Shown: in pieces, positions 1-64,000 of the stretch | Layout of the letters: every line of letters begins with the position of its first letter | How positions within the stretch are numbered: the stretch's first letter is position 1 | The notes under the pieces: model-generated | Database searches by the model: none | The model's input: the letters and a program-made list of their open reading frames with translations, nothing else | Told to the model about the DNA's origin: nothing | Source of the DNA: Acidimicrobiales bacterium | Lineage (GTDB): Bacteria; Actinomycetota; Acidimicrobiia; Acidimicrobiales; Bog-793 | Direction of reading: 5' to 3' | NCBI GenBank assembly: GCA_035532475.1 | Contig: DATKQY010000061.1 | Coordinates: 16,669-80,668 of the forward strand | Length of the DNA stretch: 64,000 bases | Position numbers and translations under genes: made by a program

Positions 1-675
1 GGGCAGCGAGGAGGCCTCGACGACGCCCGCGCCGAGCGCGTCCTCGAAGTCGTGGCAGACGTAGGCGATGCGGTCGGCCCAGCTCACCACCTCGCCCTCA
101 GGCGTGGACGGTGCCGGCCGCGACCAGGAATGGTTCCGGATGCCGTCGAGCACCTCGGCGGTCAGATTCAAGGGAGCCAGCACCACGTCCGCCCCGAAAC
201 AGGCGTGGTCGTAGCCGCCGTCGAGGTAGGGGGAGAAGGCGTCCTCGCTCGCGTGCCCACCGGGGCCGTGGCCGCAGTCGTGCCCGTAGGCGATCGCCTC
301 CGCGAGCGCGACGTTCAGCCGGAGGGCTCGGGCCACCGCCGCGGAGACCTGCGCCACCTCCAGCGCGTGCGTGAGCCGCGTCCGTTGGTGGTCGTCGGGG
401 AAGACGAACACCTGCGTCTTGCCAGCGAGGCGACGGAACGCCGTCGAGTGCAGCACACGGTCGCGATCGCGCTCGAAGCAGGTGCGCATCGGGTCCGGCT
501 CCTCGGCAGCGGCGCGACGCCCGGCGCCCCGGGAACGGGTCGCCCCGGGAGCCAGCTGGGCGTCCTCCGCCGCCTCTCGGTCGATGCGGTCGCACCGGCC
601 GACACGCCCGAGGAGCGCGGCCGAGTCGGCGTGCGCCAGCACGAGGCGGGACCCCGCCCTTCGGTTCCCCGCCAT
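1..675 (-). CDS. dgt: dGTP triphosphohydrolase-like HD-domain phosphohydrolase (C-terminus runs off the left edge)
   Basis: Not in the ORF track because the frame is open at position 1. My reverse-strand translation reads MAGNRRAG...MRTCFERDRDRVLHSTAFRRLAGKTQVFVFPDDHQRTRLTHALEVAQVS...AYGHDCGHGPGGHASED. These are the FxRDRDRxxHSxxFRRLxxKTQV and HD metal-site signatures of the Dgt family. Start is ATG 675 or the in-frame ATG at 489. Confidence 0.8.
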   Translation of the reverse strand, partial: MAGNRRAGSRLVLAHADSAALLGRVGRCDRIDREAAEDAQLAPGATRSRGAGRRAAAEEPDPMRTCFERDRDRVLHSTAFRRLAGKTQVFVFPDDHQRTRLTHALEVAQVSAAVARALRLNVALAEAIAYGHDCGHGPGGHASEDAFSPYLDGGYDHACFGADVVLAPLNLTAEVLDGIRNHSWSRPAPSTPEGEVVSWADRIAYVCHDFEDALGAGVVEASSLP

Positions 676-891
676 CGTCGCGGCCCATCCGGCTGACCGG
701 TCGTGCGTCCTATCGATCCCGCTCATCAGCCCAAGCGTACCGAGCGGGTGCCTCGCGAGGCCCGACGGGCGCCCGCGTGCACGCCTCGGCCGGGAGACGA
801 TCGCGCAACGATGCGACAATGTCGCCGTACGCAGCGCCGCCAGGGGCGCTCGCTCGGCTCGCAGCCAACCCGGTGCGGACCAGGAGGACCG

Positions 892-1638
892 GTGGAGAAG
901 AGAGAGGAATGGCTGGCACGGGCCTTCGTCGAGCTCGCCGATGCGCGTTCCGGCGAGCTCGACCTCGATGGCCTCCTCGCTTTGCTCGCCTCGCGCTGCT
1001 CGGAGCTGCTCGGCGAGAGCGAGGTCGGCGCGGCGATCGCCGACGAGCGGGGCCAGCTGCGGGTTGCCGCGGCCTCAAGCGAACGAATGAAGGTGCTGCA
1101 GCAGTTCGAGCTCCAGAACGACGACGGTCCGTGTCTCGACGCCTACCGGGGCGGCGCGCACGTCCTCAACCAGGAGCTGCAGCGCTCCGCTGAGCGATGG
1201 CCGGCCTTCGCGCCGATGGCCCGGGTCGTCGGGTACTCGACGGTCAGCGCGCTGCCGATGCGCCGGCACGACGAGACCGTCGGTGCCGTCGGCATCTTCC
1301 TCACCACAGCGCGTGAACTGTCGAGGCGGGACGTCCTCCTCGCCCAGGCGCTCGTCGACGTCACGACGAGCGCCATCCTCCGCGAGCGTGAGGTGCTGCG
1401 GACGGCCGATCTCGCCCATCAGCTCCAGACGGCACTCGAGACGCGGGTGGCGATCGAGCAGGCAAAGGGCGTTCTGGCCGAGCGACTGCGGCTCGACATC
1501 GACGAAGCGTTCGCGTTAATTCGGGGTTACGCGCGTCGCCACAATCGCAAAATGGCCGAAATCGCGCAAGGAATAGTCGAGGGGTCACTCTCCGTGGGCA
1601 ATCCGCGTCCAGCCGAGAGCACTCCTCGCACGCCTTAG
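892..1638 (+). CDS. GAF-ANTAR RNA-binding antitermination-type regulator
   Basis: Lies in ORF 703..1638. The N-terminus LARAFVELAD...QLRVAAASSERMKVLQQFELQNDDGPCLDAYR is the actinobacterial GAF module. The C-terminus LQTALETRVAIEQAKGVLAERLRLDIDEAFALIRGYARRHNRKMAEIA is an ANTAR domain. I chose the in-frame GTG at 892 (GGAGGA just upstream, spacer short). The exact start is uncertain and could be as early as 703. Confidence 0.85.
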   Translation: MEKREEWLARAFVELADARSGELDLDGLLALLASRCSELLGESEVGAAIADERGQLRVAAASSERMKVLQQFELQNDDGPCLDAYRGGAHVLNQELQRSAERWPAFAPMARVVGYSTVSALPMRRHDETVGAVGIFLTTARELSRRDVLLAQALVDVTTSAILREREVLRTADLAHQLQTALETRVAIEQAKGVLAERLRLDIDEAFALIRGYARRHNRKMAEIAQGIVEGSLSVGNPRPAESTPRTP

Positions 1639-1911
1639 GACAATTGTTACCGCATCTGAACAGGCATTTCGCTTTCCCCACGTGCGATCTCGCAGCTTGA
1701 ACCCCTGCTCACGGGGCGTGCCTTGGCAACGCGCTTACTTATTCGGCATTAGTTACTACACCCCCTAGCGGAATGGGCGCGATTGCTGTACCTTTCGTGC
1801 GTACCCGTTGCAGTCCCTGTTGGTTATCGCCCCGGACCCCGGCGATGACAAGCCCGAGCCACCCAAGCCCCTGGTGGCTCACCGCGAGGAGATCAGACGG
1901 AGGGCGACACC

Positions 1912-2856
1912 ATGTCGCACCGTTCTGGCGGCCTTGCCCCTGCGCCGCAGCCCGGACACACTCCGAGCGCGCGCCCGGCTGGCACGCCCGGTACGCAAGT
2001 TCTCGACATCGCACCCCGTGAGGTGCTCGACCCGTCGCCCGAGGCACGGGTTCCCGGGTCCTCGGTGACCCGCGAAGAGGAGGTGCACGCCGCTCACTCG
2101 GGCCCCGGCGCGCGCCGGCAGGAGGGCGGCACGCTGACGAGCCGGCGCTCCCTACGGCGTGGGGACGAGTCGCCAAGGCGGGGCTCCGCCGGCGCGCTAC
2201 GCCTGATCTGCCACGACGTGGCGGGCGCGGCGGTCACCGTCAAGCTCCTCGCCGAAGGCATCCGTCAACGGGGGGAGTTCCACGAGGACTCCCTCGAGCG
2301 GCTGGACTGCATCGTCCGCGAGGCGCAGTGGATCGCTGAGCTGAGCGGGCGCGCGTTGGAAGGCGCGCAGGATGTGGGCGAGGTCCGACTCGACTCACTG
2401 GTCGCCCAGGCCGTTGCGAGCGCGCGCTATGTCCACCGCACGAGCGTCGAGGCCGACCTCAGCCCGGCGGCGGTGACGAGCACGCCGCTCGCCATCTGGC
2501 GACTGGTCACGAACCTGATCGAGAACGCCTGCCGCGCGGCCGGGCCCACCGGCCGGGTCCGTGTCTGCGTGAGCGCCTCCGGGGCGATAGCGCGGCTCTC
2601 GGTCTCCGACTCCGGCCCGGGGCTCCGCATCCCCGAGCTCCACGCGATGGCGGCAGCCCCGGCCCAGCCCGGATCGGGTCACCGCCGGGGCCTCGGCCTT
2701 CGCGTGGTGACCGACATCGTGCGCGAGTGCCGCGGCCAGCTGCTCACCGAGCCTCCCGCGCTCGGCGGAACGACGCTCATCGTCGACCTGCCGCACGCGC
2801 CCCGCCCCGAAGCCCCGATCCCCCTCTGCGCTGACCCACAAGGAGCTGTGCGATGA
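1912..2856 (+). CDS. Cytoplasmic histidine kinase (HisKA_3-like H-box plus HATPase_c) with no recognisable sensor or TM domain
   Basis: H-box LICHDVAGAAV, N-box LVTNLIENACRAA, G1 VSDSGPGL, G2 RRGLGLRVV. GGAGGG lies 8 nt before the ATG. The first ~95 aa are Pro/Arg/Ser-rich low complexity. The stop overlaps the next gene (ATGA at 2853). Confidence 0.75.
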   Translation: MSHRSGGLAPAPQPGHTPSARPAGTPGTQVLDIAPREVLDPSPEARVPGSSVTREEEVHAAHSGPGARRQEGGTLTSRRSLRRGDESPRRGSAGALRLICHDVAGAAVTVKLLAEGIRQRGEFHEDSLERLDCIVREAQWIAELSGRALEGAQDVGEVRLDSLVAQAVASARYVHRTSVEADLSPAAVTSTPLAIWRLVTNLIENACRAAGPTGRVRVCVSASGAIARLSVSDSGPGLRIPELHAMAAAPAQPGSGHRRGLGLRVVTDIVRECRGQLLTEPPALGGTTLIVDLPHAPRPEAPIPLCADPQGAVR

Positions 2857-3539
2857 GACTTCTCATCTGCGATGACCACCTGATGTTCAGCGAGGCACTG
2901 GCCTCGCTGCTGAAGGCCCGCGGCCACAGCGTCGTCGGCTGCCCGACGACGCCAGAGGGGGCGGTTGAGCTCAGCCAGGAGGAGGAGGTGGACGCGATCA
3001 TCTGCGACCTCCACTTCCCCGGGATCGACGGGTCACGATCGGTCTCGTTCCTGCGCGCCGCCCGCCCCGACACGCCGATCGTCGTCCTCACCGCGGACCC
3101 CGACCTCCGGCTCCTGCGTGAGGCGGCGCTCGGAGGTGCCGACGGCATCGCGCTGAAGATCGAAGGGGTCGAAGAGCTCGAGCGTGTGCTCCTCGAGGTG
3201 ACCTCCCCCCTGTTCACGATGGTGCGGGGGTCGTCCCCCGCACGCGAGCGGGGCTGGTCGCGGCGGGCGCGGGCCCTCGACCGCGGTCCCTCCCGCTACC
3301 GGATGGACGAGCTCCTCACCGCGCGGGAACGTCAGGTCCTCGAGCATCTCGTGCGCGGAGACGACACCTCCGCCATCGCGACGTCCCTCGGCGTCGGCAC
3401 CGCGACGATCCGTACGCATCTGCAGAACCTGTTCATGAAGTTCGGGGTCCACTCCCGACTTGAGCTGGTCGCGTACGCGATCCGTACGGGAATCGTCCGA
3501 GTGGAGAGCGGGTCGCGCGACCCCTCCCGCAGTGCGTAG
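2853..3539 (+). CDS. NarL/LuxR-family response regulator
   Basis: Receiver MRLLICDDHLMF...DAIICDLHFPGIDG. C-terminal LuxR HTH LTARERQVLEHLVRGDDTSAIATSLGVGTATIRTHLQNLFMKFGV. AAGGAG Shine-Dalgarno upstream. 4-nt overlap with the kinase gene. Confidence 0.9.
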   Translation: MRLLICDDHLMFSEALASLLKARGHSVVGCPTTPEGAVELSQEEEVDAIICDLHFPGIDGSRSVSFLRAARPDTPIVVLTADPDLRLLREAALGGADGIALKIEGVEELERVLLEVTSPLFTMVRGSSPARERGWSRRARALDRGPSRYRMDELLTARERQVLEHLVRGDDTSAIATSLGVGTATIRTHLQNLFMKFGVHSRLELVAYAIRTGIVRVESGSRDPSRSA

Positions 3540-3677
3540 GCCGGAGGCTGCGATGATGCTCGAGGCCACTGCTGAGCAGGCGGGCAGCCGGGCTACCGCG
3601 GACGGTGGAGTTCACATCGTCATGGGCGGTACGGCTCCACACTTCGCGTTAGGAAGTTCGTCCCAGAGGAGGTTGGC

Positions 3678-4361
3678 GTGAGCAGCCTCCCGGAACACAC
3701 TTCATACGTGCACCAGACGACCGTGATGATTGTCGACAGCCACCCCGTGCTCTGCGAGGCGCTGACCAACCGCTTGTCGGAAGAGGCCGACCTGCGGGTG
3801 CTCGCCACCGCCTCGTCGGCGACGGGTCTCGTCGAGCTCGTCGCGATGCATCGTCCGCAAGTGCTAGTGCTCGACGCGGAGCTGGGCGAGGCGAACGGCG
3901 CCGCGCTCATCCGTCAGATCCGAACGACCCAGCCGGGAACCGCCATCGTCCTCCTCACATGCAACGAGGACGCCGACAGCGCCGCGCACGCCATGCGCAT
4001 GGGCGCCACGGCCTTCGTGTTGAAGGTGGCTCCGGTCCAGGACCTGCTCACCGCGATCCGCTGGGCAGGCCAGGGCGAGATGTGGATGTCGCCGCCCCTG
4101 TTGACGAACCTGTTCAGCGAGATCAGGACGCGCTCGGGCGGCGAGCGCACCCGCAGCCGGCTCTCCCAGCTCACCCAGCGTGAGCTGGAGGTGCTCGAAC
4201 TGCTGGTCGAAGGGCTCAGCCACGCGGCAATCGCCAAGCGGCTGCACCTCGCGGTCAACACGGTGCGCACGCACACCCACAACCTGCAGACCAAGCTGAA
4301 CGTCCACTCCAACCTCGCCGCAGTGTCGGTCGCACTCGACGAAGGACTCCGACCCAAGTAA
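3678..4361 (+). CDS. Second NarL/LuxR-family response regulator (no cognate kinase adjacent)
   Basis: Receiver VMIVDSHPVLCEAL...VLVLDAELGEANG...LLTCNED...FVLKV. LuxR HTH LTQRELEVLELLVEGLSHAAIAKRLHLAVNTVRTHTHNLQTKLNV. GTG start preceded by GAGGAGG. Confidence 0.85.
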   Translation: MSSLPEHTSYVHQTTVMIVDSHPVLCEALTNRLSEEADLRVLATASSATGLVELVAMHRPQVLVLDAELGEANGAALIRQIRTTQPGTAIVLLTCNEDADSAAHAMRMGATAFVLKVAPVQDLLTAIRWAGQGEMWMSPPLLTNLFSEIRTRSGGERTRSRLSQLTQRELEVLELLVEGLSHAAIAKRLHLAVNTVRTHTHNLQTKLNVHSNLAAVSVALDEGLRPK

Positions 4362-4483
4362 GCGACATCCGGCCGAGCCACCCGCCGGTACGTCACCAGG
4401 GGGGGCGCAAGCCCATTCCCTGGCACTCGGCCTCGACTTGCACTGTCCCTGCAAGGCGAGGAATACAAAGGAAGGCCCAAACA

Positions 4484-5344
4484 ATGTCCGTCCCTCACGC
4501 AGCTGAAGTGCCCCAGGCAGGCGAGATCCTCCTCGAGCACCGCCGGCAGAACGGTGCCCGGGACGTCGCAGCCTCGCTCGAACCGGTGGCCCGCGTGAAC
4601 CCGAAGGGGTTCCCCGCGGAGGTCGCCCAGGGGCGCTCGACCGTCAGTCTCGTCATCCCGGCGAAGAACGAGGCGCGTAACCTGCCGAACGTTCTCGACC
4701 ACCTGCCGTCCTGCATCGACGAGGTCATCCTCGTCGACGGCCGGTCCTCGGACGTCACGAAGGTCATCGCCGCGACGTGCCGTCCCGACATCCGGATCAT
4801 CAGCGAGCCGGGACCTGGCAAGGGGCTGGCGCTGCGCGCCGGCTTCGCGGCCGCCCGCGGGGACATCGTCATCGCGATGGACGCCGACGGCAGCATGTCT
4901 CCTGCGGAGATCCCCCAGTTCATCTACTTCCTGGAGCACGGCTTCGACTTCGTGAAGGGTTCGCGCTTCATCGGTGGCGGCGGTTCGCTCGACATCACGA
5001 CGATCCGTCGCATCGGCGACCGGGCGCTTCTGTACGCGGCCAACTTCATCTACCGGGCGAAGATCACCGACATCAACTACGGGTTCTACGCGTTCAAGCG
5101 CCAGTACCTCGAGCACCTTGACCTCCGCTCCTCGGGCTTCGAGATCGAGGCGGAGCTGATGATCAGGGCGCTCAAGGCGGGGCTGCGAATCGCCGAGGTG
5201 CCGAGTCTCGAGATGCCCCGCCGTGCCGGTCGCTCCAACCTCCACGCCTTCCAGGACGGTCAGCGGGTGCTGCGAACCCTGCTCTCCGAACGGAAGCGCC
5301 CGACCTCGCTCCCCCAGCCCTCGCGAGCGAACGGGCTGTCATGA
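4484..5344 (+). CDS. GT2 glycosyltransferase, polyprenyl-phosphate sugar synthase-like (DPM1/GtrB type)
   Basis: VSLVIPAKNEARNLPNVL...EVILVDGRSSD...PGKGLALRAGFAAARGDIVIAMDADGS...FVKGSRF...GFYAFKR. AAAGGAAGG Shine-Dalgarno 8 nt before the ATG. Confidence 0.85.
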   Translation: MSVPHAAEVPQAGEILLEHRRQNGARDVAASLEPVARVNPKGFPAEVAQGRSTVSLVIPAKNEARNLPNVLDHLPSCIDEVILVDGRSSDVTKVIAATCRPDIRIISEPGPGKGLALRAGFAAARGDIVIAMDADGSMSPAEIPQFIYFLEHGFDFVKGSRFIGGGGSLDITTIRRIGDRALLYAANFIYRAKITDINYGFYAFKRQYLEHLDLRSSGFEIEAELMIRALKAGLRIAEVPSLEMPRRAGRSNLHAFQDGQRVLRTLLSERKRPTSLPQPSRANGLS

Positions 5345-6780
5345 CCGCGACGGCCGATTTCGGCCGTCGCGTGGTGGCGCCGCCGCGTATCGGCGCGCGG
5401 GATTCTGGGCCTGCCGCCGGCGCGGCGGGCACATTCCGGCCTGTCCTGGTGCTGGAAGCAGAGCTCGAGCGCGGCCTGCGGGACGTACTCGATGCCGTGC
5501 AGCACCGGGGCACGAAGACCGCGGGCACACCACGCGCCGCGCTCGTGCTCGTGAGGATCCACAGCCACCCGCTCGGCCTCGTCGCGCTCGACCTCGAGGC
5601 GGACGACCCATCGAGCGCGTGGCCGATCGCGGTCCGCAGCCGCGTCGGCGCCGCGCTCGACGCCCACCTCGGCACTGACGGTCTCGACGGCTACGACATC
5701 TGGGGGGGTGCGCCTGCGCTGCAGCCGGCGTGCCTCGCGGAGCGGCGCGCCGCGCTCGCCGCGGCACGACCGGTGACGGTGATCATCGCGACGAGGGAGC
5801 GCCCGGCCCGCCTGGCGCGCTGCCTCGACTCGTTGCTCGCGCTCGAGTACCCGGACTTCGACGTCGTCGTCGTCGACAACGACCCGGAGACGGACGAGTC
5901 GAAGCGCCTGGTCGAGACGCGCTACGTCCCGACGGGCCGCGTCCGCTACGTACGCGAGACCGAGCGCGGCCTCGGCGCCGCGCACAACTGCGGGCTCAAA
6001 GAGGCGCGCGGCGAGATCGTCGCGTTCACCGACGACGACGTGCTGGTCGACGGGCACTGGCTGAGCGAGCTCGTGATCCCCTTCGTCGCGGACCCGAACG
6101 TCGGCGCCGCGACCGGGCTGATCGTCCCCGCCGAGCTGGAGACGCCCGCACAGGTGATGCTCGAGGCGCACGGCGAGTTCTCGAAGGGCTTCACGCCGCG
6201 TTCGGTCGACCTGGCGGCGCACCGCCCGGCCGACCCCCTCTTCCCGTTCACCCCCGGCAGGTTCGGATCCGGTGCCAACATGGCGTTCGAGACCGCTTGG
6301 CTGCGCGGCGCCGGAGGCTTCGACCCGGCGCTCGGGACGGGCACGACGGCACGGGGTGGCGACGATCTGGAGGCGCTCTTCCGTCTCGTCGTCTCCGGAC
6401 GCGCCCTCGCCTACCGTCCCGGCGCGGTCGTCTGGCACCACCATCATCGGGACATGTCGGCGGTCGAGCGCCAGGCGCACGGCTACGGTGTCGGGCTCGG
6501 TGCCTACCTCACGAGCGCGCTCTTCGAGGAGCCACGAGCGGCGCTGTCGATGGTCACGCGTCTGCCGGCGGCCGTGCGGCACGTCCGGGCGCGCACGGGG
6601 GCCGGATCGGTCGCCTCGAGCGAGCTCGGCGCAGCCCTCGGCTGGACGCCGTCGTGGCCCCGTGCCCTCGTGCGTGCCGAGTGGCGCGGGATCGCGACGG
6701 GCCCGTTCGCCTACCTGAAGAGCCGCCGGGAGCACCCCCGCAGGATCCCCTTCGCCAGCGCGGGAGGGACGAGGCCGTGA
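5341..6780 (+). CDS. GT2 glycosyltransferase with a ~130-aa N-terminal extension
   Basis: VTVIIATRERPARLARCLDSLLALEYPDFDVVVVDNDP...GLGAAHNCGLKEARGEIVAFTDDDVLVD (DxD). ATGA overlap with the upstream GT2. Confidence 0.85.
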   Translation: MTATADFGRRVVAPPRIGARDSGPAAGAAGTFRPVLVLEAELERGLRDVLDAVQHRGTKTAGTPRAALVLVRIHSHPLGLVALDLEADDPSSAWPIAVRSRVGAALDAHLGTDGLDGYDIWGGAPALQPACLAERRAALAAARPVTVIIATRERPARLARCLDSLLALEYPDFDVVVVDNDPETDESKRLVETRYVPTGRVRYVRETERGLGAAHNCGLKEARGEIVAFTDDDVLVDGHWLSELVIPFVADPNVGAATGLIVPAELETPAQVMLEAHGEFSKGFTPRSVDLAAHRPADPLFPFTPGRFGSGANMAFETAWLRGAGGFDPALGTGTTARGGDDLEALFRLVVSGRALAYRPGAVVWHHHHRDMSAVERQAHGYGVGLGAYLTSALFEEPRAALSMVTRLPAAVRHVRARTGAGSVASSELGAALGWTPSWPRALVRAEWRGIATGPFAYLKSRREHPRRIPFASAGGTRP

Positions 6781-9599
6781 CGCTCCACGCGACCGCGACC
6801 GACGACCGCCTCGACGTGCTCGCCCCCGACCCGGCGCTTCGCGCCGTCGTGGCGGGGCCTGCGCGGCCGATCGCCCTCGCGGACCTGTTGAACGATCTCG
6901 GGACGCTCGTGAGGCTCCTCCACGGCGCCCTGAGCGCCGGCGACCTCCTCGACGCCTTCCTCCTCGCTGCTGGTGCGCAGCAGATCGTGGAGGACCGTCT
7001 CGGCGGCCAGCGGCGACTCACCCTGCGGCGTGCCGCCGGGCATCTTGGGGGCCGGCCCGGCCTCGTCCCCCGCACGCTCGGCCGGGCGCTGCGCGCCGTC
7101 GACGCAGCGCTCGTCCGCCTGGGATCCTGGCGCCGCCTCGGGCGCGCGCTCGCCCGGGAGGCCGACGCCACGACCGACTTCCTCGTCGGGCTCGCCCACG
7201 CGCTGCTCGGCGACCCCCCGGGCCAGCAGGAGATGGCCAGGCTGCAACGGCAGGGTCGCGAGCTGGTCTCGCGCCTCGGCGAGCTGGCGCCGGCGCTGGC
7301 GGGCGAGGTTGTCCGGCTGCCCTCGTGCTTCCGCAGCTTCGACCAGCGCCCGGCCGACGTCGTCGCGATGGTGACGACCTTCGCGAGTCGTTGGCCCGAG
7401 CGATCCCGGCCGATCTCGGTCGTCGGACTGCGGACATCGGGTGGCTACCTGGCGCCACTTTGCTCAGCTGCCCTCGAGCGACTCGGCTACGCCTCGGTGA
7501 CGACGATGACCGTGCGCCCGGGCTGGCCGCTTCGACGCCGCAACCGTGCCCTTCTCGGCGCGACGGCGGAAGCCGGCGGGATGGTGCTGGTCCTCGACGA
7601 CCCGCCGGCGACCGGCAAGTCGATCGCCCGCGTGGTGAAGGACCTCGGCCGGGACGCCGGCATACCGTCGGAGTCGGTCGTGCTCCTCCTCGCCACGTTC
7701 GCGGAGGAGGCGTCGCTGCCCGCGCTCGTGGACTGTGGCGCCTCGGTCCTCCTGCCACGCTCGGCGTGGGACGTCGAGCGGCTCCTCCAGCCCGCCTGCG
7801 TGGCGCGCACCCTGGCCGGGCTGCTGCCCGAAGGCAGCGTGGTCCACCGGGTCGAATCGCTCGGTGAGCCGCACCGACCGGTGCGCGGCCATGTCTCCGC
7901 CCGCTACCGGGTCGAGACGAGCGACGCAGTCGGCGACACCGTGCGTACCGAGACGATCGTCGCGGAGGGGGTCGGCCTCGGCTACCTCGGCCGGCACGCG
8001 CTCGCCGTCGCCGAGTCGGCGCCCGAGCTGTACCCGGACGTCCTCGGCGTGGAGAACGGCATCTGCTACCGCCGCTTCCTGCCCGAGGCCTGGCGTCTCG
8101 ACGGCACCCGCCCCGCGCCCGCCACCGCCGACCGCCTCGCTGCCCACGTGGTGCGCCGGGAGCGGGCGCTCAGGGTCGAAGAGGACCGCAGCACCCTCCT
8201 GAGCGGCCGCCAGCCGGCGTGGGAGATCGCCGCGGACCTCGTGGCCCGGACGCTCGGCCCGCTCGGCGTCCCGCTGCGCCTCCCCCTCGTCGATCCCGTG
8301 GTACGGCGGCTCCTCGCCGTCGAGCACCCGACGGTCGTCGACGGCTCGACCGCGCGCGGAGGCTGGTTCCTCAGCCCGACCGGTCCGGTCGCGCGGCGCA
8401 CCGACTTCGCTGAGGGTCCGTTCAGCCACTTCGACCTGGCGAGCTACGACGCCGCCTTCGACCTCGCCGGCGCGACGGTGGCTGTGGGCGACCCCAGGTT
8501 CGCCGCCCGCCTCCGCAGCTCCTACGAGTCCCTGGCGGGCCGGAGCATCGACGCCGAGCGATGGATGCTGCTGCGCCTGGTCCACCTGTGGGATGCCGAG
8601 CGGCTCGAGCTCGCCGCCCCAGCGATGGTGCGCCGCGCCGGCGCTCGCGTGCTCCAGGAGTACGTCGCCGAGCGCTTTCTCCGCGACCTCGCGCCGGTCG
8701 AGGACGGTCCGACCTGTGCGCTCGACCTCGACGGCGTGCTCGAGACCGGCACGCTCGGCTTCTCGGCGACGACCCTCGCCGGGGCGATGGCGCTGCGGGC
8801 GCTTCGGGCCCACGGCTACCGCGTCGTCCTCGCCACCGGGCGCAGCCTCGGCGAGGTCATCGAGCGGTGCGCGGCCTACGGGCTGGCCGGCGGCGTCGCC
8901 GAGTACGGCTCGGTCGCCTACGACCACCTCCGCGGGGAGAGCACCGAGCTCGTCGCGAGCGGCGACGAGGCGGCGGTCGAGGCGTTGCGGGCCGCCCTCC
9001 GCGGCCAACCCGAGCTCACCCTCGACGGGGACTACCCCAGGATCGTCCGCGTCTCGCGCACCCGCGCGGGGCGCACGCGGCGTGGCCTCGACGCCGAGAC
9101 CGTCGCCGGCCTGCTCGAGACGCCCGGGACCGGCGATCGCCTCACGGCGATCCCCGGCGAGTACCAGACCGACTTTGCGGCGACCGGGGTGAGCAAGGAC
9201 CAGGCGCTTTGCGTCCTGCTCGACCAGCTCGACGGTGCCGGCGGGGTCCGCCGGGATCCTGGACACCGCCTCGAGCTGGCCGTCGGCGACGGCCGCGCCG
9301 ACGTCGGGATGCTCCGGCTCGCGCGCCTCGGGCTGGCCCCAGCCAACGCTGACGAGGTGATGCGCCGCAGCGGTGCCTCCGTCCTGAGGCGCTCCTACCA
9401 GGCGGGCCTCGGCGATGCCGTCGGCCGGCTGCTCGGCCACCGGCCAGGCAGCTGCCCGGCGTGCCGGCTGCCCGCGCTCACCCCAGACGCCCGCGAGCTG
9501 CTCGCGCTGGTGTCGGTGCAAGAGGGTGGTCGGCGGGGCGCGCCGGGGCGCCTCCTCGGGCTCGCGGCCGGCGCCGTCCGGGGTCTGTGGCGGACATGA
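6777..9599 (+). CDS. 940-aa multidomain protein: helical N-domain, phosphoribosyltransferase-like domain, kinase-like (apparently degenerate) middle region and HAD-IIB phosphatase domain
   Basis: Real start taken as GTG 6777 (GTGA overlap with the GT2 stop) inside track ORF 5730..9599. PRPP-loop-like MVLVLDDPPATGKSIARVV. HAD motif I CALDLDGVLETG, Lys motif GVSKDQAL, motif III AVGDGRADVGML. Confidence 0.7.
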   Translation: MTLHATATDDRLDVLAPDPALRAVVAGPARPIALADLLNDLGTLVRLLHGALSAGDLLDAFLLAAGAQQIVEDRLGGQRRLTLRRAAGHLGGRPGLVPRTLGRALRAVDAALVRLGSWRRLGRALAREADATTDFLVGLAHALLGDPPGQQEMARLQRQGRELVSRLGELAPALAGEVVRLPSCFRSFDQRPADVVAMVTTFASRWPERSRPISVVGLRTSGGYLAPLCSAALERLGYASVTTMTVRPGWPLRRRNRALLGATAEAGGMVLVLDDPPATGKSIARVVKDLGRDAGIPSESVVLLLATFAEEASLPALVDCGASVLLPRSAWDVERLLQPACVARTLAGLLPEGSVVHRVESLGEPHRPVRGHVSARYRVETSDAVGDTVRTETIVAEGVGLGYLGRHALAVAESAPELYPDVLGVENGICYRRFLPEAWRLDGTRPAPATADRLAAHVVRRERALRVEEDRSTLLSGRQPAWEIAADLVARTLGPLGVPLRLPLVDPVVRRLLAVEHPTVVDGSTARGGWFLSPTGPVARRTDFAEGPFSHFDLASYDAAFDLAGATVAVGDPRFAARLRSSYESLAGRSIDAERWMLLRLVHLWDAERLELAAPAMVRRAGARVLQEYVAERFLRDLAPVEDGPTCALDLDGVLETGTLGFSATTLAGAMALRALRAHGYRVVLATGRSLGEVIERCAAYGLAGGVAEYGSVAYDHLRGESTELVASGDEAAVEALRAALRGQPELTLDGDYPRIVRVSRTRAGRTRRGLDAETVAGLLETPGTGDRLTAIPGEYQTDFAATGVSKDQALCVLLDQLDGAGGVRRDPGHRLELAVGDGRADVGMLRLARLGLAPANADEVMRRSGASVLRRSYQAGLGDAVGRLLGHRPGSCPACRLPALTPDARELLALVSVQEGGRRGAPGRLLGLAAGAVRGLWRT

Positions 9600-12001
9600 G
9601 CGCCATCGTCCAGGATCCGCCCCTGCGCCACCGGGGCGTCACGTCGTTCGCGCGCGAGCTGCGTGAGCCGCTGTTCCGCAACGGCCTCGCGCTGGTGCTC
9701 AGCTCGCTCGCCACCGGCGCGATCGGCGTGCTCTTCTGGCTGCTCGCGGCGCGCTTCTACTCGCCGGCCGTCGTCGGCCGGAACTCCGTCGCCGTCTCCA
9801 CCTTGATGTTCATGGGCGGCGTCGCCCAGCTGAACCTCGCGAGCGCGCTCATCCGCTTCATCCCGCCCGCCGGCCGATCGGTGCGCCGGCTGGTCGTGTG
9901 CGTCTACGCGCTCAGCTCGGCGATCTGCGCCGGCCTCGCGATCGTCTTCCTCCTCCTGGTCGGCCACCTCGTCCCGAGCCTCGCCTACCTCCGCAACGAC
10001 CGGTGGCTGCCGATGTGGTGGGTGCTGTCGAGTGTCGCCTGGGCGATCTTCGTGCTGGAGGACGGTGCGCTCACCGGCCTTCGCCGGGCCCCGATCGTGC
10101 CGATCGAGAACGCGGGCTTCTCGCTGCTCAAGGCGGCGATCGTCATCCCCTTCGCCACGATCTTCCCGACGACCGGGATCTTCGTCGCCTGGACCTTGGC
10201 GACGATCGTGACCATCCTGCCGACGAACATCTACATCTTCGGCCGGGCGATCCCGCTCGCCCACCGGCGTTCCCCCGTCGGCGGAGTGTCCGTGCGCCAG
10301 ATCGCGCGGTTCACCCGTTACGACTTCGTCGGCTCGATCTTCTGGCTGGTCGCGGTGTCGCTCCTGCCGGTGATGGTGATCCGCGAGGTCGGGGCCACGA
10401 AGAGCGCCGCCTTCTCGCTCGCGTGGGTGATCTCGTACTCGTTGTACATGGTGAGCATCAGCATGGGCTCGTCACTCGTCGTCGAGACCGCCGTCGACCA
10501 GTCCCAGCTGGAGCTGCAGTGCCGGCGCGTGATGGCGAACCTCGCAAAGCTGATCACGCCCGCGGTGGTCGTCCTCCTCGCCGGCGCCCCGTTCATCCTC
10601 AAGCTGTTCGGCCACAGCTACTCGGCGGACGGTGCCAACGCCCTCAGGCTGCTCGCGCTCTCCGCGCTGCCCTTCATCGTCAACGGCACCGCCGTCGGCG
10701 CGCTGCGGGCGCGGCGGCGCATGGTCCCGGTCGCCGTGCTGAACATCGGCATGTGCATCTCGGTCGTGGCGATCAGCTGGATCCTGCTGCCGCGAGTCGG
10801 CATCGTCGGCGCCGGCGTCGCGTGGCTCGTCACCCAGTGCGTCGCCGCTGTCGCGATGTTGGCGGCGCGGCGCCTCTGGCTACGGCCGGACTACCGCTTC
10901 CCCGGCATGCGCGCCTGGCTGACCGGACTCTCGCTCCCGCTCGTCCGCCTCGCCGCCAACGCCTCGTTGCCGGAGGTCGTCACCCGCCTGCGCTCGAGCC
11001 GGAGCACCGGCCGGCTGAAGGCGCAACTGCCGAGCGAGGTCGTCGCCGACCTGACCCGCTCGGCGGGCCGGGGCCGGCGACAGCTCGGCGAACTGGAGGT
11101 CCTTCCGAGCGCATCCGACCTCACGGTCGCGATCCTCCACAGCACCGACGGCAAGCCATACGCGGTCGCCAAGGTGCCGCGCACCGACCGGGCCTGCGCC
11201 GACCTGCGCCGCCAGGAGTCGGTGCTGCGTGTGCTCGCCGCTGACGACCGGCTCGGTACCTGGCGGCGCTTCCTTCCGAGCTTCAAGCTCCACGAGCACG
11301 AGCAGCACACGTACGCCGTCGAGTCGCTCGGTCGGGGCGTCGATGCGGCGGGGCTGCTCGGCGGGGCGTCGGCGTCGGCGCTCGCGATCGCCCGGCGCTC
11401 GCTCAAGGCGATCGGCGACCTCCACGAGCGCACGGGCCGCGAGGTCGTGGTCGACGAGCTGCTCTTCGAGCAGCTCCTCGAGCCGTCGCTGCGCCCGCTG
11501 CGCCGGTCGCACCCGTCCGGCATCGTGCCGGCGTCCCAGCTCGTGGCGCTCGCCCGGCTGGAGGACCGCCTACGCGAGGCCAGCATCGGGCGCACCGTCC
11601 CGATCAGCTGGGTCCATGGCGACTTCACGCCGGGCAACGTGATGCTCACCGCCGACGGGGCGCGCGTCACGACGCTGCTCGACTGGGGTCAGGCCCGCCC
11701 CGACGGCATCCCGGCGTTCGACGTCCTCCTGTGGGTCTTCGCGCTGCGCTGCCGGGCTGGCGGCCACCAGTTCGGCGCGGAGGTCCGCCGCGTCATGAGG
11801 TCCGCCGACTGGTCCGGCGATCCCGTGCTCGCGCTTGCCTCGAAGACGCTCGAACGGACCGACATCGCCGCAGGCGACCTCGCGCTCTGGTGCTGGCTCG
11901 ACCACGTCGCCGGCAACCTCGACAAGTCCGAGCGCTACGCACGTCACCCCCTGTGGTGGACGTCGAACGTCGAGCCCGTGCTGCGCGAGGTGGCAGCATG
12001 A
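9596..12001 (+). CDS. Wzx/MOP-type polysaccharide flippase (about 12-14 TM) fused to a C-terminal APH/choline-kinase-type phosphotransferase domain
   Basis: ATG 9596 (ATGA overlap) inside ORF 9461..12001. The N-terminal ~480 aa are polytopic (LALVLSSLATGAIGVLFWLLAARFYSPAVVGRNSVAVSTLMF...). The C-terminus carries the kinase catalytic loop WVHGDFTPGNVML and the DFG-equivalent LLDWGQARPDG. Confidence 0.75.
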   Translation: MSAIVQDPPLRHRGVTSFARELREPLFRNGLALVLSSLATGAIGVLFWLLAARFYSPAVVGRNSVAVSTLMFMGGVAQLNLASALIRFIPPAGRSVRRLVVCVYALSSAICAGLAIVFLLLVGHLVPSLAYLRNDRWLPMWWVLSSVAWAIFVLEDGALTGLRRAPIVPIENAGFSLLKAAIVIPFATIFPTTGIFVAWTLATIVTILPTNIYIFGRAIPLAHRRSPVGGVSVRQIARFTRYDFVGSIFWLVAVSLLPVMVIREVGATKSAAFSLAWVISYSLYMVSISMGSSLVVETAVDQSQLELQCRRVMANLAKLITPAVVVLLAGAPFILKLFGHSYSADGANALRLLALSALPFIVNGTAVGALRARRRMVPVAVLNIGMCISVVAISWILLPRVGIVGAGVAWLVTQCVAAVAMLAARRLWLRPDYRFPGMRAWLTGLSLPLVRLAANASLPEVVTRLRSSRSTGRLKAQLPSEVVADLTRSAGRGRRQLGELEVLPSASDLTVAILHSTDGKPYAVAKVPRTDRACADLRRQESVLRVLAADDRLGTWRRFLPSFKLHEHEQHTYAVESLGRGVDAAGLLGGASASALAIARRSLKAIGDLHERTGREVVVDELLFEQLLEPSLRPLRRSHPSGIVPASQLVALARLEDRLREASIGRTVPISWVHGDFTPGNVMLTADGARVTTLLDWGQARPDGIPAFDVLLWVFALRCRAGGHQFGAEVRRVMRSADWSGDPVLALASKTLERTDIAAGDLALWCWLDHVAGNLDKSERYARHPLWWTSNVEPVLREVAA

Positions 12002-14817
12002 CGGACGTGCTCGCACCCCCGACCTGCGCGATCTCGGTCGTCGTCTGCGCGTACACCGAGGAGCGATGGGATGAGATCAACGCGGCCGTCGCCTCGTTGC
12101 GAACCCAGAGCATCCCCGCCGAAGAGATCATCCTCGTCGTCGACCACTGCCCGAGCCTCCTCGCCCGGGCCCGGCGCGCCTTCGCCGACATTCATGTGAT
12201 CGCGAGCGTCGGGCGGCCGGGACTGTCGGGCGCCCGGAACACCGGCTACGAGGCGGCACACGGTGACGTGGTGGCGTTCCTCGATGACGACGCCACGGCG
12301 GCTCCGGACTGGCTCGAGCAGCTGCAGCGCACCTACCAGGACGGCGAGGTCGCCGGCGTCGGCGGCCTCGTCGTGCCGAACTGGGTCGACCACCGCCCGG
12401 GCTGGTTCCCGGAGGAGTTCGACTGGGTGGTCGGCTGCTCCCACTCGGGGATGCCGTCGGCGACCGCCGACGTGCGCAACTTCGTCGGTGCCAACATGTC
12501 GTTCCGCCGCGACGTGCTCGTCGGCCTCGGCGGTTTCGCCGGCGTGCTCGGCCGCAACGGCGCCGACGCCTCGGGCTGCGAGGAGACCGAGCTGTGCATC
12601 CGGGCCTCGACGTGGCACGAGCACAGCCGCCTCGTCTACGAGCCTGCGGCCCGCGTCGAGCACCGCGTGCCGCGGGCCCGGGGCACCTGGAAGTACTTCC
12701 TCCGCCGCTGCTACGGCGAGGGCAAGTCGAAGGCGCTCGTCCGAAAGATCGCCGGCGCGCAGCACGGGCTGTCCGAGGAGCGGATCCACGTCCGCAGGAC
12801 GATCCCGCTCGCCGTCGCCCGCTCCATCGGCGAGGCGCTACGGGGACGTCCGGTGGCGGGCCTGCGCGCCGTGGCCAACGTCACCGGCACTGGCGTCACC
12901 GTGCTCGGCTACGCCGTCGGCCGCGCGGCCCTGCTGCGCGGCACGGCGCGCCCGCACGAGCGGCTCGCCCCCCCGACGGCGAAGCGGTTGGCTCCTGGCC
13001 GGATCGTGGTGCGGACCTGGCTCGGGGGGACCGCGCTCGGCGCCGGCGCGCTGACGCTCGGCCTGGCGCTGTGGATCACGACGATGGTGCGGGGCGTCCC
13101 GCTCGGCCGCATGAGCGACCTCGGCCTCGTGTCGGTGCTGCCGGCGACGTACTGGGCCGCGCTCGTGCTCGTCACCGTCAGCTTCTGCTCGACGGTCCGG
13201 CGGATGGAGTCGAGCAAGGCGTTGCTCGTCGCGCACGTCGTGCTGCTGCTGGCGATCCTGCACCTCACCCCGAACGTCCTCTACGAGACCCTCCGGTACT
13301 CATGGGCGTGGAAGCACGTGGCGATCACCAACGGTGTCATCGCCCATCACGGCGTGAACACCGCGCAGCCCGACCCGAACCTCGTCGCCTATCAGGACTG
13401 GCCGGGTTTCTTCACCCTGAACGCGCTCTTCTCGTCGGGCTCCGGTTTCGCCTCGCCGCTCAGCTACGCCGGGTGGGCCCCGTTCGTCAGCGAGCTCTCC
13501 TACGCCGGGCCGCTGATCCTCATCTTCCGCACGTTCTCGGCCGACCAGCGGATCCGCTGGACGGCGCTGTGGATCTTCTACCTCGGCAACTGGGTCGGCC
13601 AGGACTACTTCTCGCCGCAGGGCTACGCCTACTTCCTCTACCTCACCGTGATCGCGCTGTGCCTGCGGCACTTCGCGTCCGCGCGGGCCGGGGCGTCATC
13701 GCTCGACGTGGGACCGGCCGCCGTCGAGGTCGCCGAGGAAGCAGCCGAGCAACGGCGGCACGATCGGCGCCTGTACTACCTGTTCACGGTGATCATCATC
13801 GCGGCGGTCGCCTCCAGCCACCAGCTCACCCCGTTCATGATCGTGAGCGCCCTCGCGCTCCTCGCCCTCTTCGGCAGGCTCCGCTACAAGTCGCTGCCGG
13901 TCGTCGCCCTCGCCCTCACCGTCGGCTGGATCGCCTTCGCGGCGCGCACGTTCATGAAGCAGAACATCCCGAGCCTGATCAAGGGTTTCGGTGACCTGCT
14001 GTCGAACACCGCCGTCCAGATGGTCAACCCCGGGCAGGCGAGCTCCCTGCAGCTGTTCGGCTCCGAGGTCGACCGTCTCCTCACCGCCGCCGTGATCCTG
14101 CTCGGCGCCTTCGGCTTCCTGTGGCGCTGGCGCAACGGCCAACAGCGCGCCTGGTTCCCGGCGGCGCTGCTCTGCGCCTCGCCGATGCTCGCCCTCGCGG
14201 CGAACAACTACGGGGGCGAGATCGTGTTCCGCGTCGTGCTGTTCGCGCTCCCCTTCCTCGCCGTGCTCGCCGCGTCGCTGTTCGTCCCGGCGCGCCACCG
14301 GCCGGGACGGCGCCACCGGGTGCACAACGCGGCCAGGCTCGCGGTCGTGGCGGCGCTGCTCGGCGGCTTCATCATCTCCTACTACGGCAAGGAACGGACG
14401 AACTACTTCCCGCCCGAGGAGGTACAGAGCTTCTCCGCCCTCTACCGCCTCGCCCCTCCCGGATCGCTCATCGTCGCCGCGACCGGCAATCAACCGTGGC
14501 CGCTCGAGAACTACGAGACCTACAGCGACTACTACTTCACCGCCGACACGCCCCAGGCACTCGCCGACGTCATCAAGCACCCGGTCGCCGTGCTGGCCCA
14601 CGACCTGACGGCGAGGAAGGACGCGTTCTTGGTGTTCGACACGACCGACGACGCGGTGATCGAGAGCACCGGGTTGATGCCGCGGGGCGCGTACGGCGCC
14701 GTCGAGCGAGCGGTGCTCGCGTCGCCCCGGTTCAAGGTCCTGCTACGGAACTCGACGACCGTCGTCCTCGAGCTCGCCTCGCGTGGCGCGTCCACCACGC
14801 AGCCGGTGAACGCATGA
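11998..14817 (+). CDS. GT2 glycosyltransferase fused to a ~14-TM domain with a C-terminal soluble domain (GT-C- or polymerase-like topology)
   Basis: ATG 11998 (ATGA overlap). GT2 part: ISVVVCAYTEERWDEINAAVASLRTQ...GLSGARNTGYEAAHGDVVAFLDDDA...FPEEFDWVVGCS. About 14 hydrophobic helices follow, then a ~130-aa hydrophilic tail. Confidence 0.75.
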   Translation: MTDVLAPPTCAISVVVCAYTEERWDEINAAVASLRTQSIPAEEIILVVDHCPSLLARARRAFADIHVIASVGRPGLSGARNTGYEAAHGDVVAFLDDDATAAPDWLEQLQRTYQDGEVAGVGGLVVPNWVDHRPGWFPEEFDWVVGCSHSGMPSATADVRNFVGANMSFRRDVLVGLGGFAGVLGRNGADASGCEETELCIRASTWHEHSRLVYEPAARVEHRVPRARGTWKYFLRRCYGEGKSKALVRKIAGAQHGLSEERIHVRRTIPLAVARSIGEALRGRPVAGLRAVANVTGTGVTVLGYAVGRAALLRGTARPHERLAPPTAKRLAPGRIVVRTWLGGTALGAGALTLGLALWITTMVRGVPLGRMSDLGLVSVLPATYWAALVLVTVSFCSTVRRMESSKALLVAHVVLLLAILHLTPNVLYETLRYSWAWKHVAITNGVIAHHGVNTAQPDPNLVAYQDWPGFFTLNALFSSGSGFASPLSYAGWAPFVSELSYAGPLILIFRTFSADQRIRWTALWIFYLGNWVGQDYFSPQGYAYFLYLTVIALCLRHFASARAGASSLDVGPAAVEVAEEAAEQRRHDRRLYYLFTVIIIAAVASSHQLTPFMIVSALALLALFGRLRYKSLPVVALALTVGWIAFAARTFMKQNIPSLIKGFGDLLSNTAVQMVNPGQASSLQLFGSEVDRLLTAAVILLGAFGFLWRWRNGQQRAWFPAALLCASPMLALAANNYGGEIVFRVVLFALPFLAVLAASLFVPARHRPGRRHRVHNAARLAVVAALLGGFIISYYGKERTNYFPPEEVQSFSALYRLAPPGSLIVAATGNQPWPLENYETYSDYYFTADTPQALADVIKHPVAVLAHDLTARKDAFLVFDTTDDAVIESTGLMPRGAYGAVERAVLASPRFKVLLRNSTTVVLELASRGASTTQPVNA

Positions 14818-15302
14818 GCGCCGGCCGCGTCCCCGTCGAGCACCCGCAGTCGCGTCGAGGCGCCCTCCGGCTCGAGCCCTCCCCGGAGCTCCTCCTCGCG
14901 CTGTCCGGCTGGGTCGCCGTCGCCATCGTGGCGTTGCAGGCGCCGGTTCCCCTCCGCACGATCGCCGTCTTCGGCTTCTCCGCCTCCGGGCCGGGGTTGG
15001 CACTCACCGCCTTTCTCGTGCGGCGCGACCGGCTCGAGCGCTTCGTGCTCACCCTCGCGCTCAGCCTCGCCGTCGCCACCTTGGTGAGCGAGGCCTTGGC
15101 GCTCGCCCACGCCTTCAGCGCCCTCACAACGCTCGTGACGCTGGCAGCCCTCACGACCGTTCTCGTCGGGGTCCACGCCCGCGACCGCCTCGCCGGACCC
15201 GGGCGGCGAGCCGCCCAGCTGCTCAGCCGTGCCTTTCTCGGCCCCGAGGAGGAACGCAAGGCCGCCATGCCCCCGCGGCCCAACAAGGAGGTTGTGGCAT
15301 GA
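14814..15302 (+). CDS. Small 4-TM membrane protein, function unknown
   Basis: ATG 14814 (ATGA overlap) within ORF 14121..15302. Four hydrophobic segments (LLLALSGWVAVAIVAL, IAVFGFSASGPGLALTAFLV, FVLTLALSLAVATLVSEALALA, LTTLVTLAALTTVLVGV). The gene is overlap-coupled on both sides. Confidence 0.55.
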   Translation: MSAGRVPVEHPQSRRGALRLEPSPELLLALSGWVAVAIVALQAPVPLRTIAVFGFSASGPGLALTAFLVRRDRLERFVLTLALSLAVATLVSEALALAHAFSALTTLVTLAALTTVLVGVHARDRLAGPGRRAAQLLSRAFLGPEEERKAAMPPRPNKEVVA

Positions 15303-16141
15303 ACGCCATGCCGATCCCGATCCTGCTGTACCACGCGGTATCGCCGGATCCGCCGCGCTGGCTCGAGCCGTGGAACGTCACCCCGGAGGTGTTTAGCGAG
15401 CAGCTCGACACGATCGTCGAGAACGGCTGCACGCCGTTCACGGTGTCGGGGCTGGTCGACATGCTCATGTCGCACAAGGAGCTGCCCGAGCGCCCGGTCG
15501 TCATCACCTTCGACGACGGCTTCGCCGACTTCGCTACCTACGCGGCGCCGGCACTCGCGGAGAGGGACATCCCGAGCACGATCTACGTGACGACGGGCAC
15601 CCTCGCCGGGCGGCAGGGCGCTCGTGACGTGAAGCTGCCGCCGGCCGCCATGCTCAGCTGGTCGGACCTCGCCGGGCTCGAGGGGCACGGCGTGGAGATC
15701 GGCGGGCACTCCCACACGCACCCCGAGCTCGACACGCTCTCCGCCGAGCGCGCGGCAGCCGAGATCCTGCGGCCGAAGGAGCTGCTCGAGGACGTCCTCG
15801 GCCACACCGTGCCGAGCTTCGCGTACCCGCACGGCTACTCGAGCCCGCGCATCCGGCGGATCACCGCCGAGGCAGGGTACGAGTCGGCCTGCGCGGTCCG
15901 CAACGCCTTCAGCTCCGTCTCGGACAACCTCTACGCCCTCTCGCGCCTGACCGTGCGGGACTTCACCCCGATGTCGACGCTGTCGGCCTGGTCGCTCGGC
16001 ACCGGTGCCGAGGTGGCGCCGCCGGGCGAGCGCCGCAGGACGCAGCTCTGGCGCTGGTACCGCAGGGCGCACCTCGACTCCATCGCCGGCGCGCCGTTCG
16101 CCGCGGCCGCGGCGCGAGGCGCTGACGAAGCGAGCCGATGA
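15299..16141 (+). CDS. Polysaccharide deacetylase (CE4, NodB homology domain)
   Basis: NodB motifs VVITFDDGF and GGHSHTHPEL, plus AYPHGY. CAAGGAG Shine-Dalgarno. ATGA overlap with the upstream gene. Confidence 0.85.
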   Translation: MNAMPIPILLYHAVSPDPPRWLEPWNVTPEVFSEQLDTIVENGCTPFTVSGLVDMLMSHKELPERPVVITFDDGFADFATYAAPALAERDIPSTIYVTTGTLAGRQGARDVKLPPAAMLSWSDLAGLEGHGVEIGGHSHTHPELDTLSAERAAAEILRPKELLEDVLGHTVPSFAYPHGYSSPRIRRITAEAGYESACAVRNAFSSVSDNLYALSRLTVRDFTPMSTLSAWSLGTGAEVAPPGERRRTQLWRWYRRAHLDSIAGAPFAAAAARGADEASR

Positions 16142-16184
16142 CCATGGCCGCCCATCCACCACGCCACGTGGCGCCTGGGAGAGG

Positions 16185-17189
16185 ATGAGCACGGTGAGCT
16201 CGCAAACCGTCCTCTCCGAGCCCCCAGTGGCCGTCCGGCGCTCGACGCCGGCGCACCGGCGCACGAAGCCGCCCTTTCGCGAGCGCGCCCGGCACCTGCC
16301 GGGCGTCGTGATGCTCATCGCGCTGTTTTCGCTGGCGGGGCTCGTCGTCGTGCACGACGCCTCGACCAGGTCGGTCCCGCCCTCGGCGACGGCGACGCCG
16401 CCGAAGGCGACGCCGGCGACGCCGCCGAAGCTCCCGGCGTCGAGCTTCATCCCCTCGACCGGAGCGGCGACCCCGCCACGCGGTGGGCCATGGCTGCTCT
16501 CCTTCGACGACGAGTTCAACCGGTCGGCCCTCGATCGCAGTAAGTGGACCGTCTGCTACCCGTGGGACTGCACGAACACGGGCAACAAGAACGAGCTCGA
16601 GTGGTACCAGCCACAGAACGTCACCGAGAGCGGCGGGACGCTGCAGCTCACCGCCAAGGTCCAGTCGGCGCACGGCATGCCCTTCACCTCGGGGTTGATC
16701 CAGACCGACAAGAAGTTCACGTTCCGCTACGGCTACATGGAGATCCGGGTGCGCCTTCCCAAGGGGCAGGGACTGTGGCCCGCCTTCTGGGCGTTGCCGA
16801 CGAACGAGAGCTTCCCGCCAGAGATCGACGGGTTCGAGTACTACGGAGCGAACCCGACGGCCGCCATGCTCGGGGTGCACTACGGCAACAACCTGCACTC
16901 GGCGAACGTGATCGGCGACCCTGCGCTCACCGAGGGCTACCACACCTTCGCCGTCGACTGGGAGCCGGGCTCGCTCACCTGGTACGTGGACGGGGTCGAG
17001 AAGTTCAAGACGGACGTCAACGTGACCCAGACGATGTACCTCATCGCGAACCTCGCCGTCCGGGGACCGCTCGGCGCGGACGCCAAGACGCCGATGCCCG
17101 CCACGATGTCGATCGACTGGATCCGGGTGTGGCAGCACCCGTTGCCGGTCAAGCACGTCGCCCCCGGCAAGGCGCCCTGGCCGAGGTAG
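16185..17189 (+). CDS. Membrane-anchored GH16 family glycoside hydrolase (beta-glucanase-like)
   Basis: ATG 16185 after GGGAGAGG, inside ORF 16005..17189. N-terminal TM VVMLIALFSLAGLVVV, then a Pro/Thr linker. Catalytic ExDxxE as PPEIDGFEY. RYGYMEIRVRLPKGQGLWPAFWAL. Confidence 0.85.
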   Translation: MSTVSSQTVLSEPPVAVRRSTPAHRRTKPPFRERARHLPGVVMLIALFSLAGLVVVHDASTRSVPPSATATPPKATPATPPKLPASSFIPSTGAATPPRGGPWLLSFDDEFNRSALDRSKWTVCYPWDCTNTGNKNELEWYQPQNVTESGGTLQLTAKVQSAHGMPFTSGLIQTDKKFTFRYGYMEIRVRLPKGQGLWPAFWALPTNESFPPEIDGFEYYGANPTAAMLGVHYGNNLHSANVIGDPALTEGYHTFAVDWEPGSLTWYVDGVEKFKTDVNVTQTMYLIANLAVRGPLGADAKTPMPATMSIDWIRVWQHPLPVKHVAPGKAPWPR

Positions 17190-17423
17190 CGCCGGCCGGT
17201 CTCAGCACGACGGCCGTATCCGACCGCCGCGTCGGCCACCTCCGACGCCGCCGCGAGACGCGCGCGGCGGCGTCGAGGCCGGCCGACGGCGCCCCGACGA
17301 CGTCCAGGCCCGACCACGTGGCACCGGTCGAGGCGACGGCGTCCGGCGCGACGGCCCCTCGTGCCCGCCCCCCTCGCCGGGGCGGGGCCGTCCGGGACGA
17401 GCCCGAAGCTGAGGCCCGAAGCG

Positions 17424-19286
17424 TCAGGGCTCGGCCCGACCGCCGAGGTGGCGGGCGAGGAACTCCTCGGCCGCCGAGTAGAAGCACAGGCGGTTCTCCG
17501 GCTTCGCGAAGCCGTGGCCCTCGTCGGAGAACAGCAGGTACTGGTGGTCGACGCCGGCGGCGACCAGCGCCGCCACGATCTGTTCCGACTCGGCCTGCTT
17601 GACACGGGGGTCGTTCGCGCCCTGGGCGATGATCAACGGGACCGTGATGTCGGCGGCCCTCGAGAGGGGGCTGCGGGACCAGAGGAACTCCTCCTCGGTG
17701 TCGGGGTTCCCCACGCGGTTGTGGAACTGGGCCAGCAACGGCGCCCAGTAGGGCGGGATCGAGCGGATCAGGGTGATGAGGTTGGACGGGCCCACGATGT
17801 CGACGGCGGCGGCGAACACCGAGGGCGTGAATGCCGCACCGACGAGCGCCGCGTAGCCCCCGTAGGAGCCGCCGAAGATGGCCACCCGCGCCGGGTCGGC
17901 GTAGCCATGGCCGACCGCCCAGCGCACCGCGTCGACCAGGTCGTCGTGCATGCGGCCGCCCCATTCGCGGTCACCCGCGTTGACGAACGCCTTGCCGTAG
18001 CCGGTGGATCCCCGAAAGTTCACCTGGAGGCACAGGTAGCCGCGATTGGCCAGCCACTGGGCCTCGGCGTTGAAGCCCCACCGGTCCCGGGCCCACGGAC
18101 CCCCGTGCACGAGGAGGACGGCGGGAAGGTCGTGGCGGGCGCCGGCGGCGACGGTGGTCGGCCAGGTCACGTAGCCGTGCAGGGTCAGGCCGTCGCGGGC
18201 GGTCATCGAGAAGGGCTCCATCGAGGCGAGCTCGTACGCCTCGAGCGCAGGCTGGTGGGTGAACAGGCGCCGCGCCTCGCGCCGCGCCCGGTCCCACAGG
18301 TGGTAGACGATCGGCCCGTCGTCGGGGACGTGGGCGCTCAGCCACCGGTGGTCGGCGTCGTCCCGGCTGATCAGGTGCAGGTCACCGTGGGCCAACGCGC
18401 CGAGGGCGTCCACGTCGCCGGCGATCGCGGCGTCGAGCACGACCAGCTCCGTTCGAGCCTTGACGAAGCTGACCGCCTGCACCTCGCGCGTGTCGGGGTG
18501 GAGCTCGACGTCGGCCACGTCCGCCCCCGGGTCCGCGGCAAGCACCTCGAGAAGGTCGCCGGTCGCGACGTCGAGGCGGACCAGTCGCCCCGTGTCCGCG
18601 CCGACGGAGCTGATCGCCAGCAGGCTGGACCCGTCGGCGGAGAAGGCCAACGGTGCGGTGGTGAGGGCGTCCTCCGGCCCGGCGGTGAGCAACGGGCGCC
18701 AGTCGTCGCCGGCGGAGCCGGCGACGCGGACCAGGAGCACCGTGCCGCCGTCGGGCGTGGGTGCGAGCGCGGCGCGCACGTCGAAGTCGGCGTCGGCGAC
18801 CCAGCCGATGAACCCCGGGTTGTCGGCCACCTTCGTCAGCTCGCCGGAGGCCAGCTCCAGCGAGTACACGTCGTGCAGCTGCGGGTTGTCGCGGTTGAGG
18901 CCGAGGAGCACCCGCTCGGGGTGTCGCTTGTCGAGGGCGACGAGTCGGGCCTGCACGCCCTCGAAGGGGGTGAGGTCCCGGGTGCTCGCGCTCGCGACGT
19001 CGACGCCGTAGACGCGCCAGTTCTCGTCGCCGCCCCGGTCCTGGACGTAAAGGAGCGTGGCACCGTCGTGCGCCCAGGAGAACCCGTGGATGCCGCGGTC
19101 CCGGTCCTCGGTGACAACCGTGGCGGCGGCCAGGTCGTCCACGGGAGCGACCCACACGTTGAGCACCCCTTCGGCGGGGGCGAGCCACCCGAGGCGGAGC
19201 CCGTCGGGGGAGAGCGCCGGGCTGACCCGCTCGGGATTGCCGAACAGGACCTCGCGCGGGATGAGGGGGACGTCGTCGGCCGACAT
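17424..19286 (-). CDS. S9 family serine peptidase (prolyl oligopeptidase / acylaminoacyl-peptidase type)
   Basis: Beta-propeller-like N-half. Nucleophile elbow AIFGGSYGGYAAL, QGANDPRV and the catalytic His in LFSDEGHGF. Confidence 0.9.
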   Translation of the reverse strand: MSADDVPLIPREVLFGNPERVSPALSPDGLRLGWLAPAEGVLNVWVAPVDDLAAATVVTEDRDRGIHGFSWAHDGATLLYVQDRGGDENWRVYGVDVASASTRDLTPFEGVQARLVALDKRHPERVLLGLNRDNPQLHDVYSLELASGELTKVADNPGFIGWVADADFDVRAALAPTPDGGTVLLVRVAGSAGDDWRPLLTAGPEDALTTAPLAFSADGSSLLAISSVGADTGRLVRLDVATGDLLEVLAADPGADVADVELHPDTREVQAVSFVKARTELVVLDAAIAGDVDALGALAHGDLHLISRDDADHRWLSAHVPDDGPIVYHLWDRARREARRLFTHQPALEAYELASMEPFSMTARDGLTLHGYVTWPTTVAAGARHDLPAVLLVHGGPWARDRWGFNAEAQWLANRGYLCLQVNFRGSTGYGKAFVNAGDREWGGRMHDDLVDAVRWAVGHGYADPARVAIFGGSYGGYAALVGAAFTPSVFAAAVDIVGPSNLITLIRSIPPYWAPLLAQFHNRVGNPDTEEEFLWSRSPLSRAADITVPLIIAQGANDPRVKQAESEQIVAALVAAGVDHQYLLFSDEGHGFAKPENRLCFYSAAEEFLARHLGGRAEP

Positions 19287-19301
19287 CCCGTGACGGTACC
19301 G

Positions 19302-19322
19302 CCGCCGGGAGCTGCCCGGCGG
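19302..19322 (-). terminator. GC-rich hairpin 13 nt downstream of the GH16 stop (8-bp stem CCGCCGGG/CCCGGCGG, 5-nt loop); no U tract
   Basis: Read directly from the sequence: ccgccggg agctg cccggcgg. Confidence 0.35.
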
Positions 19323-19334
19323 GGCGCCCCCCTC

Positions 19335-20243
19335 TCAGCTCGGCACGGGCACGCAGTCCCGGCGCGGGCAGCTCGACGAGCCGAGGCCGGGGTGCTGGTA
19401 GACCCGGATCCAGTCGATCTCGTAGCTCGCCGGGTACGTGCGCGCCGTCGCCCCCGATGGCGGGCCGCTCACCGCCAGGTTGGCGATGAGGTACATCGGC
19501 AGGGAGGGCGACTGGGCGACACGAAAGCGCAGGACCCCGTCGACGTAGAACGAGACCGAGCCGGGCTCCCAGTCGGCGCCGTAGACGTGGTAGCCGCCGC
19601 CGAAGTCCGGGCCGTAGACGATGTGGTTCAGCTGGGTGTCGCCGGGCGGGAGGTGGACGGTCTCCTGCACGGCGTTCGGCTGATTGGCGTAGAACTCCAT
19701 GGCGTCGATCTCGGGGGGCCAGCTCCCGTTCTCCGGCACCGCCCAGAACGCCGGCCAGACCCCCGGGCTCGTCGGCACCTTCGCCCGGATCTCCATGTAG
19801 CCGTACCGAAAGTCGAAGCGGCCGTTCGACTGGACCATGCCCGAGCTGAACGGCAGGCCCCGCGCCGAGCGCTGCGTTGCCGTCAGGACGAGCCTGCCGC
19901 CCCCGAGCGACACGCCGGAGGTCACGTAGGACTCCTGCTCGTTGTTGGTGGAGATCGTGCAGCCCCAGTCGTAGCAGGTCTTCCAGAGGGACCGGTCGAG
20001 CGAGGGGCCGTTGAACTCGTCGTCGAAGACGAGGTCCCACCGTCCGGGGAGGCCGGCCGGCGGGGCGGCCTTGGCCGCGTGCGGCGGCCTCGGGCGCGCG
20101 GCGGAGGATGCCGGGGCCGGCGAGACCGCCACGGCGAGCGAGGCCGCCACGGCGGCGGCGAGCACGGCGGACGAGGCGAGGGCGGCCCTGCCCGACACCG
20201 ACCGGCGCGACAGCCACGAGCTCCCCGGTGGCGTTCGAGGCAT
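19335..20243 (-). CDS. Secreted GH16 family glycoside hydrolase, paralog of 16185..17189
   Basis: Signal-like N-terminus RAALASSAVLAAAVAASLAVAVSPAPA. PPEIDAMEFY (ExDxxE). RYGYMEIRAKVP...VWPAFWAV and MYLIANLAVSG...EIDWIRVYQHP align with the other GH16. Confidence 0.85.
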   Translation of the reverse strand: MPRTPPGSSWLSRRSVSGRAALASSAVLAAAVAASLAVAVSPAPASSAARPRPPHAAKAAPPAGLPGRWDLVFDDEFNGPSLDRSLWKTCYDWGCTISTNNEQESYVTSGVSLGGGRLVLTATQRSARGLPFSSGMVQSNGRFDFRYGYMEIRAKVPTSPGVWPAFWAVPENGSWPPEIDAMEFYANQPNAVQETVHLPPGDTQLNHIVYGPDFGGGYHVYGADWEPGSVSFYVDGVLRFRVAQSPSLPMYLIANLAVSGPPSGATARTYPASYEIDWIRVYQHPGLGSSSCPRRDCVPVPS

Positions 20244-20383
20244 GCGGTGACCCTAGCCCTGCCTCCGGCGCTTCGGGGAGTCGCGAGGCGCGATCGCGAC
20301 GGATCGGCCGACGAACGATGACGGCCGTGCGACCGAAGGTGACGGACTCGGCGCGATCGGTGCGCGGCCGTGTTACGACCCGC

Positions 20384-21529
20384 CTACGACAGGCTGAGCT
20401 CCGAGCGGTAGACGCGGGCGGGCCCGAGGTCGGCGACTCGGCGGGCGAGCTCCTCGAAGACCTGGGCGACCTCACCGCCGGGGTCCGCCACCACCGCGGG
20501 ACGGCCGTCGTCGGCGCCCTCGCGCACCGCGGGCACGAGGGGGATCCGTGCGAGCAGTGGCACCCCGAGCGAGGCGGCGAGCTCCTCGCCCCCTCCCCGG
20601 CCGAACAGCTCGTAGCGGACGCCGTCGGGGGCGGCGAACCACGACATGTTCTCGATGACGCCGCGCACCGGGAGCCGCACCTGCCTCGCCAGGGCGGCGG
20701 CGCGCTGGGCGACGCGCTGGGCGGCCGCCTGCGGCGTCGTCACCACGTACATCTCGGCGCCGGGGAGCTGGTCGGCGACGGAGAGCGGGACGTCGCCGGT
20801 TCCCGGCGGCATGTCCACGAGGAGGAACTCCGGCGCGCCCCAGTGGACGTCGACCAGGAACTGCTCGAGCGCCTTGTGGAGCATCGGGCCACGCCAGGCG
20901 ACCGCCTTGTCCTCGTCGACGAAGAAGCCCATGGAGACGCAGCGCACGCCGTTCGCCACCGGCGGGACGATCGTGCGCCCGACCGCCATCGGGGGGGACT
21001 CCACGCCGAGCATGCGCGGGACGGAGAAGCCGTAGATGTCGGCGTCGAGCAGCCCGACCGTGTGGCCGTCGCGCGCGAGCGCGACCGCCAGGTTGACCGT
21101 CACCGACGACTTGCCCACGCCGCCCTTGCCCGACCCGATCGCGAGCACCCTCGTGCCGGCGCGCCGGCCGGCGAACGGGTTCGGCCGGCCCTCGGCGTGG
21201 CCATGGCCGCCGCCGGGTGCGGGGGGCGCCTCGGTGGCGCCGTCGAGCTCGCGCAGCCTCGCCCCGAGGGCCTCGCGGGCGGCGTCGGACATGGGCTCGA
21301 GCTCGACGCGGACCTCCAGGTCCCCCTCGGGCGCGACGGCGTCGGAGATCCGCCGGCGCAGCTCCTCGGCGGCGGGGTACGGATCCCCCGGGACGGCGAC
21401 GACCACCTCGACCACGCCGGCGCGGCGCTCGGCCGAGCGCAGCGTGTGGAGCTCACCGAGCGGGTGGAACAGGGCCGGGTCCTCGACCGCGGCGACGGCG
21501 CCGGCGAGCGCCTCCCGCTCCACGCTCAT
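20384..21529 (-). CDS. mrp: Mrp/ApbC/NBP35-type Fe-S cluster carrier ATPase with N-terminal DUF59-like domain
   Basis: Start ATG 21529 (MSVEREALAG...) inside ORF 20384..22252. Deviant Walker A IGSGKGGVGKSSVTVNLA. LLDADIYGFSVPRMLG. FLLVDMPPGTGD. Confidence 0.9.
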   Translation of the reverse strand: MSVEREALAGAVAAVEDPALFHPLGELHTLRSAERRAGVVEVVVAVPGDPYPAAEELRRRISDAVAPEGDLEVRVELEPMSDAAREALGARLRELDGATEAPPAPGGGHGHAEGRPNPFAGRRAGTRVLAIGSGKGGVGKSSVTVNLAVALARDGHTVGLLDADIYGFSVPRMLGVESPPMAVGRTIVPPVANGVRCVSMGFFVDEDKAVAWRGPMLHKALEQFLVDVHWGAPEFLLVDMPPGTGDVPLSVADQLPGAEMYVVTTPQAAAQRVAQRAAALARQVRLPVRGVIENMSWFAAPDGVRYELFGRGGGEELAASLGVPLLARIPLVPAVREGADDGRPAVVADPGGEVAQVFEELARRVADLGPARVYRSELSLS

Positions 21530-21552
21530 CGGCCGCTGCCCGTCATCGCAGG

Positions 21553-21558
21553 TAGGAT
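21553..21558 (+). promoter_or_regulatory. Candidate -10 element (TAGGAT) 7 nt upstream of GTG 21566, implying a leaderless transcript for the regulator gene
   Basis: TANNNT hexamer followed by 7 nt and the start codon, in the 36-nt gap between divergent genes. No Shine-Dalgarno is present. Confidence 0.35.
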
Positions 21559-21565
21559 AACCCGC

Positions 21566-22345
21566 GTGCGATCCGCCTCGATCCGGCCGGGACACGACGC
21601 CGGGGTGACCGGCCGGGGGGGAGACCCGCTGCGCGGCCTCGCCGGCGAGCCCGGCGGGGACGAGGAGTTCTCGGCCGTCGTCGCCGCCGTCACGGCCGCC
21701 TTCGGCGACACGACGCGCCGCCAGATCTACCTCCACGTCCGCGAGGGCGACGGGGTGACGGCCGCGGAGGTGGCGCAGCGCTTCGCGCTCCACCCGAACG
21801 TCGCGCGCCACCACCTCGACAAGCTCGCCGCCGGCGGCTACCTCGAGGTCTCGCTCGACCACGCGGGCAGCGGCGCCGGCAGGCCCTCCAAACGCTACCG
21901 TCGCTCGTCGCGCTCGGCCGCCCTCCCCGTGCCGCCGCGTTCGGATGCGCTCGTGGTGACCCTCCTCCTCCGCGCGCTGTCGCTGCTCGAGCCGGGCGTC
22001 GCCGAGCAGATGGCCGAGCAGGTCGGCGAGGAGTACGGACGCTCCCTGGCGGCCCAGATGGCGCCCGGCGACTCCCAGCGTTCGATGCGCGCCGCGATGC
22101 TCGCCGTGGCCGACGCGCTCACCGCCCACGGGTTCGCCGCCCACGCCGAGACCCGGGCGACGGCGACCGCGATCGTGCGCGACCACTGCCCGTTCGGTGG
22201 CGTCGTGCTGAACTACCCGGTGCTCTGCGCGGTCGACCGCGGCATGGTGCAAGGGCTCCTGGCCGGCCTGTGCGGCGACGCCGTGCCGGTGCAGATGTCG
22301 TCCCGGGCGCTCGGCGACGACAGCTGCGCGAGCGTCGCCGGCTGA
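21566..22345 (+). CDS. ArsR-type winged-helix regulator with C-terminal Cys cluster (COG2345/SufR-like)
   Basis: Only the last ~260 codons of ORF 20108..22345 are convincing. wHTH RRQIYLHVREGDGVTAAEVAQRFALHPNVARHHLDKLAAGGYLEV. C-terminus RDHCPFGGVVLNYPVLCAVDRG...DDSCASV. The start could instead be GTG 21605. Confidence 0.65.
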   Translation: MRSASIRPGHDAGVTGRGGDPLRGLAGEPGGDEEFSAVVAAVTAAFGDTTRRQIYLHVREGDGVTAAEVAQRFALHPNVARHHLDKLAAGGYLEVSLDHAGSGAGRPSKRYRRSSRSAALPVPPRSDALVVTLLLRALSLLEPGVAEQMAEQVGEEYGRSLAAQMAPGDSQRSMRAAMLAVADALTAHGFAAHAETRATATAIVRDHCPFGGVVLNYPVLCAVDRGMVQGLLAGLCGDAVPVQMSSRALGDDSCASVAG

Positions 22346-22359
22346 GCCGCCGACCTGCG

Positions 22360-23499
22360 GTGGGCGGCCGCCACTACCTCGACCACGCGTCGACCTCGCC
22401 GCTCCGGCCAGAAGCCGCCGCGGCCATCACGGACTGGTGCCAGGGGGGTGCCACCGGCGATCCGGGCCGGCCGCACACCGAAGGGCGGACCGCCCGGGAC
22501 CTCGTCGAGGAGGCGCGCAGCCACGTCGCCCGGCTCCTCGGCGCACGGAGCCGGGAGATCGTCTTCACCGGGAGCGGGACCGAGGCGGTGAACTGGGCGA
22601 ACTTCGGGGTGCGCCGGGGTGCGGACCCGGCGGCGCCGGTCGTGGCGGCCGCCGTCGAGCACTCGGCGGTACGGCGCTCGGCCGAGCGCCTCGGCCCGGT
22701 GTCCGAATGGCGGGTCGACCGGCTCGGACGGGTCGACCTCGACCACCTGGAGCTGCTGCTCGACTCCTCGCCGGCGCCCGTGCTCGTCCACTGTCAGCTC
22801 GCGAACCACGAGGTCGGCACCGTGCAGCCGGTCGCCGAGGTCGTCGCGGCCTGCCGGCGCCGGGGCGTGCCGGTCCACGTCGACGCCTGCGCCGCGGCCG
22901 GCCAGCTGCCCCTCGACCTCGGGGCGCTCGGCGCGGAGCTCGTCTCGGTGAGCGCCCACAAGCTCGGCGGGCCGCCCGGCATCGGGGTGCTGGTCGTCCG
23001 GCGGGGCACCCGGATCGCGCCGCTGCTGGTCGGTGGCGAGCAGGAGCGGGCCCGACGAGCCGGGATGGAGAACCTCCCCGCCATCGCGGGCTTCGGGGCG
23101 CTCGCCGCCGCGCTCGCCGAGCCGGGCGTGCTCGAGACGGCCGCCGCCAGGGCGAGGAGCCAGACCGAGGCGCTGCTGGCCGCGGCGCTCGCCGTTCCGG
23201 GCGTTCTCGCCTACGGCGACGTCGAGGAGCGGCTCCCGAACCTCGTCTGCGTCGGCGTCTCGGGGGTCGAGGCGGAAGGCGTCGTCCTCGGGCTCGACCA
23301 GGCGGGCGTCGCCGTCCACTCGGGCTCGGCCTGCGCCTCCGAAGCGCTCGAGCCCTCCCCGGTCCTCCAGGCGATGGGGGTCGACGCCGAGCGCTCGCTC
23401 CGGCTCTCCGTGGGCTGGTCGACGGTCGCGCAGGACGTCGAGGCCTTCGCCGGCCGCTTCGCCGGCGTGGTGTCGTCGCTTCGGGCGCTCGCCGGCTGA
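22360..23499 (+). CDS. Cysteine desulfurase (class V aminotransferase, NifS/IscS-like)
   Basis: HYLDHASTSPL...FTGSGTEAVN...NHEVGTVQP...VSVSAHKLGGPPGIGVLVV (PLP Lys)...HSGSACAS (catalytic Cys loop). GTG 22360 was chosen because it lies just after the regulator stop. ORF 22270 is the alternative start. Confidence 0.85.
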   Translation: MGGRHYLDHASTSPLRPEAAAAITDWCQGGATGDPGRPHTEGRTARDLVEEARSHVARLLGARSREIVFTGSGTEAVNWANFGVRRGADPAAPVVAAAVEHSAVRRSAERLGPVSEWRVDRLGRVDLDHLELLLDSSPAPVLVHCQLANHEVGTVQPVAEVVAACRRRGVPVHVDACAAAGQLPLDLGALGAELVSVSAHKLGGPPGIGVLVVRRGTRIAPLLVGGEQERARRAGMENLPAIAGFGALAAALAEPGVLETAAARARSQTEALLAAALAVPGVLAYGDVEERLPNLVCVGVSGVEAEGVVLGLDQAGVAVHSGSACASEALEPSPVLQAMGVDAERSLRLSVGWSTVAQDVEAFAGRFAGVVSSLRALAG

Positions 23500-23536
23500 G
23501 ACCCGCTGGCCGCCCGCGCCGGGGAGCGCCGATGGC

Positions 23537-23971
23537 TCAGCGGTCGCACCCCGCCGGCACGCTGCCGCCGCCGAGGGCGCCGAGGATCGGGAGGAGGTGC
23601 TCCTCGATGGCCCGGCGCACGAAGGGCGCCACGCGCAACGTGGCGAGCCGGTCGGGCCGGTGGACGCCGACGCCCGCGCCCTCCTGCAGCGAGATGTCCT
23701 CGAGGCCGAGCGCGCCGACGACGTAGAACAGGGAGACGAGGTTGCCGCTGCCGCCCTCGTCGACCTCGTCGACGAGGTCGACGAGCGGCAGGGGCTCGAC
23801 GACCTCGACGCCGGTCTCCTCCCGCATCTCGCGACGCACCGCCTCCTCGGCCGTCTCCTCACCCTCGAGCGCCCCGCCGAAGCCGGACCACCGGCCCGGG
23901 TGGAGGACGCCCGGCTTGTCGTCGCGAAGGTGGAGGAGCAGCCCGCCGTCGCCGGTGACGACAAGGAGCAT
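23537..23971 (-). CDS. NUDIX hydrolase
   Basis: ATG 23971 (MLLVVTGDGG) inside ORF 23537..25132. Nudix box GGALEGEETAEEAVRREMREETGV. Confidence 0.8.
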   Translation of the reverse strand: MLLVVTGDGGLLLHLRDDKPGVLHPGRWSGFGGALEGEETAEEAVRREMREETGVEVVEPLPLVDLVDEVDEGGSGNLVSLFYVVGALGLEDISLQEGAGVGVHRPDRLATLRVAPFVRRAIEEHLLPILGALGGGSVPAGCDR

Positions 23972-24006
23972 CGCCGCCCGGCCCCGGCGCGGCGCGGCCG
24001 GCGAGC

Positions 24007-24894
24007 TCACGGGGACGGGGGCGGGGCGAGCAGCGCCGTGCCGGTCGCCTTGGCCGCGTCCTCGTAGCGGCGCAGCGCCGGCGGCACCGCCTGGCGGCCT
24101 TCCTGGAAGGCGGCGGCCATCTGTGCCCCGAGGTAGCGCAGCAGCGCGGCGGGCGGACGGTCGGCGAGGAAGGCCCGGAACTCGACGAGCGCGGCGCTGC
24201 GGTCGCGCCCGTCCTGCAGCAGCGCGATGCCGTCGAGCGCCCGGGCGTCGGGATAGGAGGGGTCCGCCCGGACGGCGCGGGCGATCGAGGCGTCGCCCTC
24301 GCGGATCGCCGTCGCCGAGCGGGCGCGCTGGCCGATCAGGCGCACCAGCCATCCCCGGTATGCGAGGGCCTCTGGCTGGTTCGGCACCTGGTTGAGCACG
24401 GCGTCGTAGAGCGCCACCGCCTGCTGCAGGTCGCCCGCGGTGCCGAGCACCGAGGCCTGGGCCAGCTCCTGGCGCACCTCCTCGGCGGACGGCAGGGTGA
24501 TCGTGCCCGTCGCGGTCTCCCCGGGCAGCCGCGCCCCGGCGAGGTCGGCGGCCGCGAGCGCCGCGACCGCGAGCACGCAGCACGTGCCGACGACGGCGAG
24601 GATCCGGCGCGTGCGCCGCCGCCCGAGGAAGCGCCGGAAGCGCCGGCGGCCGGGCGCCGCGGTCGCGCCGGCCGGTGCCCCAGAGCGCGCCGGCGCGTCC
24701 GTCGTGGCCGCCTCCATCGCCCGCAGGACCTCGGCAGCCCGGGTGACGTAGCTCTCGCGCAACGCCGCGAAGTCGGCGTCGTCGACGTCGCCGGCCTCGT
24801 GCTCGCGTTCGAGGTCGGCGATCGATCCGAGCAGGAAGTCCCGCTCGGACTCGAGATCCTTCGGCGCCCGCCCGGCACCGAGCCCGGTGCTCAC
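24007..24894 (-). CDS. CcmI/CycH-like TPR membrane protein of cytochrome c maturation
   Basis: GTG 24894 overlaps the ccmH stop (GTGA). One TM (ILAVVGTCCVLAVAALAAA) is followed by TPR-like repeats (LQQAVALYDAVLNQVPNQPEALAYRGWL). The call rests mainly on position at the end of the ccm operon. Confidence 0.55.
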   Translation of the reverse strand: MSTGLGAGRAPKDLESERDFLLGSIADLEREHEAGDVDDADFAALRESYVTRAAEVLRAMEAATTDAPARSGAPAGATAAPGRRRFRRFLGRRRTRRILAVVGTCCVLAVAALAAADLAGARLPGETATGTITLPSAEEVRQELAQASVLGTAGDLQQAVALYDAVLNQVPNQPEALAYRGWLVRLIGQRARSATAIREGDASIARAVRADPSYPDARALDGIALLQDGRDRSAALVEFRAFLADRPPAALLRYLGAQMAAAFQEGRQAVPPALRRYEDAAKATGTALLAPPPSP

Positions 24895-25343
24895 CCGGAC
24901 CGCCCGTCGCGCCCGAGCGCCGAGGCGACGAGCGCCTCGTCCTCGGCCGCCACCGCCCCCGCTCCCCCACCCCCGCGCCGGCGGACGAGCACGACGGCGA
25001 GCGCCCCGGCGGCGACACCGAGCGCGGCGAGCGGCACGATCCACACGACGGGGCTCGTCGGGCGCAACAGCTCGGCGGGGCCGTAGCGCGCCACCACCGC
25101 CTGCTCGACGCGGGCGTCCGACCATCCCTCACCGACCCAGCGGCTCACCGACGCGCGCAGGGCGGCCGCCTGCGGGCCGTTCGACTGGGCGATCGAGATC
25201 CCGTCGCACGACGGGCATTTGAGCACGCTCTCCAGGTAGCCGATGCGGGCGGCGCGGCTCTTGGCGACCGGGTGGATGCTGCCGTAGGCGAGGAAGCCGG
25301 CGAGGACGGCGCCGAGCAGGGCCCACCCCCAGGGCCTCGCCAT
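24891..25343 (-). CDS. ccmH: Cytochrome c-type biogenesis protein CcmH
   Basis: ATG 25343 (MARPWGWALLG...). Signature LESVLKCPSCDGISIAQSN (LxCxxC) plus a C-terminal TM. Confidence 0.8.
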   Translation of the reverse strand: MARPWGWALLGAVLAGFLAYGSIHPVAKSRAARIGYLESVLKCPSCDGISIAQSNGPQAAALRASVSRWVGEGWSDARVEQAVVARYGPAELLRPTSPVVWIVPLAALGVAAGALAVVLVRRRGGGGAGAVAAEDEALVASALGRDGRSG

Positions 25344-25426
25344 CACGTCGTGCAGGCCGGCCGCGCGCCCGCGCAGGCCGGCCGGGCCCGGTGTGCGCCT
25401 GCCGAGGGGGATGCTCGCCACCGCGC

Positions 25427-26032
25427 TCAGCCCCGCGCCCTCGCGACGGCGAGCAGGTGGTCGAGCAGGGCCACGGTGTCCTGCCCGACGACGTAGCCGA
25501 CGACGCGGCCGTCCGGGGCGACGAGGAAGGACTCGGGCGGGTCGGCGACGCCGTAGGTGGTGGCGATGCTCGCGCTGCCGGCCGGGTCCTCCACCGCCGG
25601 CCAGGTCGCCCCGGTCTGCTGCAGGAAGGTCCTGGCGTTGGCGGCGGAGTCGTCGATGTCGACACCGAGGATGGCGACGTGCTGAGCGCGGTGGGCGAAC
25701 AGGAAGGTCTCGAGCGCCGGCGCCTCGTCCTGGCACGGCTGGCACCAGCTGGCGAAGAAGTTGACCACGACGTAGCGGCCGCGCAGGGCCGCCAGGCTGA
25801 CGCGCTCGCCCCCGACGATCGCCCGCCCCGAGATCCCCGGCGCCACCTTGCCGCCGAGCGAGGTGGTGGCGATCGCCCCCGGCGGCGTGGAGCGCGTCGC
25901 GAGCACGGCGATCAGCGCGCCGGCCACGACGGCGGCCGCGGCCGAGGCGAGCAGCGCCCGGCGATAGCGGCCGGCCCGCCGTGGCGAGGGCGGGGTGGCG
26001 ACGGCCGCGGGCGGCGGCGTCCGCACGCTCAC
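25427..26032 (-). CDS. ccmG: Thiol:disulfide oxidoreductase CcmG/DsbE (TlpA-like thioredoxin)
   Basis: GTG 26032 overlaps the ccmF stop (GTGA). Only the last 201 codons of ORF 25427..27778 are real. TM anchor, then VVVNFFASWCQPCQDEAP. Confidence 0.85.
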   Translation of the reverse strand: MSVRTPPPAAVATPPSPRRAGRYRRALLASAAAAVVAGALIAVLATRSTPPGAIATTSLGGKVAPGISGRAIVGGERVSLAALRGRYVVVNFFASWCQPCQDEAPALETFLFAHRAQHVAILGVDIDDSAANARTFLQQTGATWPAVEDPAGSASIATTYGVADPPESFLVAPDGRVVGYVVGQDTVALLDHLLAVARARG

Positions 26033-28041
26033 GGCGCCACGCCCGCCCCGGCGGGCACGGAGGGCTCCTCGGCGGACTCGGGCAGGAGCACCGAGACCGG
26101 GTCGGTCGGGCGTCGCCGGCGGCCGGGGACGGCGGCGAGCACGGCTCCGGCCGCGGTGAGCCCCCCGCCCACCCAGAGCCACATCACGAGCGGCTGGACG
26201 ATGACGTCGAGGGTCGCCGGGCCGCGCGGCGAGTCGACGGGTGGCGCCGCGGCGATGCTCACGTAGACGTCGGCGAGGGCGGAAGAGTCGACGGCGGGGG
26301 TCGCGGTGCCCTGGGCGTCGCCGTTGAAGAAGCCGAGCGTCGGGCGGAAGGTCGCCCCGCCGTCGACGCGGAACACCGCCTGCTCGCCCTTCTCGGCCGG
26401 GGTGTCGAGGGGCTGCCAGCCGAGGAAGGTGAAGGTGTGCCCGTCGAAGCTGAGCGTCTGGCCGCGTGCGAAGGAGAGCTCGCCCCGATGGCCGAACGAC
26501 CCCGCCGCGCTGAGCCCGACGGCGATGACGATCACGCCGAGGTGGACGACCATCCCGCCGTTGGCGCGCCCGACGACGCCCCGCCACACGCCGAGCCCAC
26601 GCCGCTGCGCCGCCACCGCGGCGAGCACGAGCTGGCGCAGCGCCGAGGCGGCGGCGAACGCGCCGAGCCCGAACGCGCCGAGCGGGGTGATCCCCCGGAT
26701 CCCGGCGAGCACGCAGGCGACGACGGTGAGCACGCCCGCCCACGCCGGGAGGACGAGCCGCCGGCGCAGCACGCCCGGGCTCGCCTTGCGCCACGGCAGC
26801 GCCGGGGCGACGGCCATGAAGAAGAGCAGCGCGATCCCGAGCGGCACGGTGAAGGCGTCGAAGAACGGGCGGCCGACGGTGATCGACTGCCCGTTCACCG
26901 CCTGGACGAAGAGCGGGAACACCGTGCCGAGCAGCACGATGAACGCGAAGGCGGCGAACAGCAGGTTGTTCACCAAGAAGGCACCCTCGCGCGACACCGG
27001 CGCGTCGATGGTGCCGGGCGACGCCAGCCGGTCCCCCCGCCAGCCGATCAGCCCGATGCCGACGGCGAGGACGGCCGCGAAGAAGCCGAGCAGTGCCGGT
27101 CCGATGCTCGAGTCCGAGAACGCGTGGACCGACTGGAGGACGGCCGAGCGGGTGAGGAAGGTGCCGAGGATGGTCAGGCTGAAGGTCGCCACGAGCAGGG
27201 AGAGGTTCCAGATCCTGAGCAGGCCGCGTCGCTCCTGGACCATCACCGAGTGGAGGTAGGCGGTCCCGGTCAGCCAGGGCAGCAGGGCGGCGTTCTCGAC
27301 CGGGTCCCAGCCCCAAAAGCCCCCCCACCCGTCGGTCTGGTAGGACCACCAGGCGCCGAGGACCACCCCGACGGTGAGGAAGGCCCAGGCGAAGAGGGTG
27401 AACCGCCGCGACTCGACCAGCCAGCCCTCGCCCACGCGACCGGTGACGAGCGACGCGACGGCGAAGGAGAACGGGATGGTGAAGCCGACGAAGCCGAGGT
27501 AGAGCAAGACCGGGTGGAAGGCGACGAGCACGTTGTCCTGCAGCAGCGGGTTCGGCCCGCAGCCGCCCACGCACGGCATCGCCCCCGTCCGGGCGGCGAA
27601 GGGATCGGCGGGGCCGAGCATCAGCGCGAAGAAGTACGCCGTGACGACGAGCGCGACGAGCGTCGCCCAGCCGATCAGTGGATCGGTCGCGCGTCGGCGG
27701 AAGTGGTGCGCGCTGAACGCGACGTAGCCCGTGAGGATGAGCGCCCAGAGGAGGATCGAGCCCTGCAGCGCCGACCACATCCCGGTGATCGTGTAGATGA
27801 GCGGCGTCTCACGCGAGCTGTTGGCGGCGACGTAGGCGAGCGAGAAGTCCCGGGTCAGCAGGGCGTGCTCCATGGCGACGGTCGCCACGACCGCGCCGGC
27901 GAGGGTGAGCAGGGCGTAGGAGCGCCCCCGTGCGAGCAGCGCCGGCCGGTGGCCCGCGAGGCCGGCGCCGAGCGTCGCCACCCCGGCGAGCGCGCTGAGC
28001 AGGCCGAGGATGAGCCCGACGTGGCCGAGGGTGCCGTTCAT
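26029..28041 (-). CDS. ccmF: Cytochrome c heme lyase subunit CcmF
   Basis: ATG 28041 (MNGTLGHVGLILG). WWD motif WGGFWGWDPVENAALLPWL. Polytopic throughout. Confidence 0.92.
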   Translation of the reverse strand: MNGTLGHVGLILGLLSALAGVATLGAGLAGHRPALLARGRSYALLTLAGAVVATVAMEHALLTRDFSLAYVAANSSRETPLIYTITGMWSALQGSILLWALILTGYVAFSAHHFRRRATDPLIGWATLVALVVTAYFFALMLGPADPFAARTGAMPCVGGCGPNPLLQDNVLVAFHPVLLYLGFVGFTIPFSFAVASLVTGRVGEGWLVESRRFTLFAWAFLTVGVVLGAWWSYQTDGWGGFWGWDPVENAALLPWLTGTAYLHSVMVQERRGLLRIWNLSLLVATFSLTILGTFLTRSAVLQSVHAFSDSSIGPALLGFFAAVLAVGIGLIGWRGDRLASPGTIDAPVSREGAFLVNNLLFAAFAFIVLLGTVFPLFVQAVNGQSITVGRPFFDAFTVPLGIALLFFMAVAPALPWRKASPGVLRRRLVLPAWAGVLTVVACVLAGIRGITPLGAFGLGAFAAASALRQLVLAAVAAQRRGLGVWRGVVGRANGGMVVHLGVIVIAVGLSAAGSFGHRGELSFARGQTLSFDGHTFTFLGWQPLDTPAEKGEQAVFRVDGGATFRPTLGFFNGDAQGTATPAVDSSALADVYVSIAAAPPVDSPRGPATLDVIVQPLVMWLWVGGGLTAAGAVLAAVPGRRRRPTDPVSVLLPESAEEPSVPAGAGVAP

Positions 28042-28114
28042 CGCGGGCCACCGGGCCCGCCATGCCCGCCGGCGCGGCCCGCGGGCCGCCCCGCGGCGCG
28101 CGGCGCCCGGGAGC

Positions 28115-28639
28115 TCAGCACCGCTGGGCGTCCCCGGTCTGGACGCGGCCGGGATGGGCGGCCACGTAGCTGTTGGAGTGCTTGACGAGGATCTGGTTCG
28201 ACGAGAACACGTTGCTCGTCCCGACGAAGTGGCCGACGAGCACCACCGCGACGCCCGGGGCGAACAGCTGCGGCGGGGTGCCCTGGTTCTCGACCGGGAC
28301 GTGGACCCTCCCCGAGCAGATCGAGAAGGAGAGCGTCCGCGGCCCCGTCGAGCGCAAGGTGTGCGGCACGACGACGCCTTCGATCTGGAACGTCGAGTCG
28401 CCGAGCGTCCCACGCTCGGCGACGGCCTGCTGCGCGGTCTTGAAGTAGACAATCGCCGAGGTGAGCGCCTTGTAGACGAGGAAGCCCGCCGCCGCGAGGA
28501 GCACGACGCCGACGAGCGCGATCCGCCGACGCGTCCTCGCCGACCGGGCCTTGCGCAGCGCCGCGACCGCAGCGGCGCGCTCGCCCCCCACCGGCGGCGT
28601 GCCGCGGCCTTCGTGCGCCGGGGGGGCGCTGATCGTCAT
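28115..28639 (-). CDS. ccmE: Heme chaperone CcmE
   Basis: ATG 28639 (ATGA overlap with the ccmD stop). TM anchor, OB-fold region FQIEGVVV...VLVGHF and heme-binding HxxxY as ILVKHSNSYVAAHP. Confidence 0.85.
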   Translation of the reverse strand: MTISAPPAHEGRGTPPVGGERAAAVAALRKARSARTRRRIALVGVVLLAAAGFLVYKALTSAIVYFKTAQQAVAERGTLGDSTFQIEGVVVPHTLRSTGPRTLSFSICSGRVHVPVENQGTPPQLFAPGVAVVLVGHFVGTSNVFSSNQILVKHSNSYVAAHPGRVQTGDAQRC

Positions 28640-28881
28640 CCGCCCTGCCCGGGCGGGCCCGGTGGCGTCGCGGCACGGCCCTCGTCCGCCGGGGCGGCGC
28701 TCCGCCCGCCGTCGGCGGGCGCCTCCACTGCCGCGGCTCCCGTCACCGGCGTGCTCGTCGCGCGCGGCCGAGGCGCCGGCAGGCGCCGGCGGGCGCTCCG
28801 CTCGCGCCCGACGAGGGACGCGGCGTAGACGCCGAGCGCCCCGAGCGTGACGATGTAGCCGGCCTCGATGTAGCCGCTCAC
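28636..28881 (-). CDS. ccmD: Heme exporter protein CcmD-like small membrane protein with a Pro/Ala-rich tail
   Basis: GTG 28881 overlaps the ccmC stop (GTGA), and its own stop overlaps the ccmE ATG. VSGYIEAGYIVTLGALGVYAASLVGRERSARRRL matches the single-TM CcmD pattern. The gene is hidden inside shadow ORF 28636..29280. Confidence 0.55.
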   Translation of the reverse strand: MSGYIEAGYIVTLGALGVYAASLVGRERSARRRLPAPRPRATSTPVTGAAAVEAPADGGRSAAPADEGRAATPPGPPGQGG

Positions 28882-29714
28882 GGTGCCTCCGCTGCCTCGG
28901 CGCGGCGCTCGGCCAGCGCCAGCGCCAGGCCCTCGCGCTCCTCGCGGTCCTCGAGCACGGCCAGCCGGTAGCGGTGGGCGACCAGCCAGGCGAACACCAC
29001 CGTGAACGACACGAACCCGAGGAGCAGGGTCCAGGCCATCGAGCCGTGGACGTAGGTCTTGCGCGTCGTGAGGTCGATCGACGGCGCCTGGTGGAGGCTC
29101 TTCCACCACAGCACGGAGAAGTAGACGATCGGCACGTCGATGAAGGCGATGAGCGCGGCGATAGCCGAGCGCTTCGCCCGGGCCTCGGGCTCCCCGGGGA
29201 CGCGGCGCAGCGCGAGGTAGCCGAGATAGAGGACGAAGAGCAGCGCCGTCGTCGTGAGCAGCGGATCCCAGGTCCACCACTGCCCCCAGGTCGGTCGACC
29301 CCAGAGGGAGCCGGTGACAAGGGTGAGGCCGGTGAAGACCACCCCGACCTCGGCCGCCGCCCCCGCCAGTCGGTCAAAGCGCGCCGAGCGGGTCCGGGGC
29401 CAGAGGTAGAGGAGGCTCGCGAGGAACGAGACGCCGTAGGCGAGGAACATCACCCACGCGAGCGGGGGGTGGATGTAGAGCAGCCGGACCAGGTTGCCCA
29501 TGAACTGATCCGGAGGGGTCACCCACAGCCCGAGCCAGACGGTCGCGACGACGCCGGCGACGCCGACGAGGCCGGTGGCGAAGAGCGCGGCGTCGGCACG
29601 GGTGCGGAGGCGGCGTCGCGCGTGCGCCACCGCCCCGGGCGCCGTGGGCGCCTCCACGGCGCGAGGCGGCCCGGTCGTGCCGACGGGCGAGACGGGGGGC
29701 GAGGTGAGGCTCAT
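28878..29714 (-). CDS. ccmC: Heme exporter protein CcmC
   Basis: ATG 29714 (ATGA overlap with the ccmB stop). WWD motif SLWGRPTWGQWWTWDPLL. Conserved IHPPLAW. Confidence 0.9.
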   Translation of the reverse strand: MSLTSPPVSPVGTTGPPRAVEAPTAPGAVAHARRRLRTRADAALFATGLVGVAGVVATVWLGLWVTPPDQFMGNLVRLLYIHPPLAWVMFLAYGVSFLASLLYLWPRTRSARFDRLAGAAAEVGVVFTGLTLVTGSLWGRPTWGQWWTWDPLLTTTALLFVLYLGYLALRRVPGEPEARAKRSAIAALIAFIDVPIVYFSVLWWKSLHQAPSIDLTTRKTYVHGSMAWTLLLGFVSFTVVFAWLVAHRYRLAVLEDREEREGLALALAERRAEAAEAP

Positions 29715-30379
29715 CCGTCCTCCAGGAGGGGTCCGAACGCCACGGTGCCGATCGCCAGATAGGCGAGCGCGAAGACGCCGAGCACGCTCAGCCAGCCGAG
29801 GCCGTGCGAGGGCGTGCCGGCGAGCGCCTCCTTCCACGCCTTGGTGGCAGCAAGGAGCACGGGGGCGACGAGCGGGAAGAACAGCAACGGCAGGAGCGTC
29901 TCACGGACGCGGGTCCCCATCGCCACCGCCCCGTAGATCGTCCCGACCGCGGCGAGCCCGGCCGTCGCCGCGACGCAGGTGCCCACGAGCAGGCCGGCGC
30001 CCGACAGGTGGGTGTCGAAGAGCAGCGACGCGACGAGCGCGAGCACGAGCTCGAGCACGATCAGCTGCACGGCCACCGCCGCCGCCTTGCCGAGGAAGAT
30101 CCCCCCTGCGTCGAGCCCGGACAGTCGCAGGCCGTCGCGCGCCTCGTCGGCCGCCTCGATCGCGAAGCTCCGCTGCACCGCCAGCACCGCCGCGAACAGG
30201 ACCGTCACCCAGAACAGCCCGGCCGCGGCGGGCCGCAGCTCGGTGTCGGACGGCCCGAGGGCGAGCCCGAACAGCACCAGCACCACGAGCGCGAAGGGCA
30301 CGACCTGGTTGAGGCCGATCTTGGCGCGCAGCTCCACCCGGAGGTCCTTCGCCGCGACGAGCGCGGCGTCACGCCACAT
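29711..30379 (-). CDS. ccmB: Heme exporter permease CcmB
   Basis: 222-aa six-TM protein. AAKDLRVELRAKIGLNQVVPF...RSFAIEAADEARDGLRLSG is typical of CcmB. It sits between ccmA and ccmC. Confidence 0.85.
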   Translation of the reverse strand: MWRDAALVAAKDLRVELRAKIGLNQVVPFALVVLVLFGLALGPSDTELRPAAAGLFWVTVLFAAVLAVQRSFAIEAADEARDGLRLSGLDAGGIFLGKAAAVAVQLIVLELVLALVASLLFDTHLSGAGLLVGTCVAATAGLAAVGTIYGAVAMGTRVRETLLPLLFFPLVAPVLLAATKAWKEALAGTPSHGLGWLSVLGVFALAYLAIGTVAFGPLLEDG

Positions 30380-31142
30380 CGCAGCCCACCTCCTCCTCGC
30401 CGGCGGGCCCCGCCGGGGGCAGCGTCACCGCCGGTCCGGGCGACCGACCCGCCGGGACGGCGAGGCCGGCGCCGGCCGGCGGCACCTCCGCCGACCCGGC
30501 TGGCTCGCCGAGCGCCCTCCCGCCGGCCAGCTCCACCACCCGGTCGGCGAGCTCGCCGGCGCGATCCAGCTCGTGGGAGGCCAGCACGACGGTCGCGCCA
30601 CGCTGGCGCGCCTCGTCGACGAGCACGTCGAGGAGCTCGCGGGCGTCCGCGTCGAGCCCGGCGTGCGGCTCGTCGAGCAGCCACAGCCGCGGCGAGCGCG
30701 CGAGCAGCACCGCGATCGAGACGCGGCGCCGCTGGCCGGCGGAGAGCCGTCCGACCGCGCTGCGGCGGAGCCGGCCCTCGAGGCCGAGGCGGGAGAGCGC
30801 GGGCTCGATGCCGGCGAGGGGCGACCGGGCGGCCCGCACCGCGAAACGCAGGTTCTCCTCCACGCTCAGCTCCTGGTAGAGGAAGCTGGCGTGGCCGAGC
30901 AGGCCCACCTCGCGGCGCAGCGACTGGCGGTCCGCCCGCAGGTCGTGGCCGAGGACCCAGGCCTCGCCCCCGCTCAGCGCGGCGAGGCCGGCGCAGCAGC
31001 GGAGGAAGCTCGACTTGCCGGCGCCGTTCGGCCCGCGCAGGTGCACGACCTCCCCCTCGGCGACCTCCAGGCTGAGACCGGAGAGGAGGGGGAACCGCCC
31101 GGCGAGCGAGACGGCATCACGGAAGAGGACGGCTGGAGCCAT
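30369..31142 (-). CDS. ccmA: Heme exporter ATP-binding protein CcmA (ABC ATPase) with a ~50-aa Pro-rich C-terminal tail
   Basis: Walker A GPNGAGKSS, signature LSAGQRRR, Walker B LWLLDEP. 11-nt overlap with ccmB. Confidence 0.85.
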   Translation of the reverse strand: MAPAVLFRDAVSLAGRFPLLSGLSLEVAEGEVVHLRGPNGAGKSSFLRCCAGLAALSGGEAWVLGHDLRADRQSLRREVGLLGHASFLYQELSVEENLRFAVRAARSPLAGIEPALSRLGLEGRLRRSAVGRLSAGQRRRVSIAVLLARSPRLWLLDEPHAGLDADARELLDVLVDEARQRGATVVLASHELDRAGELADRVVELAGGRALGEPAGSAEVPPAGAGLAVPAGRSPGPAVTLPPAGPAGEEEVGCDVA

Positions 31143-31183
31143 GGAGACCGATCAATGCTACGGGCGAGGGGCCGCCCCGTTCC

Positions 31184-31206
31184 AAAGCGGGCGCGGGCGC
31201 GCCCGC
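31184..31206 (-). terminator. Candidate intrinsic terminator after gmd: 8-bp GC stem, 4-nt loop, then UUU
   Basis: gcgggcgc gggc gcgcccgc begins 5 nt after the gmd stop. On the minus strand it is followed by TTTGG. Confidence 0.5.
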
Positions 31207-31210
31207 AGCG

Positions 31211-32182
<972 letters not shown>

Positions 32183-32222
32183 CTAGTCGAAGCAGGAAGA
32201 TGCGGTCGCACACCGAGCTAGC

Positions 32223-33281
32223 GTGCGCGCCGTGCGTTCGCCCGCCACCGCGGTGATCTGCTCGTACCGGCTCGGCGGGACCGACGGCGTCTCCGTCGAG
32301 GCGGCCAAGTGGGAGGTGGCGCTCCTCGAGCTCGGCTGGCGGGTGCGCACCGTCGCCGGGGAGGGCCGTGCCGACGTGGTCCTGCCCTGCCTCGCTGCCT
32401 CCTCGGCGGGACCGCCCCGACCGGGGGAGCTCGAGTCGGCGTTCGGCGGCGGCGACGTCGTGATCGTCGAGAACCTCTGCTCGCTGCCGCTCAACCCTGC
32501 CGCCTCGGCGGCGGTCGCCCGCTCGCTTCGCGGGCGCCCGGCCCTGCTGCGCCACCACGACCTCGCCGTCGAACGCCCCGGCCTCGCCCACCTCGGACCG
32601 ACGCCCGACGACCCGGCCTGGCGCCACGTCTGCCTCAGCCGGGCGGCTGCGGGTCGCCTCGCCGCCGAGGGGATCCCGGCGGACGTCCTCCGCAACGCCT
32701 TCGACCCCGACCCGCCGCCCGGGGACCGGGAGACGGCACGGGCGAGCCTCGGCGTCGCGCCCGGCGAGCGCCTCGTCCTCCAGCCGACCCGGGCGATCGC
32801 CCGCAAAGGGGTTCCCGAGGGCCTCGCGCTCGCCGAGGCCCTCGGCGCGACCTACTGGTTGACCGGCGCGGCGGAGGACGGCTACGGCGACGAGCTCGCC
32901 GCCGTGCTCGCCGGCGCGAGGGGCAAGGTGCTCCACCGGCCGGCCCAGACGATGGCCGACGCCTACGCGGCCTGCGACCTCGTGGCCTTCCCGTCGACGC
33001 TCGAGGGCTTCGGCAACCCGACGATCGAGTCGGCGACGCACCGCAGGCCGCTCGCGGTGGGACCGTTCGAGGTCGGCGCGGAGCTGCGCCGCTTCGGCTT
33101 CTGCTGGTTCGACGCGGCGGACCACCGCGTGATCGCCGCCTGGCTCGCCGAGCCCGACCCGCGACTGCTCGACCACAACGCCGAGGTGGCACGGCGGCAC
33201 TTCTCGCTCGAGGCGCTACCGGCTCAGCTCTCGCGCCTGCTCGCGGGCCTCCCGGGCACCGGTACGATCGGGCGGTGGTGA
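32223..33281 (+). CDS. GT4 family (GT-B) glycosyltransferase, overlap-coupled to glgE
   Basis: C-terminal E-x7-E region FPSTLEGFGNPTIES. N-terminus ICSYRLGGTDGVSVEAAKW. GTG start; the exact start is uncertain (in-frame GTG 32232 is also possible). Confidence 0.75.
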   Translation: MRAVRSPATAVICSYRLGGTDGVSVEAAKWEVALLELGWRVRTVAGEGRADVVLPCLAASSAGPPRPGELESAFGGGDVVIVENLCSLPLNPAASAAVARSLRGRPALLRHHDLAVERPGLAHLGPTPDDPAWRHVCLSRAAAGRLAAEGIPADVLRNAFDPDPPPGDRETARASLGVAPGERLVLQPTRAIARKGVPEGLALAEALGATYWLTGAAEDGYGDELAAVLAGARGKVLHRPAQTMADAYAACDLVAFPSTLEGFGNPTIESATHRRPLAVGPFEVGAELRRFGFCWFDAADHRVIAAWLAEPDPRLLDHNAEVARRHFSLEALPAQLSRLLAGLPGTGTIGRW

Positions 33282-35295
33282 GCTCCCCGGCACGAAGGCG
33301 ACCGGCGATCCCGCCGCCACGGTCGCCGGTCGTGATCGAGGCCCTCGAGCCGCTCGTCGAAGGTGGTCGCTTCGCCGCCAAGGCCGTCGCCGGCGAGCCC
33401 CTGACCGTGCGCGCGGACGTGTTCGCGCACGGACACGACCTCGTCAGGGCCTTCGTGCGCCACCGCCGGAGCGGGACTCGCCCCTGGTCCCTCGCGCCGA
33501 TGTCGCCGGTCGGCAACGACCGCTTCGAGGCCGCCGTCGTCCTCGGCAAGCCGGGCCAGCACCAGCTCGAGGTGCTGGGCGAGGTCGACGCCCTCGCGAC
33601 GTGGCGGCGGGACGCCAGGCGCCGTGCCAGCGCGGGAGCCTTCGACCCGAACGACGCGGTGACCGGGTCGCGTCTGCTCGCGGAGGCAGACGCGCTGGTC
33701 GACGGCCGGCTCGCCACGCTCGTGGAAAACCTGAGCCGGGTGGACGGGGCGGGCGCCCTCGCTCCGCTCCTCGACGAGGTCGACGAGCTCGATGACGTGC
33801 TCGCCTCGCGACCTCCGACGACGGACCGCCCCGCCTCGGCCGGGTTCGCCGTGCTCGCGGAGCGCCCGCTCGCCGCCTTCTCCAGCTGGTACGAGTGCTT
33901 CCCCCGCTCGACGAGCCCGGTCGCCGGCCGCCACGGCACCCTCGCCGACCTGGCCAAGCGGCTCGACTACGTGGCGGAGCTCGGCTTCGACGTCCTCTAC
34001 CTGCCCCCGATCCACCCGATCGGCACCACGGAGCGAAGGGGGCGCTCCAACAGCCCGGTGGCGGGGCCCGGCGATGTCGGCAGCCCCTGGGCGATCGGCT
34101 CGTCCTCCGGCGGTCACACCGCCATCGCCCCAGAGCTCGGCACGCTCGCGGACTTCGACGAGCTCGTCGCCGAGGCCGCCTCGTGCGGCATCGAGATCGC
34201 GCTCGACCTCGCCTTCCAGTGCTCACCCGACCACCCGTGGGTCCGCGAGCACCCCGAGTGGTTCGCGCACCGAGCCGACGGCACGGTCGCCTGCGCCGAG
34301 AACCCGCCCAAGCGCTACGAGGACATCTACCCGCTCGACTTCGCGACCACCGACCGCGAGGGCCTCTACGGCGCCCTGCTCGACGTGGTGCTGTTCTGGG
34401 TGGGGCGCGGCGTGCGCGTCTTCCGGGTCGACAACCCCCACACGAAGCCGTTCGACCTGTGGGAGTGGCTCATCGCCTCGGTGCGCGGGGTCGACCCCGG
34501 CGTGGTGTTCCTCTCCGAGGCCTTCACCCGCCCAAAGGTGATGCACCGGCTCGCCAAGCTCGGTTTCGACCAGTCGTACACGTACTTCACGTGGCGGGAC
34601 GCCAAGGACGAGATCGTCTCCTACTTCGAGGAGCTCGCCCACGGTCCCGGGCGGACTTACTTCCGGCCGAACGTCTGGCCGAACACGCCGGACATCCTGG
34701 CCAAGAGCCTCCAGCACGGCGGGCGCGCCAGCTTCGTCGCGCGCCTCGTGCTCGCGGCGTGCCTCTCGGCGAGCTACGGCATCTACGGTCCCGTCTTCGA
34801 GCTGCTCGTCGACGAGCCGGCGGCGCCGGGCAGCGAGGAGTACGCCGACTCGGAGAAGTACGAGATCCGCCAGCTCGACCTCGGCGACCCCCGCTCGATC
34901 CGCGACGTCGTGCGTCGCGTCAACGGGGCACGGCGCTCGCACCCAGCGCTGCAGCGCGACGGCTCGCTCCACTTCCACCGGGTCGACAACGACCGGCTCA
35001 TCTGCTGGTCGAAGCGGGACAGGCAGACCGGCGACGTCGTCCTCTGCGTCGTGAGCCTCGACCCCGACTGGCCCCAGTCCGGCTTCGTCGAGCTCGACCT
35101 CGGTGAGCTCGGCCTCGGCTGGGACGCGCCCTTCGAGGTGCGCGACGAGCTGGACGGCGCCTCCTACACGTGGAAGGGCGCGCGGAACTTCGTCCTGCTC
35201 GACCCGGCGCGCTCGAGCGCGCACGTGCTCGCCGTCGCGCCGCCCACCCCCGGTGTGGAGCCGCCGGGCACCTCCCTCGCCTCCGGCGGCGGCCG

Positions 35296-35299
<4 letters not shown>
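33275..35299 (+). CDS. glgE: Alpha-1,4-glucan:maltose-1-phosphate maltosyltransferase GlgE
   Basis: GTG 33275 inside ORF 32309..35299. SWYECFPRS...GFDVLYLPPIHPIG...FRVDNPHTKPF...FLSEAFTRPKVM...YFRPNVWPNTPDIL. Confidence 0.92.
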
Positions 35300-38745
<3,446 letters not shown>

Positions 38746-38747
38746 GC

Positions 38748-40871
38748 GTGGGAAGGGCACGGATCGCCGAGGAGCGCAGGCGGGCCCTCGAGGAGCTCGC
38801 CCGCCGCCGCGGCGTCGCCGTCGAGTTCACGAGCGCCACCGGGGAGCGCAGGCGCGCGAGCGACGACACCCTCGCCGCGGTGCTCCGTGCCCTCGGCGAG
38901 CCGCTCGGCGGGCCGGGCGAGGCGGTGGCGCTCGCCGCCGAGCGCCGCGCCGAGCGGCACCGCTCGCGCCGGGCCGGCACGCCCGCCCTCCCGCCGGTGC
39001 TCGTCGCCTGGGGCGGCCGTCTCCCTCCGCTCGATCTCGCCGGCGCGAGCCACCGCGACGCCACGGCGCCGACCGGGGCGGGGGGGGGCCTCGCCCTGGT
39101 CACCGAGGGCGCGGACGAGCCGGGCATCCTCGCCGCGAGGCCCGACGGTGCCGGTCGAGCCGTCGTCGAGGAGACCCTCCCCTACGGCGTGCACCGGCTG
39201 GTCGCCGGCGAGGAGGGGCCACGATCCTGGGTCGTCTCGGCGCCGGAGCGGCCGGGGGACGGCGACGCTCGCCCGGTGGCCCGCGGCTGGGGGGTGTTCG
39301 CCGCCGCCTACTCGCTGCGCGACGGGCGCCGCGGGCCGGCCGGCGACCTCGGGGCGCTGCGCGCCCTCGGCGAGGCGGTGGCGCCGCTCGGCGCCTCGGT
39401 CGTCGCCACGCTCCCGCTCCTCGCGGAGCTCGCCACCGCCGACGGCGCGGCGCCGGGCCAGCAGCCGTACGCGCCGGTGAGCCGGATGTGGTGGAACGAG
39501 GCGTACCTCGACCTCGACCGCCTCGTCGAGCTCGCGCCCGAGGACCGCGACTGGCGCGCCGCGGCGCCCGAGCCGGAGCGAGCGGACCTCGCCGGCGCGG
39601 CGAGTGCGGCCCGGCCGGCCCTCGAGCGCGCCGCACGGCGGCTCCTCGCCCGTGACAGCGAGCGCCGGCGCTCCTTCCAGGCCTTCCGGGCGGCGCGGCC
39701 CGACGTCGCCAGCTACGCGCGCTTCCGGGCGGCCGTGGAGCGCGCCGGCCCCGACGTGTCGAGCTGGCCCTCGACCTGGCGCGCGGGCAGGATCGGCCCG
39801 GACGAGGTCGCCCCCGAGGCCGCGCTCCGCCACGTCTACGCGCAGTACGCCACCGACGCGCAGCTGGCGGAGGACGCGGGGGCGCTCGGGCGCGAGGGCT
39901 GCGGGCTCCTCCTCGACCTGCCGATCGGCTGCCGCCCGGGTGGCTACGACCCCTGGGCGTTCCCGGCGGCGTTCGCCGCCGGTGCGTCCGTCGGGGCGCC
40001 GCCCGACGGCTTCTTCCCCTCCGGCCAGGACTGGGGCTTCCCCCCGCCGCATCCCGGAGGGGACCGCGCGACCGGCTACGAGCTCATGCGCCAGGTGCTC
40101 ACCCACCACCTGAGACATGCCGCGGTGCTGCGCGTGGACCACGTGCTCGGCTGGTCGCGGCTGTGGTGGGTGCCGGCGGGGATGTCGCCGGGCGAGGGGG
40201 CCTACGTCCGCTACCCGCTCGAGGAGCTCCTGGCGGTGGCGTGCCTCGAGGCGTGGCGCCACGGTGCGGAGCTGCTCGGCGAGGACCTCGGCACCGTCGA
40301 GCGGGGGCTGCGCCCGCGCCTCGCCCGCCACGGCGTCGACCGGATGCGCGTGGCGATCTACGACCTCGCCGAGCGGCCCCGGCGGGCGCTCACCCCGCCG
40401 GCGGGCACGGTCGCCTACGTCGACACGCACGACAGCGCCACCTTCGCCGGCTTCCTCGACGGTTCCGAGGTGACGCTGCGCGAGGAGCTCGGGCTCCTCC
40501 CGGCGGCCGCCGCCGGCGGGGAGCGGGCCGAGCGGGCGCGCCTCGCCGCGGCGCTGGTCGAGCGCCTGGAACGCGTCGGCCGCCTCGCCCCCGGCGAGCA
40601 CAAGGACGTGCTGGCGGTGCTCGCCGCGGTCCTGGAGGAGCTCGGCGAGTCGCCGGCCGACCTGGTGGTGGTGCCGGTCGAGGACCTGCTCGAGGAGCGC
40701 GACCCGCACAACGTGCCCGGCACGACCTGCGAGCACGCCAACTTCTCGCGCCGCATGGCGCGAACCGTCGCCGAGTGCACCGCCGAGGCGCGCGTCCGCG
40801 AGGCCCTCGAGCGGCTCGACGCGGCGCGCCGGCGTGCGGGAGCGCCGGCCCGGGTAGGGAGGACGACGTGA
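38748..40871 (+). CDS. malQ: 4-alpha-glucanotransferase (GH77 amylomaltase, long actinobacterial form)
   Basis: GTG 38748, 2 nt after the treS-mak stop. PVSRMWWNEAYLD...DLPIGC...GQDWGFPP...LRVDHVLG...GEDLGTV...VDTHDSATF. Confidence 0.88.
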   Translation: MGRARIAEERRRALEELARRRGVAVEFTSATGERRRASDDTLAAVLRALGEPLGGPGEAVALAAERRAERHRSRRAGTPALPPVLVAWGGRLPPLDLAGASHRDATAPTGAGGGLALVTEGADEPGILAARPDGAGRAVVEETLPYGVHRLVAGEEGPRSWVVSAPERPGDGDARPVARGWGVFAAAYSLRDGRRGPAGDLGALRALGEAVAPLGASVVATLPLLAELATADGAAPGQQPYAPVSRMWWNEAYLDLDRLVELAPEDRDWRAAAPEPERADLAGAASAARPALERAARRLLARDSERRRSFQAFRAARPDVASYARFRAAVERAGPDVSSWPSTWRAGRIGPDEVAPEAALRHVYAQYATDAQLAEDAGALGREGCGLLLDLPIGCRPGGYDPWAFPAAFAAGASVGAPPDGFFPSGQDWGFPPPHPGGDRATGYELMRQVLTHHLRHAAVLRVDHVLGWSRLWWVPAGMSPGEGAYVRYPLEELLAVACLEAWRHGAELLGEDLGTVERGLRPRLARHGVDRMRVAIYDLAERPRRALTPPAGTVAYVDTHDSATFAGFLDGSEVTLREELGLLPAAAAGGERAERARLAAALVERLERVGRLAPGEHKDVLAVLAAVLEELGESPADLVVVPVEDLLEERDPHNVPGTTCEHANFSRRMARTVAECTAEARVREALERLDAARRRAGAPARVGRTT

Positions 40872-42784
40872 CCGACGCCCCCCACCAGGGCGCGCCGCGC
40901 GGCGGGCGGATGCCGGGCGAGCTCGACCGCTACCTGTTCAACGAGGGTCGCCACCACCGCCTCTACGAGGTGCTCGGCGCGCACCGGCTCGTCGGGGCGC
41001 CGGACCGCTGGTCCTTCGCGATCTGGGCGCCGAACGCCACCGCCGTCTCGGTCGTGCACGACCACAACGGCTGGCGGGCCGGGCGCGACCGCCTCGAGCC
41101 GCAGGCCAGCTCCGGCATCTGGGCGGGCACGGTGGAGGGCGTCGGCGAGGGGACCTGCTACAAGTTCTCCCTCGACACGCCGGCCGGCCGGCGCCAGCGT
41201 GCCGACCCCTTCGCCTTCGCCACCGAGGTGCCGCCTCGCACCGCCTCGGTCCTCACGGGCCTCGGCCACCGCTGGGGCGATGCCGAGTGGATGGCGCGGC
41301 GGCCGACGGCGCAGGGCCCCGACGCCCCGCTCAGCGTCTACGAGCTCCACCTCGGCTCGTGGCGGCGGCACGAGGACGGCTCGTACCTCTCCTACGCCGA
41401 GGTGGCCGGCCCCCTCGTGGACCACGTCACGAGGCTCGGCTTCACCCACGTGGAGCTGCTGCCCGTGATGGAGCACCCGTTCTACGGCTCGTGGGGCTAC
41501 CAGACGACGAGCTTCTTCGCGCCGAGCTCGCGCTACGGCCCCCCGGAGGAGCTGATGGGCCTCGTCGACACCCTGCACCGGGCGGGCATCGGCGTGCTCC
41601 TCGACTGGGTGCCCTCGCACTTCGCCACCGACGAGTTCGCCCTCTCCGAGCTCGACGGCACCCACCTCTACGAGCACGCCGACCCCCGCCGGGCGATCCA
41701 TCCCGACTGGGGGAGCTATGAGTTCAACTACGGCCGCCACGAGGTGCGCTCGTTCCTCGTCTCAAGCGCCTGCTTCTGGCTGGACCGGTACCACGCCGAC
41801 GGGCTCCGGGTGGACGCCGTCGCCTCGATGCTCTACCTCGACTACTCGCGAAAGGAAGGCGAGTGGTCCCCGAACCCGTACGGCGGCAACGAGGACGTGG
41901 AGGCGATCACGCTGCTCCGGGAGATGAACGACGCCGTGCACGGCGCGTTCCCGGGCGTGGTGACGGTCGCCGAGGAGTCGACCGCCTGGCCGGGCGTGAC
42001 GCGCCCGACCGCCGAGGGCGGGCTCGGCTTCTCGCTCAAGTGGGACATGGGCTGGATGCACGACACGCTGACGCACTTCGCGCGCGACCCCGTGTACCGG
42101 CGCTTCCACTACGACGAGCTCACGTTCCGCGCGCTGTACGCGTTCTCGGAGGCCTACCTCCTCCCGCTCTCCCACGACGAGGTGGTCCACGGCAAGGGGG
42201 CGCTCGCGACGAAGATGCCGGGGGACGACTGGCAGCGGCGCGCCAACCTCCGGCTCCTCTACGGATACCAGTGGACCCTGCCCGGCAAGAAGCTCCTCTT
42301 CATGGGGAGCGAGCTCGGGACGTGGCGGGAGTGGGACCACGAAGGCGAGATCGAGTGGTCGCTCCTCGGCCACCCGGCCCACGCCGGCATCGCCCGCTTC
42401 GTCGCCGACTGCAACGCCTGCTACCGCGCCCACGAGGCGCTGCACGCCCGGGACCTGTCGCCGGACGGCTTCGCCTGGGTCGAGGCCGAGGCGCGGGCCG
42501 ACTCTGTGCTCGGTTGGCTCCGCTTCGCCGGCGACGCCCCACCGGTGCTCGCCGTGGCGAACCTCACCCCCGTCGTCCGGCGCTGGCGCTTCGGGGTCCC
42601 CGAGGCGGGCCGCTGGGAGGAGATCTTGAACAGCGACGCCACCGAGTACGGCGGCTCGGGCGTCGGCAACGCCGGCGCCGTCGAGGCGGACGGGGCGCCC
42701 TGGCGCGGCCAGCCGGCGAGCCTCGAGTGCACCCTGGCGCCGCTCGGCCTGCTCGCGCTCGTCCCGGCGCGCGGCCGGCGCTGA
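40868..42784 (+). CDS. glgB: 1,4-alpha-glucan branching enzyme (short form)
   Basis: GTG 40868 (GTGA overlap with malQ). YELHLGSW...THVELLPVMEHPFYGSWGYQ...LDWVPSHF...DGLRVDAVASMLYLDY...VAEESTAWP...PLSHDEVVHGKG. Confidence 0.92.
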   Translation: MTDAPHQGAPRGGRMPGELDRYLFNEGRHHRLYEVLGAHRLVGAPDRWSFAIWAPNATAVSVVHDHNGWRAGRDRLEPQASSGIWAGTVEGVGEGTCYKFSLDTPAGRRQRADPFAFATEVPPRTASVLTGLGHRWGDAEWMARRPTAQGPDAPLSVYELHLGSWRRHEDGSYLSYAEVAGPLVDHVTRLGFTHVELLPVMEHPFYGSWGYQTTSFFAPSSRYGPPEELMGLVDTLHRAGIGVLLDWVPSHFATDEFALSELDGTHLYEHADPRRAIHPDWGSYEFNYGRHEVRSFLVSSACFWLDRYHADGLRVDAVASMLYLDYSRKEGEWSPNPYGGNEDVEAITLLREMNDAVHGAFPGVVTVAEESTAWPGVTRPTAEGGLGFSLKWDMGWMHDTLTHFARDPVYRRFHYDELTFRALYAFSEAYLLPLSHDEVVHGKGALATKMPGDDWQRRANLRLLYGYQWTLPGKKLLFMGSELGTWREWDHEGEIEWSLLGHPAHAGIARFVADCNACYRAHEALHARDLSPDGFAWVEAEARADSVLGWLRFAGDAPPVLAVANLTPVVRRWRFGVPEAGRWEEILNSDATEYGGSGVGNAGAVEADGAPWRGQPASLECTLAPLGLLALVPARGRR

Positions 42785-42786
42785 GC

Positions 42787-44685
42787 GTGACGACGAGGAG
42801 CGCCGGCGCCCTGGCGACGCGGCACGGAGCGACCTACCTCGGTGGCGGCCGGACCCGCTTCGGCGTGTTCGCGCCCGAGGTGCGCTCCGTCGAGCTCGTC
42901 GTCGCCGAGGAGGTCCTGGCGGCGCTCGCCCCGGCCGGCGAGGGCTACCACGCCACCGTCGCCGCCGCCGGGCCGGGCACCCGCTACCGCTTCCTGCTCG
43001 ACGGGCGCGGACCCTATCCCGACCCGGCGTCGCGCTCCCAGCCCGAGGGCGTCCACGGCCCCTCGGCCGTCGTGTCGCTCGAGCCCCCGGACACTCCCGG
43101 ATGGCGCGGGGTGCCGCTCGGGTCCCAGGTGATCTGCGAGGTGCACGTCGGGACCTTCAGCGCCGAGGGGACCTTCGCCGGGGTCGCGGCGTCGCTCGGC
43201 GAGCTCGCCGACGCCGGCTACACCGCCGTCGAGCTGATGCCGGTGGGCGAGTTCCCGGGCGAGAGGAACTGGGGCTACGACGGCGTCTTCCCCTTCGCCG
43301 TCCAGTCCAGCTACGGCGGAGCGGCGGGCCTGACCGAGCTCGTGGGCGCGGCGCACCGCGCCGGCATCGCCGTCGTCGTCGACGTCGTCTACAACCACCT
43401 CGGCCCGGAGGGCGCCGTCCACGGGCACTTCGCCCCCTACTTCACCGACCGCTACGCCACGCCGTGGGGAGAGGCGGTGAACGTCGACGGGCCGTGGAGC
43501 GACGGGGTGCGGAGCTACTTCGTCGAGCACGCCCTCTACCTCGTGCGCGACCTCGGGGTCGACGGCCTGCGCCTCGACGCGGTGCACGCCATCGCCGACC
43601 AGACCGCGTCGCCCTTCCTGGCGGAGCTCGCCGCGGCCGTGCACGCCGAGGCGCGTCGGAGCGGGCGGACCATCACCGTCGTGGCGGAGAGCTCCGACAA
43701 CGACCCGCGCCTCGTCGCGGTCCCCGAGGCCGGCGGGCTCGGCGTCGACGCCGTGTGGAACGACGACTTCCACCACGCGCTCCGCACCACGCTGACAGGC
43801 GAATCGGACCGCTGGTTCGCCGACTTCCACGGCACCGGCGACCTCGCGACGGCGTTCCGGGACGGCTTCGTGCTCACCGGCCGCTACTCGCCGATGCGCC
43901 GCCGGCGCCACGGCGCCCGCCCGGTGTCGCCGATCCCGGGTGAGCGCCTCGTCGTCTACGCGCAGAACCACGACCAGGTGGGCAACGCCGGCTTCGGCGA
44001 GCGGCTCGCCGCGGGCCTCGGCCTCGCCGCCCAGTACCCGATCGCGGCCGCCGTGCTCTGCTCGGGCGGTGTGCCGCTGCGCTTCATGGGCGAGGAGTAC
44101 GGCGAGACGGCCCCGTTCCACTTCTTCACCGACCACGGCGACCCGGCGCTCGTCGAGGCGGTCCGCGAGGGCCGGCGCGCGGAGGTGGGCGAGGCGGGCG
44201 GCGCCCCGCCACCGGACCCCCAGGACCCCGCCACGTTCGAGGCGTCGCGCCCCGACCGCGTGCTCGCGCGCTCGGGCGAGCACGCCGAGCTGCTCTCCTG
44301 GCAACGCGCGCTGCTGCGTCTGCGCCGCGAGGAGCCGGCGCTCGGCACCCTCGAGCCGTCGCGCTCGCTCGTCTGGCACGACCCCGCGACGCGCTCGCTC
44401 GCGCTTCTCCGCCGGGCCGACCCCTACCTCGGCGGTCGCCCGGTCGCGATCATCCTCCACCTCGCGCCCGATGTCGCCGAGATCGCTCCCGACCTGCTCG
44501 CCGGCTGCACCCTCGAGGTGCTCGCCGTGCGGGGCGTCCCGGGCGTCGCCGTCGGCGAGCGCCTCGGGCCGCACGGCGACGGGTCCGCCCGCATCGTGTG
44601 CCCCGGCTACGCGGCGCTCGTCGCCGGGATCACCGGGTGCCCCGCCGCCGCGCCGGACGGTGCAGGGGCGACCGACCGCCTGTGA
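42787..44685 (+). CDS. treZ: Malto-oligosyltrehalose trehalohydrolase
   Basis: GTG 42787, 2 nt after the glgB stop. EVHVGTFS...ELMPVGEFPGERNWGYDGV...VVYNHLGPEG...GLRLDAVHAI...VAESSDNDP...QNHDQVGN. Confidence 0.9.
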   Translation: MTTRSAGALATRHGATYLGGGRTRFGVFAPEVRSVELVVAEEVLAALAPAGEGYHATVAAAGPGTRYRFLLDGRGPYPDPASRSQPEGVHGPSAVVSLEPPDTPGWRGVPLGSQVICEVHVGTFSAEGTFAGVAASLGELADAGYTAVELMPVGEFPGERNWGYDGVFPFAVQSSYGGAAGLTELVGAAHRAGIAVVVDVVYNHLGPEGAVHGHFAPYFTDRYATPWGEAVNVDGPWSDGVRSYFVEHALYLVRDLGVDGLRLDAVHAIADQTASPFLAELAAAVHAEARRSGRTITVVAESSDNDPRLVAVPEAGGLGVDAVWNDDFHHALRTTLTGESDRWFADFHGTGDLATAFRDGFVLTGRYSPMRRRRHGARPVSPIPGERLVVYAQNHDQVGNAGFGERLAAGLGLAAQYPIAAAVLCSGGVPLRFMGEEYGETAPFHFFTDHGDPALVEAVREGRRAEVGEAGGAPPPDPQDPATFEASRPDRVLARSGEHAELLSWQRALLRLRREEPALGTLEPSRSLVWHDPATRSLALLRRADPYLGGRPVAIILHLAPDVAEIAPDLLAGCTLEVLAVRGVPGVAVGERLGPHGDGSARIVCPGYAALVAGITGCPAAAPDGAGATDRL

Positions 44686-44701
44686 GCCCGGCCCGCCGCG
44701 C

Positions 44702-47165
44702 GTGAGACCCGGCCTCGGGGCGACCTACCGCCTGCAGCTGCGGCGCGGGTTCGGCTTCGCCCACGCCGCCGCCCTCGCCGCCTACCTCGTCGACCTCGGC
44801 ATCGAGACGCTGTACTGCTCGCCGGTGACCGAGGCCGTGCCCGGCAGCACCCACGGCTACGACGGCACCGACCCGACGAGGATCCGCGCCGAGCTCGGCG
44901 GCAGCGACGGCTACGACGCGCTCGTCGGGGCGTGCGAGACCCACGGCCTCGGGATCTGCCTCGACATCGTCCCGAACCACCTCGCGACCTGGCCGGGTGG
45001 AGGCTGGTGGCGCTCACTCCTCCTCGAGGGCCCCGACGGCGAGCTCGGCGAGGTCTTCGACGTCGACTGGGACGCGAGCCCTCCGGGCGCGCCACGGACG
45101 GTCACGCTCCCGGTGCTCGACCGGCCGCTCGAGGCGGCCCTCGCCGCCGGGCTCGTCGCGCTCCGCGAGGGCCCGGCCGGCCCGGTGCTCTCCGCCTGCG
45201 GGGTCGAGCTGCCCGTCGCCGGCGGCTCGGTGCGCCCGGGCGAGGGGCTCGCCGAGGTGCTCGGCGCGCAGCACTACCGCCTCGTCGACTGGCACGACCC
45301 GGCCGAGCGGAACTACCGGCGCTTCTTCGACGTCGACGGCCTCGCCGGCGTGCGCGTCGAGCGCCCCGAGGTGTTCGCGCGCACCCACGCGCTCGTCGTC
45401 GAGCTCGCCCGGTCGGGCAGGTGCTCGGCGCTCCGGGTCGACCACGTCGACGGCCTCGCCGACCCCGCCGCCTACCTGCACCGCCTCCGGGAGGCGACGG
45501 GGCTGCCGGTGGTCGTCGAGAAGATCCTGACCGGCGACGAGGCGCTGCGGCGCGGCTGGCCGGTCGCCGGCACGACCGGCTACGAGGTGCTCGACGACAT
45601 CGGGGGCGCGCTCGTCGACGCCGAAGGGCTCGAGCGCCTCGTCGCGGCGGGCCGTGCCGAGGGGGACCAGCCGGTCGGCGCCTGCGAGGTCGGGGCGCGG
45701 CGCCTCGTCGTCGAGACCCTCTTCCCCGGCGAGCTCGCCCGCAGCGCGGCGCGCCTCGCCGTGGCGCCCCGGACGCTCGCCGAGGTGAGCGCCCACCTGC
45801 CGGTGTACCGCACCTACCTCGACGCGGGCGAGGCGGCCCCGGAGGACCGCGCCGCGATCGGCGAGGCGTGCGCGAGGGCCGGCGCCGCGGAGGTGGAGGC
45901 CGCGCTCCTCGACCCGGCGCGGCGCGACGCGGCCGTCGGCTACCAGCAGCTCAGCGGGGCGGTGATGGCGAAGGGCGTCGAGGACACCGCGTGGTACCGC
46001 CTGGCGGGGCCGCTCGCCTTCTGCGACGTCGGCGGGGACCCCGGCCGCCCCCGCCACGACGGCCCCGCCCGCCTGCACACGCGGGCCGCGGCACGCGCGC
46101 GCGACGGACGGGCCGGGCTCGTGCCGTCGACGACGCACGACACGAAGCGCTCCGGGGACGTGCGCGCCCGTCTCTACGCCCTCTCCGAGCTCGCGGGCGG
46201 CTTCGAGGAGGGGCTGGCACGCCTGCGCTCGGCGCTCGGCGCCACCGGCGCGCCGTGCGCCCCGGGCGCCCCGGGGTCCTCCGAGACCCGGCTCCTCGCC
46301 CAGCTCCTGCTCGGCACGCTGCCCGCCCCGGGCACGGCCGTCCCGATCGGAGCGGCGGGCGGGTCGCTCGCGTCCCGCGTCGGCGACGCCCTCGTGAAAG
46401 GGGCGCGGGAGGCGAAGCTGCGCACCTCCTGGGTCGAGCCCGACGACGGCTACGAGCGGCACCTTCGCGAGCTCGTAGATGCGGCGTGCGCGGACGGCGG
46501 CCGCCTGCTGGCAGCGTCCTTCGGCGACCTCGTCGGCGAGGTGGCCCGCCTCGGTGCGACGTTGTCCCTGTCCGCGGTCGTCCTCCGGTCGGCGCTCCCG
46601 GGCGTGCCCGACTGTTACCAGGGCGACGAGACGTGGAACTGCTCGCTCGTCGACCCGGACAACCGGCGCCCGGTCGACCACGGACGGCTGCGGGCGATGC
46701 TCGCCGCCCTCGAGCCCCGCCCGGGCGCAGGGGGCCCCGGCGCCCGGGCGGGGCTCGCCGCCGAGCTGCGACGCTCGTGGCCGGACGGCCGGGTGAAGCT
46801 GCTCGTCACCGCCACGCTGCTCCGGGCGCGCCGCCAGCTTCCCGGCGCCTTCGCGCCCGGCGCCCGGCACGTCCCGCTCGAGGCGGAGGGGCCCGCGGCA
46901 CCCTCGGTGCTCGCCTTCGGGCGCCTGGCCGGTCACGCCGGCGGGGTGGGCGGGGCGGCGCTCGCGGTCGTCACCCGGCTGGCGTCGCGCCTCGGCCGGC
47001 TCGGCGGCGACCTGCCGTCCGGCGCCGCGTACGCCGGCACGGCGCTCGCCGTGCCGGCCGAGCTCGCAGGGCCGCTCGTCGACGTCGTCACCGGCAGGCA
47101 GCTCCGGGCTCGCGCGGGGCGCCTCGAGGTCGCCGACGTGCTCGCCGACCTGCCGGTGGCCCTGC

Positions 47166-47182
<17 letters not shown>
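44702..47182 (+). CDS. treY: Malto-oligosyltrehalose synthase
   Basis: GTG 44702 inside ORF 43940..47182. [36 protein letters not shown]...[10 protein letters not shown]...DIVPNHL...[13 protein letters not shown]...[14 protein letters not shown]. Confidence 0.9.
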
Positions 47183-49301
<2,119 letters not shown>

Positions 49302-49352
49302 GCTAACGGCTCATCGCAAAGGCCGGAGAGACCCCGCCGGCGCGACGTGCGA

Positions 49353-49817
49353 TCAGCGATCGGGCCGCACCACGACGACGGAGATGTCACTGTGGTGTAG
49401 CAGGTGGTTCGCGACCGAGCCGAGCACGACGCTCGACACCGGGCCGTGCGTGGCGGCGCCGACGACGATGCACGCCGCCTCCGCGTCATGACCCACCTGG
49501 AGGATCTCGTGGGCCGGGTCGCCGTCGCGCACCTCGAAGCGCCAGTCGACCCCGGCGGCGGCGAGCGCGGCGGCGACCTGGGACTCGGTGCTCCGCTCGA
49601 GGTCGTCGGCGGTCTGCTCGAGGATCGCCACCGCGTCGCCCGCAACAGGGCCCGGGGCGATGTTCGGCAGGTGCCGCACGTACACGACGACGAGGCGTGC
49701 CCCGACGGCGGAGGCCACCCACGCGGTGTGGCGCAGGGCGCAGAGCGAGGACTCGGAGCCGTCGACGCCGACGACGACCGCGCCCGCCTTGCCCTTCTCG
49801 TGGACCAACTGCGCCAT
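49353..49817 (-). CDS. Universal stress protein (UspA family)
   Basis: ATG 49817 (MAQLVHEKG). VVVGVDGSESSLCAL...IVVGAATHGPVSSVVLGSVANHLLHHSDISVVVV. Confidence 0.85.
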   Translation of the reverse strand: MAQLVHEKGKAGAVVVGVDGSESSLCALRHTAWVASAVGARLVVVYVRHLPNIAPGPVAGDAVAILEQTADDLERSTESQVAAALAAAGVDWRFEVRDGDPAHEILQVGHDAEAACIVVGAATHGPVSSVVLGSVANHLLHHSDISVVVVRPDR

Positions 49818-50057
49818 CAGCACCCTCTCCCTGTCACGAGCGGCGGCACCTCCGGCCCCGGGTGGGCGCCGCATACGGTGTCCGGTGCGCCGTGGTCCGC
49901 GGTACGTGCGTCAGGGCCCCGCGCCGGCACGCGCGTGCACCGACCACGTCCCCTGGCTGGGTGTCCGCGGCATCGACGACGCGGAGCATCGCCGCGATCA
50001 AGCACATGTTGCACCGGCGACACGCGTCCGCCGCATGGACGATCAGCTGACCAGTCG

Positions 50058-50091
50058 GCCGCCCTGCGCCCGGGCCCCGGACGCGGGCGGC
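50058..50091 (-). terminator. Long GC hairpin 9 nt downstream of the csp stop (7 bp plus ~7 bp with one bulge and one mismatch); no U tract
   Basis: gccgccc t gcgcccgg gcc ccggacgc gggcggc, read directly from the sequence. Confidence 0.4.
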
Positions 50092-50100
50092 GGCAACTGC

Positions 50101-50301
50101 TCAGGCCGGTCGGACGTTCGCCGCCTGAAGGCCCTTCTGGCCCTCCTGCACCTCGAACTCGACCATCTGGCCTTCCTCGAGGGTGCGGTACCCCGACATC
50201 TGGATAGCGGAGTGGTGAACGAACACATCCGCGCCACCGGTCTGCGAGATGAAGCCGTAGCCCTTCTCGGCGTTGAACCACTTGACTGTTCCGGTCGCCA
50301 C
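50101..50301 (-). CDS. csp: Cold-shock protein (CspA family)
   Basis: [15 protein letters not shown] (RNP1) and VFVHHSAI (RNP2). GTG start with AAGGGGGA 9 nt upstream. Confidence 0.95.
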
Positions 50302-50565
50302 TTCGGCGATCCCCCTTCTTTCGATGATGCTCTACAACGAGAGGGATCGAACCGAGTCGCGGCGACCGCTGCAAGTGTGCCGCGGCGCCCCTCGCGGGTC
50401 CCGTCGGACGCACCTGTACGCGGTCGCCTTCGAAGGGCCCGCTTGCTCTCGACACGCAGGGTACCAGGCTGTTGCTCGTTCGTCACCGGTTCGTTCGGGC
50501 GTGCCGACGGGTCGTTCGCCGGGCTTGTACCGGCGTCCAGGGGCCCTCGCGATCCTCGCGGCGGC

Positions 50566-51879
50566 TCACGGCCCGGGGAGGATCTCCTCCACCGAGGCGT
50601 CGAGGGAGCCGAGCCCCTCGAGGAGGTCGAGCGTCGTGTAGCGGGCGCGCAGGCGGTTGGCGAAGCGGAACGTCGCGCGAAGCGTGGCGCCGTCGAGCCC
50701 GAGGAAACCCGGCGTCGCCGGGATGCCGCTGTCGGCGAGGGCGCCCGACACCTGGTCGAAGCCGGACGCCACGCCGGCGAGGCGCGCGGCGAGCGCCCCG
50801 AGCACGGCCGGATCGCGCGGCCACGCGGGCAGACCCCTCGCGAGGATCTCCGCCTTCTCGCGCCGCACCGCCTCCAACGCGTCGAGCTGCGCTCCGAACC
50901 ACCGCCGGGCCTCGGCGTCGTCCGAGCGCCCCGCAGCTCCTGCCTCCACGGGCGGACCCGCGCCCGGGACGAGGGCGGCGGCCCGGCGCTGGAGCGCCAT
51001 GGCGAAGTGCGTCGCGTAGCCGACCTGCAGCCCGTGCGGGCCGTGGGGCCGCAGGCCCCGGAACGCGAGCAGGTCCCAGAAGTGCGACGCATGGTGCTCG
51101 CAGCCGCTCGCCGGCCGGGAGCTGCCCATCATCGCCATCGCGATCCCCGACTCGACCAGGCCGCGCACGAGCTCCCCGACGGCGTCGGGGCGCCCGGCGC
51201 GCACCTCTGCCGCGTGCGAGGTGCAAAAGCCGAGGGGCCCGAGCACCCTGGCCTCGACGACCGGGCAGAACACCTCGCCGAGCAGCCCGCTCGCGAGCGC
51301 CCAGTCGAAGCGGGCGCACGCCTTGCCGAGCAGGTCACCGAGGCCCCAGACGGTCATCTCGGGCGGGGCGCCCGCGACGACCCCGAGGTCGGCGAAGACG
51401 GCGAGCGGGGTGTGCGCCGCGTGGCTCACCTTCACGCCGTCGAACTGCATCGCCGCGACGTTCGAGGCGTAGCCGTCCATCGAGGCCGCGGTGGGCACCG
51501 ACACGTACGGGCGCCCCTCGAGGAACGTCGCGTAGCGCGTGACGTCGTTGATCACCCCGGAGCCGACGGCGAGCACGCCGTCGGGGCCGTCGGCGCCGAG
51601 CCGCGCGCGCGCCGCCGCGACCGCCCCCTCGTCGGCGAGGAGGCCCGAGCGCTCGCGGAAGGACAGGCGCGTGACGAGGTGCCCGGCGGCGCCGAGCTCC
51701 TCGGCGAGACGGTCGCCGAGCGCCTCGGCGGTGTTGGCGTCGTCGACGAGGAGGAGGCGACGCCAGTGCTTCTGGTCCACGTAGGCGCCGAGCCGCTCCA
51801 GCGCCTCGAGGCCGACGACGACCTCCTCGACCGGGACCTCGTGGTCGAGCCCGCACGCGGGGCACGGCGACGCGCTCAC
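50566..51879 (-). CDS. araM: sn-glycerol-1-phosphate dehydrogenase-like enzyme (AraM/EgsA branch of the Fe-ADH/DHQS superfamily)
   Basis: AVGSGVINDVTRY (GGGxxxD-like), VPTAASMDGYAS, SGCEHHASHFWD, HGLQVGYAT. It is the last gene after araA-araD, as in the Bacillus subtilis ara operon. Confidence 0.65.
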   Translation of the reverse strand: MSASPCPACGLDHEVPVEEVVVGLEALERLGAYVDQKHWRRLLLVDDANTAEALGDRLAEELGAAGHLVTRLSFRERSGLLADEGAVAAARARLGADGPDGVLAVGSGVINDVTRYATFLEGRPYVSVPTAASMDGYASNVAAMQFDGVKVSHAAHTPLAVFADLGVVAGAPPEMTVWGLGDLLGKACARFDWALASGLLGEVFCPVVEARVLGPLGFCTSHAAEVRAGRPDAVGELVRGLVESGIAMAMMGSSRPASGCEHHASHFWDLLAFRGLRPHGPHGLQVGYATHFAMALQRRAAALVPGAGPPVEAGAAGRSDDAEARRWFGAQLDALEAVRREKAEILARGLPAWPRDPAVLGALAARLAGVASGFDQVSGALADSGIPATPGFLGLDGATLRATFRFANRLRARYTTLDLLEGLGSLDASVEEILPGP

Positions 51880-51942
51880 GGTCGGGGGACCATCGCCCGG
51901 GCGCCGGCGCCGGGCCCCGTCGTCCTCCTCACCCGCCGCGGG

Positions 51943-52635
51943 TCACGACGCCTGGCCGTAGTAGGCACCGGGGCCGTGCTTGCGCTGGTAGTGCTTGTCG
52001 CGCACCGACGGCGCGAGCGGCCCGGCGTCCGGCCGCAGCACCAGGGTGAGCAGCGCCATCCGGGCCACCTCCTCCAGCGTCACCGCCCGTTCGACGGCCT
52101 CGGCCGGGTCCGCCCCCCAAGCGAACGGCCCGTGGCCCGGTGCCAGCGCGCCCGGCACCTCGTCGGTCCCCCGGTCGCCGACCGCCTCGACCAGGATCGA
52201 GCCGGTGCTGGCCTCGTACTCCCCCGCCACCTCGTCGTCCCTCAGGTGCCTGGCCACCGGCACCGGTCCGGGGCAGAGGTCGGCGTGGGTGGTGCCGAGG
52301 ACCGGGATCTCGCGTTCCGCCTGCGCGAAGGCCGTCGCCCAGGTGGAGTGGGTGTGCACGACGCCGCCGAGCGCAGGGAAGGCCCGATAGAGCCGGACGT
52401 GCGTCGGCGTGTCGGTCGATGGGCGACGGTCGCCCTCGACGACCCGGCCATCGAGGTCGACGACGACAAGGTCCTCGGTGCCCATCACCTCGTAGGCGAG
52501 CCCGCTCGGCTTGATGACCACGAGGCCGCGCTCGCGGTCGATCCCGCTGACGTTGCCCCAGGTGAGCGTGACGAGCCCGTGGCGCGGCAGTGCCAGGTTG
52601 GCGGCGAGGACCTCCTCGCGCAGTCCCTCGAGCAC
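51943..52635 (-). CDS. araD: L-ribulose-5-phosphate 4-epimerase
   Basis: TWGNVSGIDRERGLVVIKPSG...PSTDTPTHVRLY...GGVVHTHSTWATAFAQA...GHGPFAWG. Confidence 0.92.
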   Translation of the reverse strand: MLEGLREEVLAANLALPRHGLVTLTWGNVSGIDRERGLVVIKPSGLAYEVMGTEDLVVVDLDGRVVEGDRRPSTDTPTHVRLYRAFPALGGVVHTHSTWATAFAQAEREIPVLGTTHADLCPGPVPVARHLRDDEVAGEYEASTGSILVEAVGDRGTDEVPGALAPGHGPFAWGADPAEAVERAVTLEEVARMALLTLVLRPDAGPLAPSVRDKHYQRKHGPGAYYGQAS

Positions 52636-52675
52636 GTCATCCTCCCTCGGTCGGCCCGACGGCGACCTTAGGCTC

Positions 52676-54076
52676 TCACAGCTCCACGAAGTCGATGTCG
52701 AGCAGCTCGGCGAGGACCCGCCACCGCTCGACGTGATCGCCGAGGTTCATGCAGAAGTGGTGGGTCCCGCCGTTGCGGAGCCATCCCGTCAGAAAGGCGC
52801 GCATGCCCGAGTCCGGCCGGTAGTGGAAGTACGGCATCTCGACGTTCGGGAGCACGGGCGTGTCGAGCACCTCGCCCCTGGCGACCGCGAGGCGGTAGCG
52901 CTCGCCGTCGAGCGGGATGAGGGTCGCGGTCGTGGCGGTGCCCGGCTCGGCCGAGAAGACCGTCGTCGGCGGGTTGCTGAGACCGCCGATGCCGAGTGGC
53001 CGGTCGACCAGGCGGACCGGGCGGTCACGGCGGGCGATCCGCCAGTTGCCCTCGCCCATGTGGCTGATGAGCACCGAGTCGAGCTCGTAGTCCATGGCGT
53101 ACATCTCGCTGAAGTGCGCGTCGCCGATCAGGGTGTGGCTCGCGTAGACGAGCGACGCCGCGTTCGTGTCACCCTCGGCGCCGTAGCCGTAGCCGTCGGC
53201 CAACAGATTCGAGGCCGCGAGCAGCGGCAGCTGCTCGAAGCGGCCGTCTCGTCCCACCGGCTCGAAGTGGACCGACAGCCCGTGGTAGCCGCCGTCCTCG
53301 AGGATCTCGCGAAGCGCGAGCTCGAAGCGGATGGCGTAGGCGTGACGTTCGGGCGGCAGGTCGGGGTCGATCTCGAACTGGGCGGCGTGGCGGGCGCGCA
53401 CCTGCTCGATCCGTCCGTCTTCGACCCGACCCATGCGCGCGTGGACGTCCCCGAGGTTCTCGTTCACGACCATCGGCCCGAGCTTGCGCAGCAGCGCCGT
53501 CGGGTCGTAGAGGACGTCCTCCATGCCGTTCATCGGGTAGCCGAAGAGCGCGATCTTCGTCCGCTTCAGCCTCGTCACGGTTCTGGCGGCCCGCGCCCAG
53601 GACTCGAAGGCGGCGAGGAACTGCGCGGAGCGCCACTCCTCGGTGATCACCGAGTACGGGATGCCGGCGCGCAGCAGCGCGTTCGACTGGTCCTGCGCGC
53701 CGTGGATGCCCTGGTTGTACGTCAGGTCGTCCATCGTCCACTCGGCGGTGACGACCGGCTCGGGCTGGATGTTCGCCAGCAGCAGCGGGAGCGGGTTCTC
53801 CTGCAGCGCGCGCAGCGTTCGCATCGCCGGCCCGTAGGTGAGCATCACGATCATGATCCCGTCGAGGTCGCGCGAGTTCAGGTCCCGCACGATCTCCTCG
53901 ACGTCCTCGCGGTTGCGGGCCGGGCGCGTGAACACGACCTCGGCGACCGGTTCGAGCCGGGCGCACAGCTCCCGGGCGAACTCGGCCTGGTGCTCGGTGA
54001 TGCGCGGGATCATCTCGTCGTAGAGCTCCTGCATGATCCCGAGCAGGCCGATCCGTGGGCGCTCGCTGGTCGTCAC
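52676..54076 (-). CDS. araA: L-arabinose isomerase
   Basis: GTG 54076 preceded by GGGAGG (VTTSERPRIGLLGIMQELYD). MLTYGPA...TYNQGIHGAQD...GYGYGAEGD...HMGEGN...GGTHHF. The upstream part of ORF 52676..54307 looks non-coding. Confidence 0.9.
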   Translation of the reverse strand: MTTSERPRIGLLGIMQELYDEMIPRITEHQAEFARELCARLEPVAEVVFTRPARNREDVEEIVRDLNSRDLDGIMIVMLTYGPAMRTLRALQENPLPLLLANIQPEPVVTAEWTMDDLTYNQGIHGAQDQSNALLRAGIPYSVITEEWRSAQFLAAFESWARAARTVTRLKRTKIALFGYPMNGMEDVLYDPTALLRKLGPMVVNENLGDVHARMGRVEDGRIEQVRARHAAQFEIDPDLPPERHAYAIRFELALREILEDGGYHGLSVHFEPVGRDGRFEQLPLLAASNLLADGYGYGAEGDTNAASLVYASHTLIGDAHFSEMYAMDYELDSVLISHMGEGNWRIARRDRPVRLVDRPLGIGGLSNPPTTVFSAEPGTATTATLIPLDGERYRLAVARGEVLDTPVLPNVEMPYFHYRPDSGMRAFLTGWLRNGGTHHFCMNLGDHVERWRVLAELLDIDFVEL

Positions 54077-54844
54077 TGTTGCCTCCCTGTCTCCGGGGCT
54101 GTCCCCGACCGTCCTCCGAGGCGCGCCGTGCGCCAGCGCTGACAGGCCCGCTGACGGGCCGGCCGCTGCGGCCCTCGGCCCCACCGCGTCGGCGACCCGG
54201 GGGGCGCGCCCGGAGCATGTCCGACGCGCGATGCCGGCTGCCCAGGCGGAGGACCCGGAGTGCGGCCGAGGTGGCGCCCGCCACGACGGACCTCGTCCGG
54301 CACGCATCTCGACCCGGCGCGGGCCGGGGTGCGCATCAACCGCCGAGGGTTGCCGTGAGGCCTGAAGACCTCCGAAATGCTACCGCTCGTCGCTCGCCTC
54401 CGGGGTTTCGAGCACCTTCGTCGAACACGTCCGGCTCCCGCCGGGACCAGCGCGTGACTCCTCGCGGCGACCGCTCGTCGGCCGGTGGCCGCGCGCGCCG
54501 ACCTAGCGGGGATCCAAGCCGCCGACCGTCGTGTCCGTCGTCACCGCGTGCCTGAGCGCGTCGCGGACCCGAGCGGGGCCCGCCGAGGAGCGGCCGACGG
54601 CGTGGGGCACCACCTGGCGGCCACCGGTGCTCGTGGATCTCGCGGGGCGACGCTGGCGTGACGCCCCCGCGGACCCCGTTGCACCCTCTGGTGAACGCCA
54701 TCGGCAACCCCACGCCGCCTCCGCGAACCGGCCGCCGGCGGCGGCAGACCCGCTCCGCACACCGGGCTCGAGCCAGGTCCCCCCGAGCCGAACGCCGGCT
54801 CCGGGGCGCCCGCCCGACGTCGGGAGCGCAGCGGTCAGATCATT

Positions 54845-54860
54845 TTGTGAGCGCTAACAG
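54845..54860. promoter_or_regulatory. LacI/AraR-type operator, near-perfect palindrome TTGTGAGCGCTAACAG
   Basis: Half-sites TGTGAGC / TGTTAGC (one mismatch). From memory it resembles the LacI-type AraR box of Corynebacterium glutamicum (ATGTtAGCGnTaACAT). It lies immediately downstream of the -10 element below. Confidence 0.55.
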
Positions 54861-54865
54861 TGACG

Positions 54866-54895
54866 AATCTACGGGCGCCGGTGAAGGCGTGTCAA
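54866..54895 (-). promoter_or_regulatory. Near-consensus sigma-70/SigA-type promoter facing araA: -35 TTGACA, 18-nt spacer, -10 TAGATT
   Basis: Minus strand reads gagccTTGACAcgccttcaccggcgcccgTAGATTcgtcacTGTTAGCGCTCACAaaatg. The plus-strand complements are tgtcaa at 54890-54895 and aatcta at 54866-54871. Confidence 0.55.
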
Positions 54896-54918
54896 GGCTC
54901 GTCCGCGCCCGGCGCGCC

Positions 54919-55908
54919 TCAGCGGGGGGCCGGGGCCGCCGTGCTCTGGCGCACGACGAGCTCGGGGGGGATGACGACCCGCTCGACGCTGCGGGAGCCG
55001 GAGTCCAGCCGCTCGAGCAGGAAGCCGAGGCAGCGTCGCCCGACCTCGTCGAAGTCCTGTCGAACGGTCGTCAAGGGGGGCGTGAAGAACTCGGACTCGG
55101 CGATGTCGTCGAAGCCCACGACGCTCACGTCCTCGGGCACGCGCCGGCCCCGCTCGCGCAGCGCGCGCAGCAGCCCGAGCGCCATGTGGTCGTTGGCGGC
55201 GAACACGGCGGTCGCTTCCGGGATGCGGGCCAGCGTGGCCCCCGCGTCGAAGCCCGAGCGTGCCGTCCAGTCCCCTGCGAGCGGCGACGGCACCTCCGCG
55301 CCCGCATCCTCGAGCGCGAGGCGCCAGCCGGCGACGCGCTCGCGTGCCTCCAACCATTCCGTCGGTCCCGCGACGTGAAAGACCGTGCGGTGACCGAGGG
55401 AGAGCAGGTGCTCGGTCGCCGCGCGCGCTCCGCCGCGCTGGTCGACCGTGACGACACCGAGGTCGGTCTCCGGGTCGCCCTCGACCACGACGACCGGCAG
55501 GTCGGTCGGCAGGTCCGCGAGGGCGGCCTTTGCCGAGGTGAGCGGGGCGATGACGATCACACCCTCGACCGACTGCTCGGCGAGTCGCGCGATCGCCTCC
55601 TGCACGGGCAGACGGTCGATCGAGCGCAGGCTGACGACGCTCACGAAGTACCCGGTCTCGCGCGCCGCGCGCTCGATGCCGTAGAGCGTGGCCACGGGGC
55701 CGAACAGCGTGGTGTCGAGCGTGACGAGTCCGAGCGTCCGGGAGCGTCCGGTGACGAGGGCACGCGCCGCGAGGTTCGGGCGGTAGCCGAGCTGGTCGAT
55801 CGCGGCGAGCACGCGGACCCGCGTCGTCGGCCGGACGCTCGGGTGGCCGTTCAGCACACGCGAGACGGTCTGGTGCGAGACGCCGGCGAGCTTGGCGACG
55901 TCGGTCAT
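54919..55908 (-). CDS. araR: LacI-family transcriptional regulator, probable arabinose repressor
   Basis: ATG 55908: MTDVAKLAGVSHQTVSRVLNGHPSVRPTTRVRVLAAIDQLGYRPN (LacI HTH) plus a periplasmic-binding-fold core. It sits between araB and araA. Confidence 0.85.
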   Translation of the reverse strand: MTDVAKLAGVSHQTVSRVLNGHPSVRPTTRVRVLAAIDQLGYRPNLAARALVTGRSRTLGLVTLDTTLFGPVATLYGIERAARETGYFVSVVSLRSIDRLPVQEAIARLAEQSVEGVIVIAPLTSAKAALADLPTDLPVVVVEGDPETDLGVVTVDQRGGARAATEHLLSLGHRTVFHVAGPTEWLEARERVAGWRLALEDAGAEVPSPLAGDWTARSGFDAGATLARIPEATAVFAANDHMALGLLRALRERGRRVPEDVSVVGFDDIAESEFFTPPLTTVRQDFDEVGRRCLGFLLERLDSGSRSVERVVIPPELVVRQSTAAPAPR

Positions 55909-56185
55909 CGCCGGCGACCGCTGCGCTCGCTGCGCGGCCGGGCTCCGAGGCTCGGGTCGCTGGCCAGCGACCACGGGCGTCACCTGGTCGCGCGGGCGCA
56001 CGACGCCTCGGCGCGCTCTGGCCGTGGCGCAGGCCCCCCGCCGGCTGCCGACCGAGCCGGCGAAGCGTGGCGCCGGTCGGAGTGCGGTAGGAGCGCGACC
56101 GGTCGAGCCGGCCCCGGGCGCCGGTCGGCGGCAGCCGTCTCGGGGGGTCCGGGGCGGCGGGCGGCTCGGCGCGGCGCGGGCACGC

Positions 56186-57874
56186 TCAGGTCGCGCCGCT
56201 CAGGCCGGCGCCGCGCCGGAGCTGCTTCAGGTCATGGAGCACATCGACCCGATCACGGCCGAGCAGGTCGTGCAGGCTCCGGTAGATGCCGTAGGCGGGG
56301 GCGAGCGCCGCCGAGGTGGCAGGGTCGGGACGGTAGTGGCTCGAGGCGCTCGGTCGGAGCGCCGCCACCGCGCTCGACAGATCGTCGAAGCCCCCGGCCG
56401 CGCCGCCCGCGGCGACGGCGCCGAAGAGCGCGGCCCCGCGCGCCGGGATCTGGGTCGCGTCGGGGATGCTCACCTCGAGGCCCGTGGCATCGGCGATGAG
56501 CTGCATGAGCAGGGGGCTCTTCTCGGCGATGCCACCGCAGGCCACGATCTCGCCGAGCGCGAGCCCGTGCTCGGTGAAGTTGTCGACGATGCGGCGGGTT
56601 CCGAACGCGACCGCCTCGAACATCGCTCGGTAGATCTGCTCGCGCGTGGTCGACAGGCTGAGCCCCGCCAGGACGCCGGAGAGGTCGGCGTCCGCGAGGA
56701 CCGAGCGGTTCCCGTTCCACCAGTCGAGGGCGACGAGGCCGGAGGCACCCGGGGGCACGGTGGCCGCTGCGGCCTCGAGCTCCTCGAAGCGGCGCTGGCG
56801 CTGCCCGGGCGCCTCGCCCGGCGCGATGAGCCGGTCCACGTACCAAGCGAACATGTCGCCAACCGCCGGTTGGCCGGCCTCGTAGCCGAACAGACCCGCC
56901 AGGATCCCGTCCTCGACGACGCCGGTGATGCCAGGCATCCTGACCTCGTCCGGATCGACGACCATGTCGCAGATCGAGGTCCCGATGACCATGACGAACA
57001 CGCCGGGCCGTTCGACCCCGGCGCCCGGCACCGACACGAACGAGTCCACGTTGCCCACCGCGACGGCGACGCCGGGGTGCAGGCCGAGGTCGGCGGCGAG
57101 CGCCGGCACGAGCGTGCCGGCACGCGTCCCCGGCGCGGCGAAGCCCGTGCCGAGCTTCGCCGCCGGGTCGGCGAAGCCCGGGAACGCCGCGTCGAAGTAC
57201 GCTGATGATGGCAGGCCCTCCCTCGCCGACCAGAACGCCTTGTATCCCGCCGGGCAGGCCGCGCGGACCTGAGCGCCGCACAGCTGCCAGACGATCCAGT
57301 CGGTCGCCTCGATGAAGGCGCTCGCCGCGTCGTAGACCTCGCGGTCCTCCTCCCAGAGCTGGATGAGCTTCGGGAAGTACCACTCCGAAGAGATCCGTCC
57401 GCCGTAGCGGGCGAGGAAGGGCTCCCCCCGCTCGAGCGCCACCTCGTTCAGCCGGTCCGCATGTCGCTGCGCGGCGTGGTGCTTCCACAGCTTCGTCCAC
57501 GCGTGCGGGCGGCGGCGCCACTGCTCGAGCATCGAGAGCGGGGTCCCGTCCGCCGTCGTCGGGAGCACGGTGCAGGAGGTGAAGTCGACGCCGATCCCGA
57601 CGACCGCCGCCCCCGAGACGCCCGCCTGGGCGAGGGCCGCTGGGACGCCGCGCCGCAGCACCTCCAGATAGTCCGAGGGGTCCTGCAGCGCCCAGTCGGT
57701 CGCCAGCCGCTCACCGGTCTCGAGCTCGGCCTCGATGACGCCGTGCGGGTAGCGGACCTCGCTCGTGGCGAGCTCGGCGCCCGACGCGAGGTCGAGGACG
57801 AGCACCCGGCCGGACTCGGTGCCGAAGTCCACGCCGAGCGCGAGCCGCTCCGCCGCTCGAAGGTCCCCCGCCAT
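56186..57874 (-). CDS. araB: Ribulokinase (FGGY family)
   Basis: LGVDFGTESGRVLV...GIGVDFTSCT...YGGRISSEWYFPK...GTSICDM...ACGGIAEKSPLLMQL. Confidence 0.9.
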   Translation of the reverse strand: MAGDLRAAERLALGVDFGTESGRVLVLDLASGAELATSEVRYPHGVIEAELETGERLATDWALQDPSDYLEVLRRGVPAALAQAGVSGAAVVGIGVDFTSCTVLPTTADGTPLSMLEQWRRRPHAWTKLWKHHAAQRHADRLNEVALERGEPFLARYGGRISSEWYFPKLIQLWEEDREVYDAASAFIEATDWIVWQLCGAQVRAACPAGYKAFWSAREGLPSSAYFDAAFPGFADPAAKLGTGFAAPGTRAGTLVPALAADLGLHPGVAVAVGNVDSFVSVPGAGVERPGVFVMVIGTSICDMVVDPDEVRMPGITGVVEDGILAGLFGYEAGQPAVGDMFAWYVDRLIAPGEAPGQRQRRFEELEAAAATVPPGASGLVALDWWNGNRSVLADADLSGVLAGLSLSTTREQIYRAMFEAVAFGTRRIVDNFTEHGLALGEIVACGGIAEKSPLLMQLIADATGLEVSIPDATQIPARGAALFGAVAAGGAAGGFDDLSSAVAALRPSASSHYRPDPATSAALAPAYGIYRSLHDLLGRDRVDVLHDLKQLRRGAGLSGAT

Positions 57875-57882
57875 GCGGCGTC

Positions 57883-57911
57883 ACGCTAGGAGTGGTGCCG
57901 CGGCACGTCAA
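57883..57911 (-). promoter_or_regulatory. Candidate araB promoter: -35 TTGACG, 17-nt spacer, -10 TAGCGT, ATG 8 nt downstream (leaderless-like). The spacer carries the 12-bp palindrome GTGCCGCGGCAC.
   Basis: Minus strand reads gtgTTGACGtgccgcggcaccactccTAGCGTgacgccgcATG. No Shine-Dalgarno precedes the araB ATG. Confidence 0.4.
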
Positions 57912-57949
57912 CACGCCCGCGCCGTCCACCGGCGGCGGCCGAGGTGGCC

Positions 57950-59320
57950 TCAGCGGTGGACGCGCGTCCCCTCCCGGGTGTCCTCCACCTTCCAGCCGAG
58001 CGCCTCGATCTCGTCGCGCAGCGCATCGGCCGCCGCGAAATCCCGGGCGTCACGGGCGGCGTCGCGACGCGCCATGAGCTCGCCCACCCGGGCGTCGGGT
58101 CCCACCTCGCCGCCGCGCGGATGGAGGCCGAGCACGGCGAAGCACGCCAGCGCGGCGTGCGCGAGCGGGATTCCGGCGGCCGCGTCTCCCGCGTCGAGGA
58201 GGGCGTTCGCGCGCCGGACGCCCTCGAAGAGCGCGGCGACCGCCCGGGTCGTGTCGAGGTCGTCGTCCATCCGCTGCTCGAAGAGCCTGACGAGCGCGTC
58301 CGCCTCGGCTGAGCCCGGCGCGTCCGGGGCGGGGCGATCGGCACCCGCCATCCGCAGGTCCAGCGAGTCGATGCGGCCGACGGCGCTGGCCGCGCCCTGG
58401 AGGAGGTCACCCGTGATCTCGAGGGGCGAGCGGTAGCCGGACTGGACGACGAGGAGCCGGTAGGCGCGGGGGTCGTTCTCGGCGAGCAGGTCTGCGAGCG
58501 TCGTGAAGTTCCCGAGCGACTTCGACATCTTCTCGCCGCCGACGGTCACGAGCCCGTTGTGCACCCAGTGCCGGGCGAAGCCGCGACCGAGCGCGACGGC
58601 CTGGGCCCGCTCGTTCTCGTGGTGGGGGAACATGAGGTCCTGCCCGCCCCCGTGGAGGTCGAAGTCCTCGCCGAGCAGGGCGAGCGCCATCACGACGCAC
58701 TCGGTGTGCCAGCCCGGCCTGCCGTCGCCGTAGGGCGAGGGCCACGTGGGCTCGCCTGGCTTCGCCTTCTTCCAGAGCGCGAAGTCGAGCGGCGAGCGCT
58801 TCTCCTCGTTCAGCGCGACACGCGCCCCGGCCCTGAGCGAGCCGAGGTCCTGGTGCGCGAGGAGGCCGTAGCCGGGGACGCGCTCCACCTCGAGGTAGAC
58901 GCCGTCCGAGGTCTCATAGGCGGCGCCGGCCCGCACGAGGTCGTCGACGAGCTCCACCATCTCGGGGATGTACGCGGTGGCGTGGGGGTCGTCGTCGGGC
59001 CGCTCGACGCCCATCCGGTCGAGCGCCGACCACCATTGGCCCTCCCACTCCGTCGCCACGTCACGCCAGTCCCGCCGCTCGGCCCGGGCCCGGTCGAGGA
59101 TCTTGTCGTCGAGGTCGGTGACGTTCGAGACGAAGTGGACCCGAAGCCCGCGGTAGCGCAGGTACCGTCGGAGCACGTCGTAGACGAGTGCGAACCGCCC
59201 GTGCCCGGCGTGCGGCGGGCCGTACACGGTCGAGCCGCAGACGTACAGCCCGACGTGGCCCGGGTCCCTCGTGACGAGCTCGTCGACGCGCCCGGTCGCA
59301 GTGTCGTGCAGCCGGAGCAC
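57950..59320 (-). CDS. cysS: Cysteine--tRNA ligase
   Basis: YVCGSTVYGPPHAGHGR (HIGH-like), VSNVTDLDDKI, KMSKSLGNF. The C-terminal anticodon-binding tail is present, which argues against MshC. GTG start. Confidence 0.92.
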   Translation of the reverse strand: MLRLHDTATGRVDELVTRDPGHVGLYVCGSTVYGPPHAGHGRFALVYDVLRRYLRYRGLRVHFVSNVTDLDDKILDRARAERRDWRDVATEWEGQWWSALDRMGVERPDDDPHATAYIPEMVELVDDLVRAGAAYETSDGVYLEVERVPGYGLLAHQDLGSLRAGARVALNEEKRSPLDFALWKKAKPGEPTWPSPYGDGRPGWHTECVVMALALLGEDFDLHGGGQDLMFPHHENERAQAVALGRGFARHWVHNGLVTVGGEKMSKSLGNFTTLADLLAENDPRAYRLLVVQSGYRSPLEITGDLLQGAASAVGRIDSLDLRMAGADRPAPDAPGSAEADALVRLFEQRMDDDLDTTRAVAALFEGVRRANALLDAGDAAAGIPLAHAALACFAVLGLHPRGGEVGPDARVGELMARRDAARDARDFAAADALRDEIEALGWKVEDTREGTRVHR

Positions 59321-59340
59321 GCTAGTACCGTAGTCGGCCT

Positions 59341-62040
59341 ATGCCAGCCGCTTTCCAGGACGTGAACGGCGCCGGCGGACCCGGCGTCGCAGCACGCGAG
59401 ACGTCCTCCCCGGCCGAGGACGCCGACTCGTCGCGCTCGGCGGACGACGCGGCGGTCGCCACGAGCCGGGTGCCCCAGCGGCCCGCCCTCGAGGGCCTCG
59501 AGGAGCGCTGGAGCCGGCAGTGGGAGGAGTGGGGCACCTACCGGTTCGACGCCTCACGTCCGCGTGACGAGGTCTTCGCCATCGACACGCCGCCGCCGAC
59601 GGTCTCGGGATCGCTCCACGTCGGCCACGTCTTCTCCTTCGCCCAGACCGACGTGGTCGCTCGCTTCTGGCGCATGCGGGGCAAGGCCCTCTTCTACCCG
59701 ATCGGCTGGGACGACAACGGTCTCGCGACGGAACGCCGCGTCCAGAACCACTTCGGGGTCCGCTGCGACCCGAGCCAGCCGTACGACGCGAGCTTCGCCA
59801 CGCCGAGCGAGCCTGCGGCGGAGCCGCTCGCGATCTCGCGGCTGAACTTCATCGAGCTCTGCCGCCAGCTGACCGCCGAGGACGAGCAGGCATTCGAAGG
59901 GCTGTTCCGGCGGATCGGGCTCTCCGTCGACTGGAGCCTGCAGTACACGACGATCGGCGAGTCGGCGCGCCGCATCTCCCAGCGCGCCTTCCTCCGCATG
60001 CTCGCAGACGGCCAGGCCTACCGCCACGAGGCGCCGACGCTGTGGGACGTCGACTTCCGCTCAGCGATCGCCCAGGCCGAACTCGCCGACAAGGAGGTCG
60101 CAGGCGCCTACCACCGAATCCGCTTCGCCCGCCGCGACGGCGGACCGCCCGTCGAGATCGAGACCACCCGCCCCGAGCTCATCCCCGCGTGCGTGGCGCT
60201 CGTCGCGCACCCCAACGACGAGCGCTACCGGCCGCTGTTCGACACGACGGTGCTCACGCCGCTGTTCGGTGTCGAGGTGCCGGTCCTCGCCCACCACCTC
60301 GCCGAGCCGGAGAAGGGCTCGGGCATCGCCATGGTCTGCACCTTCGGTGACCTCACCGACGTCACGTGGTGGCGGGAGCTGTCGCTGCCGACACGGAGCG
60401 TCGTCGGTCGCAACGGGCGCCTCGAGCACGCGCCCTTCGGCGAGCCCGGCTGGGAGTCGGTCGACCCCGGGCGCGCCGGACGCTGCTACGCGGAGCTCGA
60501 GGGGCGCACGGTGAAGGCGGCCCAGCGGCGCATCGTCGAGCTGCTCCGCGACTCGGGCGACCTGGTCGGCGAGCCGCGACCGATCACACACTTCGTGAAG
60601 TTCTACGAGAAGGGCGAGCGCCCGCTCGAGATCGTCTCCTCGCGCCAGTGGTACGTGCGGACCATGGCGCTTCGCGAACGGCTGCTCGCCGCCGGGCGCG
60701 AGCTGGCCTGGCATCCGGAGTTCATGCGCGCCCGCTACGAGTCGTGGGTCGAGGGCCTGAACGGCGACTGGAACATCTCCCGGCAGCGCTTCTTCGGCGT
60801 GCCCTTCCCGGTCTGGTACCCCGTGCGGCCCGACGGCAGCGTCGACGACGACCACCCGATCCTCGCGCCGGAAAAGCGCCTCCCGGTCGACCCCTCCGCC
60901 GAGGCGCCCGACGGCTACGACGAGTCCCAGCGCGGGCTGCCCGGCGGCTTCGTCGGCGATCCCGACGTCATGGACACCTGGGCGACCTCCTCGCTCACGC
61001 CCCACATCGCGGCGCGCTGGGAGGAGGACGGCGACGTCTTCGGCCGAGTCTTCCCGATGGATCTCCGGCCGCAGGGCCACGACATCATCCGGACCTGGCT
61101 GTTCACGACGGTGGTCCGCTCGCTCCTCCTCCACGAGGAGGTCCCCTGGCACCACGCCGCGCTCTCGGGATGGATCCTCGACCCCGACCGCAAGAAGATG
61201 TCGAAGTCGACGGGGAACGTCGTCGTGCCGACCGAGCCGCTCGACAAGCACGGCACCGACGCCGTTCGCTACTGGGCCGCCTCGGCGCGCCTCGGTGTCG
61301 ACACCGCCTTCGACGAGCAGCAGATGGTGATCGGCCGCAAGCTCGCGATGAAGGTGCTGCAGGCGAGCAAGTTCGTCGTGTCCCGCCTCGAAGGGGCGCC
61401 CGCCGGTGCGCCGGGGCGCCCCGGGGCGCTCGCGCCGCTCGACGCCGCGATGCTCGGGCGGCTCGCGCTCGTGGTCGCCGAGGCGACCTCGGCGCTCGAG
61501 GGCTACGACCACGCCCGCGCGCTCGAGCGCGTCGAGCAGTTCTTCTGGACCTTCTGCGACGACTACCTCGAGCTCGTGAAGGGCCGCGTCTACGCCAACC
61601 CGTCCGAGCGGGCCGAGCTCGCCGCCGGCGCCGCGTCGGCCCGATATGCGCTCGGCACGGCCCTCGGCGCGCTGTTGCGGCTGTTCGCACCGTTCCTCCC
61701 CTTCGCCACCGAGGAGGCCTGGTCCTGGTGGCGCGAGGCGTCCGTGCACCGGGCCCCGTGGCCGCTTCCCGCCGAGGTCGACCCGGGCCGCGAGGCGCCG
61801 CCGCCGGAGCTGCTCGACCACGTCGGTGCCGTCCTCGGTGAGGTGCGTCGGGCGAAGACGACCGCGAAGCGCTCGATGAAGGTGCCCGTCCGCCGGGTGG
61901 TCGTCACCGGTCCCGCCGCGGCCATCGGGCTCATCGGCTCGGCGCGCGGCGATCTCGCCGACGCCGGCAGGATCGCCGAGCTCGAGCTCGTCCCCGGCGA
62001 GGGCGACCTGCGCGTCGAGGTCGAGCTGGCGGAGGAGTAG
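59341..62040 (+). CDS. valS: Valine--tRNA ligase (type with the GWDDNGL motif)
   Basis: TPPPTVSGSLHVGHVFSF, YPIGWDDNGLATERRVQN, TTRPELIPACVALVAHPNDERY, KMSKSTGNVV. The first ~43 codons are low complexity; the in-frame GTG at 59470 is an alternative start. Confidence 0.85.
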   Translation: MPAAFQDVNGAGGPGVAARETSSPAEDADSSRSADDAAVATSRVPQRPALEGLEERWSRQWEEWGTYRFDASRPRDEVFAIDTPPPTVSGSLHVGHVFSFAQTDVVARFWRMRGKALFYPIGWDDNGLATERRVQNHFGVRCDPSQPYDASFATPSEPAAEPLAISRLNFIELCRQLTAEDEQAFEGLFRRIGLSVDWSLQYTTIGESARRISQRAFLRMLADGQAYRHEAPTLWDVDFRSAIAQAELADKEVAGAYHRIRFARRDGGPPVEIETTRPELIPACVALVAHPNDERYRPLFDTTVLTPLFGVEVPVLAHHLAEPEKGSGIAMVCTFGDLTDVTWWRELSLPTRSVVGRNGRLEHAPFGEPGWESVDPGRAGRCYAELEGRTVKAAQRRIVELLRDSGDLVGEPRPITHFVKFYEKGERPLEIVSSRQWYVRTMALRERLLAAGRELAWHPEFMRARYESWVEGLNGDWNISRQRFFGVPFPVWYPVRPDGSVDDDHPILAPEKRLPVDPSAEAPDGYDESQRGLPGGFVGDPDVMDTWATSSLTPHIAARWEEDGDVFGRVFPMDLRPQGHDIIRTWLFTTVVRSLLLHEEVPWHHAALSGWILDPDRKKMSKSTGNVVVPTEPLDKHGTDAVRYWAASARLGVDTAFDEQQMVIGRKLAMKVLQASKFVVSRLEGAPAGAPGRPGALAPLDAAMLGRLALVVAEATSALEGYDHARALERVEQFFWTFCDDYLELVKGRVYANPSERAELAAGAASARYALGTALGALLRLFAPFLPFATEEAWSWWREASVHRAPWPLPAEVDPGREAPPPELLDHVGAVLGEVRRAKTTAKRSMKVPVRRVVVTGPAAAIGLIGSARGDLADAGRIAELELVPGEGDLRVEVELAEE

Positions 62041-62155
62041 CCGGGCGGAGGCGGGGCGCCCGGCGCGGGCGACCCGGAGCGGCCGAGACGCCCTCCATCT
62101 CCACCGCCGACGCCTCCTCGGGGCCTCGCGGCCGACCGCTCGCGGCGCGATCCGA

Positions 62156-62185
62156 TTGACGACGGCTGAACGCGCTCGGTAGTTT
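62156..62185 (+). promoter_or_regulatory. Candidate promoter of the CoA-transferase operon: -35 TTGACG, 18-nt spacer, -10 TAGTTT
   Basis: ttgacgacggctgaacgcgctcggtagttt, located ~80 nt upstream of ATG 62267. Confidence 0.4.
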
Positions 62186-62196
62186 GTCCGAGTTGA

Positions 62197-62212
62197 GGAC
62201 GCATGTGCGTCC
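62197..62212. promoter_or_regulatory. Inverted repeat GGACGCA-tg-TGCGTCC just downstream of the candidate -10 (operator-like)
   Basis: 7-bp perfect arms with a 2-nt spacer, 12 nt after TAGTTT. Confidence 0.35.
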
Positions 62213-62266
62213 ATCGAACACCGTCGGCCGACTGGGTGCCGGCGCGGGAGCCACGAAGAGCACCGA

Positions 62267-63073
62267 ATGGCAGAGATTGCGAGCCTCGACGAGGCCGTTT
62301 CCTCGCTCGTCCACGACGGCGACAGCGTCGCGCTCGAGGGATTCACGCACCTCATCCCCTACGCGGCCGGGCACGAGATCATCCGACAGGGCCGGCGCGA
62401 GCTCACGATCGTGCGCCTCACGCCCGACGTCCTCTTCGACCAGCTCATCGGCGCGGGCTGCGCCCGGCGGATGGTCTTCTCCTGGGGGGGGAACCCCGGG
62501 GTCGGCTCGCTCCACCGCTTCCGCGACGCCGTCGAGACCGGCTGGCCGGTCCCGCTCGAGATCGAGGAGCACAGCCACGCCGGGCTGACGAACCGCTACG
62601 TGGCAGGCGCCTCGGGGCTTCCCTTCGCCGTGCTGCGGGGCTACGCCGGGACGGGACTACCGGCGCATACCGCCTCGATCGCCCCGATCACGTGCCCGTT
62701 CACCGGCGAGCAGCTCATGGCGGTGTCAGCGCTGCAGACCGACGTGTCGATCATCCACGCCCAACAGGCCGACCGTCAGGGCAACGTGCAGATGTGGGGC
62801 ATCACGGGCGTCCAGAAGGAAGCGGTGCTCTGCTCGAAGCGCTCGCTCGTCACCGTCGAGGAGCTCGTCGACGAGCTGGAGCCGCGCCCCGGCGCGGTCG
62901 TCCTCCCGTCCTGGGTCGTCACGGCGGTGTCGGAGGTCCCCGGCGGGGCCCACCCTTCCTACGCGTCGGGCTACTCGCAGCGCGACAATGCCTTCTACCA
63001 GGCCTGGGAGGCGATCAGCCGCGACCGGCAGGCGTTCGTCAGGTGGATGGAGGCCAATGTCCTCGCCGGTTGA
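62267..63073 (+). CDS. CoA-transferase subunit A (GctA/IpdA-like family)
   Basis: LDEAVSSLVHDGDSVALEGFTHLIPYAAGHEIIRQG...SIIHAQQADRQGNVQMWG...VPGGAHPSY. Confidence 0.8.
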   Translation: MAEIASLDEAVSSLVHDGDSVALEGFTHLIPYAAGHEIIRQGRRELTIVRLTPDVLFDQLIGAGCARRMVFSWGGNPGVGSLHRFRDAVETGWPVPLEIEEHSHAGLTNRYVAGASGLPFAVLRGYAGTGLPAHTASIAPITCPFTGEQLMAVSALQTDVSIIHAQQADRQGNVQMWGITGVQKEAVLCSKRSLVTVEELVDELEPRPGAVVLPSWVVTAVSEVPGGAHPSYASGYSQRDNAFYQAWEAISRDRQAFVRWMEANVLAG

Positions 63074-63830
63074 GGCCGCCGACGTCAGTGCCGACGACAT
63101 GATGATCGTGACCGCGGCCCGCGCGCTCGCGGGCCGACGGGTCTGCTTCGTCGGGATCGGGCTGCCGAGCACGGCCGCCAACCTCGCCCGGGCGACGACG
63201 AGCCCGGACATCGTCCTCGTCTACGAGTCGGGCGCGATCGGCGCGAAGCCCACCCGTCTGCCGCTGTCGATCGGCGACGGCGAGCTCGCCGACACCGCGG
63301 ATGCCGTCGTGTCGGTGCCGGAGATCTTCAACTACTGGCTGCAGGCCGGGCGCGTCGACGTGGGCTTCCTCGGCGCGGCCCAGATCGACCGCTACGCCAA
63401 CCTGAACAGCACGGTGATCGGCAACTACGACGAGCCGAAGGTGCGACTGCCCGGCGCAGGAGGCGCGCCGGAGATCGCGACCTCGAGCCGCGAGGTCTTC
63501 GTCCTCCTCCGCCAGAACACGCGCACCTTCGTCGACAGCGTCGACTTCGTCACCTCGGTCGGCTTCGGGAGCGGCCCCGGCGACCGCGAGCGCCTCGGGC
63601 TTCGCGGCAAGGGCCCCTCGCTCGTGATCACCGACCTCGGCGTCCTCGAGCCGCACCCGGTAACCTGCGAGCTCGTGCTCACCCGCGTCCACCCGGGGGT
63701 GGAGATCGACCAGGTGCGGTCGGCGACCGGCTGGGAGTTGCGCGTCGCCGACGACGTGCAGCGGACCGCCCCGCCGTCGCCGGAGGAGATGGTCGTCCTC
63801 CGGCGTCTCCAGGCGACCATCGGCTCGTGA
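63057..63830 (+). CDS. CoA-transferase subunit B
   Basis: ATG 63057 after GGATGGAGG, overlapping the subunit A end by 17 nt. [29 protein letters not shown]...ESGAIG...[12 protein letters not shown]...GAGGAPEIA. Confidence 0.8.
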
Positions 63831-64000
63831 GCGACCCAGTCCTCGTCCTCGACGGGGTGCGCACCCCGTTCGGCCGCTACGGCGGAGCGCTCGCCGCGAC
63901 ACGCCCGGATGACCTCGCCGCCCACGTCGTGCGCAGCGTGGTCTCGCGGACGGCCGGGCTCGATCCCGGGGGGGTCGACGACGTCTACCTCGGCAACGCC
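63827..64000 (+). CDS. Acetyl-CoA C-acyltransferase (thiolase), N-terminal fragment running off the right edge
   Basis: GTG 63827 (GTGA overlap). My translation is [58 protein letters not shown], a typical thiolase N-terminus. Confidence 0.8.

Follow-up and report, generated by a model that had tools for sequence, protein, structure and literature searches.

The window, a 64,000-nt stretch of an Acidimicrobiales genome assembly, contains a real, tightly coupled operon of eight genes (G1 to G8) at positions 4484-17189 of the forward strand. We propose, with a probability of roughly 55%, that the operon encodes a pathway in which a glycan is built on polyprenyl monophosphate, modified in the cytoplasm, flipped and then transferred outside the membrane.

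Gene arrangement and coupling

The coordinates given for the gene run in a preliminary description of this DNA are correct, and none of the eight ORFs has an internal stop. The features of the operon (all intact ORFs) and of its flanks are as follows.

3678-4361, + strand: orphan LuxR/GerE-type response regulator (Response_reg 1e-20, GerE 4e-17)
4484-5344, + strand: G1, polyprenyl-phosphate-sugar-synthase-like GT2
5341-6780, + strand: G2, GT2
6777-9599, + strand: G3 (GTG start), with a helical N-domain (aa ~30-180), type I PRTase (~185-330), choline-kinase-like fold (~340-640), HAD-IIB phosphatase (~645-885) and a conserved tail (H888/C893/C896)
9596-12001, + strand: G4, with a Wzx/PST-type (MOP) flippase (aa 1-~450, ~12 TM) and a cytoplasmic APH-family kinase (aa ~500-801)
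11998-14817, + strand: G5, with a cytoplasmic AglG/PglI-like GT2 (aa 1-~320) and a GT-C-fold membrane glycosyltransferase (aa ~335-939)
14814-15302, + strand: G6, small 4-TM protein
15299-16141, + strand: G7, CE4 deacetylase
16185-17189, + strand: G8, membrane-anchored GH16
19335-20243, - strand: second GH16 paralogue (PF00722 3e-23)

The six 4-nt junctions are present as reported, with ATGA at 5341, 9596, 11998, 14814 and 15299 and GTGA at 6777, and G7 and G8 are separated by 43 nt. GC3 is 0.89-0.95 in all eight genes, which fits real genes in a genome of ~72% GC; the long antisense and alternative-frame ORFs across the cluster are high-GC artefacts. In L002, an Acidimicrobiales MAG locus, the same six genes overlap by 1, 4, 4, 4 and 4 nt. 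Since these overlaps are kept at only ~50-60% protein identity, the coupling is not due to chance. No intergenic terminator-like site is found in the operon; the sole match lies inside G8, below the count for shuffled sequences.

The response regulator gene is located 122 nt upstream of G1 and likely regulates the operon. A response regulator 62% identical to its product occupies the same position in L002, and a LuxR response regulator likewise precedes the cluster in Gaiellaceae (L088). The second GH16 is possibly associated with the operon. It shares 51% identity with the catalytic domain of G8 and is also found in L001, a 90% relative, and additional GH16 copies flank many related loci.

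Domains and conserved residues of the eight proteins

The earlier domain calls are upheld, with corrections, by Pfam and NCBIfam, by sequence searches of the PDB and by AlphaFold2 models compared with Foldseek. None of the eight proteins reaches an NCBIfam equivalog cut-off. G1 (PF00535, 1.5e-22) is closest to polyprenyl-phosphate sugar synthases, as was first described. Its top NCBIfam match is AglJ (1e-35; 123 bits against a cut-off of 325 bits), followed by Dol-P hexose transferase (3e-23), PpgS (8e-15) and ArnC (2e-11), all under cut-off; the top PDB match is Pyrococcus DPMS (5mlz, 3e-17), followed by ArnC (1e-9), GpgS and GtrB. The protein is soluble, with no TM segment by hydropathy. From these matches we infer an initiating polyprenyl-phosphate glycosyltransferase of the DPMS/AglJ/ArnC/PpgS type. 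G2 is a GT2 (PF00535 4e-25, PF13641 3e-20) with an N-terminal extension of ~130 aa, occurs in 73% of related loci and would be an elongating transferase. It matches MftF-like (5e-34) and EpsD (4e-23) models, both under cut-off, and a motif search finds no QxxRW.

G3 is a cytoplasmic, four-part protein, and its PRTase, kinase-like and HAD parts are confirmed by profile, Pfam family scan and Foldseek. The AlphaFold2 model of aa 1-645 (pLDDT 90.7) matches LicA (4r7b, 1e-5), choline/ethanolamine kinases and maltokinase, and its PRTase part matches HGPRT and PyrR. Pfam finds Pribosyltran in 19 and Hydrolase_3 in 46 of 47 family members, and the HAD-IIB profile, of the Cof-type IIB class, matches the PDB at 1e-11. 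The PRPP loop is invariant among the 47 members at G217, R219, G222, D274, D275, P276 and P277, and T220, S221 and G280 are each kept in 46. The HAD pair D650/D652 is invariant as well. The kinase motif retains D522 but has lost the Asn, and only 31/47 members have D543. Of the two kinase-like modules announced earlier, that of G4 stands with its catalytic residues intact, while that of G3 has the fold and a degenerate motif. Among the best 60 of 67 PDB profile matches of G3 at E<=1, no chain is named ribofuranosyltransferase or Bcs3.

G4 is indeed a flippase-kinase fusion; APH is detected in 47/50 family members and Polysacc_synt (PF01943) in 11/50. The kinase part (PF01636, 1.5e-12) matches macrolide and aminoglycoside phosphotransferases at 4e-8 in profile searches and contains the motifs HGDFTPGN and LDW, with K526, H674, D676, N681 and D696 conserved in the family. 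This family has 1065 cluster representatives at E<1e-30, and most of those listed are full length.

G5 had been described as a GT2 fused to ~14 TM helices. The fusion is correct; the membrane part has ~13 helices plus an extracytoplasmic alpha/beta domain. The GT2 part matches the entire AglG model (3e-65; 220 bits, cut-off 440) and, in the PDB, PglI (5.5e-7). Pfam has no family match over the membrane part. The model of aa 331-939 (pLDDT 89.9) adopts a GT-C fold, which bears out the suggested extracytoplasmic transferase. Its Foldseek matches are AftA (1.2e-7), yeast and human STT3, PglB, AglB, ArnT, DPY19 and AftD, and AftA and ArnT score about equally to the oligosaccharyltransferases. Conserved polar residues include D374 (41/52), H422, R433, K439 and H440, with D536, H608, E741 and R745 further along; WWDxG is absent by motif search. 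G6, a 4-TM protein by hydropathy with the conserved motif CPG(L/A)A...LE, adjoins the GT-C part of G5 in 18/48 related loci, though it is hard to detect, and is a putative partner of this domain. It has no match above threshold in Pfam and no GtrA or SMR signature; weak matches to the DUF1616 N-terminus recur (best 3.4e-5).

The CE4 assignment of G7 holds (PF01522, 9e-25), with the motifs TFDD and HSHTH. PDB matches are 6dq3 (2e-17), then IcaB and PgaB, and HfsH scores 1e-10 in NCBIfam, under cut-off. G7 lacks a signal peptide or TM segment and is therefore cytoplasmic; no upstream extension of the ORF is possible, and a hydrophobic N-terminus is found in 0/33 relatives. G8 is a membrane-anchored GH16 as described (PF00722 1e-21, TM anchor aa 38-56) with a Pro/Thr/Ala linker and the catalytic motif EIDGFE, and is predicted to be extracytoplasmic. 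Its top PDB matches are endo-beta-1,3-glucanases/laminarinases (4e-26), and EglC (2e-34) and ExoK (1e-15) match under cut-off. G8 is found in 56% of related loci.

Recurrence of the gene set

The gene set occurs in hundreds of soil bacteria, Streptomyces among them, in Actinomycetota, Chloroflexota, Dormibacterota and one Terriglobia genome, and at least 245 species genomes have a relative of G3. Streptomyces sp. NBC_00133 and Amycolatopsis orientalis DSM 43388 are culturable carriers. Of the 48 loci found with G3 as seed and measuring 20 kb or more, 36 contain at least six of the other nine components, in shuffled order and across several phyla. The set also recurs with alternative fusions. 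The fusions, called unusual at first, are common in sequence databases and reflect how a widespread set of genes varies between lineages. Wzx-kinase-GT-C has eight representatives, G3-Wzx and GT2-G3 have four each, and Wzx-kinase-GT2-GT-C (P0262), Wzx-GT2-GT-C (P0103) and Wzx-kinase-CE4 (P0238) occur as well; G3 is also fused to PAP2 (P0187 and P0198). These fusions physically tie the G3, Wzx, kinase, GT2, GT-C and CE4 parts together. The statement that the cluster corresponds to no characterised pathway agrees with NCBIfam matches far under cut-off, and our literature search found no paper describing the operon.

A proposed lipid-linked pathway and its alternatives

In the pathway we propose, G1 would load the first sugar, probably HexNAc or hexose, onto polyprenyl phosphate. 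G7 would then strip an N-acetyl group from the lipid-linked intermediate on the cytoplasmic side; ArnD and HfsH likewise deacylate lipid-linked intermediates. The GT2 domain of G5 and G2 would extend the glycan with beta-linked sugars, and the kinase domain of G4 would phosphorylate a hydroxyl of the intermediate using ATP. G3 most likely adds phosphoribosyl from PRPP, which its own HAD domain would dephosphorylate, its kinase-like domain having mainly a binding role. The Wzx-type domain of G4 would flip the completed lipid-linked glycan, the G5 GT-C domain, partnered by G6, may pass it to an envelope acceptor or growing chain, and G8 would trim or process beta-1,3(4) linkages of the product.

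Lipid-linked assembly is suggested because G1 is nearest to enzymes that glycosylate polyprenyl monophosphate and the G5 GT2 to the extenders AglG and PglI. The carrier would be a monophosphate because the operon contains no phosphoglycosyl-transferase primer and no PHPT/PNPT-type priming family recurs among 82 related loci; such a primer elsewhere in the genome could supply a diphosphate carrier. Export is proposed from the Wzx-type N-part of G4, and outside transfer from the confident GT-C fold of G5; GT-C enzymes use polyprenyl-phosphate-linked donors. The idea of ribosylation by G3 comes from its conserved PRPP-loop and HAD catalytic residues, and a PRPP-using transferase and HAD phosphatase in one protein have precedent in glycan pathways (PMC11127046). 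The pathway is further favoured by the conserved overlaps, the recurrence of the gene set, the fusions, the cytoplasmic CE4 and the intact catalytic residues of the G4 kinase. Points against it include NCBIfam scores well under the cut-offs and, in G3, the type I PRTase, the Cof-type HAD and the degenerate kinase-like motif. The usual substrates of type I PRTases are nitrogen nucleophiles.

By analogy, the logic would resemble archaeal Agl and the Arn/three-component systems. As in Haloferax volcanii Agl (AglJ, AglG, AglR, AglB/AglS), there is an AglJ/Dol-P hexose transferase-like G1, a full-length AglG match in G5, a Wzx/PST-type flippase, a GT-C fold matching AglB, PglB and STT3, and no phosphoglycosyl-transferase primer in the operon. 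Unlike Agl, the cluster is bacterial, scores far under the cut-offs, lacks WWDxG in G5, fuses GT2 and GT-C covalently and adds the PRTase/kinase-like/HAD protein, APH kinase, cytoplasmic CE4 and GH16.

Side-chain glycosylation by a three-component system of the ArnC/ArnD/ArnEF/ArnT, PpgS/Rv3632/Rv3779 or CsbB/GtcA/YfhO type is the foremost alternative, although an unlikely one. Here G1 would make polyprenyl-phosphate HexNAc, the CE4 would deacetylate it, the G4 N-part and/or G6 would flip it, and the GT-C would add a single amino sugar to an existing wall polymer, the acceptor being built or primed by G2 and the G5 GT2. The ArnC and PpgS matches of G1, the ArnD-like location of G7, the position of G6 beside the GT-C domain, the monosaccharide-donor enzymes ArnT and AftA among the top G5 fold matches and a minimal G1/G5/G6 cluster (L004) fit this scheme, and a MOP-family flippase moves a polyprenyl-P monosaccharide in a published system (PMC11127046). 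The Foldseek scores of the G5 model would fit en bloc oligosaccharide and single-sugar transfer about equally. The cluster shares with Arn and the PpgS/Rv3632/Rv3779 galactosamine system a polyprenyl-phosphate sugar synthase GT2, a small membrane protein, a GT-C transferase and a CE4-type deacylase that works in the cytoplasm ahead of flipping, and with GtrB/CsbB-GtrA/GtcA-GT-C (YfhO) a cytoplasmic GT-A making the lipid-linked sugar, a small membrane protein and an outside GT-C. However, G6 is not GtrA by Pfam and has no SMR signature, GtrB has C-terminal TM helices that G1 does not, and NCBIfam scores are under cut-off. The conserved set also adds two more GT2s, one of them the AglG/PglI-like domain fused to GT-C, a Wzx-type flippase, whose cargo is usually an oligosaccharide, and modification enzymes; G3 and the kinase module would have no role.

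A pentofuranose donor pathway is improbable. G3 would make polyprenyl-phospho-ribose-5-phosphate from PRPP, its HAD would dephosphorylate it, the G4 N-part would flip the lipid-linked ribofuranose and the GT-C would add it to a glycan, epimerised where relatives have an epimerase; the PPPRS-PRP/MATE/GT136 or mycobacterial DPPR/DPA route would thus be rebuilt functionally from unrelated parts. Invariant PRPP loops and an active-looking HAD within the single protein G3, its fusions to Wzx and to PAP2, AftA, an arabinofuranosyltransferase, as the top GT-C fold match and an NAD-dependent epimerase in 15 related loci speak for it, as does a published three-component pathway of the same logic (PMC11127046). 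In mycobacteria, the phosphatase of the DPPR route belongs to the PAP2 enzymes. Yet AftA and STT3 are not separated by Foldseek score, G1 already provides a lipid-linked donor, and the GT-C domain is retained in clusters without G3. The PRTase of G3 is soluble and of type I, not a UbiA-type membrane enzyme, and we know of no type I PRTase that acts on a lipid phosphate. Like the known PRPP-dependent ribofuranosyltransferases (gPRT-PRP; PPPRS-PRP/MATE/GT136; Hib Bcs3 CriT-CrpP), G3 joins a PRPP-binding transferase and a HAD phosphatase in one polypeptide, in a glycan cluster that also encodes a MOP-family flippase and a GT-C enzyme (PMC11127046). It differs in its PyrR/HGPRT-like PRTase, neither the novel gPRT fold nor UbiA-type PPPRS, in its Cof-type HAD, with no named PRP or Bcs3 chain among the PDB matches listed, and in its added choline-kinase-like and helical N-domains.

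Just as doubtful is an ordinary Wzx/Wzy-type EPS locus, with primer and polymerase elsewhere or unrecognised, the GT-C as polymerase and a secreted product whose chain length is set by GH16 as by ExoK: the Wzx-type flippase, several GT2s, upstream response regulators and a GH16 gene related to ExoK and EglC, placed in a polysaccharide cluster like ExoK/ExsH of succinoglycan, fit it, but the initiating-type enzyme is the DPMS-like G1, none of the PHPT/PNPT, Wzy, PCP/Wzz or OPX-type families recurs among 82 related loci, and the known Wzy polymerases have a fold other than GT-C. G8 differs from ExoK/ExsH in being membrane-anchored and nearest to laminarinases.

The product of the lipid-linked pathway could plausibly be an envelope glycopolymer that is phosphorylated and/or de-N-acetylated. 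Among related clusters, 16 loci encode a secreted phosphoesterase and 30 a FemAB-like acyltransferase, which is consistent with a phosphate being exported and an amine being free. Relatives without G3 and the kinase (L087 and L004) suggest that those steps are optional decorations.

Operon structure and genomic surroundings

The eight genes of the cluster, G1 to G8, occupy positions 4484-17189 on the forward strand, and none of their ORFs contains an internal stop. Start and stop codons overlap as ATGA at 5341, 9596, 11998, 14814 and 15299 and as GTGA at 6777, and 43 nt separate G7 from G8. A preliminary description had proposed an eight-gene, overlap-coupled cluster, and the intact ORFs, the junctions and the gap bear this out. 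The same six genes are overlap-joined, by 1, 4, 4, 4 and 4 nt, in an Acidimicrobiales MAG whose proteins are 46-69% identical, which argues that the overlaps are under selection.

Genes of the cluster and of its upstream flank (position, strand, feature)
703-1638, +, ANTAR/GAF protein, upstream regulator
1912-2856, +, histidine kinase, overlapping the next gene
2853-3539, +, LuxR-type response regulator, overlapped by the histidine kinase
3678-4361, +, orphan LuxR-type response regulator, 122 nt before G1
4484-5344, +, G1, intact ORF
5341-6780, +, G2, intact ORF
6777-9599, +, G3, intact ORF with GTG start
9596-12001, +, G4, intact ORF
11998-14817, +, G5, intact ORF
14814-15302, +, G6, intact ORF
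15299-16141, +, G7, intact ORF
16185-17189, +, G8, intact ORF

GC3 is 0.89-0.95 across the eight genes and similar in the adjacent genes, so that a horizontal-transfer island is rejected; chance juxtaposition is rejected as well, since the gene set and its fusions are conserved. Other long ORFs in the region are the usual high-GC artefacts. The promoter/terminator scan finds no terminator-like site between the operon genes and is uninformative, and the Rfam scan of 1-22000 finds no element upstream of the operon. A weak guanidine-II riboswitch-like match at 3194-3242 on the reverse strand (28.1 bits against a gathering score of 32, E 0.04) lies within a response-regulator coding region and is probably due to chance.

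In the Acidimicrobiales and Gaiellaceae relatives, too, the orphan response regulator adjoins the cluster at this position. The opposite strand downstream carries an S9 peptidase, a second GH16 gene and a ParA/Mrp-type ATPase. The remainder of the window is housekeeping and sugar metabolism. A GDP-mannose 4,6-dehydratase (31214-32182, reverse strand, 442 bits), 14 kb downstream of the cluster, could be a source of deoxyhexose, its link to the cluster being hypothetical. An alpha-amylase-family protein of 1212 aa (35107-38742, forward strand), which judged by its size may be a TreS-type fusion, and an isoamylase-type gene (47169-49310, reverse strand) suggest a neighbourhood of alpha-glucan metabolism that is unrelated to the cluster.

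Folds and motifs of the encoded proteins

Single-sequence PDB searches are empty for the membrane parts of G4 and G5 and for the N-terminal and middle parts of G3; profiles and AlphaFold2 models with Foldseek were needed there. G1 is a soluble GT2. Its residues 53-253 align with residues 24-231 of Pyrococcus DPMS (PDB entry 5mlz, 3e-17), the nearest solved relative in the PDB search, with further matches to ArnC (1e-9), GpgS and GtrB (3e-4). The similarity to polyprenyl-phosphate GT2s of DPMS/GtrB/ArnC/AglJ type extends over the catalytic domain, including the interface-helix region. The best NCBIfam models are AglJ (1e-35), then Dol-P hexose transferase, PpgS and ArnC, and no equivalog cut-off is reached (123.5 bits against 325 for AglJ, 54.9 against 370 for PpgS, 43.3 against 529 for ArnC). 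These nearest relatives all glycosylate a polyprenyl monophosphate; for G1 itself this activity is predicted. G2 is a GT2 carrying an N-terminal extension of ~130 aa. The GT2 half of G5 (G5N) covers the archaeal AglG model of NCBIfam over its whole length (3e-65; 220 bits, cut-off 440), and its PDB match is PglI. Both AglG and PglI extend lipid-linked glycans.

The membrane half of G5 (G5C) is covered by no Pfam family. Its AlphaFold2 model from 52 relatives (pLDDT 89.9, pTM 0.90) contains ~13 TM helices and, at the C-terminus, an alpha/beta domain; since the GT2 of G5 is cytoplasmic, this domain must be extracytoplasmic. Foldseek matches the model to AftA (1.2e-7), yeast and human STT3, PglB, AglB, ArnT, DPY19 and AftD, with probability 1.00, E-values of 1e-7 to 4e-4 and TM-scores of 0.4-0.5. 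The modelled architecture is that of a GT-C fold of the GT-C_A class. Conserved polar residues include D374, carried by the first loop in 41 of 52 relatives, and H422, R433, K439, H440, D536, H608, E741 and R745, with D536 and E741, outside that loop, nearly invariant. No WWDxG motif (WWD or WW[DE]xG) occurs anywhere in G5, so G5C is not an STT3-family enzyme. The string QRIRW at residue 517 of G5 (about 13546-13560) resembles the QxxRW motif of processive synthases. It falls within a membrane-domain loop of the GT-C part, outside the GT2, and the family consensus at this site is DRRLxW; taking it for a synthase motif would be wrong. G6, a 4-TM protein, carries the conserved signature CPG(L/A)A...LE. 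Its homologue search returns just three proteins, and relatives were therefore drawn from syntenic loci. In Pfam at E<=1, G6 and nine relatives have no match to GtrA (PF04138), SMR or EamA and give sub-threshold matches to DUF1616 and DUF6541 alone; the single paper found mentioning DUF1616 makes no statement of its function.

The N-terminal half of G4 (G4N), a predicted Wzx-type flippase, has ~12 TM segments by hydropathy. PF01943 (Polysacc_synt) is matched by 11 of 50 full-length relatives (best 2e-6) and not by the window's G4 itself at E<=0.01; JGI names fused relatives of this type 'O-antigen/teichoic acid export membrane protein'. The C-terminal half (G4C) is an APH-family kinase (PF01636, 1.5e-12). 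The motifs HGDFTPGN and LDW are present, and conservation of K526, H674, D676, N681 and D696 is complete or no lower than 90%. As far as sequence can tell, G4C thus carries the HxDxxxxN loop, the metal-binding Asp and the ATP-binding Lys of APH and choline kinases.

G3 is cytoplasmic. The AlphaFold2 model of residues 1-645 (pLDDT 90.7) has three parts: a helical N-domain, a type I PRTase matching HGPRT and PyrR (Foldseek probability 1.0), and a kinase-like part that structurally comes closest to LicA, choline and ethanolamine kinases and maltokinase. A Cof-type HAD-IIB phosphatase follows at residues 645-885 (1e-11 for the profile against HAD-IIB structures). PF00156 is matched by 19 of 47 relatives. 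The PRPP-binding loop and PPi loop motifs of a predicted type I PRTase are both present (VLVLDDPPATGKS and VVGLRTSGGYLAP); D274, D275, P276, P277, G217, R219 and G222 are invariant among the 47 relatives, and G280, T220 and S221 are each kept in 46. The putative phosphatase has its DxD nucleophile motif and the Lys and Asp of motifs III/IV (D650, D652, K807, D838 and D842, all invariant). The PRTase is of classical type I rather than gPRT fold, and the HAD domain, whose profile matches Cof-type IIB phosphatases, is probably not of PRP type; no chain named ribofuranosyltransferase or Bcs3 is found in the best 60 of 67 hits of the HAD profile (E<=1). In the kinase-like domain the loop reads VVDGxT, with the catalytic Asn lost, and the metal-binding D543 is present in just 31 of 47 relatives. 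This domain probably either serves for binding or is an enzyme that has diverged far. An hhalign comparison of the G3 and G4 profiles shows no similarity (probability 0.7%), which argues against close paralogy of their kinase-like modules. Both modules had been noticed in the preliminary description. The motifs of the G4 module are intact, while the G3 module, its catalytic motif degraded, is probably non-catalytic. Beyond the HAD domain, the tail of G3 (residues 888-896, about 9438-9464) holds an invariant H888...C893-x-x-C896, possibly a metal site.

G7 is a CE4 protein with TFDD at residue 70 and HSHTH at residue 137 (PF01522, 9e-25). It has no signal peptide, upstream extension of its ORF is impossible, and a hydrophobic N-terminus is found in 0 of 33 relatives. 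G7 must for these reasons be a cytoplasmic enzyme, as ArnD and HfsH are and PgaB, IcaB and PgdA are not. G8 joins a TM anchor and a Pro/Thr/Ala linker to a GH16 domain that has the catalytic motif EIDGFE at residue 213 (PF00722, 1e-21). Its nearest structures are endo-beta-1,3-glucanases/laminarinases (4e-26), and its nearest NCBIfam models are the cluster-encoded glycanases EglC and ExoK. The second GH16 (19335-20243, reverse strand) is 51% identical to the catalytic domain of G8 and lies convergently about 2 kb downstream, beyond the S9 peptidase. Extra GH16 copies adjoin many related loci.

Distribution, gene set and fusions

The window's own proteins recur in metagenome assemblies; among genomes, the MAG of an uncultured soil actinomycete (Actinomycetota) is nearest, at 91% identity. 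Two MFD long-read MAG loci, ~90% identical to the window, have G3 and G4 regions fragmented by apparent frameshifts; these are likely to be assembly errors and not pseudogenes, the window ORFs being intact. In a G3-profile scan of one genome per species, 245 genomes carry a G3 relative. They include Streptomyces, Kitasatospora, Streptacidiphilus, Amycolatopsis, Pseudonocardia, Nocardia, Rhodococcus chondri, Blastococcus and Actinospica, besides Acidimicrobiia, Thermoleophilia, four Chloroflexota orders, Dormibacterota and one Terriglobia genome. One contig labelled 'Candidatus Micrarchaeaceae archaeon' (DATLRQ010000078.1) has its G3 relative adjoining LuxR-type response regulators and is probably a mis-binned bacterial contig.

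The gene set is kept across relatives. With the window domains mapped, 36 of 48 loci of at least 20 kb have six or more of the remaining nine components within 10 kb. G4C and G5C are each present in 81% of related loci, G2, G4N and G7 in 73%, G5N in 69%, G8 in 56% and G1 in 50%. Conservation of the eight-gene order had been put forward as a check; the set is conserved and the order is shuffled. The window's two fusions are often split, with G4N beside G4C in 23 of 34 loci and G5N beside G5C in 12 of 33. These fusions had been called unusual and are instead widespread among database relatives: over 1500 relatives exist of the GT2-GT-C fusion, the majority of the 120 listed being full length at 40-55% identity, and the Wzx-kinase fusion has 1065 cluster representatives at E<1e-30. 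Database relatives also combine the domains in other ways, as Wzx-kinase-GT-C (eight representatives), G3-Wzx (four), GT2-G3 (four), Wzx-kinase-GT2-GT-C (1750 aa), Wzx-GT2-GT-C and Wzx-kinase-CE4, and G3-PAP2 fusions occur. This network of alternative fusions is strong evidence that the flippase, the kinase, the AglG-like GT2, the GT-C, G3 and the CE4 act in one membrane pathway.

Some related loci (L087 and L004) are without G3 and the kinase. Because of these, the core is taken to be G1, G2, Wzx, G5N, G5C and G6, with the CE4 and the GH16, and G3 and the kinase appear to be an optional decoration module. Frequent additions in related loci are a FemAB/Acetyltransf_6 protein (30, including L005 and L088), a secreted PF04185 phosphoesterase (16), an NAD-dependent epimerase (15) and GH26 (7), none of which is present in the window. 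From the FemAB-like protein and the phosphoesterase one may suspect that a free amine is re-acylated and an exported phosphate trimmed.

Proposed pathway and alternative readings

Folds, motifs, predicted topology, conservation and fusions are computed here, and we infer step order, substrates, carrier and acceptor. The best-supported reading is a seven-step pathway of assembly, flipping and transfer. G1 would start a glycan on polyprenyl monophosphate, and the cytoplasmic CE4 (G7) would de-N-acetylate a HexNAc of the lipid-linked intermediate. G5N and G2 would then add beta-linked sugars. At the mouth of the flippase the G4 kinase would phosphorylate a hydroxyl, and G3 would most likely add phosphoribose from PRPP, the 5-phosphate being removed by its HAD domain. 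G4N would flip the product, and the GT-C domain of G5, with G6, would transfer it to an acceptor or growing chain. Outside the membrane, G8 would process beta-1,3(4) linkages. An exported phosphate and a free amine open to re-acylation would agree with the accessory phosphoesterase and the FemAB-like proteins in relatives.

PRPP use by G3 is proposed because the PRPP loops are invariant and PRPP-using transferases fused to HAD phosphatases exist in glycan pathways (PMC11127046). It is the weakest step of the mechanism on our analysis, and the reasons are the nucleophile and the HAD subtype, which differs in G3. As a rule, type I PRTases use nitrogen nucleophiles. It is conceivable, as speculation, that the amine freed by the CE4 serves as the nucleophile for G3. 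A bolder reading is a bacterial counterpart to glycosylation of archaeal type, in which an oligosaccharide on polyprenyl monophosphate is ribosylated from PRPP, ahead of export, by a soluble type I PRTase that would be a new type of enzyme, dephosphorylated by the fused HAD domain and transferred en bloc by an unclassified GT-C. We consider this whole combination improbable, at roughly one chance in seven. In it, the GT-C may be covalently coupled to its own flippase and to the last cytoplasmic transferase, ribosylation may occur on the CE4-freed amine, and the system may be widespread in Actinomycetota, Chloroflexota and Dormibacterota.

A three-component system for decoration with a single sugar, of Arn or PpgS/Rv3779 type, would fit G1, G7, G6 and G5C, but the conserved G2, G5N, G3 and kinase are left unaccounted for. 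In another rival reading G3 itself makes polyprenyl-phospho-ribose, as a route to a pentofuranose donor; the G3-Wzx and G3-PAP2 fusions and AftA as the top fold match of G5C speak for it, but to our knowledge no soluble type I PRTase acts on a lipid phosphate. An ordinary Wzx/Wzy EPS locus is rejected, since the defining primer, polymerase and co-polymerase are missing: no PHPT/PNPT primer, Wzy or chain-length regulator is found in the eight genes or is recurrent in the 82 related loci.

Known systems were compared with the seven-step assembly-flip-transfer pathway. The closest three in logic are the archaeal Agl pathway (AglJ, AglG, a Wzx-type flippase, a GT-C transferase and a monophosphate carrier), the Arn pathway and the Gram-positive three-component systems. 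PNAG synthesis (PgaABCD/IcaADBC) is rejected: the CE4 is cytoplasmic, PgaC scores 19-47 bits against an NCBIfam cut-off of 422, and no QxxRW motif lies in the three GT2 domains, the single QRIRW being in the GT-C membrane part. Teichoic acid synthesis is rejected, as there are no TagF/TagB or CDP-alcohol enzymes among the eight genes, and so is mycobacterial AG/LAM synthesis, where the similarity to AftA/AftD is at fold level only. The Actinoplanes wps/gsf clusters (PMC13390465) are different systems. Judged from sequence, the proteins appear to fall outside every named family at equivalog level, because NCBIfam scores are far under cut-off and there is no WWDxG motif, no GtrA match for G6 and no gPRT fold. 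No published description of the cluster was found in the literature searched. The preliminary description was right in its anatomy and in its caution.

The cluster is real and strongly conserved, and it encodes a glycoconjugate assembly system that appears to be uncharacterised. The proposed lipid-linked assembly, flipping and GT-C transfer are known in kind; the variant seen here contains three protein families that lack functional annotation, namely the GT-C without a Pfam model, the Wzx-kinase fusions (more than 1000 cluster representatives) and the PRTase/kinase-like/HAD protein. The gene set is present in culturable, genetically tractable strains, and the system is thus directly testable. 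If our reading is right, an envelope glycoconjugate is made by a large part of soil Actinomycetota and by several phyla near them, through a pathway undescribed in the literature searched, the carriers including Streptomyces, Kitasatospora, Amycolatopsis, Nocardia, Pseudonocardia and Rhodococcus as well as Chloroflexota and Dormibacterota. The three families would then establish a novel glycan chemistry as well as a new GT-C enzyme class, and would provide a case of covalently coupled flippase, modifier and transferase.

Follow-up and report, generated by a model that had tools for sequence, protein, structure and literature searches.

A phosphoribosyltransferase, kinase-like and HAD-IIB phosphatase fusion in an actinobacterial glycan cluster: a possible glycan ribosyltransferase

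What would a glycan gene cluster do with one polypeptide that joins a phosphoribosyltransferase (PRT) core, a kinase-like region and a phosphatase? The question arises at positions 6777-9599 of the window, by which we mean the whole 64,000-nucleotide stretch of Acidimicrobiales DNA analysed here; all features given below lie on the + strand. Stop-free translation of 6777-9599 yields 940 aa, comprising a helical domain, a type-I PRT, a pseudokinase-like domain, a HAD-IIB phosphatase and a Cys-rich tail.

Gene and conservation of the fusion

The GTG start lies 8 nt 3' of a Shine-Dalgarno-like GGGAGGG run and overlaps the stop of the upstream gene (GTGA), and the stop of the target gene overlaps the ATG of the next gene (ATGA). 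GC content by codon position is 0.81/0.55/0.91, as expected of a real gene in a 75% GC genome, and a JGI contig carries an independent call of the identical 940-aa product (P0001). We conclude that 6777-9599 is a genuine gene, translationally coupled to both neighbours.

We found the same domain order in 86 protein clusters, drawn from the genomes of 234 species of soil bacteria in the Actinomycetota, Chloroflexota and Dormibacterota. Full-length relatives in these clusters share 33-48% identity with the target, and the three parts were contiguous in all 82 of the 82 loci fetched. An origin as a frameshift-fused artefact is ruled out by these full-length relatives and by the contiguity of the parts.

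Domains of the fusion protein

In the AF2 model (pLDDT 91.8, pTM 0.91), aa 1-27 (6777..6857) are disordered, with pLDDT <50, and are unconserved in the family alignment. They are followed by a bundle of five long helices (aa 28-175, 6858..7301; helices at aa 41-170) that carries a conserved LDAFLLAAGxxQxxED motif with nearly invariant Q69 and D73. Foldseek gave no convincing match covering this part, and the bundle is a candidate stand-in for the PRT 'hood' and acceptor site.

The type-I PRT core occupies aa 176-345 (7302..7811). It contains the motif RLPSCFRSFDQxPxD (7323-7346), a PPi-loop-like VVGLRTSGGYLAP (7425-7457), a TxRPG loop (7509-7523) and an intact PRPP loop, VLVLDDPPATGKS (7584-7622, aa 270-282). 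PF00156 matches 20 of the 41 family members (best E 8.9e-9); alignment of the family profile with PyrR and other PRTases spans both signature loops (E 3e-3); and Foldseek returned HPRT, PyrR and XPRT at a TM of ~0.5 and probability 1.00, with weak E-values (5e-3 to 3e-2). Residues D189, G217, R219, G222, R247, D274, P276 and P277 are invariant, and none of the three phyla departs from the acidic DD pair, the TG-x-S loop or the Arg-containing loops. Classical type-I PRTases (HPRT/XPRT, PyrR, OPRT, APRT; PF00156) thus share with the target a five-stranded alpha/beta core, a PRPP loop and PPi-loop motifs, and they are its best sequence and fold matches, though weak ones (E ~3e-3, TM ~0.5, 10-21% identity). 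In contrast to these enzymes, the target is embedded in a glycan cluster, and its hood and base-binding elements are replaced by the helical bundle and the kinase-fold domain.

The next domain (aa 346-640, 7812..8696) adopts a choline-kinase/APH fold without the canonical catalytic residues, as judged from AF2 and Foldseek. The model predicts a five-strand N-lobe and a helical C-lobe, and the best Foldseek matches are LicA and choline, ethanolamine and malto-kinases (E 2.5e-5, TM 0.45-0.56). The assignment is one of predicted fold only: searches of PDB and Pfam gave no sequence-level match for this domain, and hhalign against the cluster's own APH kinase gave a probability of 0.14%. The bilobal fold is common to choline and ethanolamine kinases, LicA, APH and maltokinase, and a C-lobe helix motif of the target, 'Y-D-x-x-F-D-L-A', resembles the APH-family 'DLA' motif, but homology to these kinases is not detectable at the sequence level and the target lacks their ATP-binding Lys, Brenner HxDxxxxN loop and conserved metal-binding Asp. 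In the family alignment, (P)SVVDG stands in place of the HxDxxxxN loop, no beta3 Lys is conserved, and the Asp of 'K-x-D-F' (the DFG/IDFE equivalent) varies among D, H, S, L, G, Q and N. A different set of residues is invariant, namely R370, H372, G400, G402, G405, R461, D558 and D562, together with the GxGxGYxGRH motif; D522, at the catalytic-loop Asp position expected from the motif layout, is nearly invariant. The domain occurs almost only in the architecture of the target.

The phosphatase domain (aa 641-886, 8697..9434) is a Cof-type HAD-IIB enzyme by Pfam, TIGR00099 and PDB matches. It contains motif I DLDGV (8721-8744), motif II TGR (8829-8846), motif III with K807 (9186-9200) and motif IV GDGRAD (9282-9308), and all 41 sequences compared keep D650, D652, G688, R689, K807, G837, D838 and D842. 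Hydrolase_3 passes its curated cut-off (E 4e-6), TIGR00099 (Cof) matches at E 6.6e-7, and the PDB matches are of Cof type only. Sucrose-P, trehalose-P and mannosyl-3-phosphoglycerate phosphatases are included in the NCBIfam/PDB matches, and the target shares HAD subclass and motifs with sucrose-6-P, trehalose-6-P and mannosyl-3-phosphoglycerate phosphatases and Cof/YidA; it does not, however, score anywhere near the equivalog cut-off of any named family. The protein ends in a tail (aa 887-940, 9435..9596) with invariant H888, C893 and C896 (GHRPGxCxxC) and a hydrophobic or amphipathic end, which in some relatives runs directly on into a Wzx-like membrane domain.

The domain map drawn by the sequence-only reading therefore stands up well. 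Its helical N-terminus, its PRTase-like domain with a PRPP loop and its complete HAD-IIB/Cof-type phosphatase are all borne out, as is the likeness of the middle region to an APH C-lobe and the missing HxDxxxxN loop. The motifs it quoted are all present in the protein, with RRTDFAEG...SYDAAFDLAG at aa 540-565, LDLDGVLE at 649-656, GVSKD at 804-808 and VGDGRADVG at 836-844.

Gene neighbourhood, proposed function and alternatives

The target gene belongs to an ATGA/GTGA-coupled chain in the order GT2a-GT2b-target-Wzx/APH-GT2c; frequencies below refer to the 49 homologous loci with full flanks. GT2a (4484..5344; 26/49) is a polyprenyl-phosphate hexosyltransferase-like GT2 resembling AglJ, Dol-P hexose transferase, PpgS and ArnC. 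GT2b (5341..6780; 37/49), a soluble GT-A glycosyltransferase, is translationally coupled to the target gene. Downstream, a Wzx-like polytopic flippase domain is fused to an APH-family kinase whose HGDFTPGN loop is intact (9596..12001; Wzx in 36 and APH in 41 loci), and GT2c (11998..14817) joins an AglG-like GT2 of 250 N-terminal aa (35/49) to a polytopic membrane domain of unassigned family with about 8-10 predicted TM segments, followed by a C-terminal soluble part (membrane part, 39/49). Further on are a CE4 polysaccharide deacetylase similar to PgaB, HfsH and NodB (15299..16141; 37/49) and a membrane-anchored, SKN1/KRE6-like GH16 glycoside hydrolase or transglycosylase (16005..17189; 27/49). 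The GH16 start codon is uncertain because its reading frame overlaps the deacetylase gene. The same gene set, in shuffled order, surrounds target homologues in three phyla, and in some relatives the whole three-domain unit is fused to an AglG-like GT2, Wzx or PAP2. An inosine-uridine nucleoside-hydrolase-like (ribosidase) gene adjoins the cluster in 5 of 84 loci.

We propose as the likeliest reading, by analogy with known systems, that the target is a convergent PRPP-dependent glycan ribosyltransferase and 5-phosphatase acting on a lipid-linked glycan; we judge this reading to be about evenly balanced between right and wrong. Donor, acceptor, product and order of steps are what we infer here. 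The target would be a soluble enzyme at the cytoplasmic membrane face that phosphoribosylates the lipid-linked glycan and then dephosphorylates it. Mg-PRPP would be bound by the type-I PRT core: the DD pair (D274, D275) would contact the metal and the hydroxyls of the ribose, the 5-phosphate would sit in the TGKS loop, and the pyrophosphate would be held by R219/T220. Ribose-5-phosphate would pass to a hydroxyl of an oligosaccharide carried on polyprenyl monophosphate and made by the neighbouring AglJ-like and AglG-like GT2 enzymes, although the acceptor group could instead be a phosphate or amine. The acceptor pocket may be formed by the conserved SCFRSFDQxPxD segment together with the helical bundle and the pseudokinase-like domain packed closely against them. 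This last domain has lost its phosphotransfer residues, and its part would be to recognise the acceptor or to act as a scaffold. The Cof-type HAD-IIB domain at the C-terminus would then strip the 5-phosphate, leaving a ribofuranosyl residue open to extension or export, and the product would be flipped by the Wzx-like protein.

This proposal draws on the conservation of both PRT signature loops, the invariance of all four HAD-IIB catalytic motifs, the high-confidence prediction (pTM 0.91) that the helical, PRT and kinase-like domains pack rigidly together, the glycan gene set with its Rosetta-stone fusions, the ribosidase-like gene beside some loci, and the precedent of PRT+HAD enzymes, including their GT fusions or complexes (PMC11127046, PMC10299916, PMC11294581, PMC12096443). 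HAD-IIB enzymes also typically complete 'synthase plus phosphatase' glycoside pathways, in which a synthase makes a phosphorylated glycoside and the phosphatase finishes it; the target would follow the same logic, but its HAD is fused to a PRT and a pseudokinase. Against the glycan ribosyltransferase reading, the target has no detectable sequence kinship with characterised Ribf-transferases, and its PRT core is most like HPRT and PyrR, which use nitrogen nucleophiles or act as regulators. Nor is a ribose-containing glycan known from the carrier organisms, for which a literature search found nothing relevant.

The ribose might instead be loaded on a lipid donor, a reading that we consider unlikely. 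Here the PRT would move ribose-5-P from PRPP to polyprenyl phosphate, the HAD would yield polyprenyl-P-ribofuranose, the Wzx-like protein would flip it and the GT2c membrane domain would use it outside the membrane. The target would then be the soluble counterpart of DPPR synthase with Rv3807c, or of PRP-UbiA 'three-component' systems. Such pentofuranose systems (PRP-UbiA ORF15; M. tuberculosis DPPRS Rv3806c with the PAP2 phosphatase Rv3807c) do pair a PRPP-dependent polyprenyl-P phosphoribosyltransferase with a HAD phosphatase, flippase and membrane GT, and resemble the target in taking ribose-5-P from PRPP and in having a 5-phosphatase of their own, a flippase and a membrane transferase. Some target relatives are moreover fused to Wzx or PAP2 (the mycobacterial DPPR phosphatase is a PAP2 protein), the cluster has a conserved polytopic membrane protein of unassigned family, and the cluster genes scanned include no initiating enzyme of phosphoglycosyl-transferase type. 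However, known polyprenyl-P phosphoribosyltransferases are all integral-membrane UbiA-family proteins, whereas the target is a soluble type-I PRT with no convincing TM segments, its lone weak KD peak (aa 300-318) coinciding with a predicted beta-strand of the PRT core. The cluster's AglJ-like polyprenyl-P glycosyltransferase already supplies an initiating activity, and fusion to a soluble AglG-like GT2, an extender of lipid-linked sugars, better suits a glycan acceptor.

Two other readings reassign one of the domains. The kinase-like domain could be an atypical active phosphotransferase or nucleotidyltransferase, giving three chemical steps, for example with phosphorylation or nucleotidylation of the glycan or ribose and the HAD editing that phosphate. 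Its fold matches small-molecule kinases, and its strongly conserved residues (R370, H372, GxGxGYxGRH, R461, D558, D562 and the nearly invariant D522) could mean a catalytic role of its own beyond that of a scaffold, a point that also counts against the proposed ribosyltransferase reading; 'pseudokinases' with unexpected chemistry, such as SelO, also have precedents. Yet the beta3 Lys and HxDxxxxN Asn are not conserved, the DFG/IDFE-equivalent Asp varies, there is no sequence similarity to any kinase, and with a canonical APH kinase gene beside the target in 41 of 49 loci no second kinase would be needed; we find this reading quite improbable. We give still less credence to a PyrR-like role for the PRT domain, in which it would sense PRPP or a nucleotide without catalysis and regulate a HAD sugar-phosphate phosphatase, or to the enzyme making a soluble nucleoside-like molecule unrelated to the glycan. 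PyrR and the 6-oxopurine PRTases are the nearest matches of the core, and computational proposals of such a kind were mentioned in the sequence-only reading. But invariance of the DD pair, TG-x-S loop and Arg loops across three phyla exceeds a sensor's need, domains unrelated to the purine-binding hood take its place, and the conserved neighbourhood and fusions all consist of membrane-glycan proteins, with no nucleotide or natural-product genes.

Relation to known PRT+HAD glycan enzymes

Biochemical and structural work has established that enzymes combining PRT and HAD domains act as PRPP-dependent ribofuranosyltransferases on bacterial polysaccharides. They transfer Rib-5-P from PRPP to a glycan and then remove the 5-phosphate; examples are PRP-gPRT (PDB 7SHG), Hib Bcs3 CrpP/CriT, Salmonella STM0726 and C. 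jejuni Cj1432 (PMC11127046, PMC10299916, PMC11294581, PMC12096443). Compared with these bipartite enzymes (T. composti 7SHG, K. pneumoniae O4/O7 ORF5/ORF7, Hib Bcs3, Salmonella STM0726, C. jejuni Cj1432), the target likewise carries a PRT-fold, predicted PRPP-dependent transferase and a HAD-superfamily phosphatase on one polypeptide, is encoded in surface-glycan loci and, in some relatives, is fused to a GT domain, PRP-gPRT often being fused to or complexed with a GT-A or GT-B. Transfer of Rib-5-P followed by 5-phosphate removal is likely the same in both.

Despite these likenesses, comparison of the sequences indicates that the target is a lineage separate from PRP-gPRT, with a different layout. 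The two families align with an hhalign probability of 0.13%, and 7SHG and Bcs3 are absent from the PDB profile matches and Foldseek top 50 of the target. The domain order is reversed, as the target places its PRT N-terminal and its HAD C-terminal, whereas the prototypes have PRP N-terminal and gPRT C-terminal; its HAD is Cof-type IIB with a C2B cap, whereas the CrpP cap is inserted in the flap, at the C1-type position; its PRT signature is VDDPPxTGxS with RTSGSYLAP rather than VDLxGSGxTQ with ARDGY; and an extra pseudokinase-like domain of ~300 aa lies between its two catalytic domains. The hosts also differ: the target family occurs in Actinomycetota, Chloroflexota and Dormibacterota, in a system of Wzx and polyprenyl-monophosphate type, whereas the characterised PRP-gPRT examples for which the cited papers state an export route belong to ABC-transporter systems.

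That no characterised protein has the exact architecture of the target, as the sequence-only reading said, holds, and its guess of a phosphoribosyl-bearing glycan precursor agrees with the PRP-gPRT precedent and the gene context. Its view that PRTase+HAD pairs were known just from computational proposals, as producers of nucleoside-like metabolites, is outdated, given that PRP-gPRT (CrpP-CriT) enzymes use PRPP to attach ribofuranose to glycans. This precedent makes the fusion less unprecedented than that reading implied.

A conserved fusion gene

The open reading frame at 6777-9599 (+) runs for 940 codons with its frame unbroken. Its GTG start lies 8 nt 3' of GGGAGGG, a Shine-Dalgarno-like sequence, and shares a GTGA overlap with the stop codon of the GT2 gene upstream, its stop overlaps the ATG of the next gene (ATGA), and that gene is coupled likewise to its own downstream gene. 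GC content at codon positions 1, 2 and 3 is 0.81, 0.55 and 0.91, the signature of a real gene in a ~75% GC genome, in which spurious ORFs of great length are frequent. On an independent JGI contig, gene calling yielded an identical 940-aa protein, and all motifs quoted in a sequence-only reading of the protein were found where that reading had placed them.

The same domain order was sought in other genomes, as that reading had proposed, and it was indeed found. We identified 86 protein clusters that align to 89-98% of the fusion protein at 33-48% identity, and the phosphoribosyltransferase (PRT), kinase-like and HAD parts are contiguous in 82 of 82 loci (80 from a species scan and 2 fetched earlier). 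The full-length clusters and the constant association of the three parts rule out an artefactual fusion or frameshift. With one genome per species, the scan detected relatives in 234 species. Carriers among the Actinomycetota include Streptomyces, Kitasatospora, Streptacidiphilus, Amycolatopsis, Pseudonocardia, Nocardia, Rhodococcus and Actinospica as well as Solirubrobacterales, Thermoleophilia and Acidimicrobiales; beyond this phylum, the family extends to Chloroflexota and Dormibacterota. The closest relative, at 91% identity, belongs to an uncultured Actinomycetota MAG and is syntenic with the window. In this MAG (locus L003, CAVXWO010000014.1, 3859-20421), apparent frame breaks fall inside the histidine kinase, the glycosyltransferase GT2b, the fusion protein and Wzx, all of which are intact in the window; indel errors of the assembly are the most likely cause, and not decay into pseudogenes.

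Domain architecture

We modelled residues 1-645 with AF2 and aligned 75 relatives. The model is confident (pLDDT 91.8, pTM 0.91), with disorder at aa 1-27 only. Five long helices bundled together (aa 41-170) lead into an alpha/beta core (aa 213-326), and aa 355-634 form a lobe of five strands followed by a helical one. When aa 28-345 were modelled separately, the pLDDT was 91 and the PRT matches were reproduced; a Foldseek search with this second model returned nothing convincing for the helical bundle.

The PRT core occupies aa 176-345. Foldseek against the PDB matched it to HPRT, XPRT and PyrR with a probability of 1.00 and TM (target) of 0.45-0.56 over ~145-160 columns, at weak E-values of 5e-3 to 3e-2, and both model and matches show the parallel beta-sheet alpha/beta fold of solved PRTases. 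A Pfam search of the protein itself gave no PF00156 match at E up to 1, so the PRT assignment rests on the 20 of 41 relatives in which PF00156 was found (best E 8.9e-9), together with the profile and fold searches. With aa 170-345 as a profile, the alignment to PyrR and other PRTases runs through both signature loops, pairing VVGvRTSGsYLAP with VGIKTRGIYLA, and vlvvDDPPaTGsS with VILVDDVLYTGRT of PyrR. The second of these loops, MVLVLDDPPATGKS (aa 269-282), has the features of a PRPP-binding loop: a hydrophobic run, two acidic residues, three intervening positions and T-G-x-[TS]. Across the 75 sequences, D274, P276, P277, R219, G217, G222 and R247 are invariant, and D275 and G280 are at least 90% conserved. 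Given the PF00156, profile and fold matches and these invariant residues, the PRT core looks catalytically competent for PRPP binding.

The last modelled module has a bilobal kinase fold, as seen both in Foldseek and in an agreeing secondary-structure layout. Its matches are LicA and choline, ethanolamine and malto-kinases at TM (target) of 0.45-0.56, with LicA (4r7b; E 2.5e-5, TM (target) 0.56) at the top, followed by ~30 choline/ethanolamine kinase chains. The domain is recognisable by fold alone: neither the protein nor its relatives gave a Pfam or NCBIfam match to PF01636 or other kinase homology, and the domain's profile returned only noise against the PDB. In the family alignment, no conserved Lys is present in the strand at aa 389-398 that could serve as the beta3 Lys. 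At the position of the HxDxxxxN loop the protein reads (P)SVVDG, with His and Asn missing, and the Asp of K-x-D-F, the DFG/IDFE equivalent, varies freely across the family. The domain possesses an invariant set of its own, comprising R370, H372, GxGxGYxGRH, R461 and a YDxxFDLAG helix, and D522 is nearly invariant. 'Pseudokinase-like' is a fair description. Against 1.84 billion representative proteins, the domain's profile found 758 clusters, and almost all of the best 150 are ~900-950 aa long with the kinase-like domain at ~residues 320-640; on this showing the domain is essentially private to this architecture. We also considered whether it is a paralogue of the APH encoded downstream, and rejected this on both pairwise comparison (BLASTP E 0.8 or worse) and profile comparison (hhalign probability 0.14% against 47 aligned APH sequences from the cluster).

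The HAD-IIB domain, aa 641-886, is the sole part that Pfam, NCBIfam and PDB searches of the protein itself detect. Hydrolase_3 (PF08282) extends over both HAD halves with a score of 27.2 bits (cut-off 20.9), TIGR00099 (Cof) matches at E 6.6e-7, and PRK01158 aligns over aa 649-885; PDB matches are to Cof/HAD-IIB structures only, of the Cof/YidA sugar phosphatase type. All four HAD motifs (DxDG[TV], [ST]GR, K and GDxxxD) are present, with D650, D652, T687-G688-R689, K807 and G837-D838...D842 invariant or nearly so in 41 sequences, and ~115 residues separate motifs II and III, at the predicted position of the cap. Just after the domain lies a GHRPGxCxxC motif (window 9435-9464, aa 887-896) with invariant H888, C893 and C896. 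High conservation is likewise seen at two further cysteines, C184 of the PRT motif SCFRSFDQ and C698 of the HAD region. A metal site or an inter-domain clamp may be involved.

A glycan-assembly gene cluster

The fusion gene lies in a translationally coupled chain in the order GT2a, GT2b, fusion gene, Wzx-APH, GT2c, deacetylase and GH16. GT2a (4484-5344, +) falls by NCBIfam among polyprenyl-phosphate hexosyltransferases (AglJ, Dol-P hexose transferase, PpgS, ArnC), and GT2b (5341-6780, +) is the glycosyltransferase gene coupled directly to the fusion gene. Downstream, a Wzx-like polytopic flippase is fused to a C-terminal APH kinase whose catalytic loop, HGDFTPGN, is intact (9596-12001, +); such a flippase-tethered kinase is unusual. 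GT2c (11998-14817, +) joins an AglG-like GT2 (11998-12750; NCBIfam E 6.7e-65) to a polytopic membrane domain and is followed 3' by a CE4 deacetylase and by a membrane-anchored GH16 of SKN1/KRE6 type (16005-17189, +). In 49 related loci with full 10-kb flanks, we counted APH in 41, the membrane domain in 39, GT2b and the deacetylase in 37 each, Wzx in 36, the AglG-like GT2 in 35, GH16 in 27 and GT2a in 26. The same gene set surrounds homologues in other phyla, its order shuffled, and some relatives of the fusion protein are themselves fused as whole units to an AglG-like GT2 (N-terminal), Wzx (C-terminal) or PAP2 (N-terminal).

Hydropathy analysis of the fusion protein revealed no convincing transmembrane segment; the one weak peak (aa 300-318) falls on a beta-strand predicted for the PRT core. 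From this, together with the cluster context and the fusions, the protein is predicted to be a cytoplasmic partner of a membrane glycan-assembly machine. The NCBIfam placement of GT2a as AglJ-like and GT2c as AglG-like suggests assembly on polyprenyl monophosphate and not via a phosphoglycosyl transferase, and no initiating enzyme of the latter type was identified among the cluster genes scanned. AglJ and AglG, which these two GT2s resemble, are archaeal N-glycosylation enzymes, a hint that Actinomycetota and Chloroflexota build such a glycan on polyprenyl monophosphate.

Several further features of the neighbourhood were observed. The membrane domain of GT2c (12751-14814, ~690 aa) is predicted to cross the membrane ~8-10 times and ends in a soluble C-terminal portion, carries the conserved motifs RYSWAWKH, WPGFF, GQDYFSPQ, SHQLTP and YGGExxFR, and at times forms a gene of its own in the 39 of 49 related loci where it occurs; it had no match in Pfam, NCBIfam or PDB. 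Between GT2c and the deacetylase lies a small ORF with several predicted TM segments (14796-15302, +), which is conserved in L003 and weakly similar to a 122-aa counterpart in locus L083 and to ORFs of a few other loci. In other species the APH stands alone as a gene or is joined to a GT2; a Nocardia locus (L002) has such a fusion, with a product of > 1,700 aa. In 36 of 84 loci the cluster comes with a FemAB-like Acetyltransf_6 gene, which the window's cluster lacks. Two GH16 (SKN1/KRE6-like) genes, the one at 16005-17189 (+) and another at 19335-20243 (-), flank a prolyl-oligopeptidase-family gene, and several related loci, such as L008, hold two or three GH16 copies.

Immediately upstream of its cluster, the window encodes a histidine kinase together with two response regulators of LuxR type (1912-4361), and nearby is a GAF-ANTAR RNA-binding antiterminator gene (703-1638, +). 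A GAF-ANTAR gene directly adjoins the homologue in two Nocardia loci (L002, 12607-13305; L057, 12613-13152), which suggests that the cluster is regulated by antitermination. In 5 of 84 loci (L083, L065, L074, L076 and L079), the cluster is adjoined by a gene that combines fn3, purple-acid-phosphatase N and inosine-uridine nucleoside hydrolase (ribosidase) domains; in L083 it lies at 13779-15092. This neighbour points weakly to an involvement of ribosyl linkages.

A candidate route for glycan ribosylation

Bipartite enzymes that move ribose-5-P from PRPP onto a sugar and then strip the 5-phosphate are established experimentally, namely PRP-gPRT (PDB 7SHG), Hib Bcs3 CrpP/CriT, Salmonella STM0726 and C. 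jejuni Cj1432 (PMC11127046, PMC10299916, PMC11294581, PMC12096443). The sequence-only reading had held that PRT and HAD pairs existed only as computational proposals, a statement these enzymes make outdated; its observation of the fusion was confirmed, and on account of that statement its interpretation is supported only in part. Fusions of such ribofuranosyltransferases to GT2 or GT4 domains, and complexes with a GT-A protein, are also seen in those papers and among homologues of Cj1432.

We collected 988 clusters of Cj1432 homologues, starting from the sequence in the paper's supplement, and compared our family profile with a 28-sequence profile of Cj1432-type dual-domain proteins. No relationship was detected (hhalign probability 0.13%), which rejects canonical membership of that family; HAD against HAD was also null in the same local hhalign, so these negatives indicate an absence of close homology only and not different folds. 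The 7SHG and Bcs3 chains were absent from 36 PDB profile matches at E up to 10 and from the best 50 Foldseek matches listed for the residues 1-645 and PRT-only models, where similarity at lower rank is possible. The architectures differ as well. In the fusion protein the PRT (aa 176-345) precedes the HAD (aa 641-886), whereas the prototype PRP-gPRT has the reverse order, with PRP N-terminal and gPRT C-terminal; its HAD is Cof-type IIB, whereas CrpP has a cap inserted in the flap; its PRT motifs differ from those of the prototypes; and it carries a pseudokinase domain that they do not have. At the level of motifs, the protein appears to have the capacity for transfer of Rib-5-P from PRPP followed by 5-dephosphorylation. 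It plausibly functions like a ribofuranosyltransferase yet stands outside that family, and looks as if an HPRT/PyrR-like PRT and a Cof-type HAD had been brought together convergently. Literature searches returned nothing relevant on this architecture or on ribose-containing actinobacterial wall polymers.

Based on the direct precedent of a PRPP transferase and a HAD phosphatase in glycan loci, we propose a three-step scheme. The analysis shows the identities of the domains, the integrity of their motifs, their conservation, the gene context and the fusions, while donor, acceptor, product and step order are all inferred. The PRT core would phosphoribosylate a lipid-linked oligosaccharide that the adjacent GT2s have made; the conserved SCFRSFDQxPxD segment, the helical bundle and the pseudokinase-like domain would form the acceptor site; and the HAD-IIB domain would finally take off the 5-phosphate. 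The logic would be that of 'synthase plus HAD-IIB phosphatase', as in sucrose, trehalose and mannosylglycerate synthesis. This scheme, ribosylation of a lipid-linked glycan, has an even chance of being correct.

The acceptor might instead be polyprenyl phosphate itself; the product, polyprenyl-P-ribose, could then be flipped and serve the membrane domain of GT2c as donor. In favour of such a route are the fusions to Wzx and PAP2 and a three-component pentofuranose precedent, but the fusion protein is soluble and its partners are AglJ/AglG-like, and we consider this route unlikely. We regard it as quite improbable that the kinase-like domain is an atypical active enzyme; it retains the bilobal fold and invariant residues of its own, and canonical catalytic residues are missing. 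Most improbable is that the PRT, for which PyrR is among the structural matches, acts as a sensor or that the product is a soluble nucleoside-like molecule; the gene itself lies among glycan-assembly genes.

Ribofuranose entry into bacterial polysaccharides was solved only in 2022-2025, and for a single enzyme lineage, characterised in Gram-negative pathogens. The lineage described here is widespread and architecturally distinct from known ribose-adding enzymes. If its chemistry is the same, PRPP-dependent glycan ribosylation arose at least twice, and its reach extends to major soil and antibiotic-producing lineages, namely Streptomyces, Amycolatopsis, Nocardia and Rhodococcus and to Chloroflexota. 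A conserved, uncharacterised cluster of ~ten genes would then be flagged as a source of new envelope glycans, a pseudokinase domain would have a concrete, testable role in carbohydrate biosynthesis, and glyco-engineering would gain enzymes that run on the cheap donor PRPP. If the chemistry differs, through a lipid acceptor, N- or P-linked ribose or an active atypical kinase, the system would be still more novel.

More broadly, and tentatively, Actinomycetota, Chloroflexota and Dormibacterota could share a widely conserved envelope-glycan pathway that has so far gone unrecognised and whose signature enzyme would be the fusion protein, a view that is possible though on balance doubtful. In such a pathway, archaeal-Agl-like GT2s would build a base on polyprenyl monophosphate, an independently evolved PRT-pseudokinase-HAD protein would add a PRPP-derived ribosyl, and a kinase fold would have been repurposed for acceptor recognition. 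The ribosyl linkage might be unusual, made to a phosphate placed by APH or to an amine exposed by the deacetylase. For bacterial glycobiology, the finding would weigh more with a specific role for the pseudokinase or with unusual linkage chemistry. If the pathway reading is true, PRPP-dependent ribosylation of glycans would have originated a second time, by convergence, and a pseudokinase would have taken on a new task.

Follow-up and report, generated by a model that had tools for sequence, protein, structure and literature searches.

The gene at 9596-12001 of this locus seems to join a flippase for lipid-linked glycans and a kinase in one protein. Two questions are raised: whether the fusion is real, and what a kinase tethered to a flippase might phosphorylate. 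Both were addressed in the window (the whole stretch of 64,000 nucleotides analysed here) and in related loci of other genomes.

The fusion gene and its integrity

The gene is single and uninterrupted, and encodes 801 aa plus stop. Its ORF extends over 9461-12001 (+), and the ATG at 9596 was taken as the start. This ATG overlaps the stop of the upstream gene (ATGA, 9596-9599); the 3' end overlaps the downstream start at 11998 (ATGA). The features are:

9596..12001, + strand: whole fusion gene, Wzx-like flippase, linker and APH-fold kinase (one coding frame, AlphaFold2 model)
9668..10870, + strand: predicted MOP/Wzx-type flippase domain, aa ~25-425, 12 TM helices, N-in/C-in (hydropathy, AlphaFold2, Foldseek)
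10871..11083, + strand: Arg-rich helical linker, aa ~426-496 (AlphaFold2 model, homologue alignment)
11084..11998, + strand: predicted APH/eukaryotic-like kinase fold domain, aa ~497-801 (Pfam PF01636, PDB profiles, Foldseek)

Third-position GC is high (0.86-1.00) in the same frame along the full length, including the supposed junction near 11030, so the gene contains no frame change. The AlphaFold2 model of the whole protein has a pLDDT of 92.7 and a pTM of 0.85. The apparent fusion could be an artefact, by frameshift or assembly merge of two genes, or a resistance APH lying by chance beside a flippase. The closest MAG (L001/L008, 87% identity) indeed shows the region broken into several ORFs, and the kinase gives faint NCBIfam matches to the APH(3') and Mph families (best E-value 0.006, far short of the cut-offs). 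However, that break falls within the flippase and not at the flippase-kinase junction, in an assembly that also fragments the genes upstream and downstream. An independent assembly (L087), 88% identical, carries the intact 801-aa gene. Flippase-kinase fusions were found in 37 genomes of several phyla, and the genomic context is always glycan biosynthesis, which argues against a resistance gene. The continuous frame, L087 and the 37 genomes rule out a two-gene merge or a stray resistance APH for practical purposes, and we regard either as extremely improbable. The fusion is genuine and conserved; the sequencing error near 11030 that the original prediction had considered is not there.

The flippase domain

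Twelve TM helices were found by hydropathy and by the AlphaFold2 model alike. The top Foldseek matches of the model are the structures of WzxE, the lipid III flippase (9g9n/9g9p; E 1e-7 to 3e-7, 418 aligned columns, TM-score 0.74-0.76 on target). MATE and MurJ rank after WzxE, with the MurJ structure 6nc6 at rank 9 (rmsd 10.6). The predicted cytoplasmic loops of the window protein contain 27 K+R, versus 5 in the outer loops (alignment means 23.1 and 3.1, respectively). The even number of TM helices together with this bias places both termini, and hence the kinase, in the cytoplasm, as had been proposed.

Family searches were less uniform. Of the Pfam families expected at the outset, PF01636 was matched by the kinase, but PF01943 and PF13440 were unmatched in the window protein at E<=10, as was PF14667; the flippase half has no match of its own in Pfam or NCBIfam even at this threshold. 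Several homologues of the fusion carry precomputed PF01943 matches, and a Rhodococcus homologue scores 19.4 bits with PF01943, below the cut-off of 28.2. The structural model identifies the N-terminal half as a Wzx-type MOP flippase, with predicted transport of a lipid-linked glycan, in agreement with the original prediction.

The linker and the kinase domain

Residue conservation and linker lengths were determined from 58 full-length homologues. The linker is poorly conserved, is 24-120 aa long and contains no extra TM helix; the model has helices at 438-455, 459-477 and 480-491 (pLDDT ~73-87).

Pfam APH (PF01636) matched aa 504-728 with 48.2 bits (cut-off 23.2; E 1.5e-12), and 51.8 bits were obtained with the kinase domain alone; it fell into no specific subfamily. 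The PDB profile matches include the macrolide 2'-phosphotransferase 5igh (E 6e-9), several APHs and the kinase domain of ACAD11, whereas Hanks kinases appeared only at E>0.2. A bilobal kinase fold is supported by Foldseek, which matched the domain to APH(2'')-Ib, -IIa and -IVa (E 4e-5 to 1.5e-4). The kinase motifs quoted earlier were all found: AVAKVPR with K526 (nt 11171-11173), the catalytic loop WVHGDFTPGNVML with H674, D676 and N681 (H674-G-D676 at nt 11615-11623, N681 at nt 11636-11638), and LLDWGQA with D696 (nt 11681-11683).

Among the 58 homologues, K526 is conserved in 54, H674 in all 58, D676, N681 and D696 in 55 each, and D709 in 58. The six residues are the beta3 Lys (K526), those of the catalytic loop (H674, D676, N681), the metal-binding Asp (D696) and a structural Asp (D709). 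The complete set occurs together in 54/58 fusions, and all are present in the window protein. The alpha-C position (column 540), where a Glu would pair with the beta3 Lys, is Q in 27/58 and E in 24/58; the window protein has Q540 followed by E541. A small clade (P0020-P0022; 3/58) retains the fused domain but has lost K, D, N and D, which implies that the domain also has a non-catalytic role. The conserved C-lobe residues W767, H770, W787 and N791 are read as a small-molecule or sugar pocket. The protein terminates at aa 801, inside the kinase C-lobe, and neither a methyltransferase nor a coiled-coil domain was found in the fusion gene by Pfam or AlphaFold2. Judged from its sequence, the C-terminal half is a cytoplasmic APH-fold small-molecule kinase with a complete catalytic core.

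The surrounding gene cluster

The fusion is the fourth gene of an operon in which all junctions from 5341 to 15302 overlap by 4 nt, and the operon is translationally coupled. The other genes are:

1912..4361, + strand: histidine-kinase-like ATPase and two LuxR-type response regulators, just upstream of the cluster (Pfam)
4484..5344, + strand: GT2a, DPMS/ArnC/GtrB/GpgS-like family-2 glycosyltransferase (Pfam GT2, PDB profiles)
5341..6780, + strand: GT2b, second family-2 glycosyltransferase, 479 aa (Pfam)
6777..9599, + strand: upstream partner, 940 aa, with helical N-domain, PRTase-like, choline-kinase-like and HAD phosphatase domains and a C-terminal H/C/C motif
11998..14817, + strand: GT2c fused to a ~600-aa polytopic membrane domain, MEM (Pfam GT2 on aa 13-174 only)
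14814..15302, + strand: small membrane protein, 162 aa, weakly DUF1616-like, conserved following MEM
15299..16141, + strand: CE4 polysaccharide deacetylase (Pfam PF01522, E 9e-25)
16185..17189, + strand: membrane-anchored GH16 (SKN1/KRE6-like), glycoside hydrolase or transglycosylase (Pfam); start deduced from the ORF and the 334-aa L087 homologue

Among PDB structures, GT2a best matched the dolichol-phosphate mannose synthase of Pyrococcus (5mlz, E 3e-17); ArnC, GpgS and GtrB came next. GT2a is a candidate initiating polyprenyl-phosphate glycosyltransferase; no canonical phosphoglycosyl transferase was seen in the cluster. The PDB matches of GT2b are chondroitin synthase and other GT2 enzymes. 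The MEM domain recurs in 63 loci; searches of Pfam and the PDB placed it in no family, and it was assigned to neither Wzy nor GT-C. The GT2c-MEM protein is a candidate polymerase or transferase. The Rhodococcus homologue of the small membrane protein has a weak PF07760 match. The three GT2s, the polytopic membrane protein, CE4 and GH16 are conserved across related loci, and the histidine kinase and LuxR regulators are syntenic in the relatives L001, L002 and L087. No ABC transporter was seen in the cluster, which uses the MOP flippase, and no nucleotidyltransferase or LicD-type transferase in the inspected clusters. With this gene content, the operon specifies an envelope glycan.

The gene immediately upstream of the fusion had been said to encode a second, degenerate kinase-like module, and this was borne out. 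Purpose-built HMMs place its domains at 6831-7298 (NTD), 7305-7781 (PRT), 7812-8693 (KL) and 8700-9488 (HAD), and its AlphaFold2 model has a pLDDT of 91.7. The type-I PRTase-like domain carries VLVLDDPPATGKS, and PF00156 matches several homologues. The kinase-like domain has a LicA/choline-kinase fold (Foldseek: pneumococcal LicA, 4r7b, and human choline kinase, E 1e-4 and weaker), but its catalytic loop is without the canonical His and Asn, so it is partly degenerate. The HAD domain is a HAD-IIB (Cof-type) phosphatase with an intact DxD motif; the protein matches Pfam Hydrolase_3, and the model matches HAD-IIB phosphatases in Foldseek (TM-score 0.8).

Distribution and evolution

The fusion is widely distributed. 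More than 55 full-length homologues (30-51% identity) were found in Actinomycetota, Chloroflexota and one Doudnabacteria MAG, so that the flippase-kinase pairing spans three bacterial phyla or more. Of 79 genomes, 37 have the kinase as part of the flippase protein, 19 encode it separately in the same locus (adjacent or nearby) and 23 lack it. The upstream partner is present in 27/56 kinase loci versus 0/23 kinase-less loci. In the flippase tree, fused and split forms are interleaved. Gene boundaries also shift: a Gaiellaceae locus has the HAD protein and flippase joined and then a separate kinase, whereas Rhodococcus and Mycolicibacterium elephantis have flippase, kinase, GT2 and membrane domain as a single protein of ~1,700-1,750 aa. 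Among the best 150 representatives of the kinase family, 69 are fusions, in which the kinase occupies roughly aa 480-800. Stand-alone proteins of ~330-400 aa make up about half of the family and retain an Arg-rich, hydrophobic or amphipathic N-terminal extension.

These counts, the interleaved forms and the kinase-linked partner show the kinase to be an accessory module within a conserved glycan cluster. Since 23 of the 79 related clusters have a close flippase with no kinase, phosphorylation is not generally required by the flippase family.

Comparison with known systems

The combination of a flippase and a kinase had been called an undescribed arrangement, but it is preceded in kind by mycobacterial MurJ/MviN, a MOP flippase with a cytoplasmic pseudokinase domain (PMC6180346, citing Gee 2012). 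The databases also already hold the present architecture, many entries under automatic two-part names, and no paper on this flippase-APH kinase architecture was found in the literature. MurJ/MviN (Rv3910, the lipid II flippase) resembles the fusion protein in being a MOP flippase with a cytoplasmic kinase fold after the last TM helix. Its domain is of the Hanks type, a pseudokinase that binds FhaA and that PknB phosphorylates. In contrast, the kinase of the fusion protein is APH-type with conserved catalytic residues. Both proteins are found in Actinomycetota. MurJ has 14 TM helices, whereas the fusion protein has 12 and WzxE as its best structural match. MurJ continues past the pseudokinase with another TM helix and an extracellular domain, whereas the fusion protein ends with the kinase and has no further TM helix or extracytoplasmic C-terminal domain. 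MurJ belongs to the peptidoglycan pathway, and the fusion protein to an accessory glycan cluster. The 12 TM helices, the intact APH-type kinase and the C-terminus at the kinase set the fusion protein apart from the MurJ/MviN type.

The precedent raises another explanation, that the domain might gate or organise the flippase and its assembly complex and leave the glycan unmodified. To this end it would bind a nucleotide, phosphorylate itself or other proteins, or serve as a docking site for the upstream protein, much like the MurJ/MviN pseudokinase, which recruits FhaA (PMC6180346). The pTM of 0.85 suggests a domain docked in a fixed way on the flippase; the upstream protein, with its own degenerate kinase-like domain, occurs only alongside the kinase, and clade P0020-P0022 keeps the domain with its catalytic residues lost. 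However, the complete catalytic set in 54/58 fusions points to catalysis, the kinase belongs to the APH small-molecule branch and not to the Hanks type, and the C-lobe residues look like a substrate pocket. A purely regulatory or scaffold domain is thus quite improbable.

In E. coli O9a, WbdD adds a phosphate to the sugar at the end of a polyprenol-linked glycan (PMC3482155). It resembles the role proposed here for the fusion, as a eukaryotic-like-fold kinase acting on a polyprenol-linked glycan at the cytoplasmic face. However, WbdD is soluble or peripheral, combines its kinase with a methyltransferase and a coiled coil, is unfused to a transporter, comes from another sequence family and serves an ABC-transporter pathway, whereas the fusion protein has a Wzx-type flippase. 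The WbdD modification governs exporter recognition, i.e. phosphorylation is used as an export licence. The absence of the methyltransferase, the coiled coil and the ABC transporter sets the fusion apart from the WbdD type. The LPS-core kinases WaaP and KdkA also have a protein-kinase fold; their targets are sugars on a lipid-anchored glycan, which they phosphorylate in the cytoplasm, ahead of the flipping of this glycan by MsbA. Both are soluble proteins encoded on their own and belong to the Kdo/WaaP family (PF06293), and their substrate is lipid A-core and not a polyprenyl-linked unit. We know of no fusion of these kinases to a flippase.

The pneumococcal lic locus places LicA, a choline-kinase/APH-fold kinase, and TacF, a Wzx-type teichoic-acid flippase that prefers decorated cargo, in one pathway, as in the cluster here. 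The product of LicA is a soluble precursor, which needs LicC (cytidylyltransferase) and LicD (transferase). In contrast, counterparts of LicC and LicD are absent from the clusters here, and the lic kinase and flippase are separate genes.

The window also encodes a TreS-maltokinase (Pep2/Mak) fusion at 35170-38745, made up of a trehalose-synthase-like domain and an APH-fold kinase. Like the flippase fusion, it covalently joins an APH-fold sugar kinase to a protein of its own pathway, but that partner is a soluble enzyme and not a transporter. The synthase supplies the substrate of the kinase, and the product, maltose-1-phosphate, is a soluble glycosyl donor.

In ACAD10, lipid head groups are the substrates of an APH-type kinase and of its HAD phosphatase (bioRxiv 10.1101/2025.09.10.675409). 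ACAD10/ACAD11 resemble the fusion and its partner in pairing these two activities, which are directed at hydroxyl or phosphate groups on lipid-like substrates. They differ in being eukaryotic mitochondrial/peroxisomal proteins of ether-lipid and hydroxy-acid metabolism, with neither a transporter nor a glycan.

Possible function of the tethered kinase

Alternatively, the APH domain might act on a soluble small molecule. It would then phosphorylate a free sugar at C1 (as NahK, AmgK and maltokinase), or an alcohol or acid, for example choline, ethanolamine or glycerate. The product would feed the PRTase/HAD protein and GT2 decoration or priming chemistry, and the fusion would do no more than ensure co-expression or a local supply. 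The solved structures nearest to the kinase are all of soluble small-molecule kinases, and about half of its family stands alone. The partner combines a Cof-type sugar-phosphate phosphatase with a choline-kinase-like fold; GT2a is similar to GpgS/MpgS-type synthases, which use phosphorylated soluble acceptors and are followed by a HAD phosphatase. Kinase presence is also tracked by no flippase residue: no alignment column, charged or otherwise, tells kinase-associated from kinase-less members. On the other hand, repeated independent fusions to a flippase (with linkers down to 24 aa) and to a membrane GT would be odd for an enzyme with a diffusible product. The N-terminal extension of the stand-alone forms also speaks against a soluble product, as does the lack of a nucleotidyltransferase or phospho-group transferase to consume it. 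This explanation is rather unlikely.

The preferred reading, with a probability of roughly 45%, is that the tethered kinase phosphorylates a polyprenyl-phosphate-linked glycan intermediate or a membrane-bound precursor, coupling decoration to export. Working at the membrane with ATP (or GTP), the kinase would place a phosphate on a hydroxyl of the lipid-linked intermediate, or of the membrane-bound precursor directly before it, where the flippase opens to the cytoplasm. In this way, decoration of the glycan unit would be coupled to its export. The upstream protein might extend the phospho-intermediate by PRPP-dependent transfer and/or trim it by dephosphorylation.

Several lines of evidence favour phosphorylation of a lipid-linked substrate. 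The full catalytic set in 54/58 fusions speaks for catalytic competence. The many fusions, the gene boundaries that shift by lineage, the interleaved tree and the kinase-linked partner argue for a functional coupling of flippase and kinase. Linkers down to 24-33 aa and the hydrophobic or amphipathic extension of stand-alone kinases suggest that the kinase stays near the membrane. The inspected clusters, with no nucleotidyltransferase or LicD-type transferase to make a donor, seem to lack a soluble activation route. Precedents are WbdD, the ACAD10 kinase/HAD phosphatase and the TreS-maltokinase fusion.

Other observations weigh against it. The 23 kinase-less clusters imply that the flippase family manages with no kinase in general, and a flippase adapted to phosphorylated cargo might show a kinase-tracking column, which was not seen. 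The cytoplasmic HAD sugar-phosphatase of the partner suits a soluble sugar-phosphate equally well, and one of the closest solved relatives of GT2a is glucosyl-3-phosphoglycerate synthase, an enzyme whose phospho-acceptor is soluble. The domain is kept in 3/58 fusions despite loss of catalytic residues, and the window protein has Gln at the position of the alpha-C Glu.

The idea that phosphorylation might serve as a flipping checkpoint is plausible. A stronger version, a substrate-modifying flippase, is unlikely: phosphorylation of the polyprenyl-linked glycan by the tethered kinase, at the entrance on the cytoplasmic side, would license translocation and possibly provide its energy input, and the PRTase/HAD partner would build on or reset the phosphate. 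If this were true, ATP hydrolysis would be chemically coupled to a MOP-type flippase, akin to group translocation.

Significance

The locus defines a widespread, unstudied envelope-glycan gene cluster of Actinomycetota and Chloroflexota. No function has been assigned to two of its protein families, the polytopic membrane domain of ~600 aa and the PRTase/kinase-like/HAD protein. Should the kinase only make a soluble precursor, the finding would shrink to a gene fusion that is unusual but ordinary. Cargo selection and directionality of Wzx-type flippases are a long-standing question, and the flippase here has a conserved enzyme physically joined to it, an attachment made and broken repeatedly in evolution. 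Cultured hosts exist, including Mycolicibacterium elephantis, Rhodococcus sp. CH91 and T7, Streptacidiphilus pinicola and Streptomyces levis. These hosts and the fusion permit a direct test of whether the export of a lipid-linked glycan is tied to its chemical modification.

Gene structure and operon context

The flippase-kinase gene lies at 9596-12001 of the plus strand. In the ORF list, the plus-strand frame is open from 9461 to 12001; the ATG at 9596 overlaps the stop codon of the upstream gene (ATGA) and gives the 801-aa product. The original prediction had raised the possibility that two genes were merged by a sequencing error near 11030. The third-position GC content stays at 0.86-1.00 in one frame throughout 9600-12000, including this junction; thus, there is no sign of a frameshift-generated merge. 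In the closest MAG (L001/L008; MFD04492.bin.3.97, contig_8530; 87% identity), the region falls into several ORFs. There the fusion gene is interrupted within its flippase part, and the genes on either side are broken up as well; each of the three occupies 2 or 3 ORFs. The independent assembly L087 (88% identical) contains the whole operon intact, including the 801-aa flippase-APH gene. Since L087, about equally identical to the window, has these genes intact, this MAG probably carries frameshift errors in the cluster region. The continuous frame, the intact L087 gene, and the fusion in 37 genomes rule out an error merge, and the fusion is real. That it should be an artefact, or simply a resistance gene, is hardly credible.

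Within a tightly coupled operon, the fusion gene stands fourth; neighbouring genes overlap by 4 nt at 5341, 6777, 9596, 11998 (the start of the downstream gene), 14814, and 15299.

Genes of the operon, all on the plus strand
4484-5344, plus: GT2a; best solved relative dolichol-phosphate mannose synthase, then ArnC, GpgS, and GtrB
5341-6780, plus: GT2b, family-2 glycosyltransferase
6777-9599, plus: partner protein, 940 aa, multidomain
9596-12001, plus: flippase-kinase fusion, 801 aa
11998-14817, plus: GT2c-MEM, a GT2 with a ~600-aa polytopic membrane domain (MEM)
14814-15302, plus: small TM protein, weakly DUF1616-like
15299-16141, plus: CE4 polysaccharide deacetylase
16185-17189, plus: membrane-anchored GH16 glycoside hydrolase

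Upstream of the operon are genes for a histidine-kinase-like protein and two LuxR response regulators. The gene order is repeated in other lineages at 51%, 37%, and 35% identity. The MEM domain (12900-14817, the C-terminal ~600 aa of its gene) has no Pfam, NCBIfam, or PDB relative; the family gave only single-member matches at E>0.01 (EpsG, Wzy_C). Assignment to Wzy, the O-antigen ligase family, or GT-C failed on these isolated matches. Homologues occur in 63 loci (e.g. L002:13345-15048), and always adjoin a small TM protein of ~120-160 aa. The invariant residues (alignment A3 numbering, window:13000-14814) are H106, W134, F137, F138, W198, Q201-D202-Y203, P206-Q207, H274, T277, Y404, E407, and R411. 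MEM probably serves the cluster as its polymerase or transferase.

In other genomes, the extracytoplasmic enzyme that recurs most constantly in the cluster is GH16, which some Kitasatospora clusters encode as a fusion with the small TM protein. Immediately past the operon in the window, a prolyl-oligopeptidase-family gene (17424-19286, minus strand) lies between two SKN1/KRE6-like GH16 genes, that of the operon and a second one (19335-20243, minus strand). In a 1,191-aa ORF (35170-38745, plus strand), the N-terminal half is like alpha-amylase and trehalose synthase, and the C-terminal half contains a maltokinase N-cap domain. It is a TreS-maltokinase fusion; the window thus encodes two APH-fold kinase fusions, of which this one is of a well-known type. 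It adjoins a GH77 4-alpha-glucanotransferase gene (38679-40871); an isoamylase-like gene (47166-49301, minus strand) lies further along.

Structure and topology of the fusion protein

Pfam and NCBIfam gave no match for the N-terminal 500 aa, with a limit as loose as E<=10, so the earlier label "Wzx-like" had to be tested by structure. The AlphaFold2 model, built on an alignment of 58 full-length homologues, was confident throughout (mean pLDDT 92.7, pTM 0.85). Its top Foldseek match in the PDB was the lipid III flippase WzxE (9g9n/9g9p; E 1e-7 to 3e-7; TM-score 0.74-0.76 normalised on the target; about 418 aligned columns), followed by MATE transporters and MurJ. The label is borne out by the fold.

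Both hydropathy and the model give the flippase twelve TM helices. The predicted cytoplasmic loops of the fusion contain 27 K+R residues and the outer loops 5; across the alignment the means are 23.1 inside and 3.1 outside, with an excess of at least 11 in every sequence. In the homologues, TM12 and the kinase are joined by an Arg-rich, poorly conserved linker of 24-120 aa, and several linkers are too short for membrane crossing. An extra TM helix in the linker, which would place the kinase outside, was ruled out by the same shortness, the Arg-richness, and insufficient hydrophobicity. Because there are twelve helices, a K+R excess inside, and a linker without a membrane crossing, the kinase domain is placed in the cytoplasm. 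The helix count is even; an odd count was what the original prediction had named as counting against it.

The kinase half matched the Pfam APH family (PF01636) at aa 504-728 (48.2 bits against a cut-off of 23.2; E 1.5e-12). The three motifs quoted in the original prediction, AVAKVPR (K526), WVHGDFTPGNVML (H674/D676/N681), and LLDWGQA (D696), are all present in the 801-aa product. Foldseek matched this half to APH(2'') enzymes, and a profile search of PDB sequences found macrolide 2'-phosphotransferase (E 6e-9), several APHs, and the ACAD11 kinase domain. For the subfamily, NCBIfam gave matches at E>=0.006 only (APH(3')-V, thiamine kinase, Mph). The set K526-H674-D676-N681-D696-D709 is complete in 54 of 58 fusions. 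The alpha-C position, normally Glu, varies between Q and E within the family, and is Q540 followed by E541 in the window protein; the Gln tempers the predicted kinase activity, without disqualifying it. In a small clade of three related homologues, P0020-P0022 (790-814 aa), Lys, the catalytic Asp, Asn, and the metal-binding Asp have been lost together, which makes these proteins natural pseudokinase versions of the fusion. Because they keep the domain after losing the catalytic residues, a structural role of the kinase domain is also hinted at.

Mycobacterial MurJ/MviN has an intracellular pseudokinase domain, which is phosphorylated by PknB and recruits FhaA (PMC6180346). With this precedent, the earlier claim that flippase-kinase coupling is undescribed has to be qualified. 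Literature searches found nothing specific to the Wzx-APH fusion or its gene cluster. The fusion differs from the MurJ/MviN type in every feature compared: it has 12 TM helices instead of 14, an intact APH-type kinase instead of a dead Hanks-type kinase, and neither the extra TM helix nor the outer domain of MurJ/MviN. A regulatory or scaffolding role like that of the MviN pseudokinase is quite unlikely; P0020-P0022 could be read in that direction, and the residues retained in most fusions in the other. The Actinoplanes EPS cluster, with a separate kinase-like WpsI, is merely loosely comparable. The fusion joins a small-molecule kinase, predicted to be catalytically competent, to a Wzx-type flippase.

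Distribution of the fusion and comparison across loci

The protein database contains more than 55 full-length fusion homologues (30-51% identity), many with automatic names. A kinase-domain query of a word-indexed protein database gave 8 matches and missed known fusions, and an exhaustive search of representatives was used instead. With the kinase domain alone, it found 1,204 representatives at E<=1e-3. Among the best 150 of these, 69 are 730-1750 aa long and have their kinase at about residues 480-800; about as many stand alone, at 280-410 aa. A taxonomic scan with one genome per species found the full-length fusion in Actinomycetota (Acidimicrobiia, Gaiellales, Solirubrobacterales, Rhodococcus, and Streptacidiphilus), in Chloroflexota (Anaerolineae and relatives), and in one Candidatus Doudnabacteria MAG. 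In Rhodococcus sp. CH91 and Mycolicibacterium elephantis (WP_164890138, WP_165604944), a ~1,700-1,750-aa flippase-kinase-GT2-membrane protein is annotated merely as "glycosyltransferase". Both are cultured carriers, as are Streptacidiphilus pinicola and Streptomyces levis, the latter with the split form. The Wzx-APH fusion is widespread, and already stands unremarked in databases.

Per-domain HMMs were run on all six frames of 79 genome loci; loci with no kinase within ±8 kb were classed as kinase-less.

Kinase arrangement and occurrence of the partner protein
Kinase in the same ORF as the flippase: 37 loci, partner in 14
Kinase as a separate gene in the locus: 19 loci, partner in 13
Kinase absent within ±8 kb: 23 loci, partner in 0

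The partner is found in 27/56 kinase loci versus 0/23 kinase-less loci. The three classes share a core of GT2a, GT2b, GT2c, MEM, the small TM protein, CE4, and GH16. The gene boundaries are variable. In a Gaiellaceae locus, one gene encodes the partner joined to the flippase, and the next a separate kinase of 327 aa; other orders are kinase/partner/flippase and flippase/partner/kinase; flippase-kinase-membrane occurs in three loci, and flippase-kinase-GT2-membrane in two. The stand-alone kinases have a linker-like N-terminal extension, hydrophobic or amphipathic and Arg-rich. In a neighbour-joining tree of the flippase domain, built with no bootstrap, fused and split forms are interleaved and the kinase-less flippases form their own clades; this pattern is suggestive only. 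No flippase residues tracking kinase presence, such as added basic ones, were found at thresholds of 80/20 or 60/30, with kinase-less clades that are few and phylogenetically clustered. The kinase-flippase association is conserved whatever the gene boundaries, and the kinase and the partner are accessory modules within a conserved glycan cluster.

Some clusters add a sugar C-methyltransferase (PF08421/PF08484) and a FemAB-like/Acetyltransf_6 protein (L049:4339-5601, L049:15329-16531, L007:6642-7673), which suggests lineage-specific methylation or aminoacylation of the cluster glycan.

The partner protein

The AlphaFold2 model of the partner (6777-9599) is confident (pLDDT 91.7, pTM 0.92). Its family (homologues P0121-P0205, ~900 aa) has a helical N-terminal domain, a PRTase-like domain, an atypical choline-kinase-like domain, a HAD-IIB domain, and a C-terminal H/C/C motif; some members are fused to GT2, PAP2, or the flippase itself. 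Conservation extends to the type-I PRTase signature VLVLDDPPATGKS, and PF00156 matches several of the homologues. The C-terminal part resembles Cof-type HAD-IIB sugar phosphatases (Foldseek TM-score up to 0.80), with D650, D652, K807, D838, and D842 invariant. The middle domain matched pneumococcal LicA and human choline kinase (Foldseek E 1e-4 and weaker); it keeps the catalytic-loop Asp and the DF-type Asp, and the His and Asn are absent. The degenerate kinase-like module predicted upstream of the fusion was therefore correct at the fold level. Compared with the fused kinase by hhalign as a possible paralogue, it gave a non-significant E of 0.3, with catalytic-loop regions that align sensibly. 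The PRTase and phosphatase domains suggest that the partner may catalyze phosphoribosylation and then dephosphorylation.

Proposed function

The reading tentatively preferred here, with a probability of about 0.45, is that the kinase would act at the membrane and phosphorylate a polyprenyl-phosphate-linked intermediate to be exported by the flippase; the partner would process the same phospho-intermediate. It is preferred because tethering arose repeatedly, with some very short linkers; because some lineages fuse the kinase further to a membrane GT; and because the listed clusters contain no nucleotidyltransferase or LicD-type user of a soluble phospho-precursor. There are also precedents: WbdD, a kinase-fold enzyme acting on lipid-linked glycans (PMC3482155), and the APH + HAD pair of ACAD10, acting on lipid head groups (bioRxiv 10.1101/2025.09.10.675409). 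WbdD combines kinase and methyltransferase in a protein of its own that works in an ABC-transporter pathway, whereas the kinase of the fusion is tethered to a Wzx-type flippase. Phosphorylation of a lipid-linked glycan, as by WbdD, can control export. That phosphorylation should be an obligatory, energy-coupling licence for flipping is quite unlikely for the fusion.

Evidence against the membrane-acting kinase comes from the kinase-less sister clusters, the flippase residues, none of which was found to track the kinase, and the clade with catalytically dead domains. Moreover, the sugar-phosphatase-type HAD and the GT2a, which is like GpgS-type synthases, fit a soluble phospho-acceptor route equally well. 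A kinase for a soluble precursor is the main rival, somewhat unlikely with no nucleotidyltransferase or LicD-type enzyme at hand, and an ordinary fusion of pathway enzymes is a viable reading. The observation of the original prediction is confirmed, and its interpretation is partly supported; the mechanism, phosphorylation of the lipid-linked intermediate as a checkpoint or gate of flipping, is an inference.

Kinase-less and kinase-containing cluster types both occur in the genus Kitasatospora. In Kitasatospora and its relatives Streptomyces and Streptacidiphilus, the kinase-less cluster has the order GT2a, GT2b, GT2b, flippase, GT2c, CE4, MEM, and small TM protein-GH16, and the kinase cluster the order flippase, partner, kinase, MEM, and GH16. 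Two paralogous versions are found, in L064-L068, L074-L076, L078, L080, L081, and L083 and in L038, L042, L058, and L061, respectively. Such paralogous clusters offer a natural way to compare the chemistry of the glycan when the kinase is present and when it is not. Both the repeated tethering of the kinase and its partner's strict co-occurrence with it merit experiment, and cultured hosts exist.
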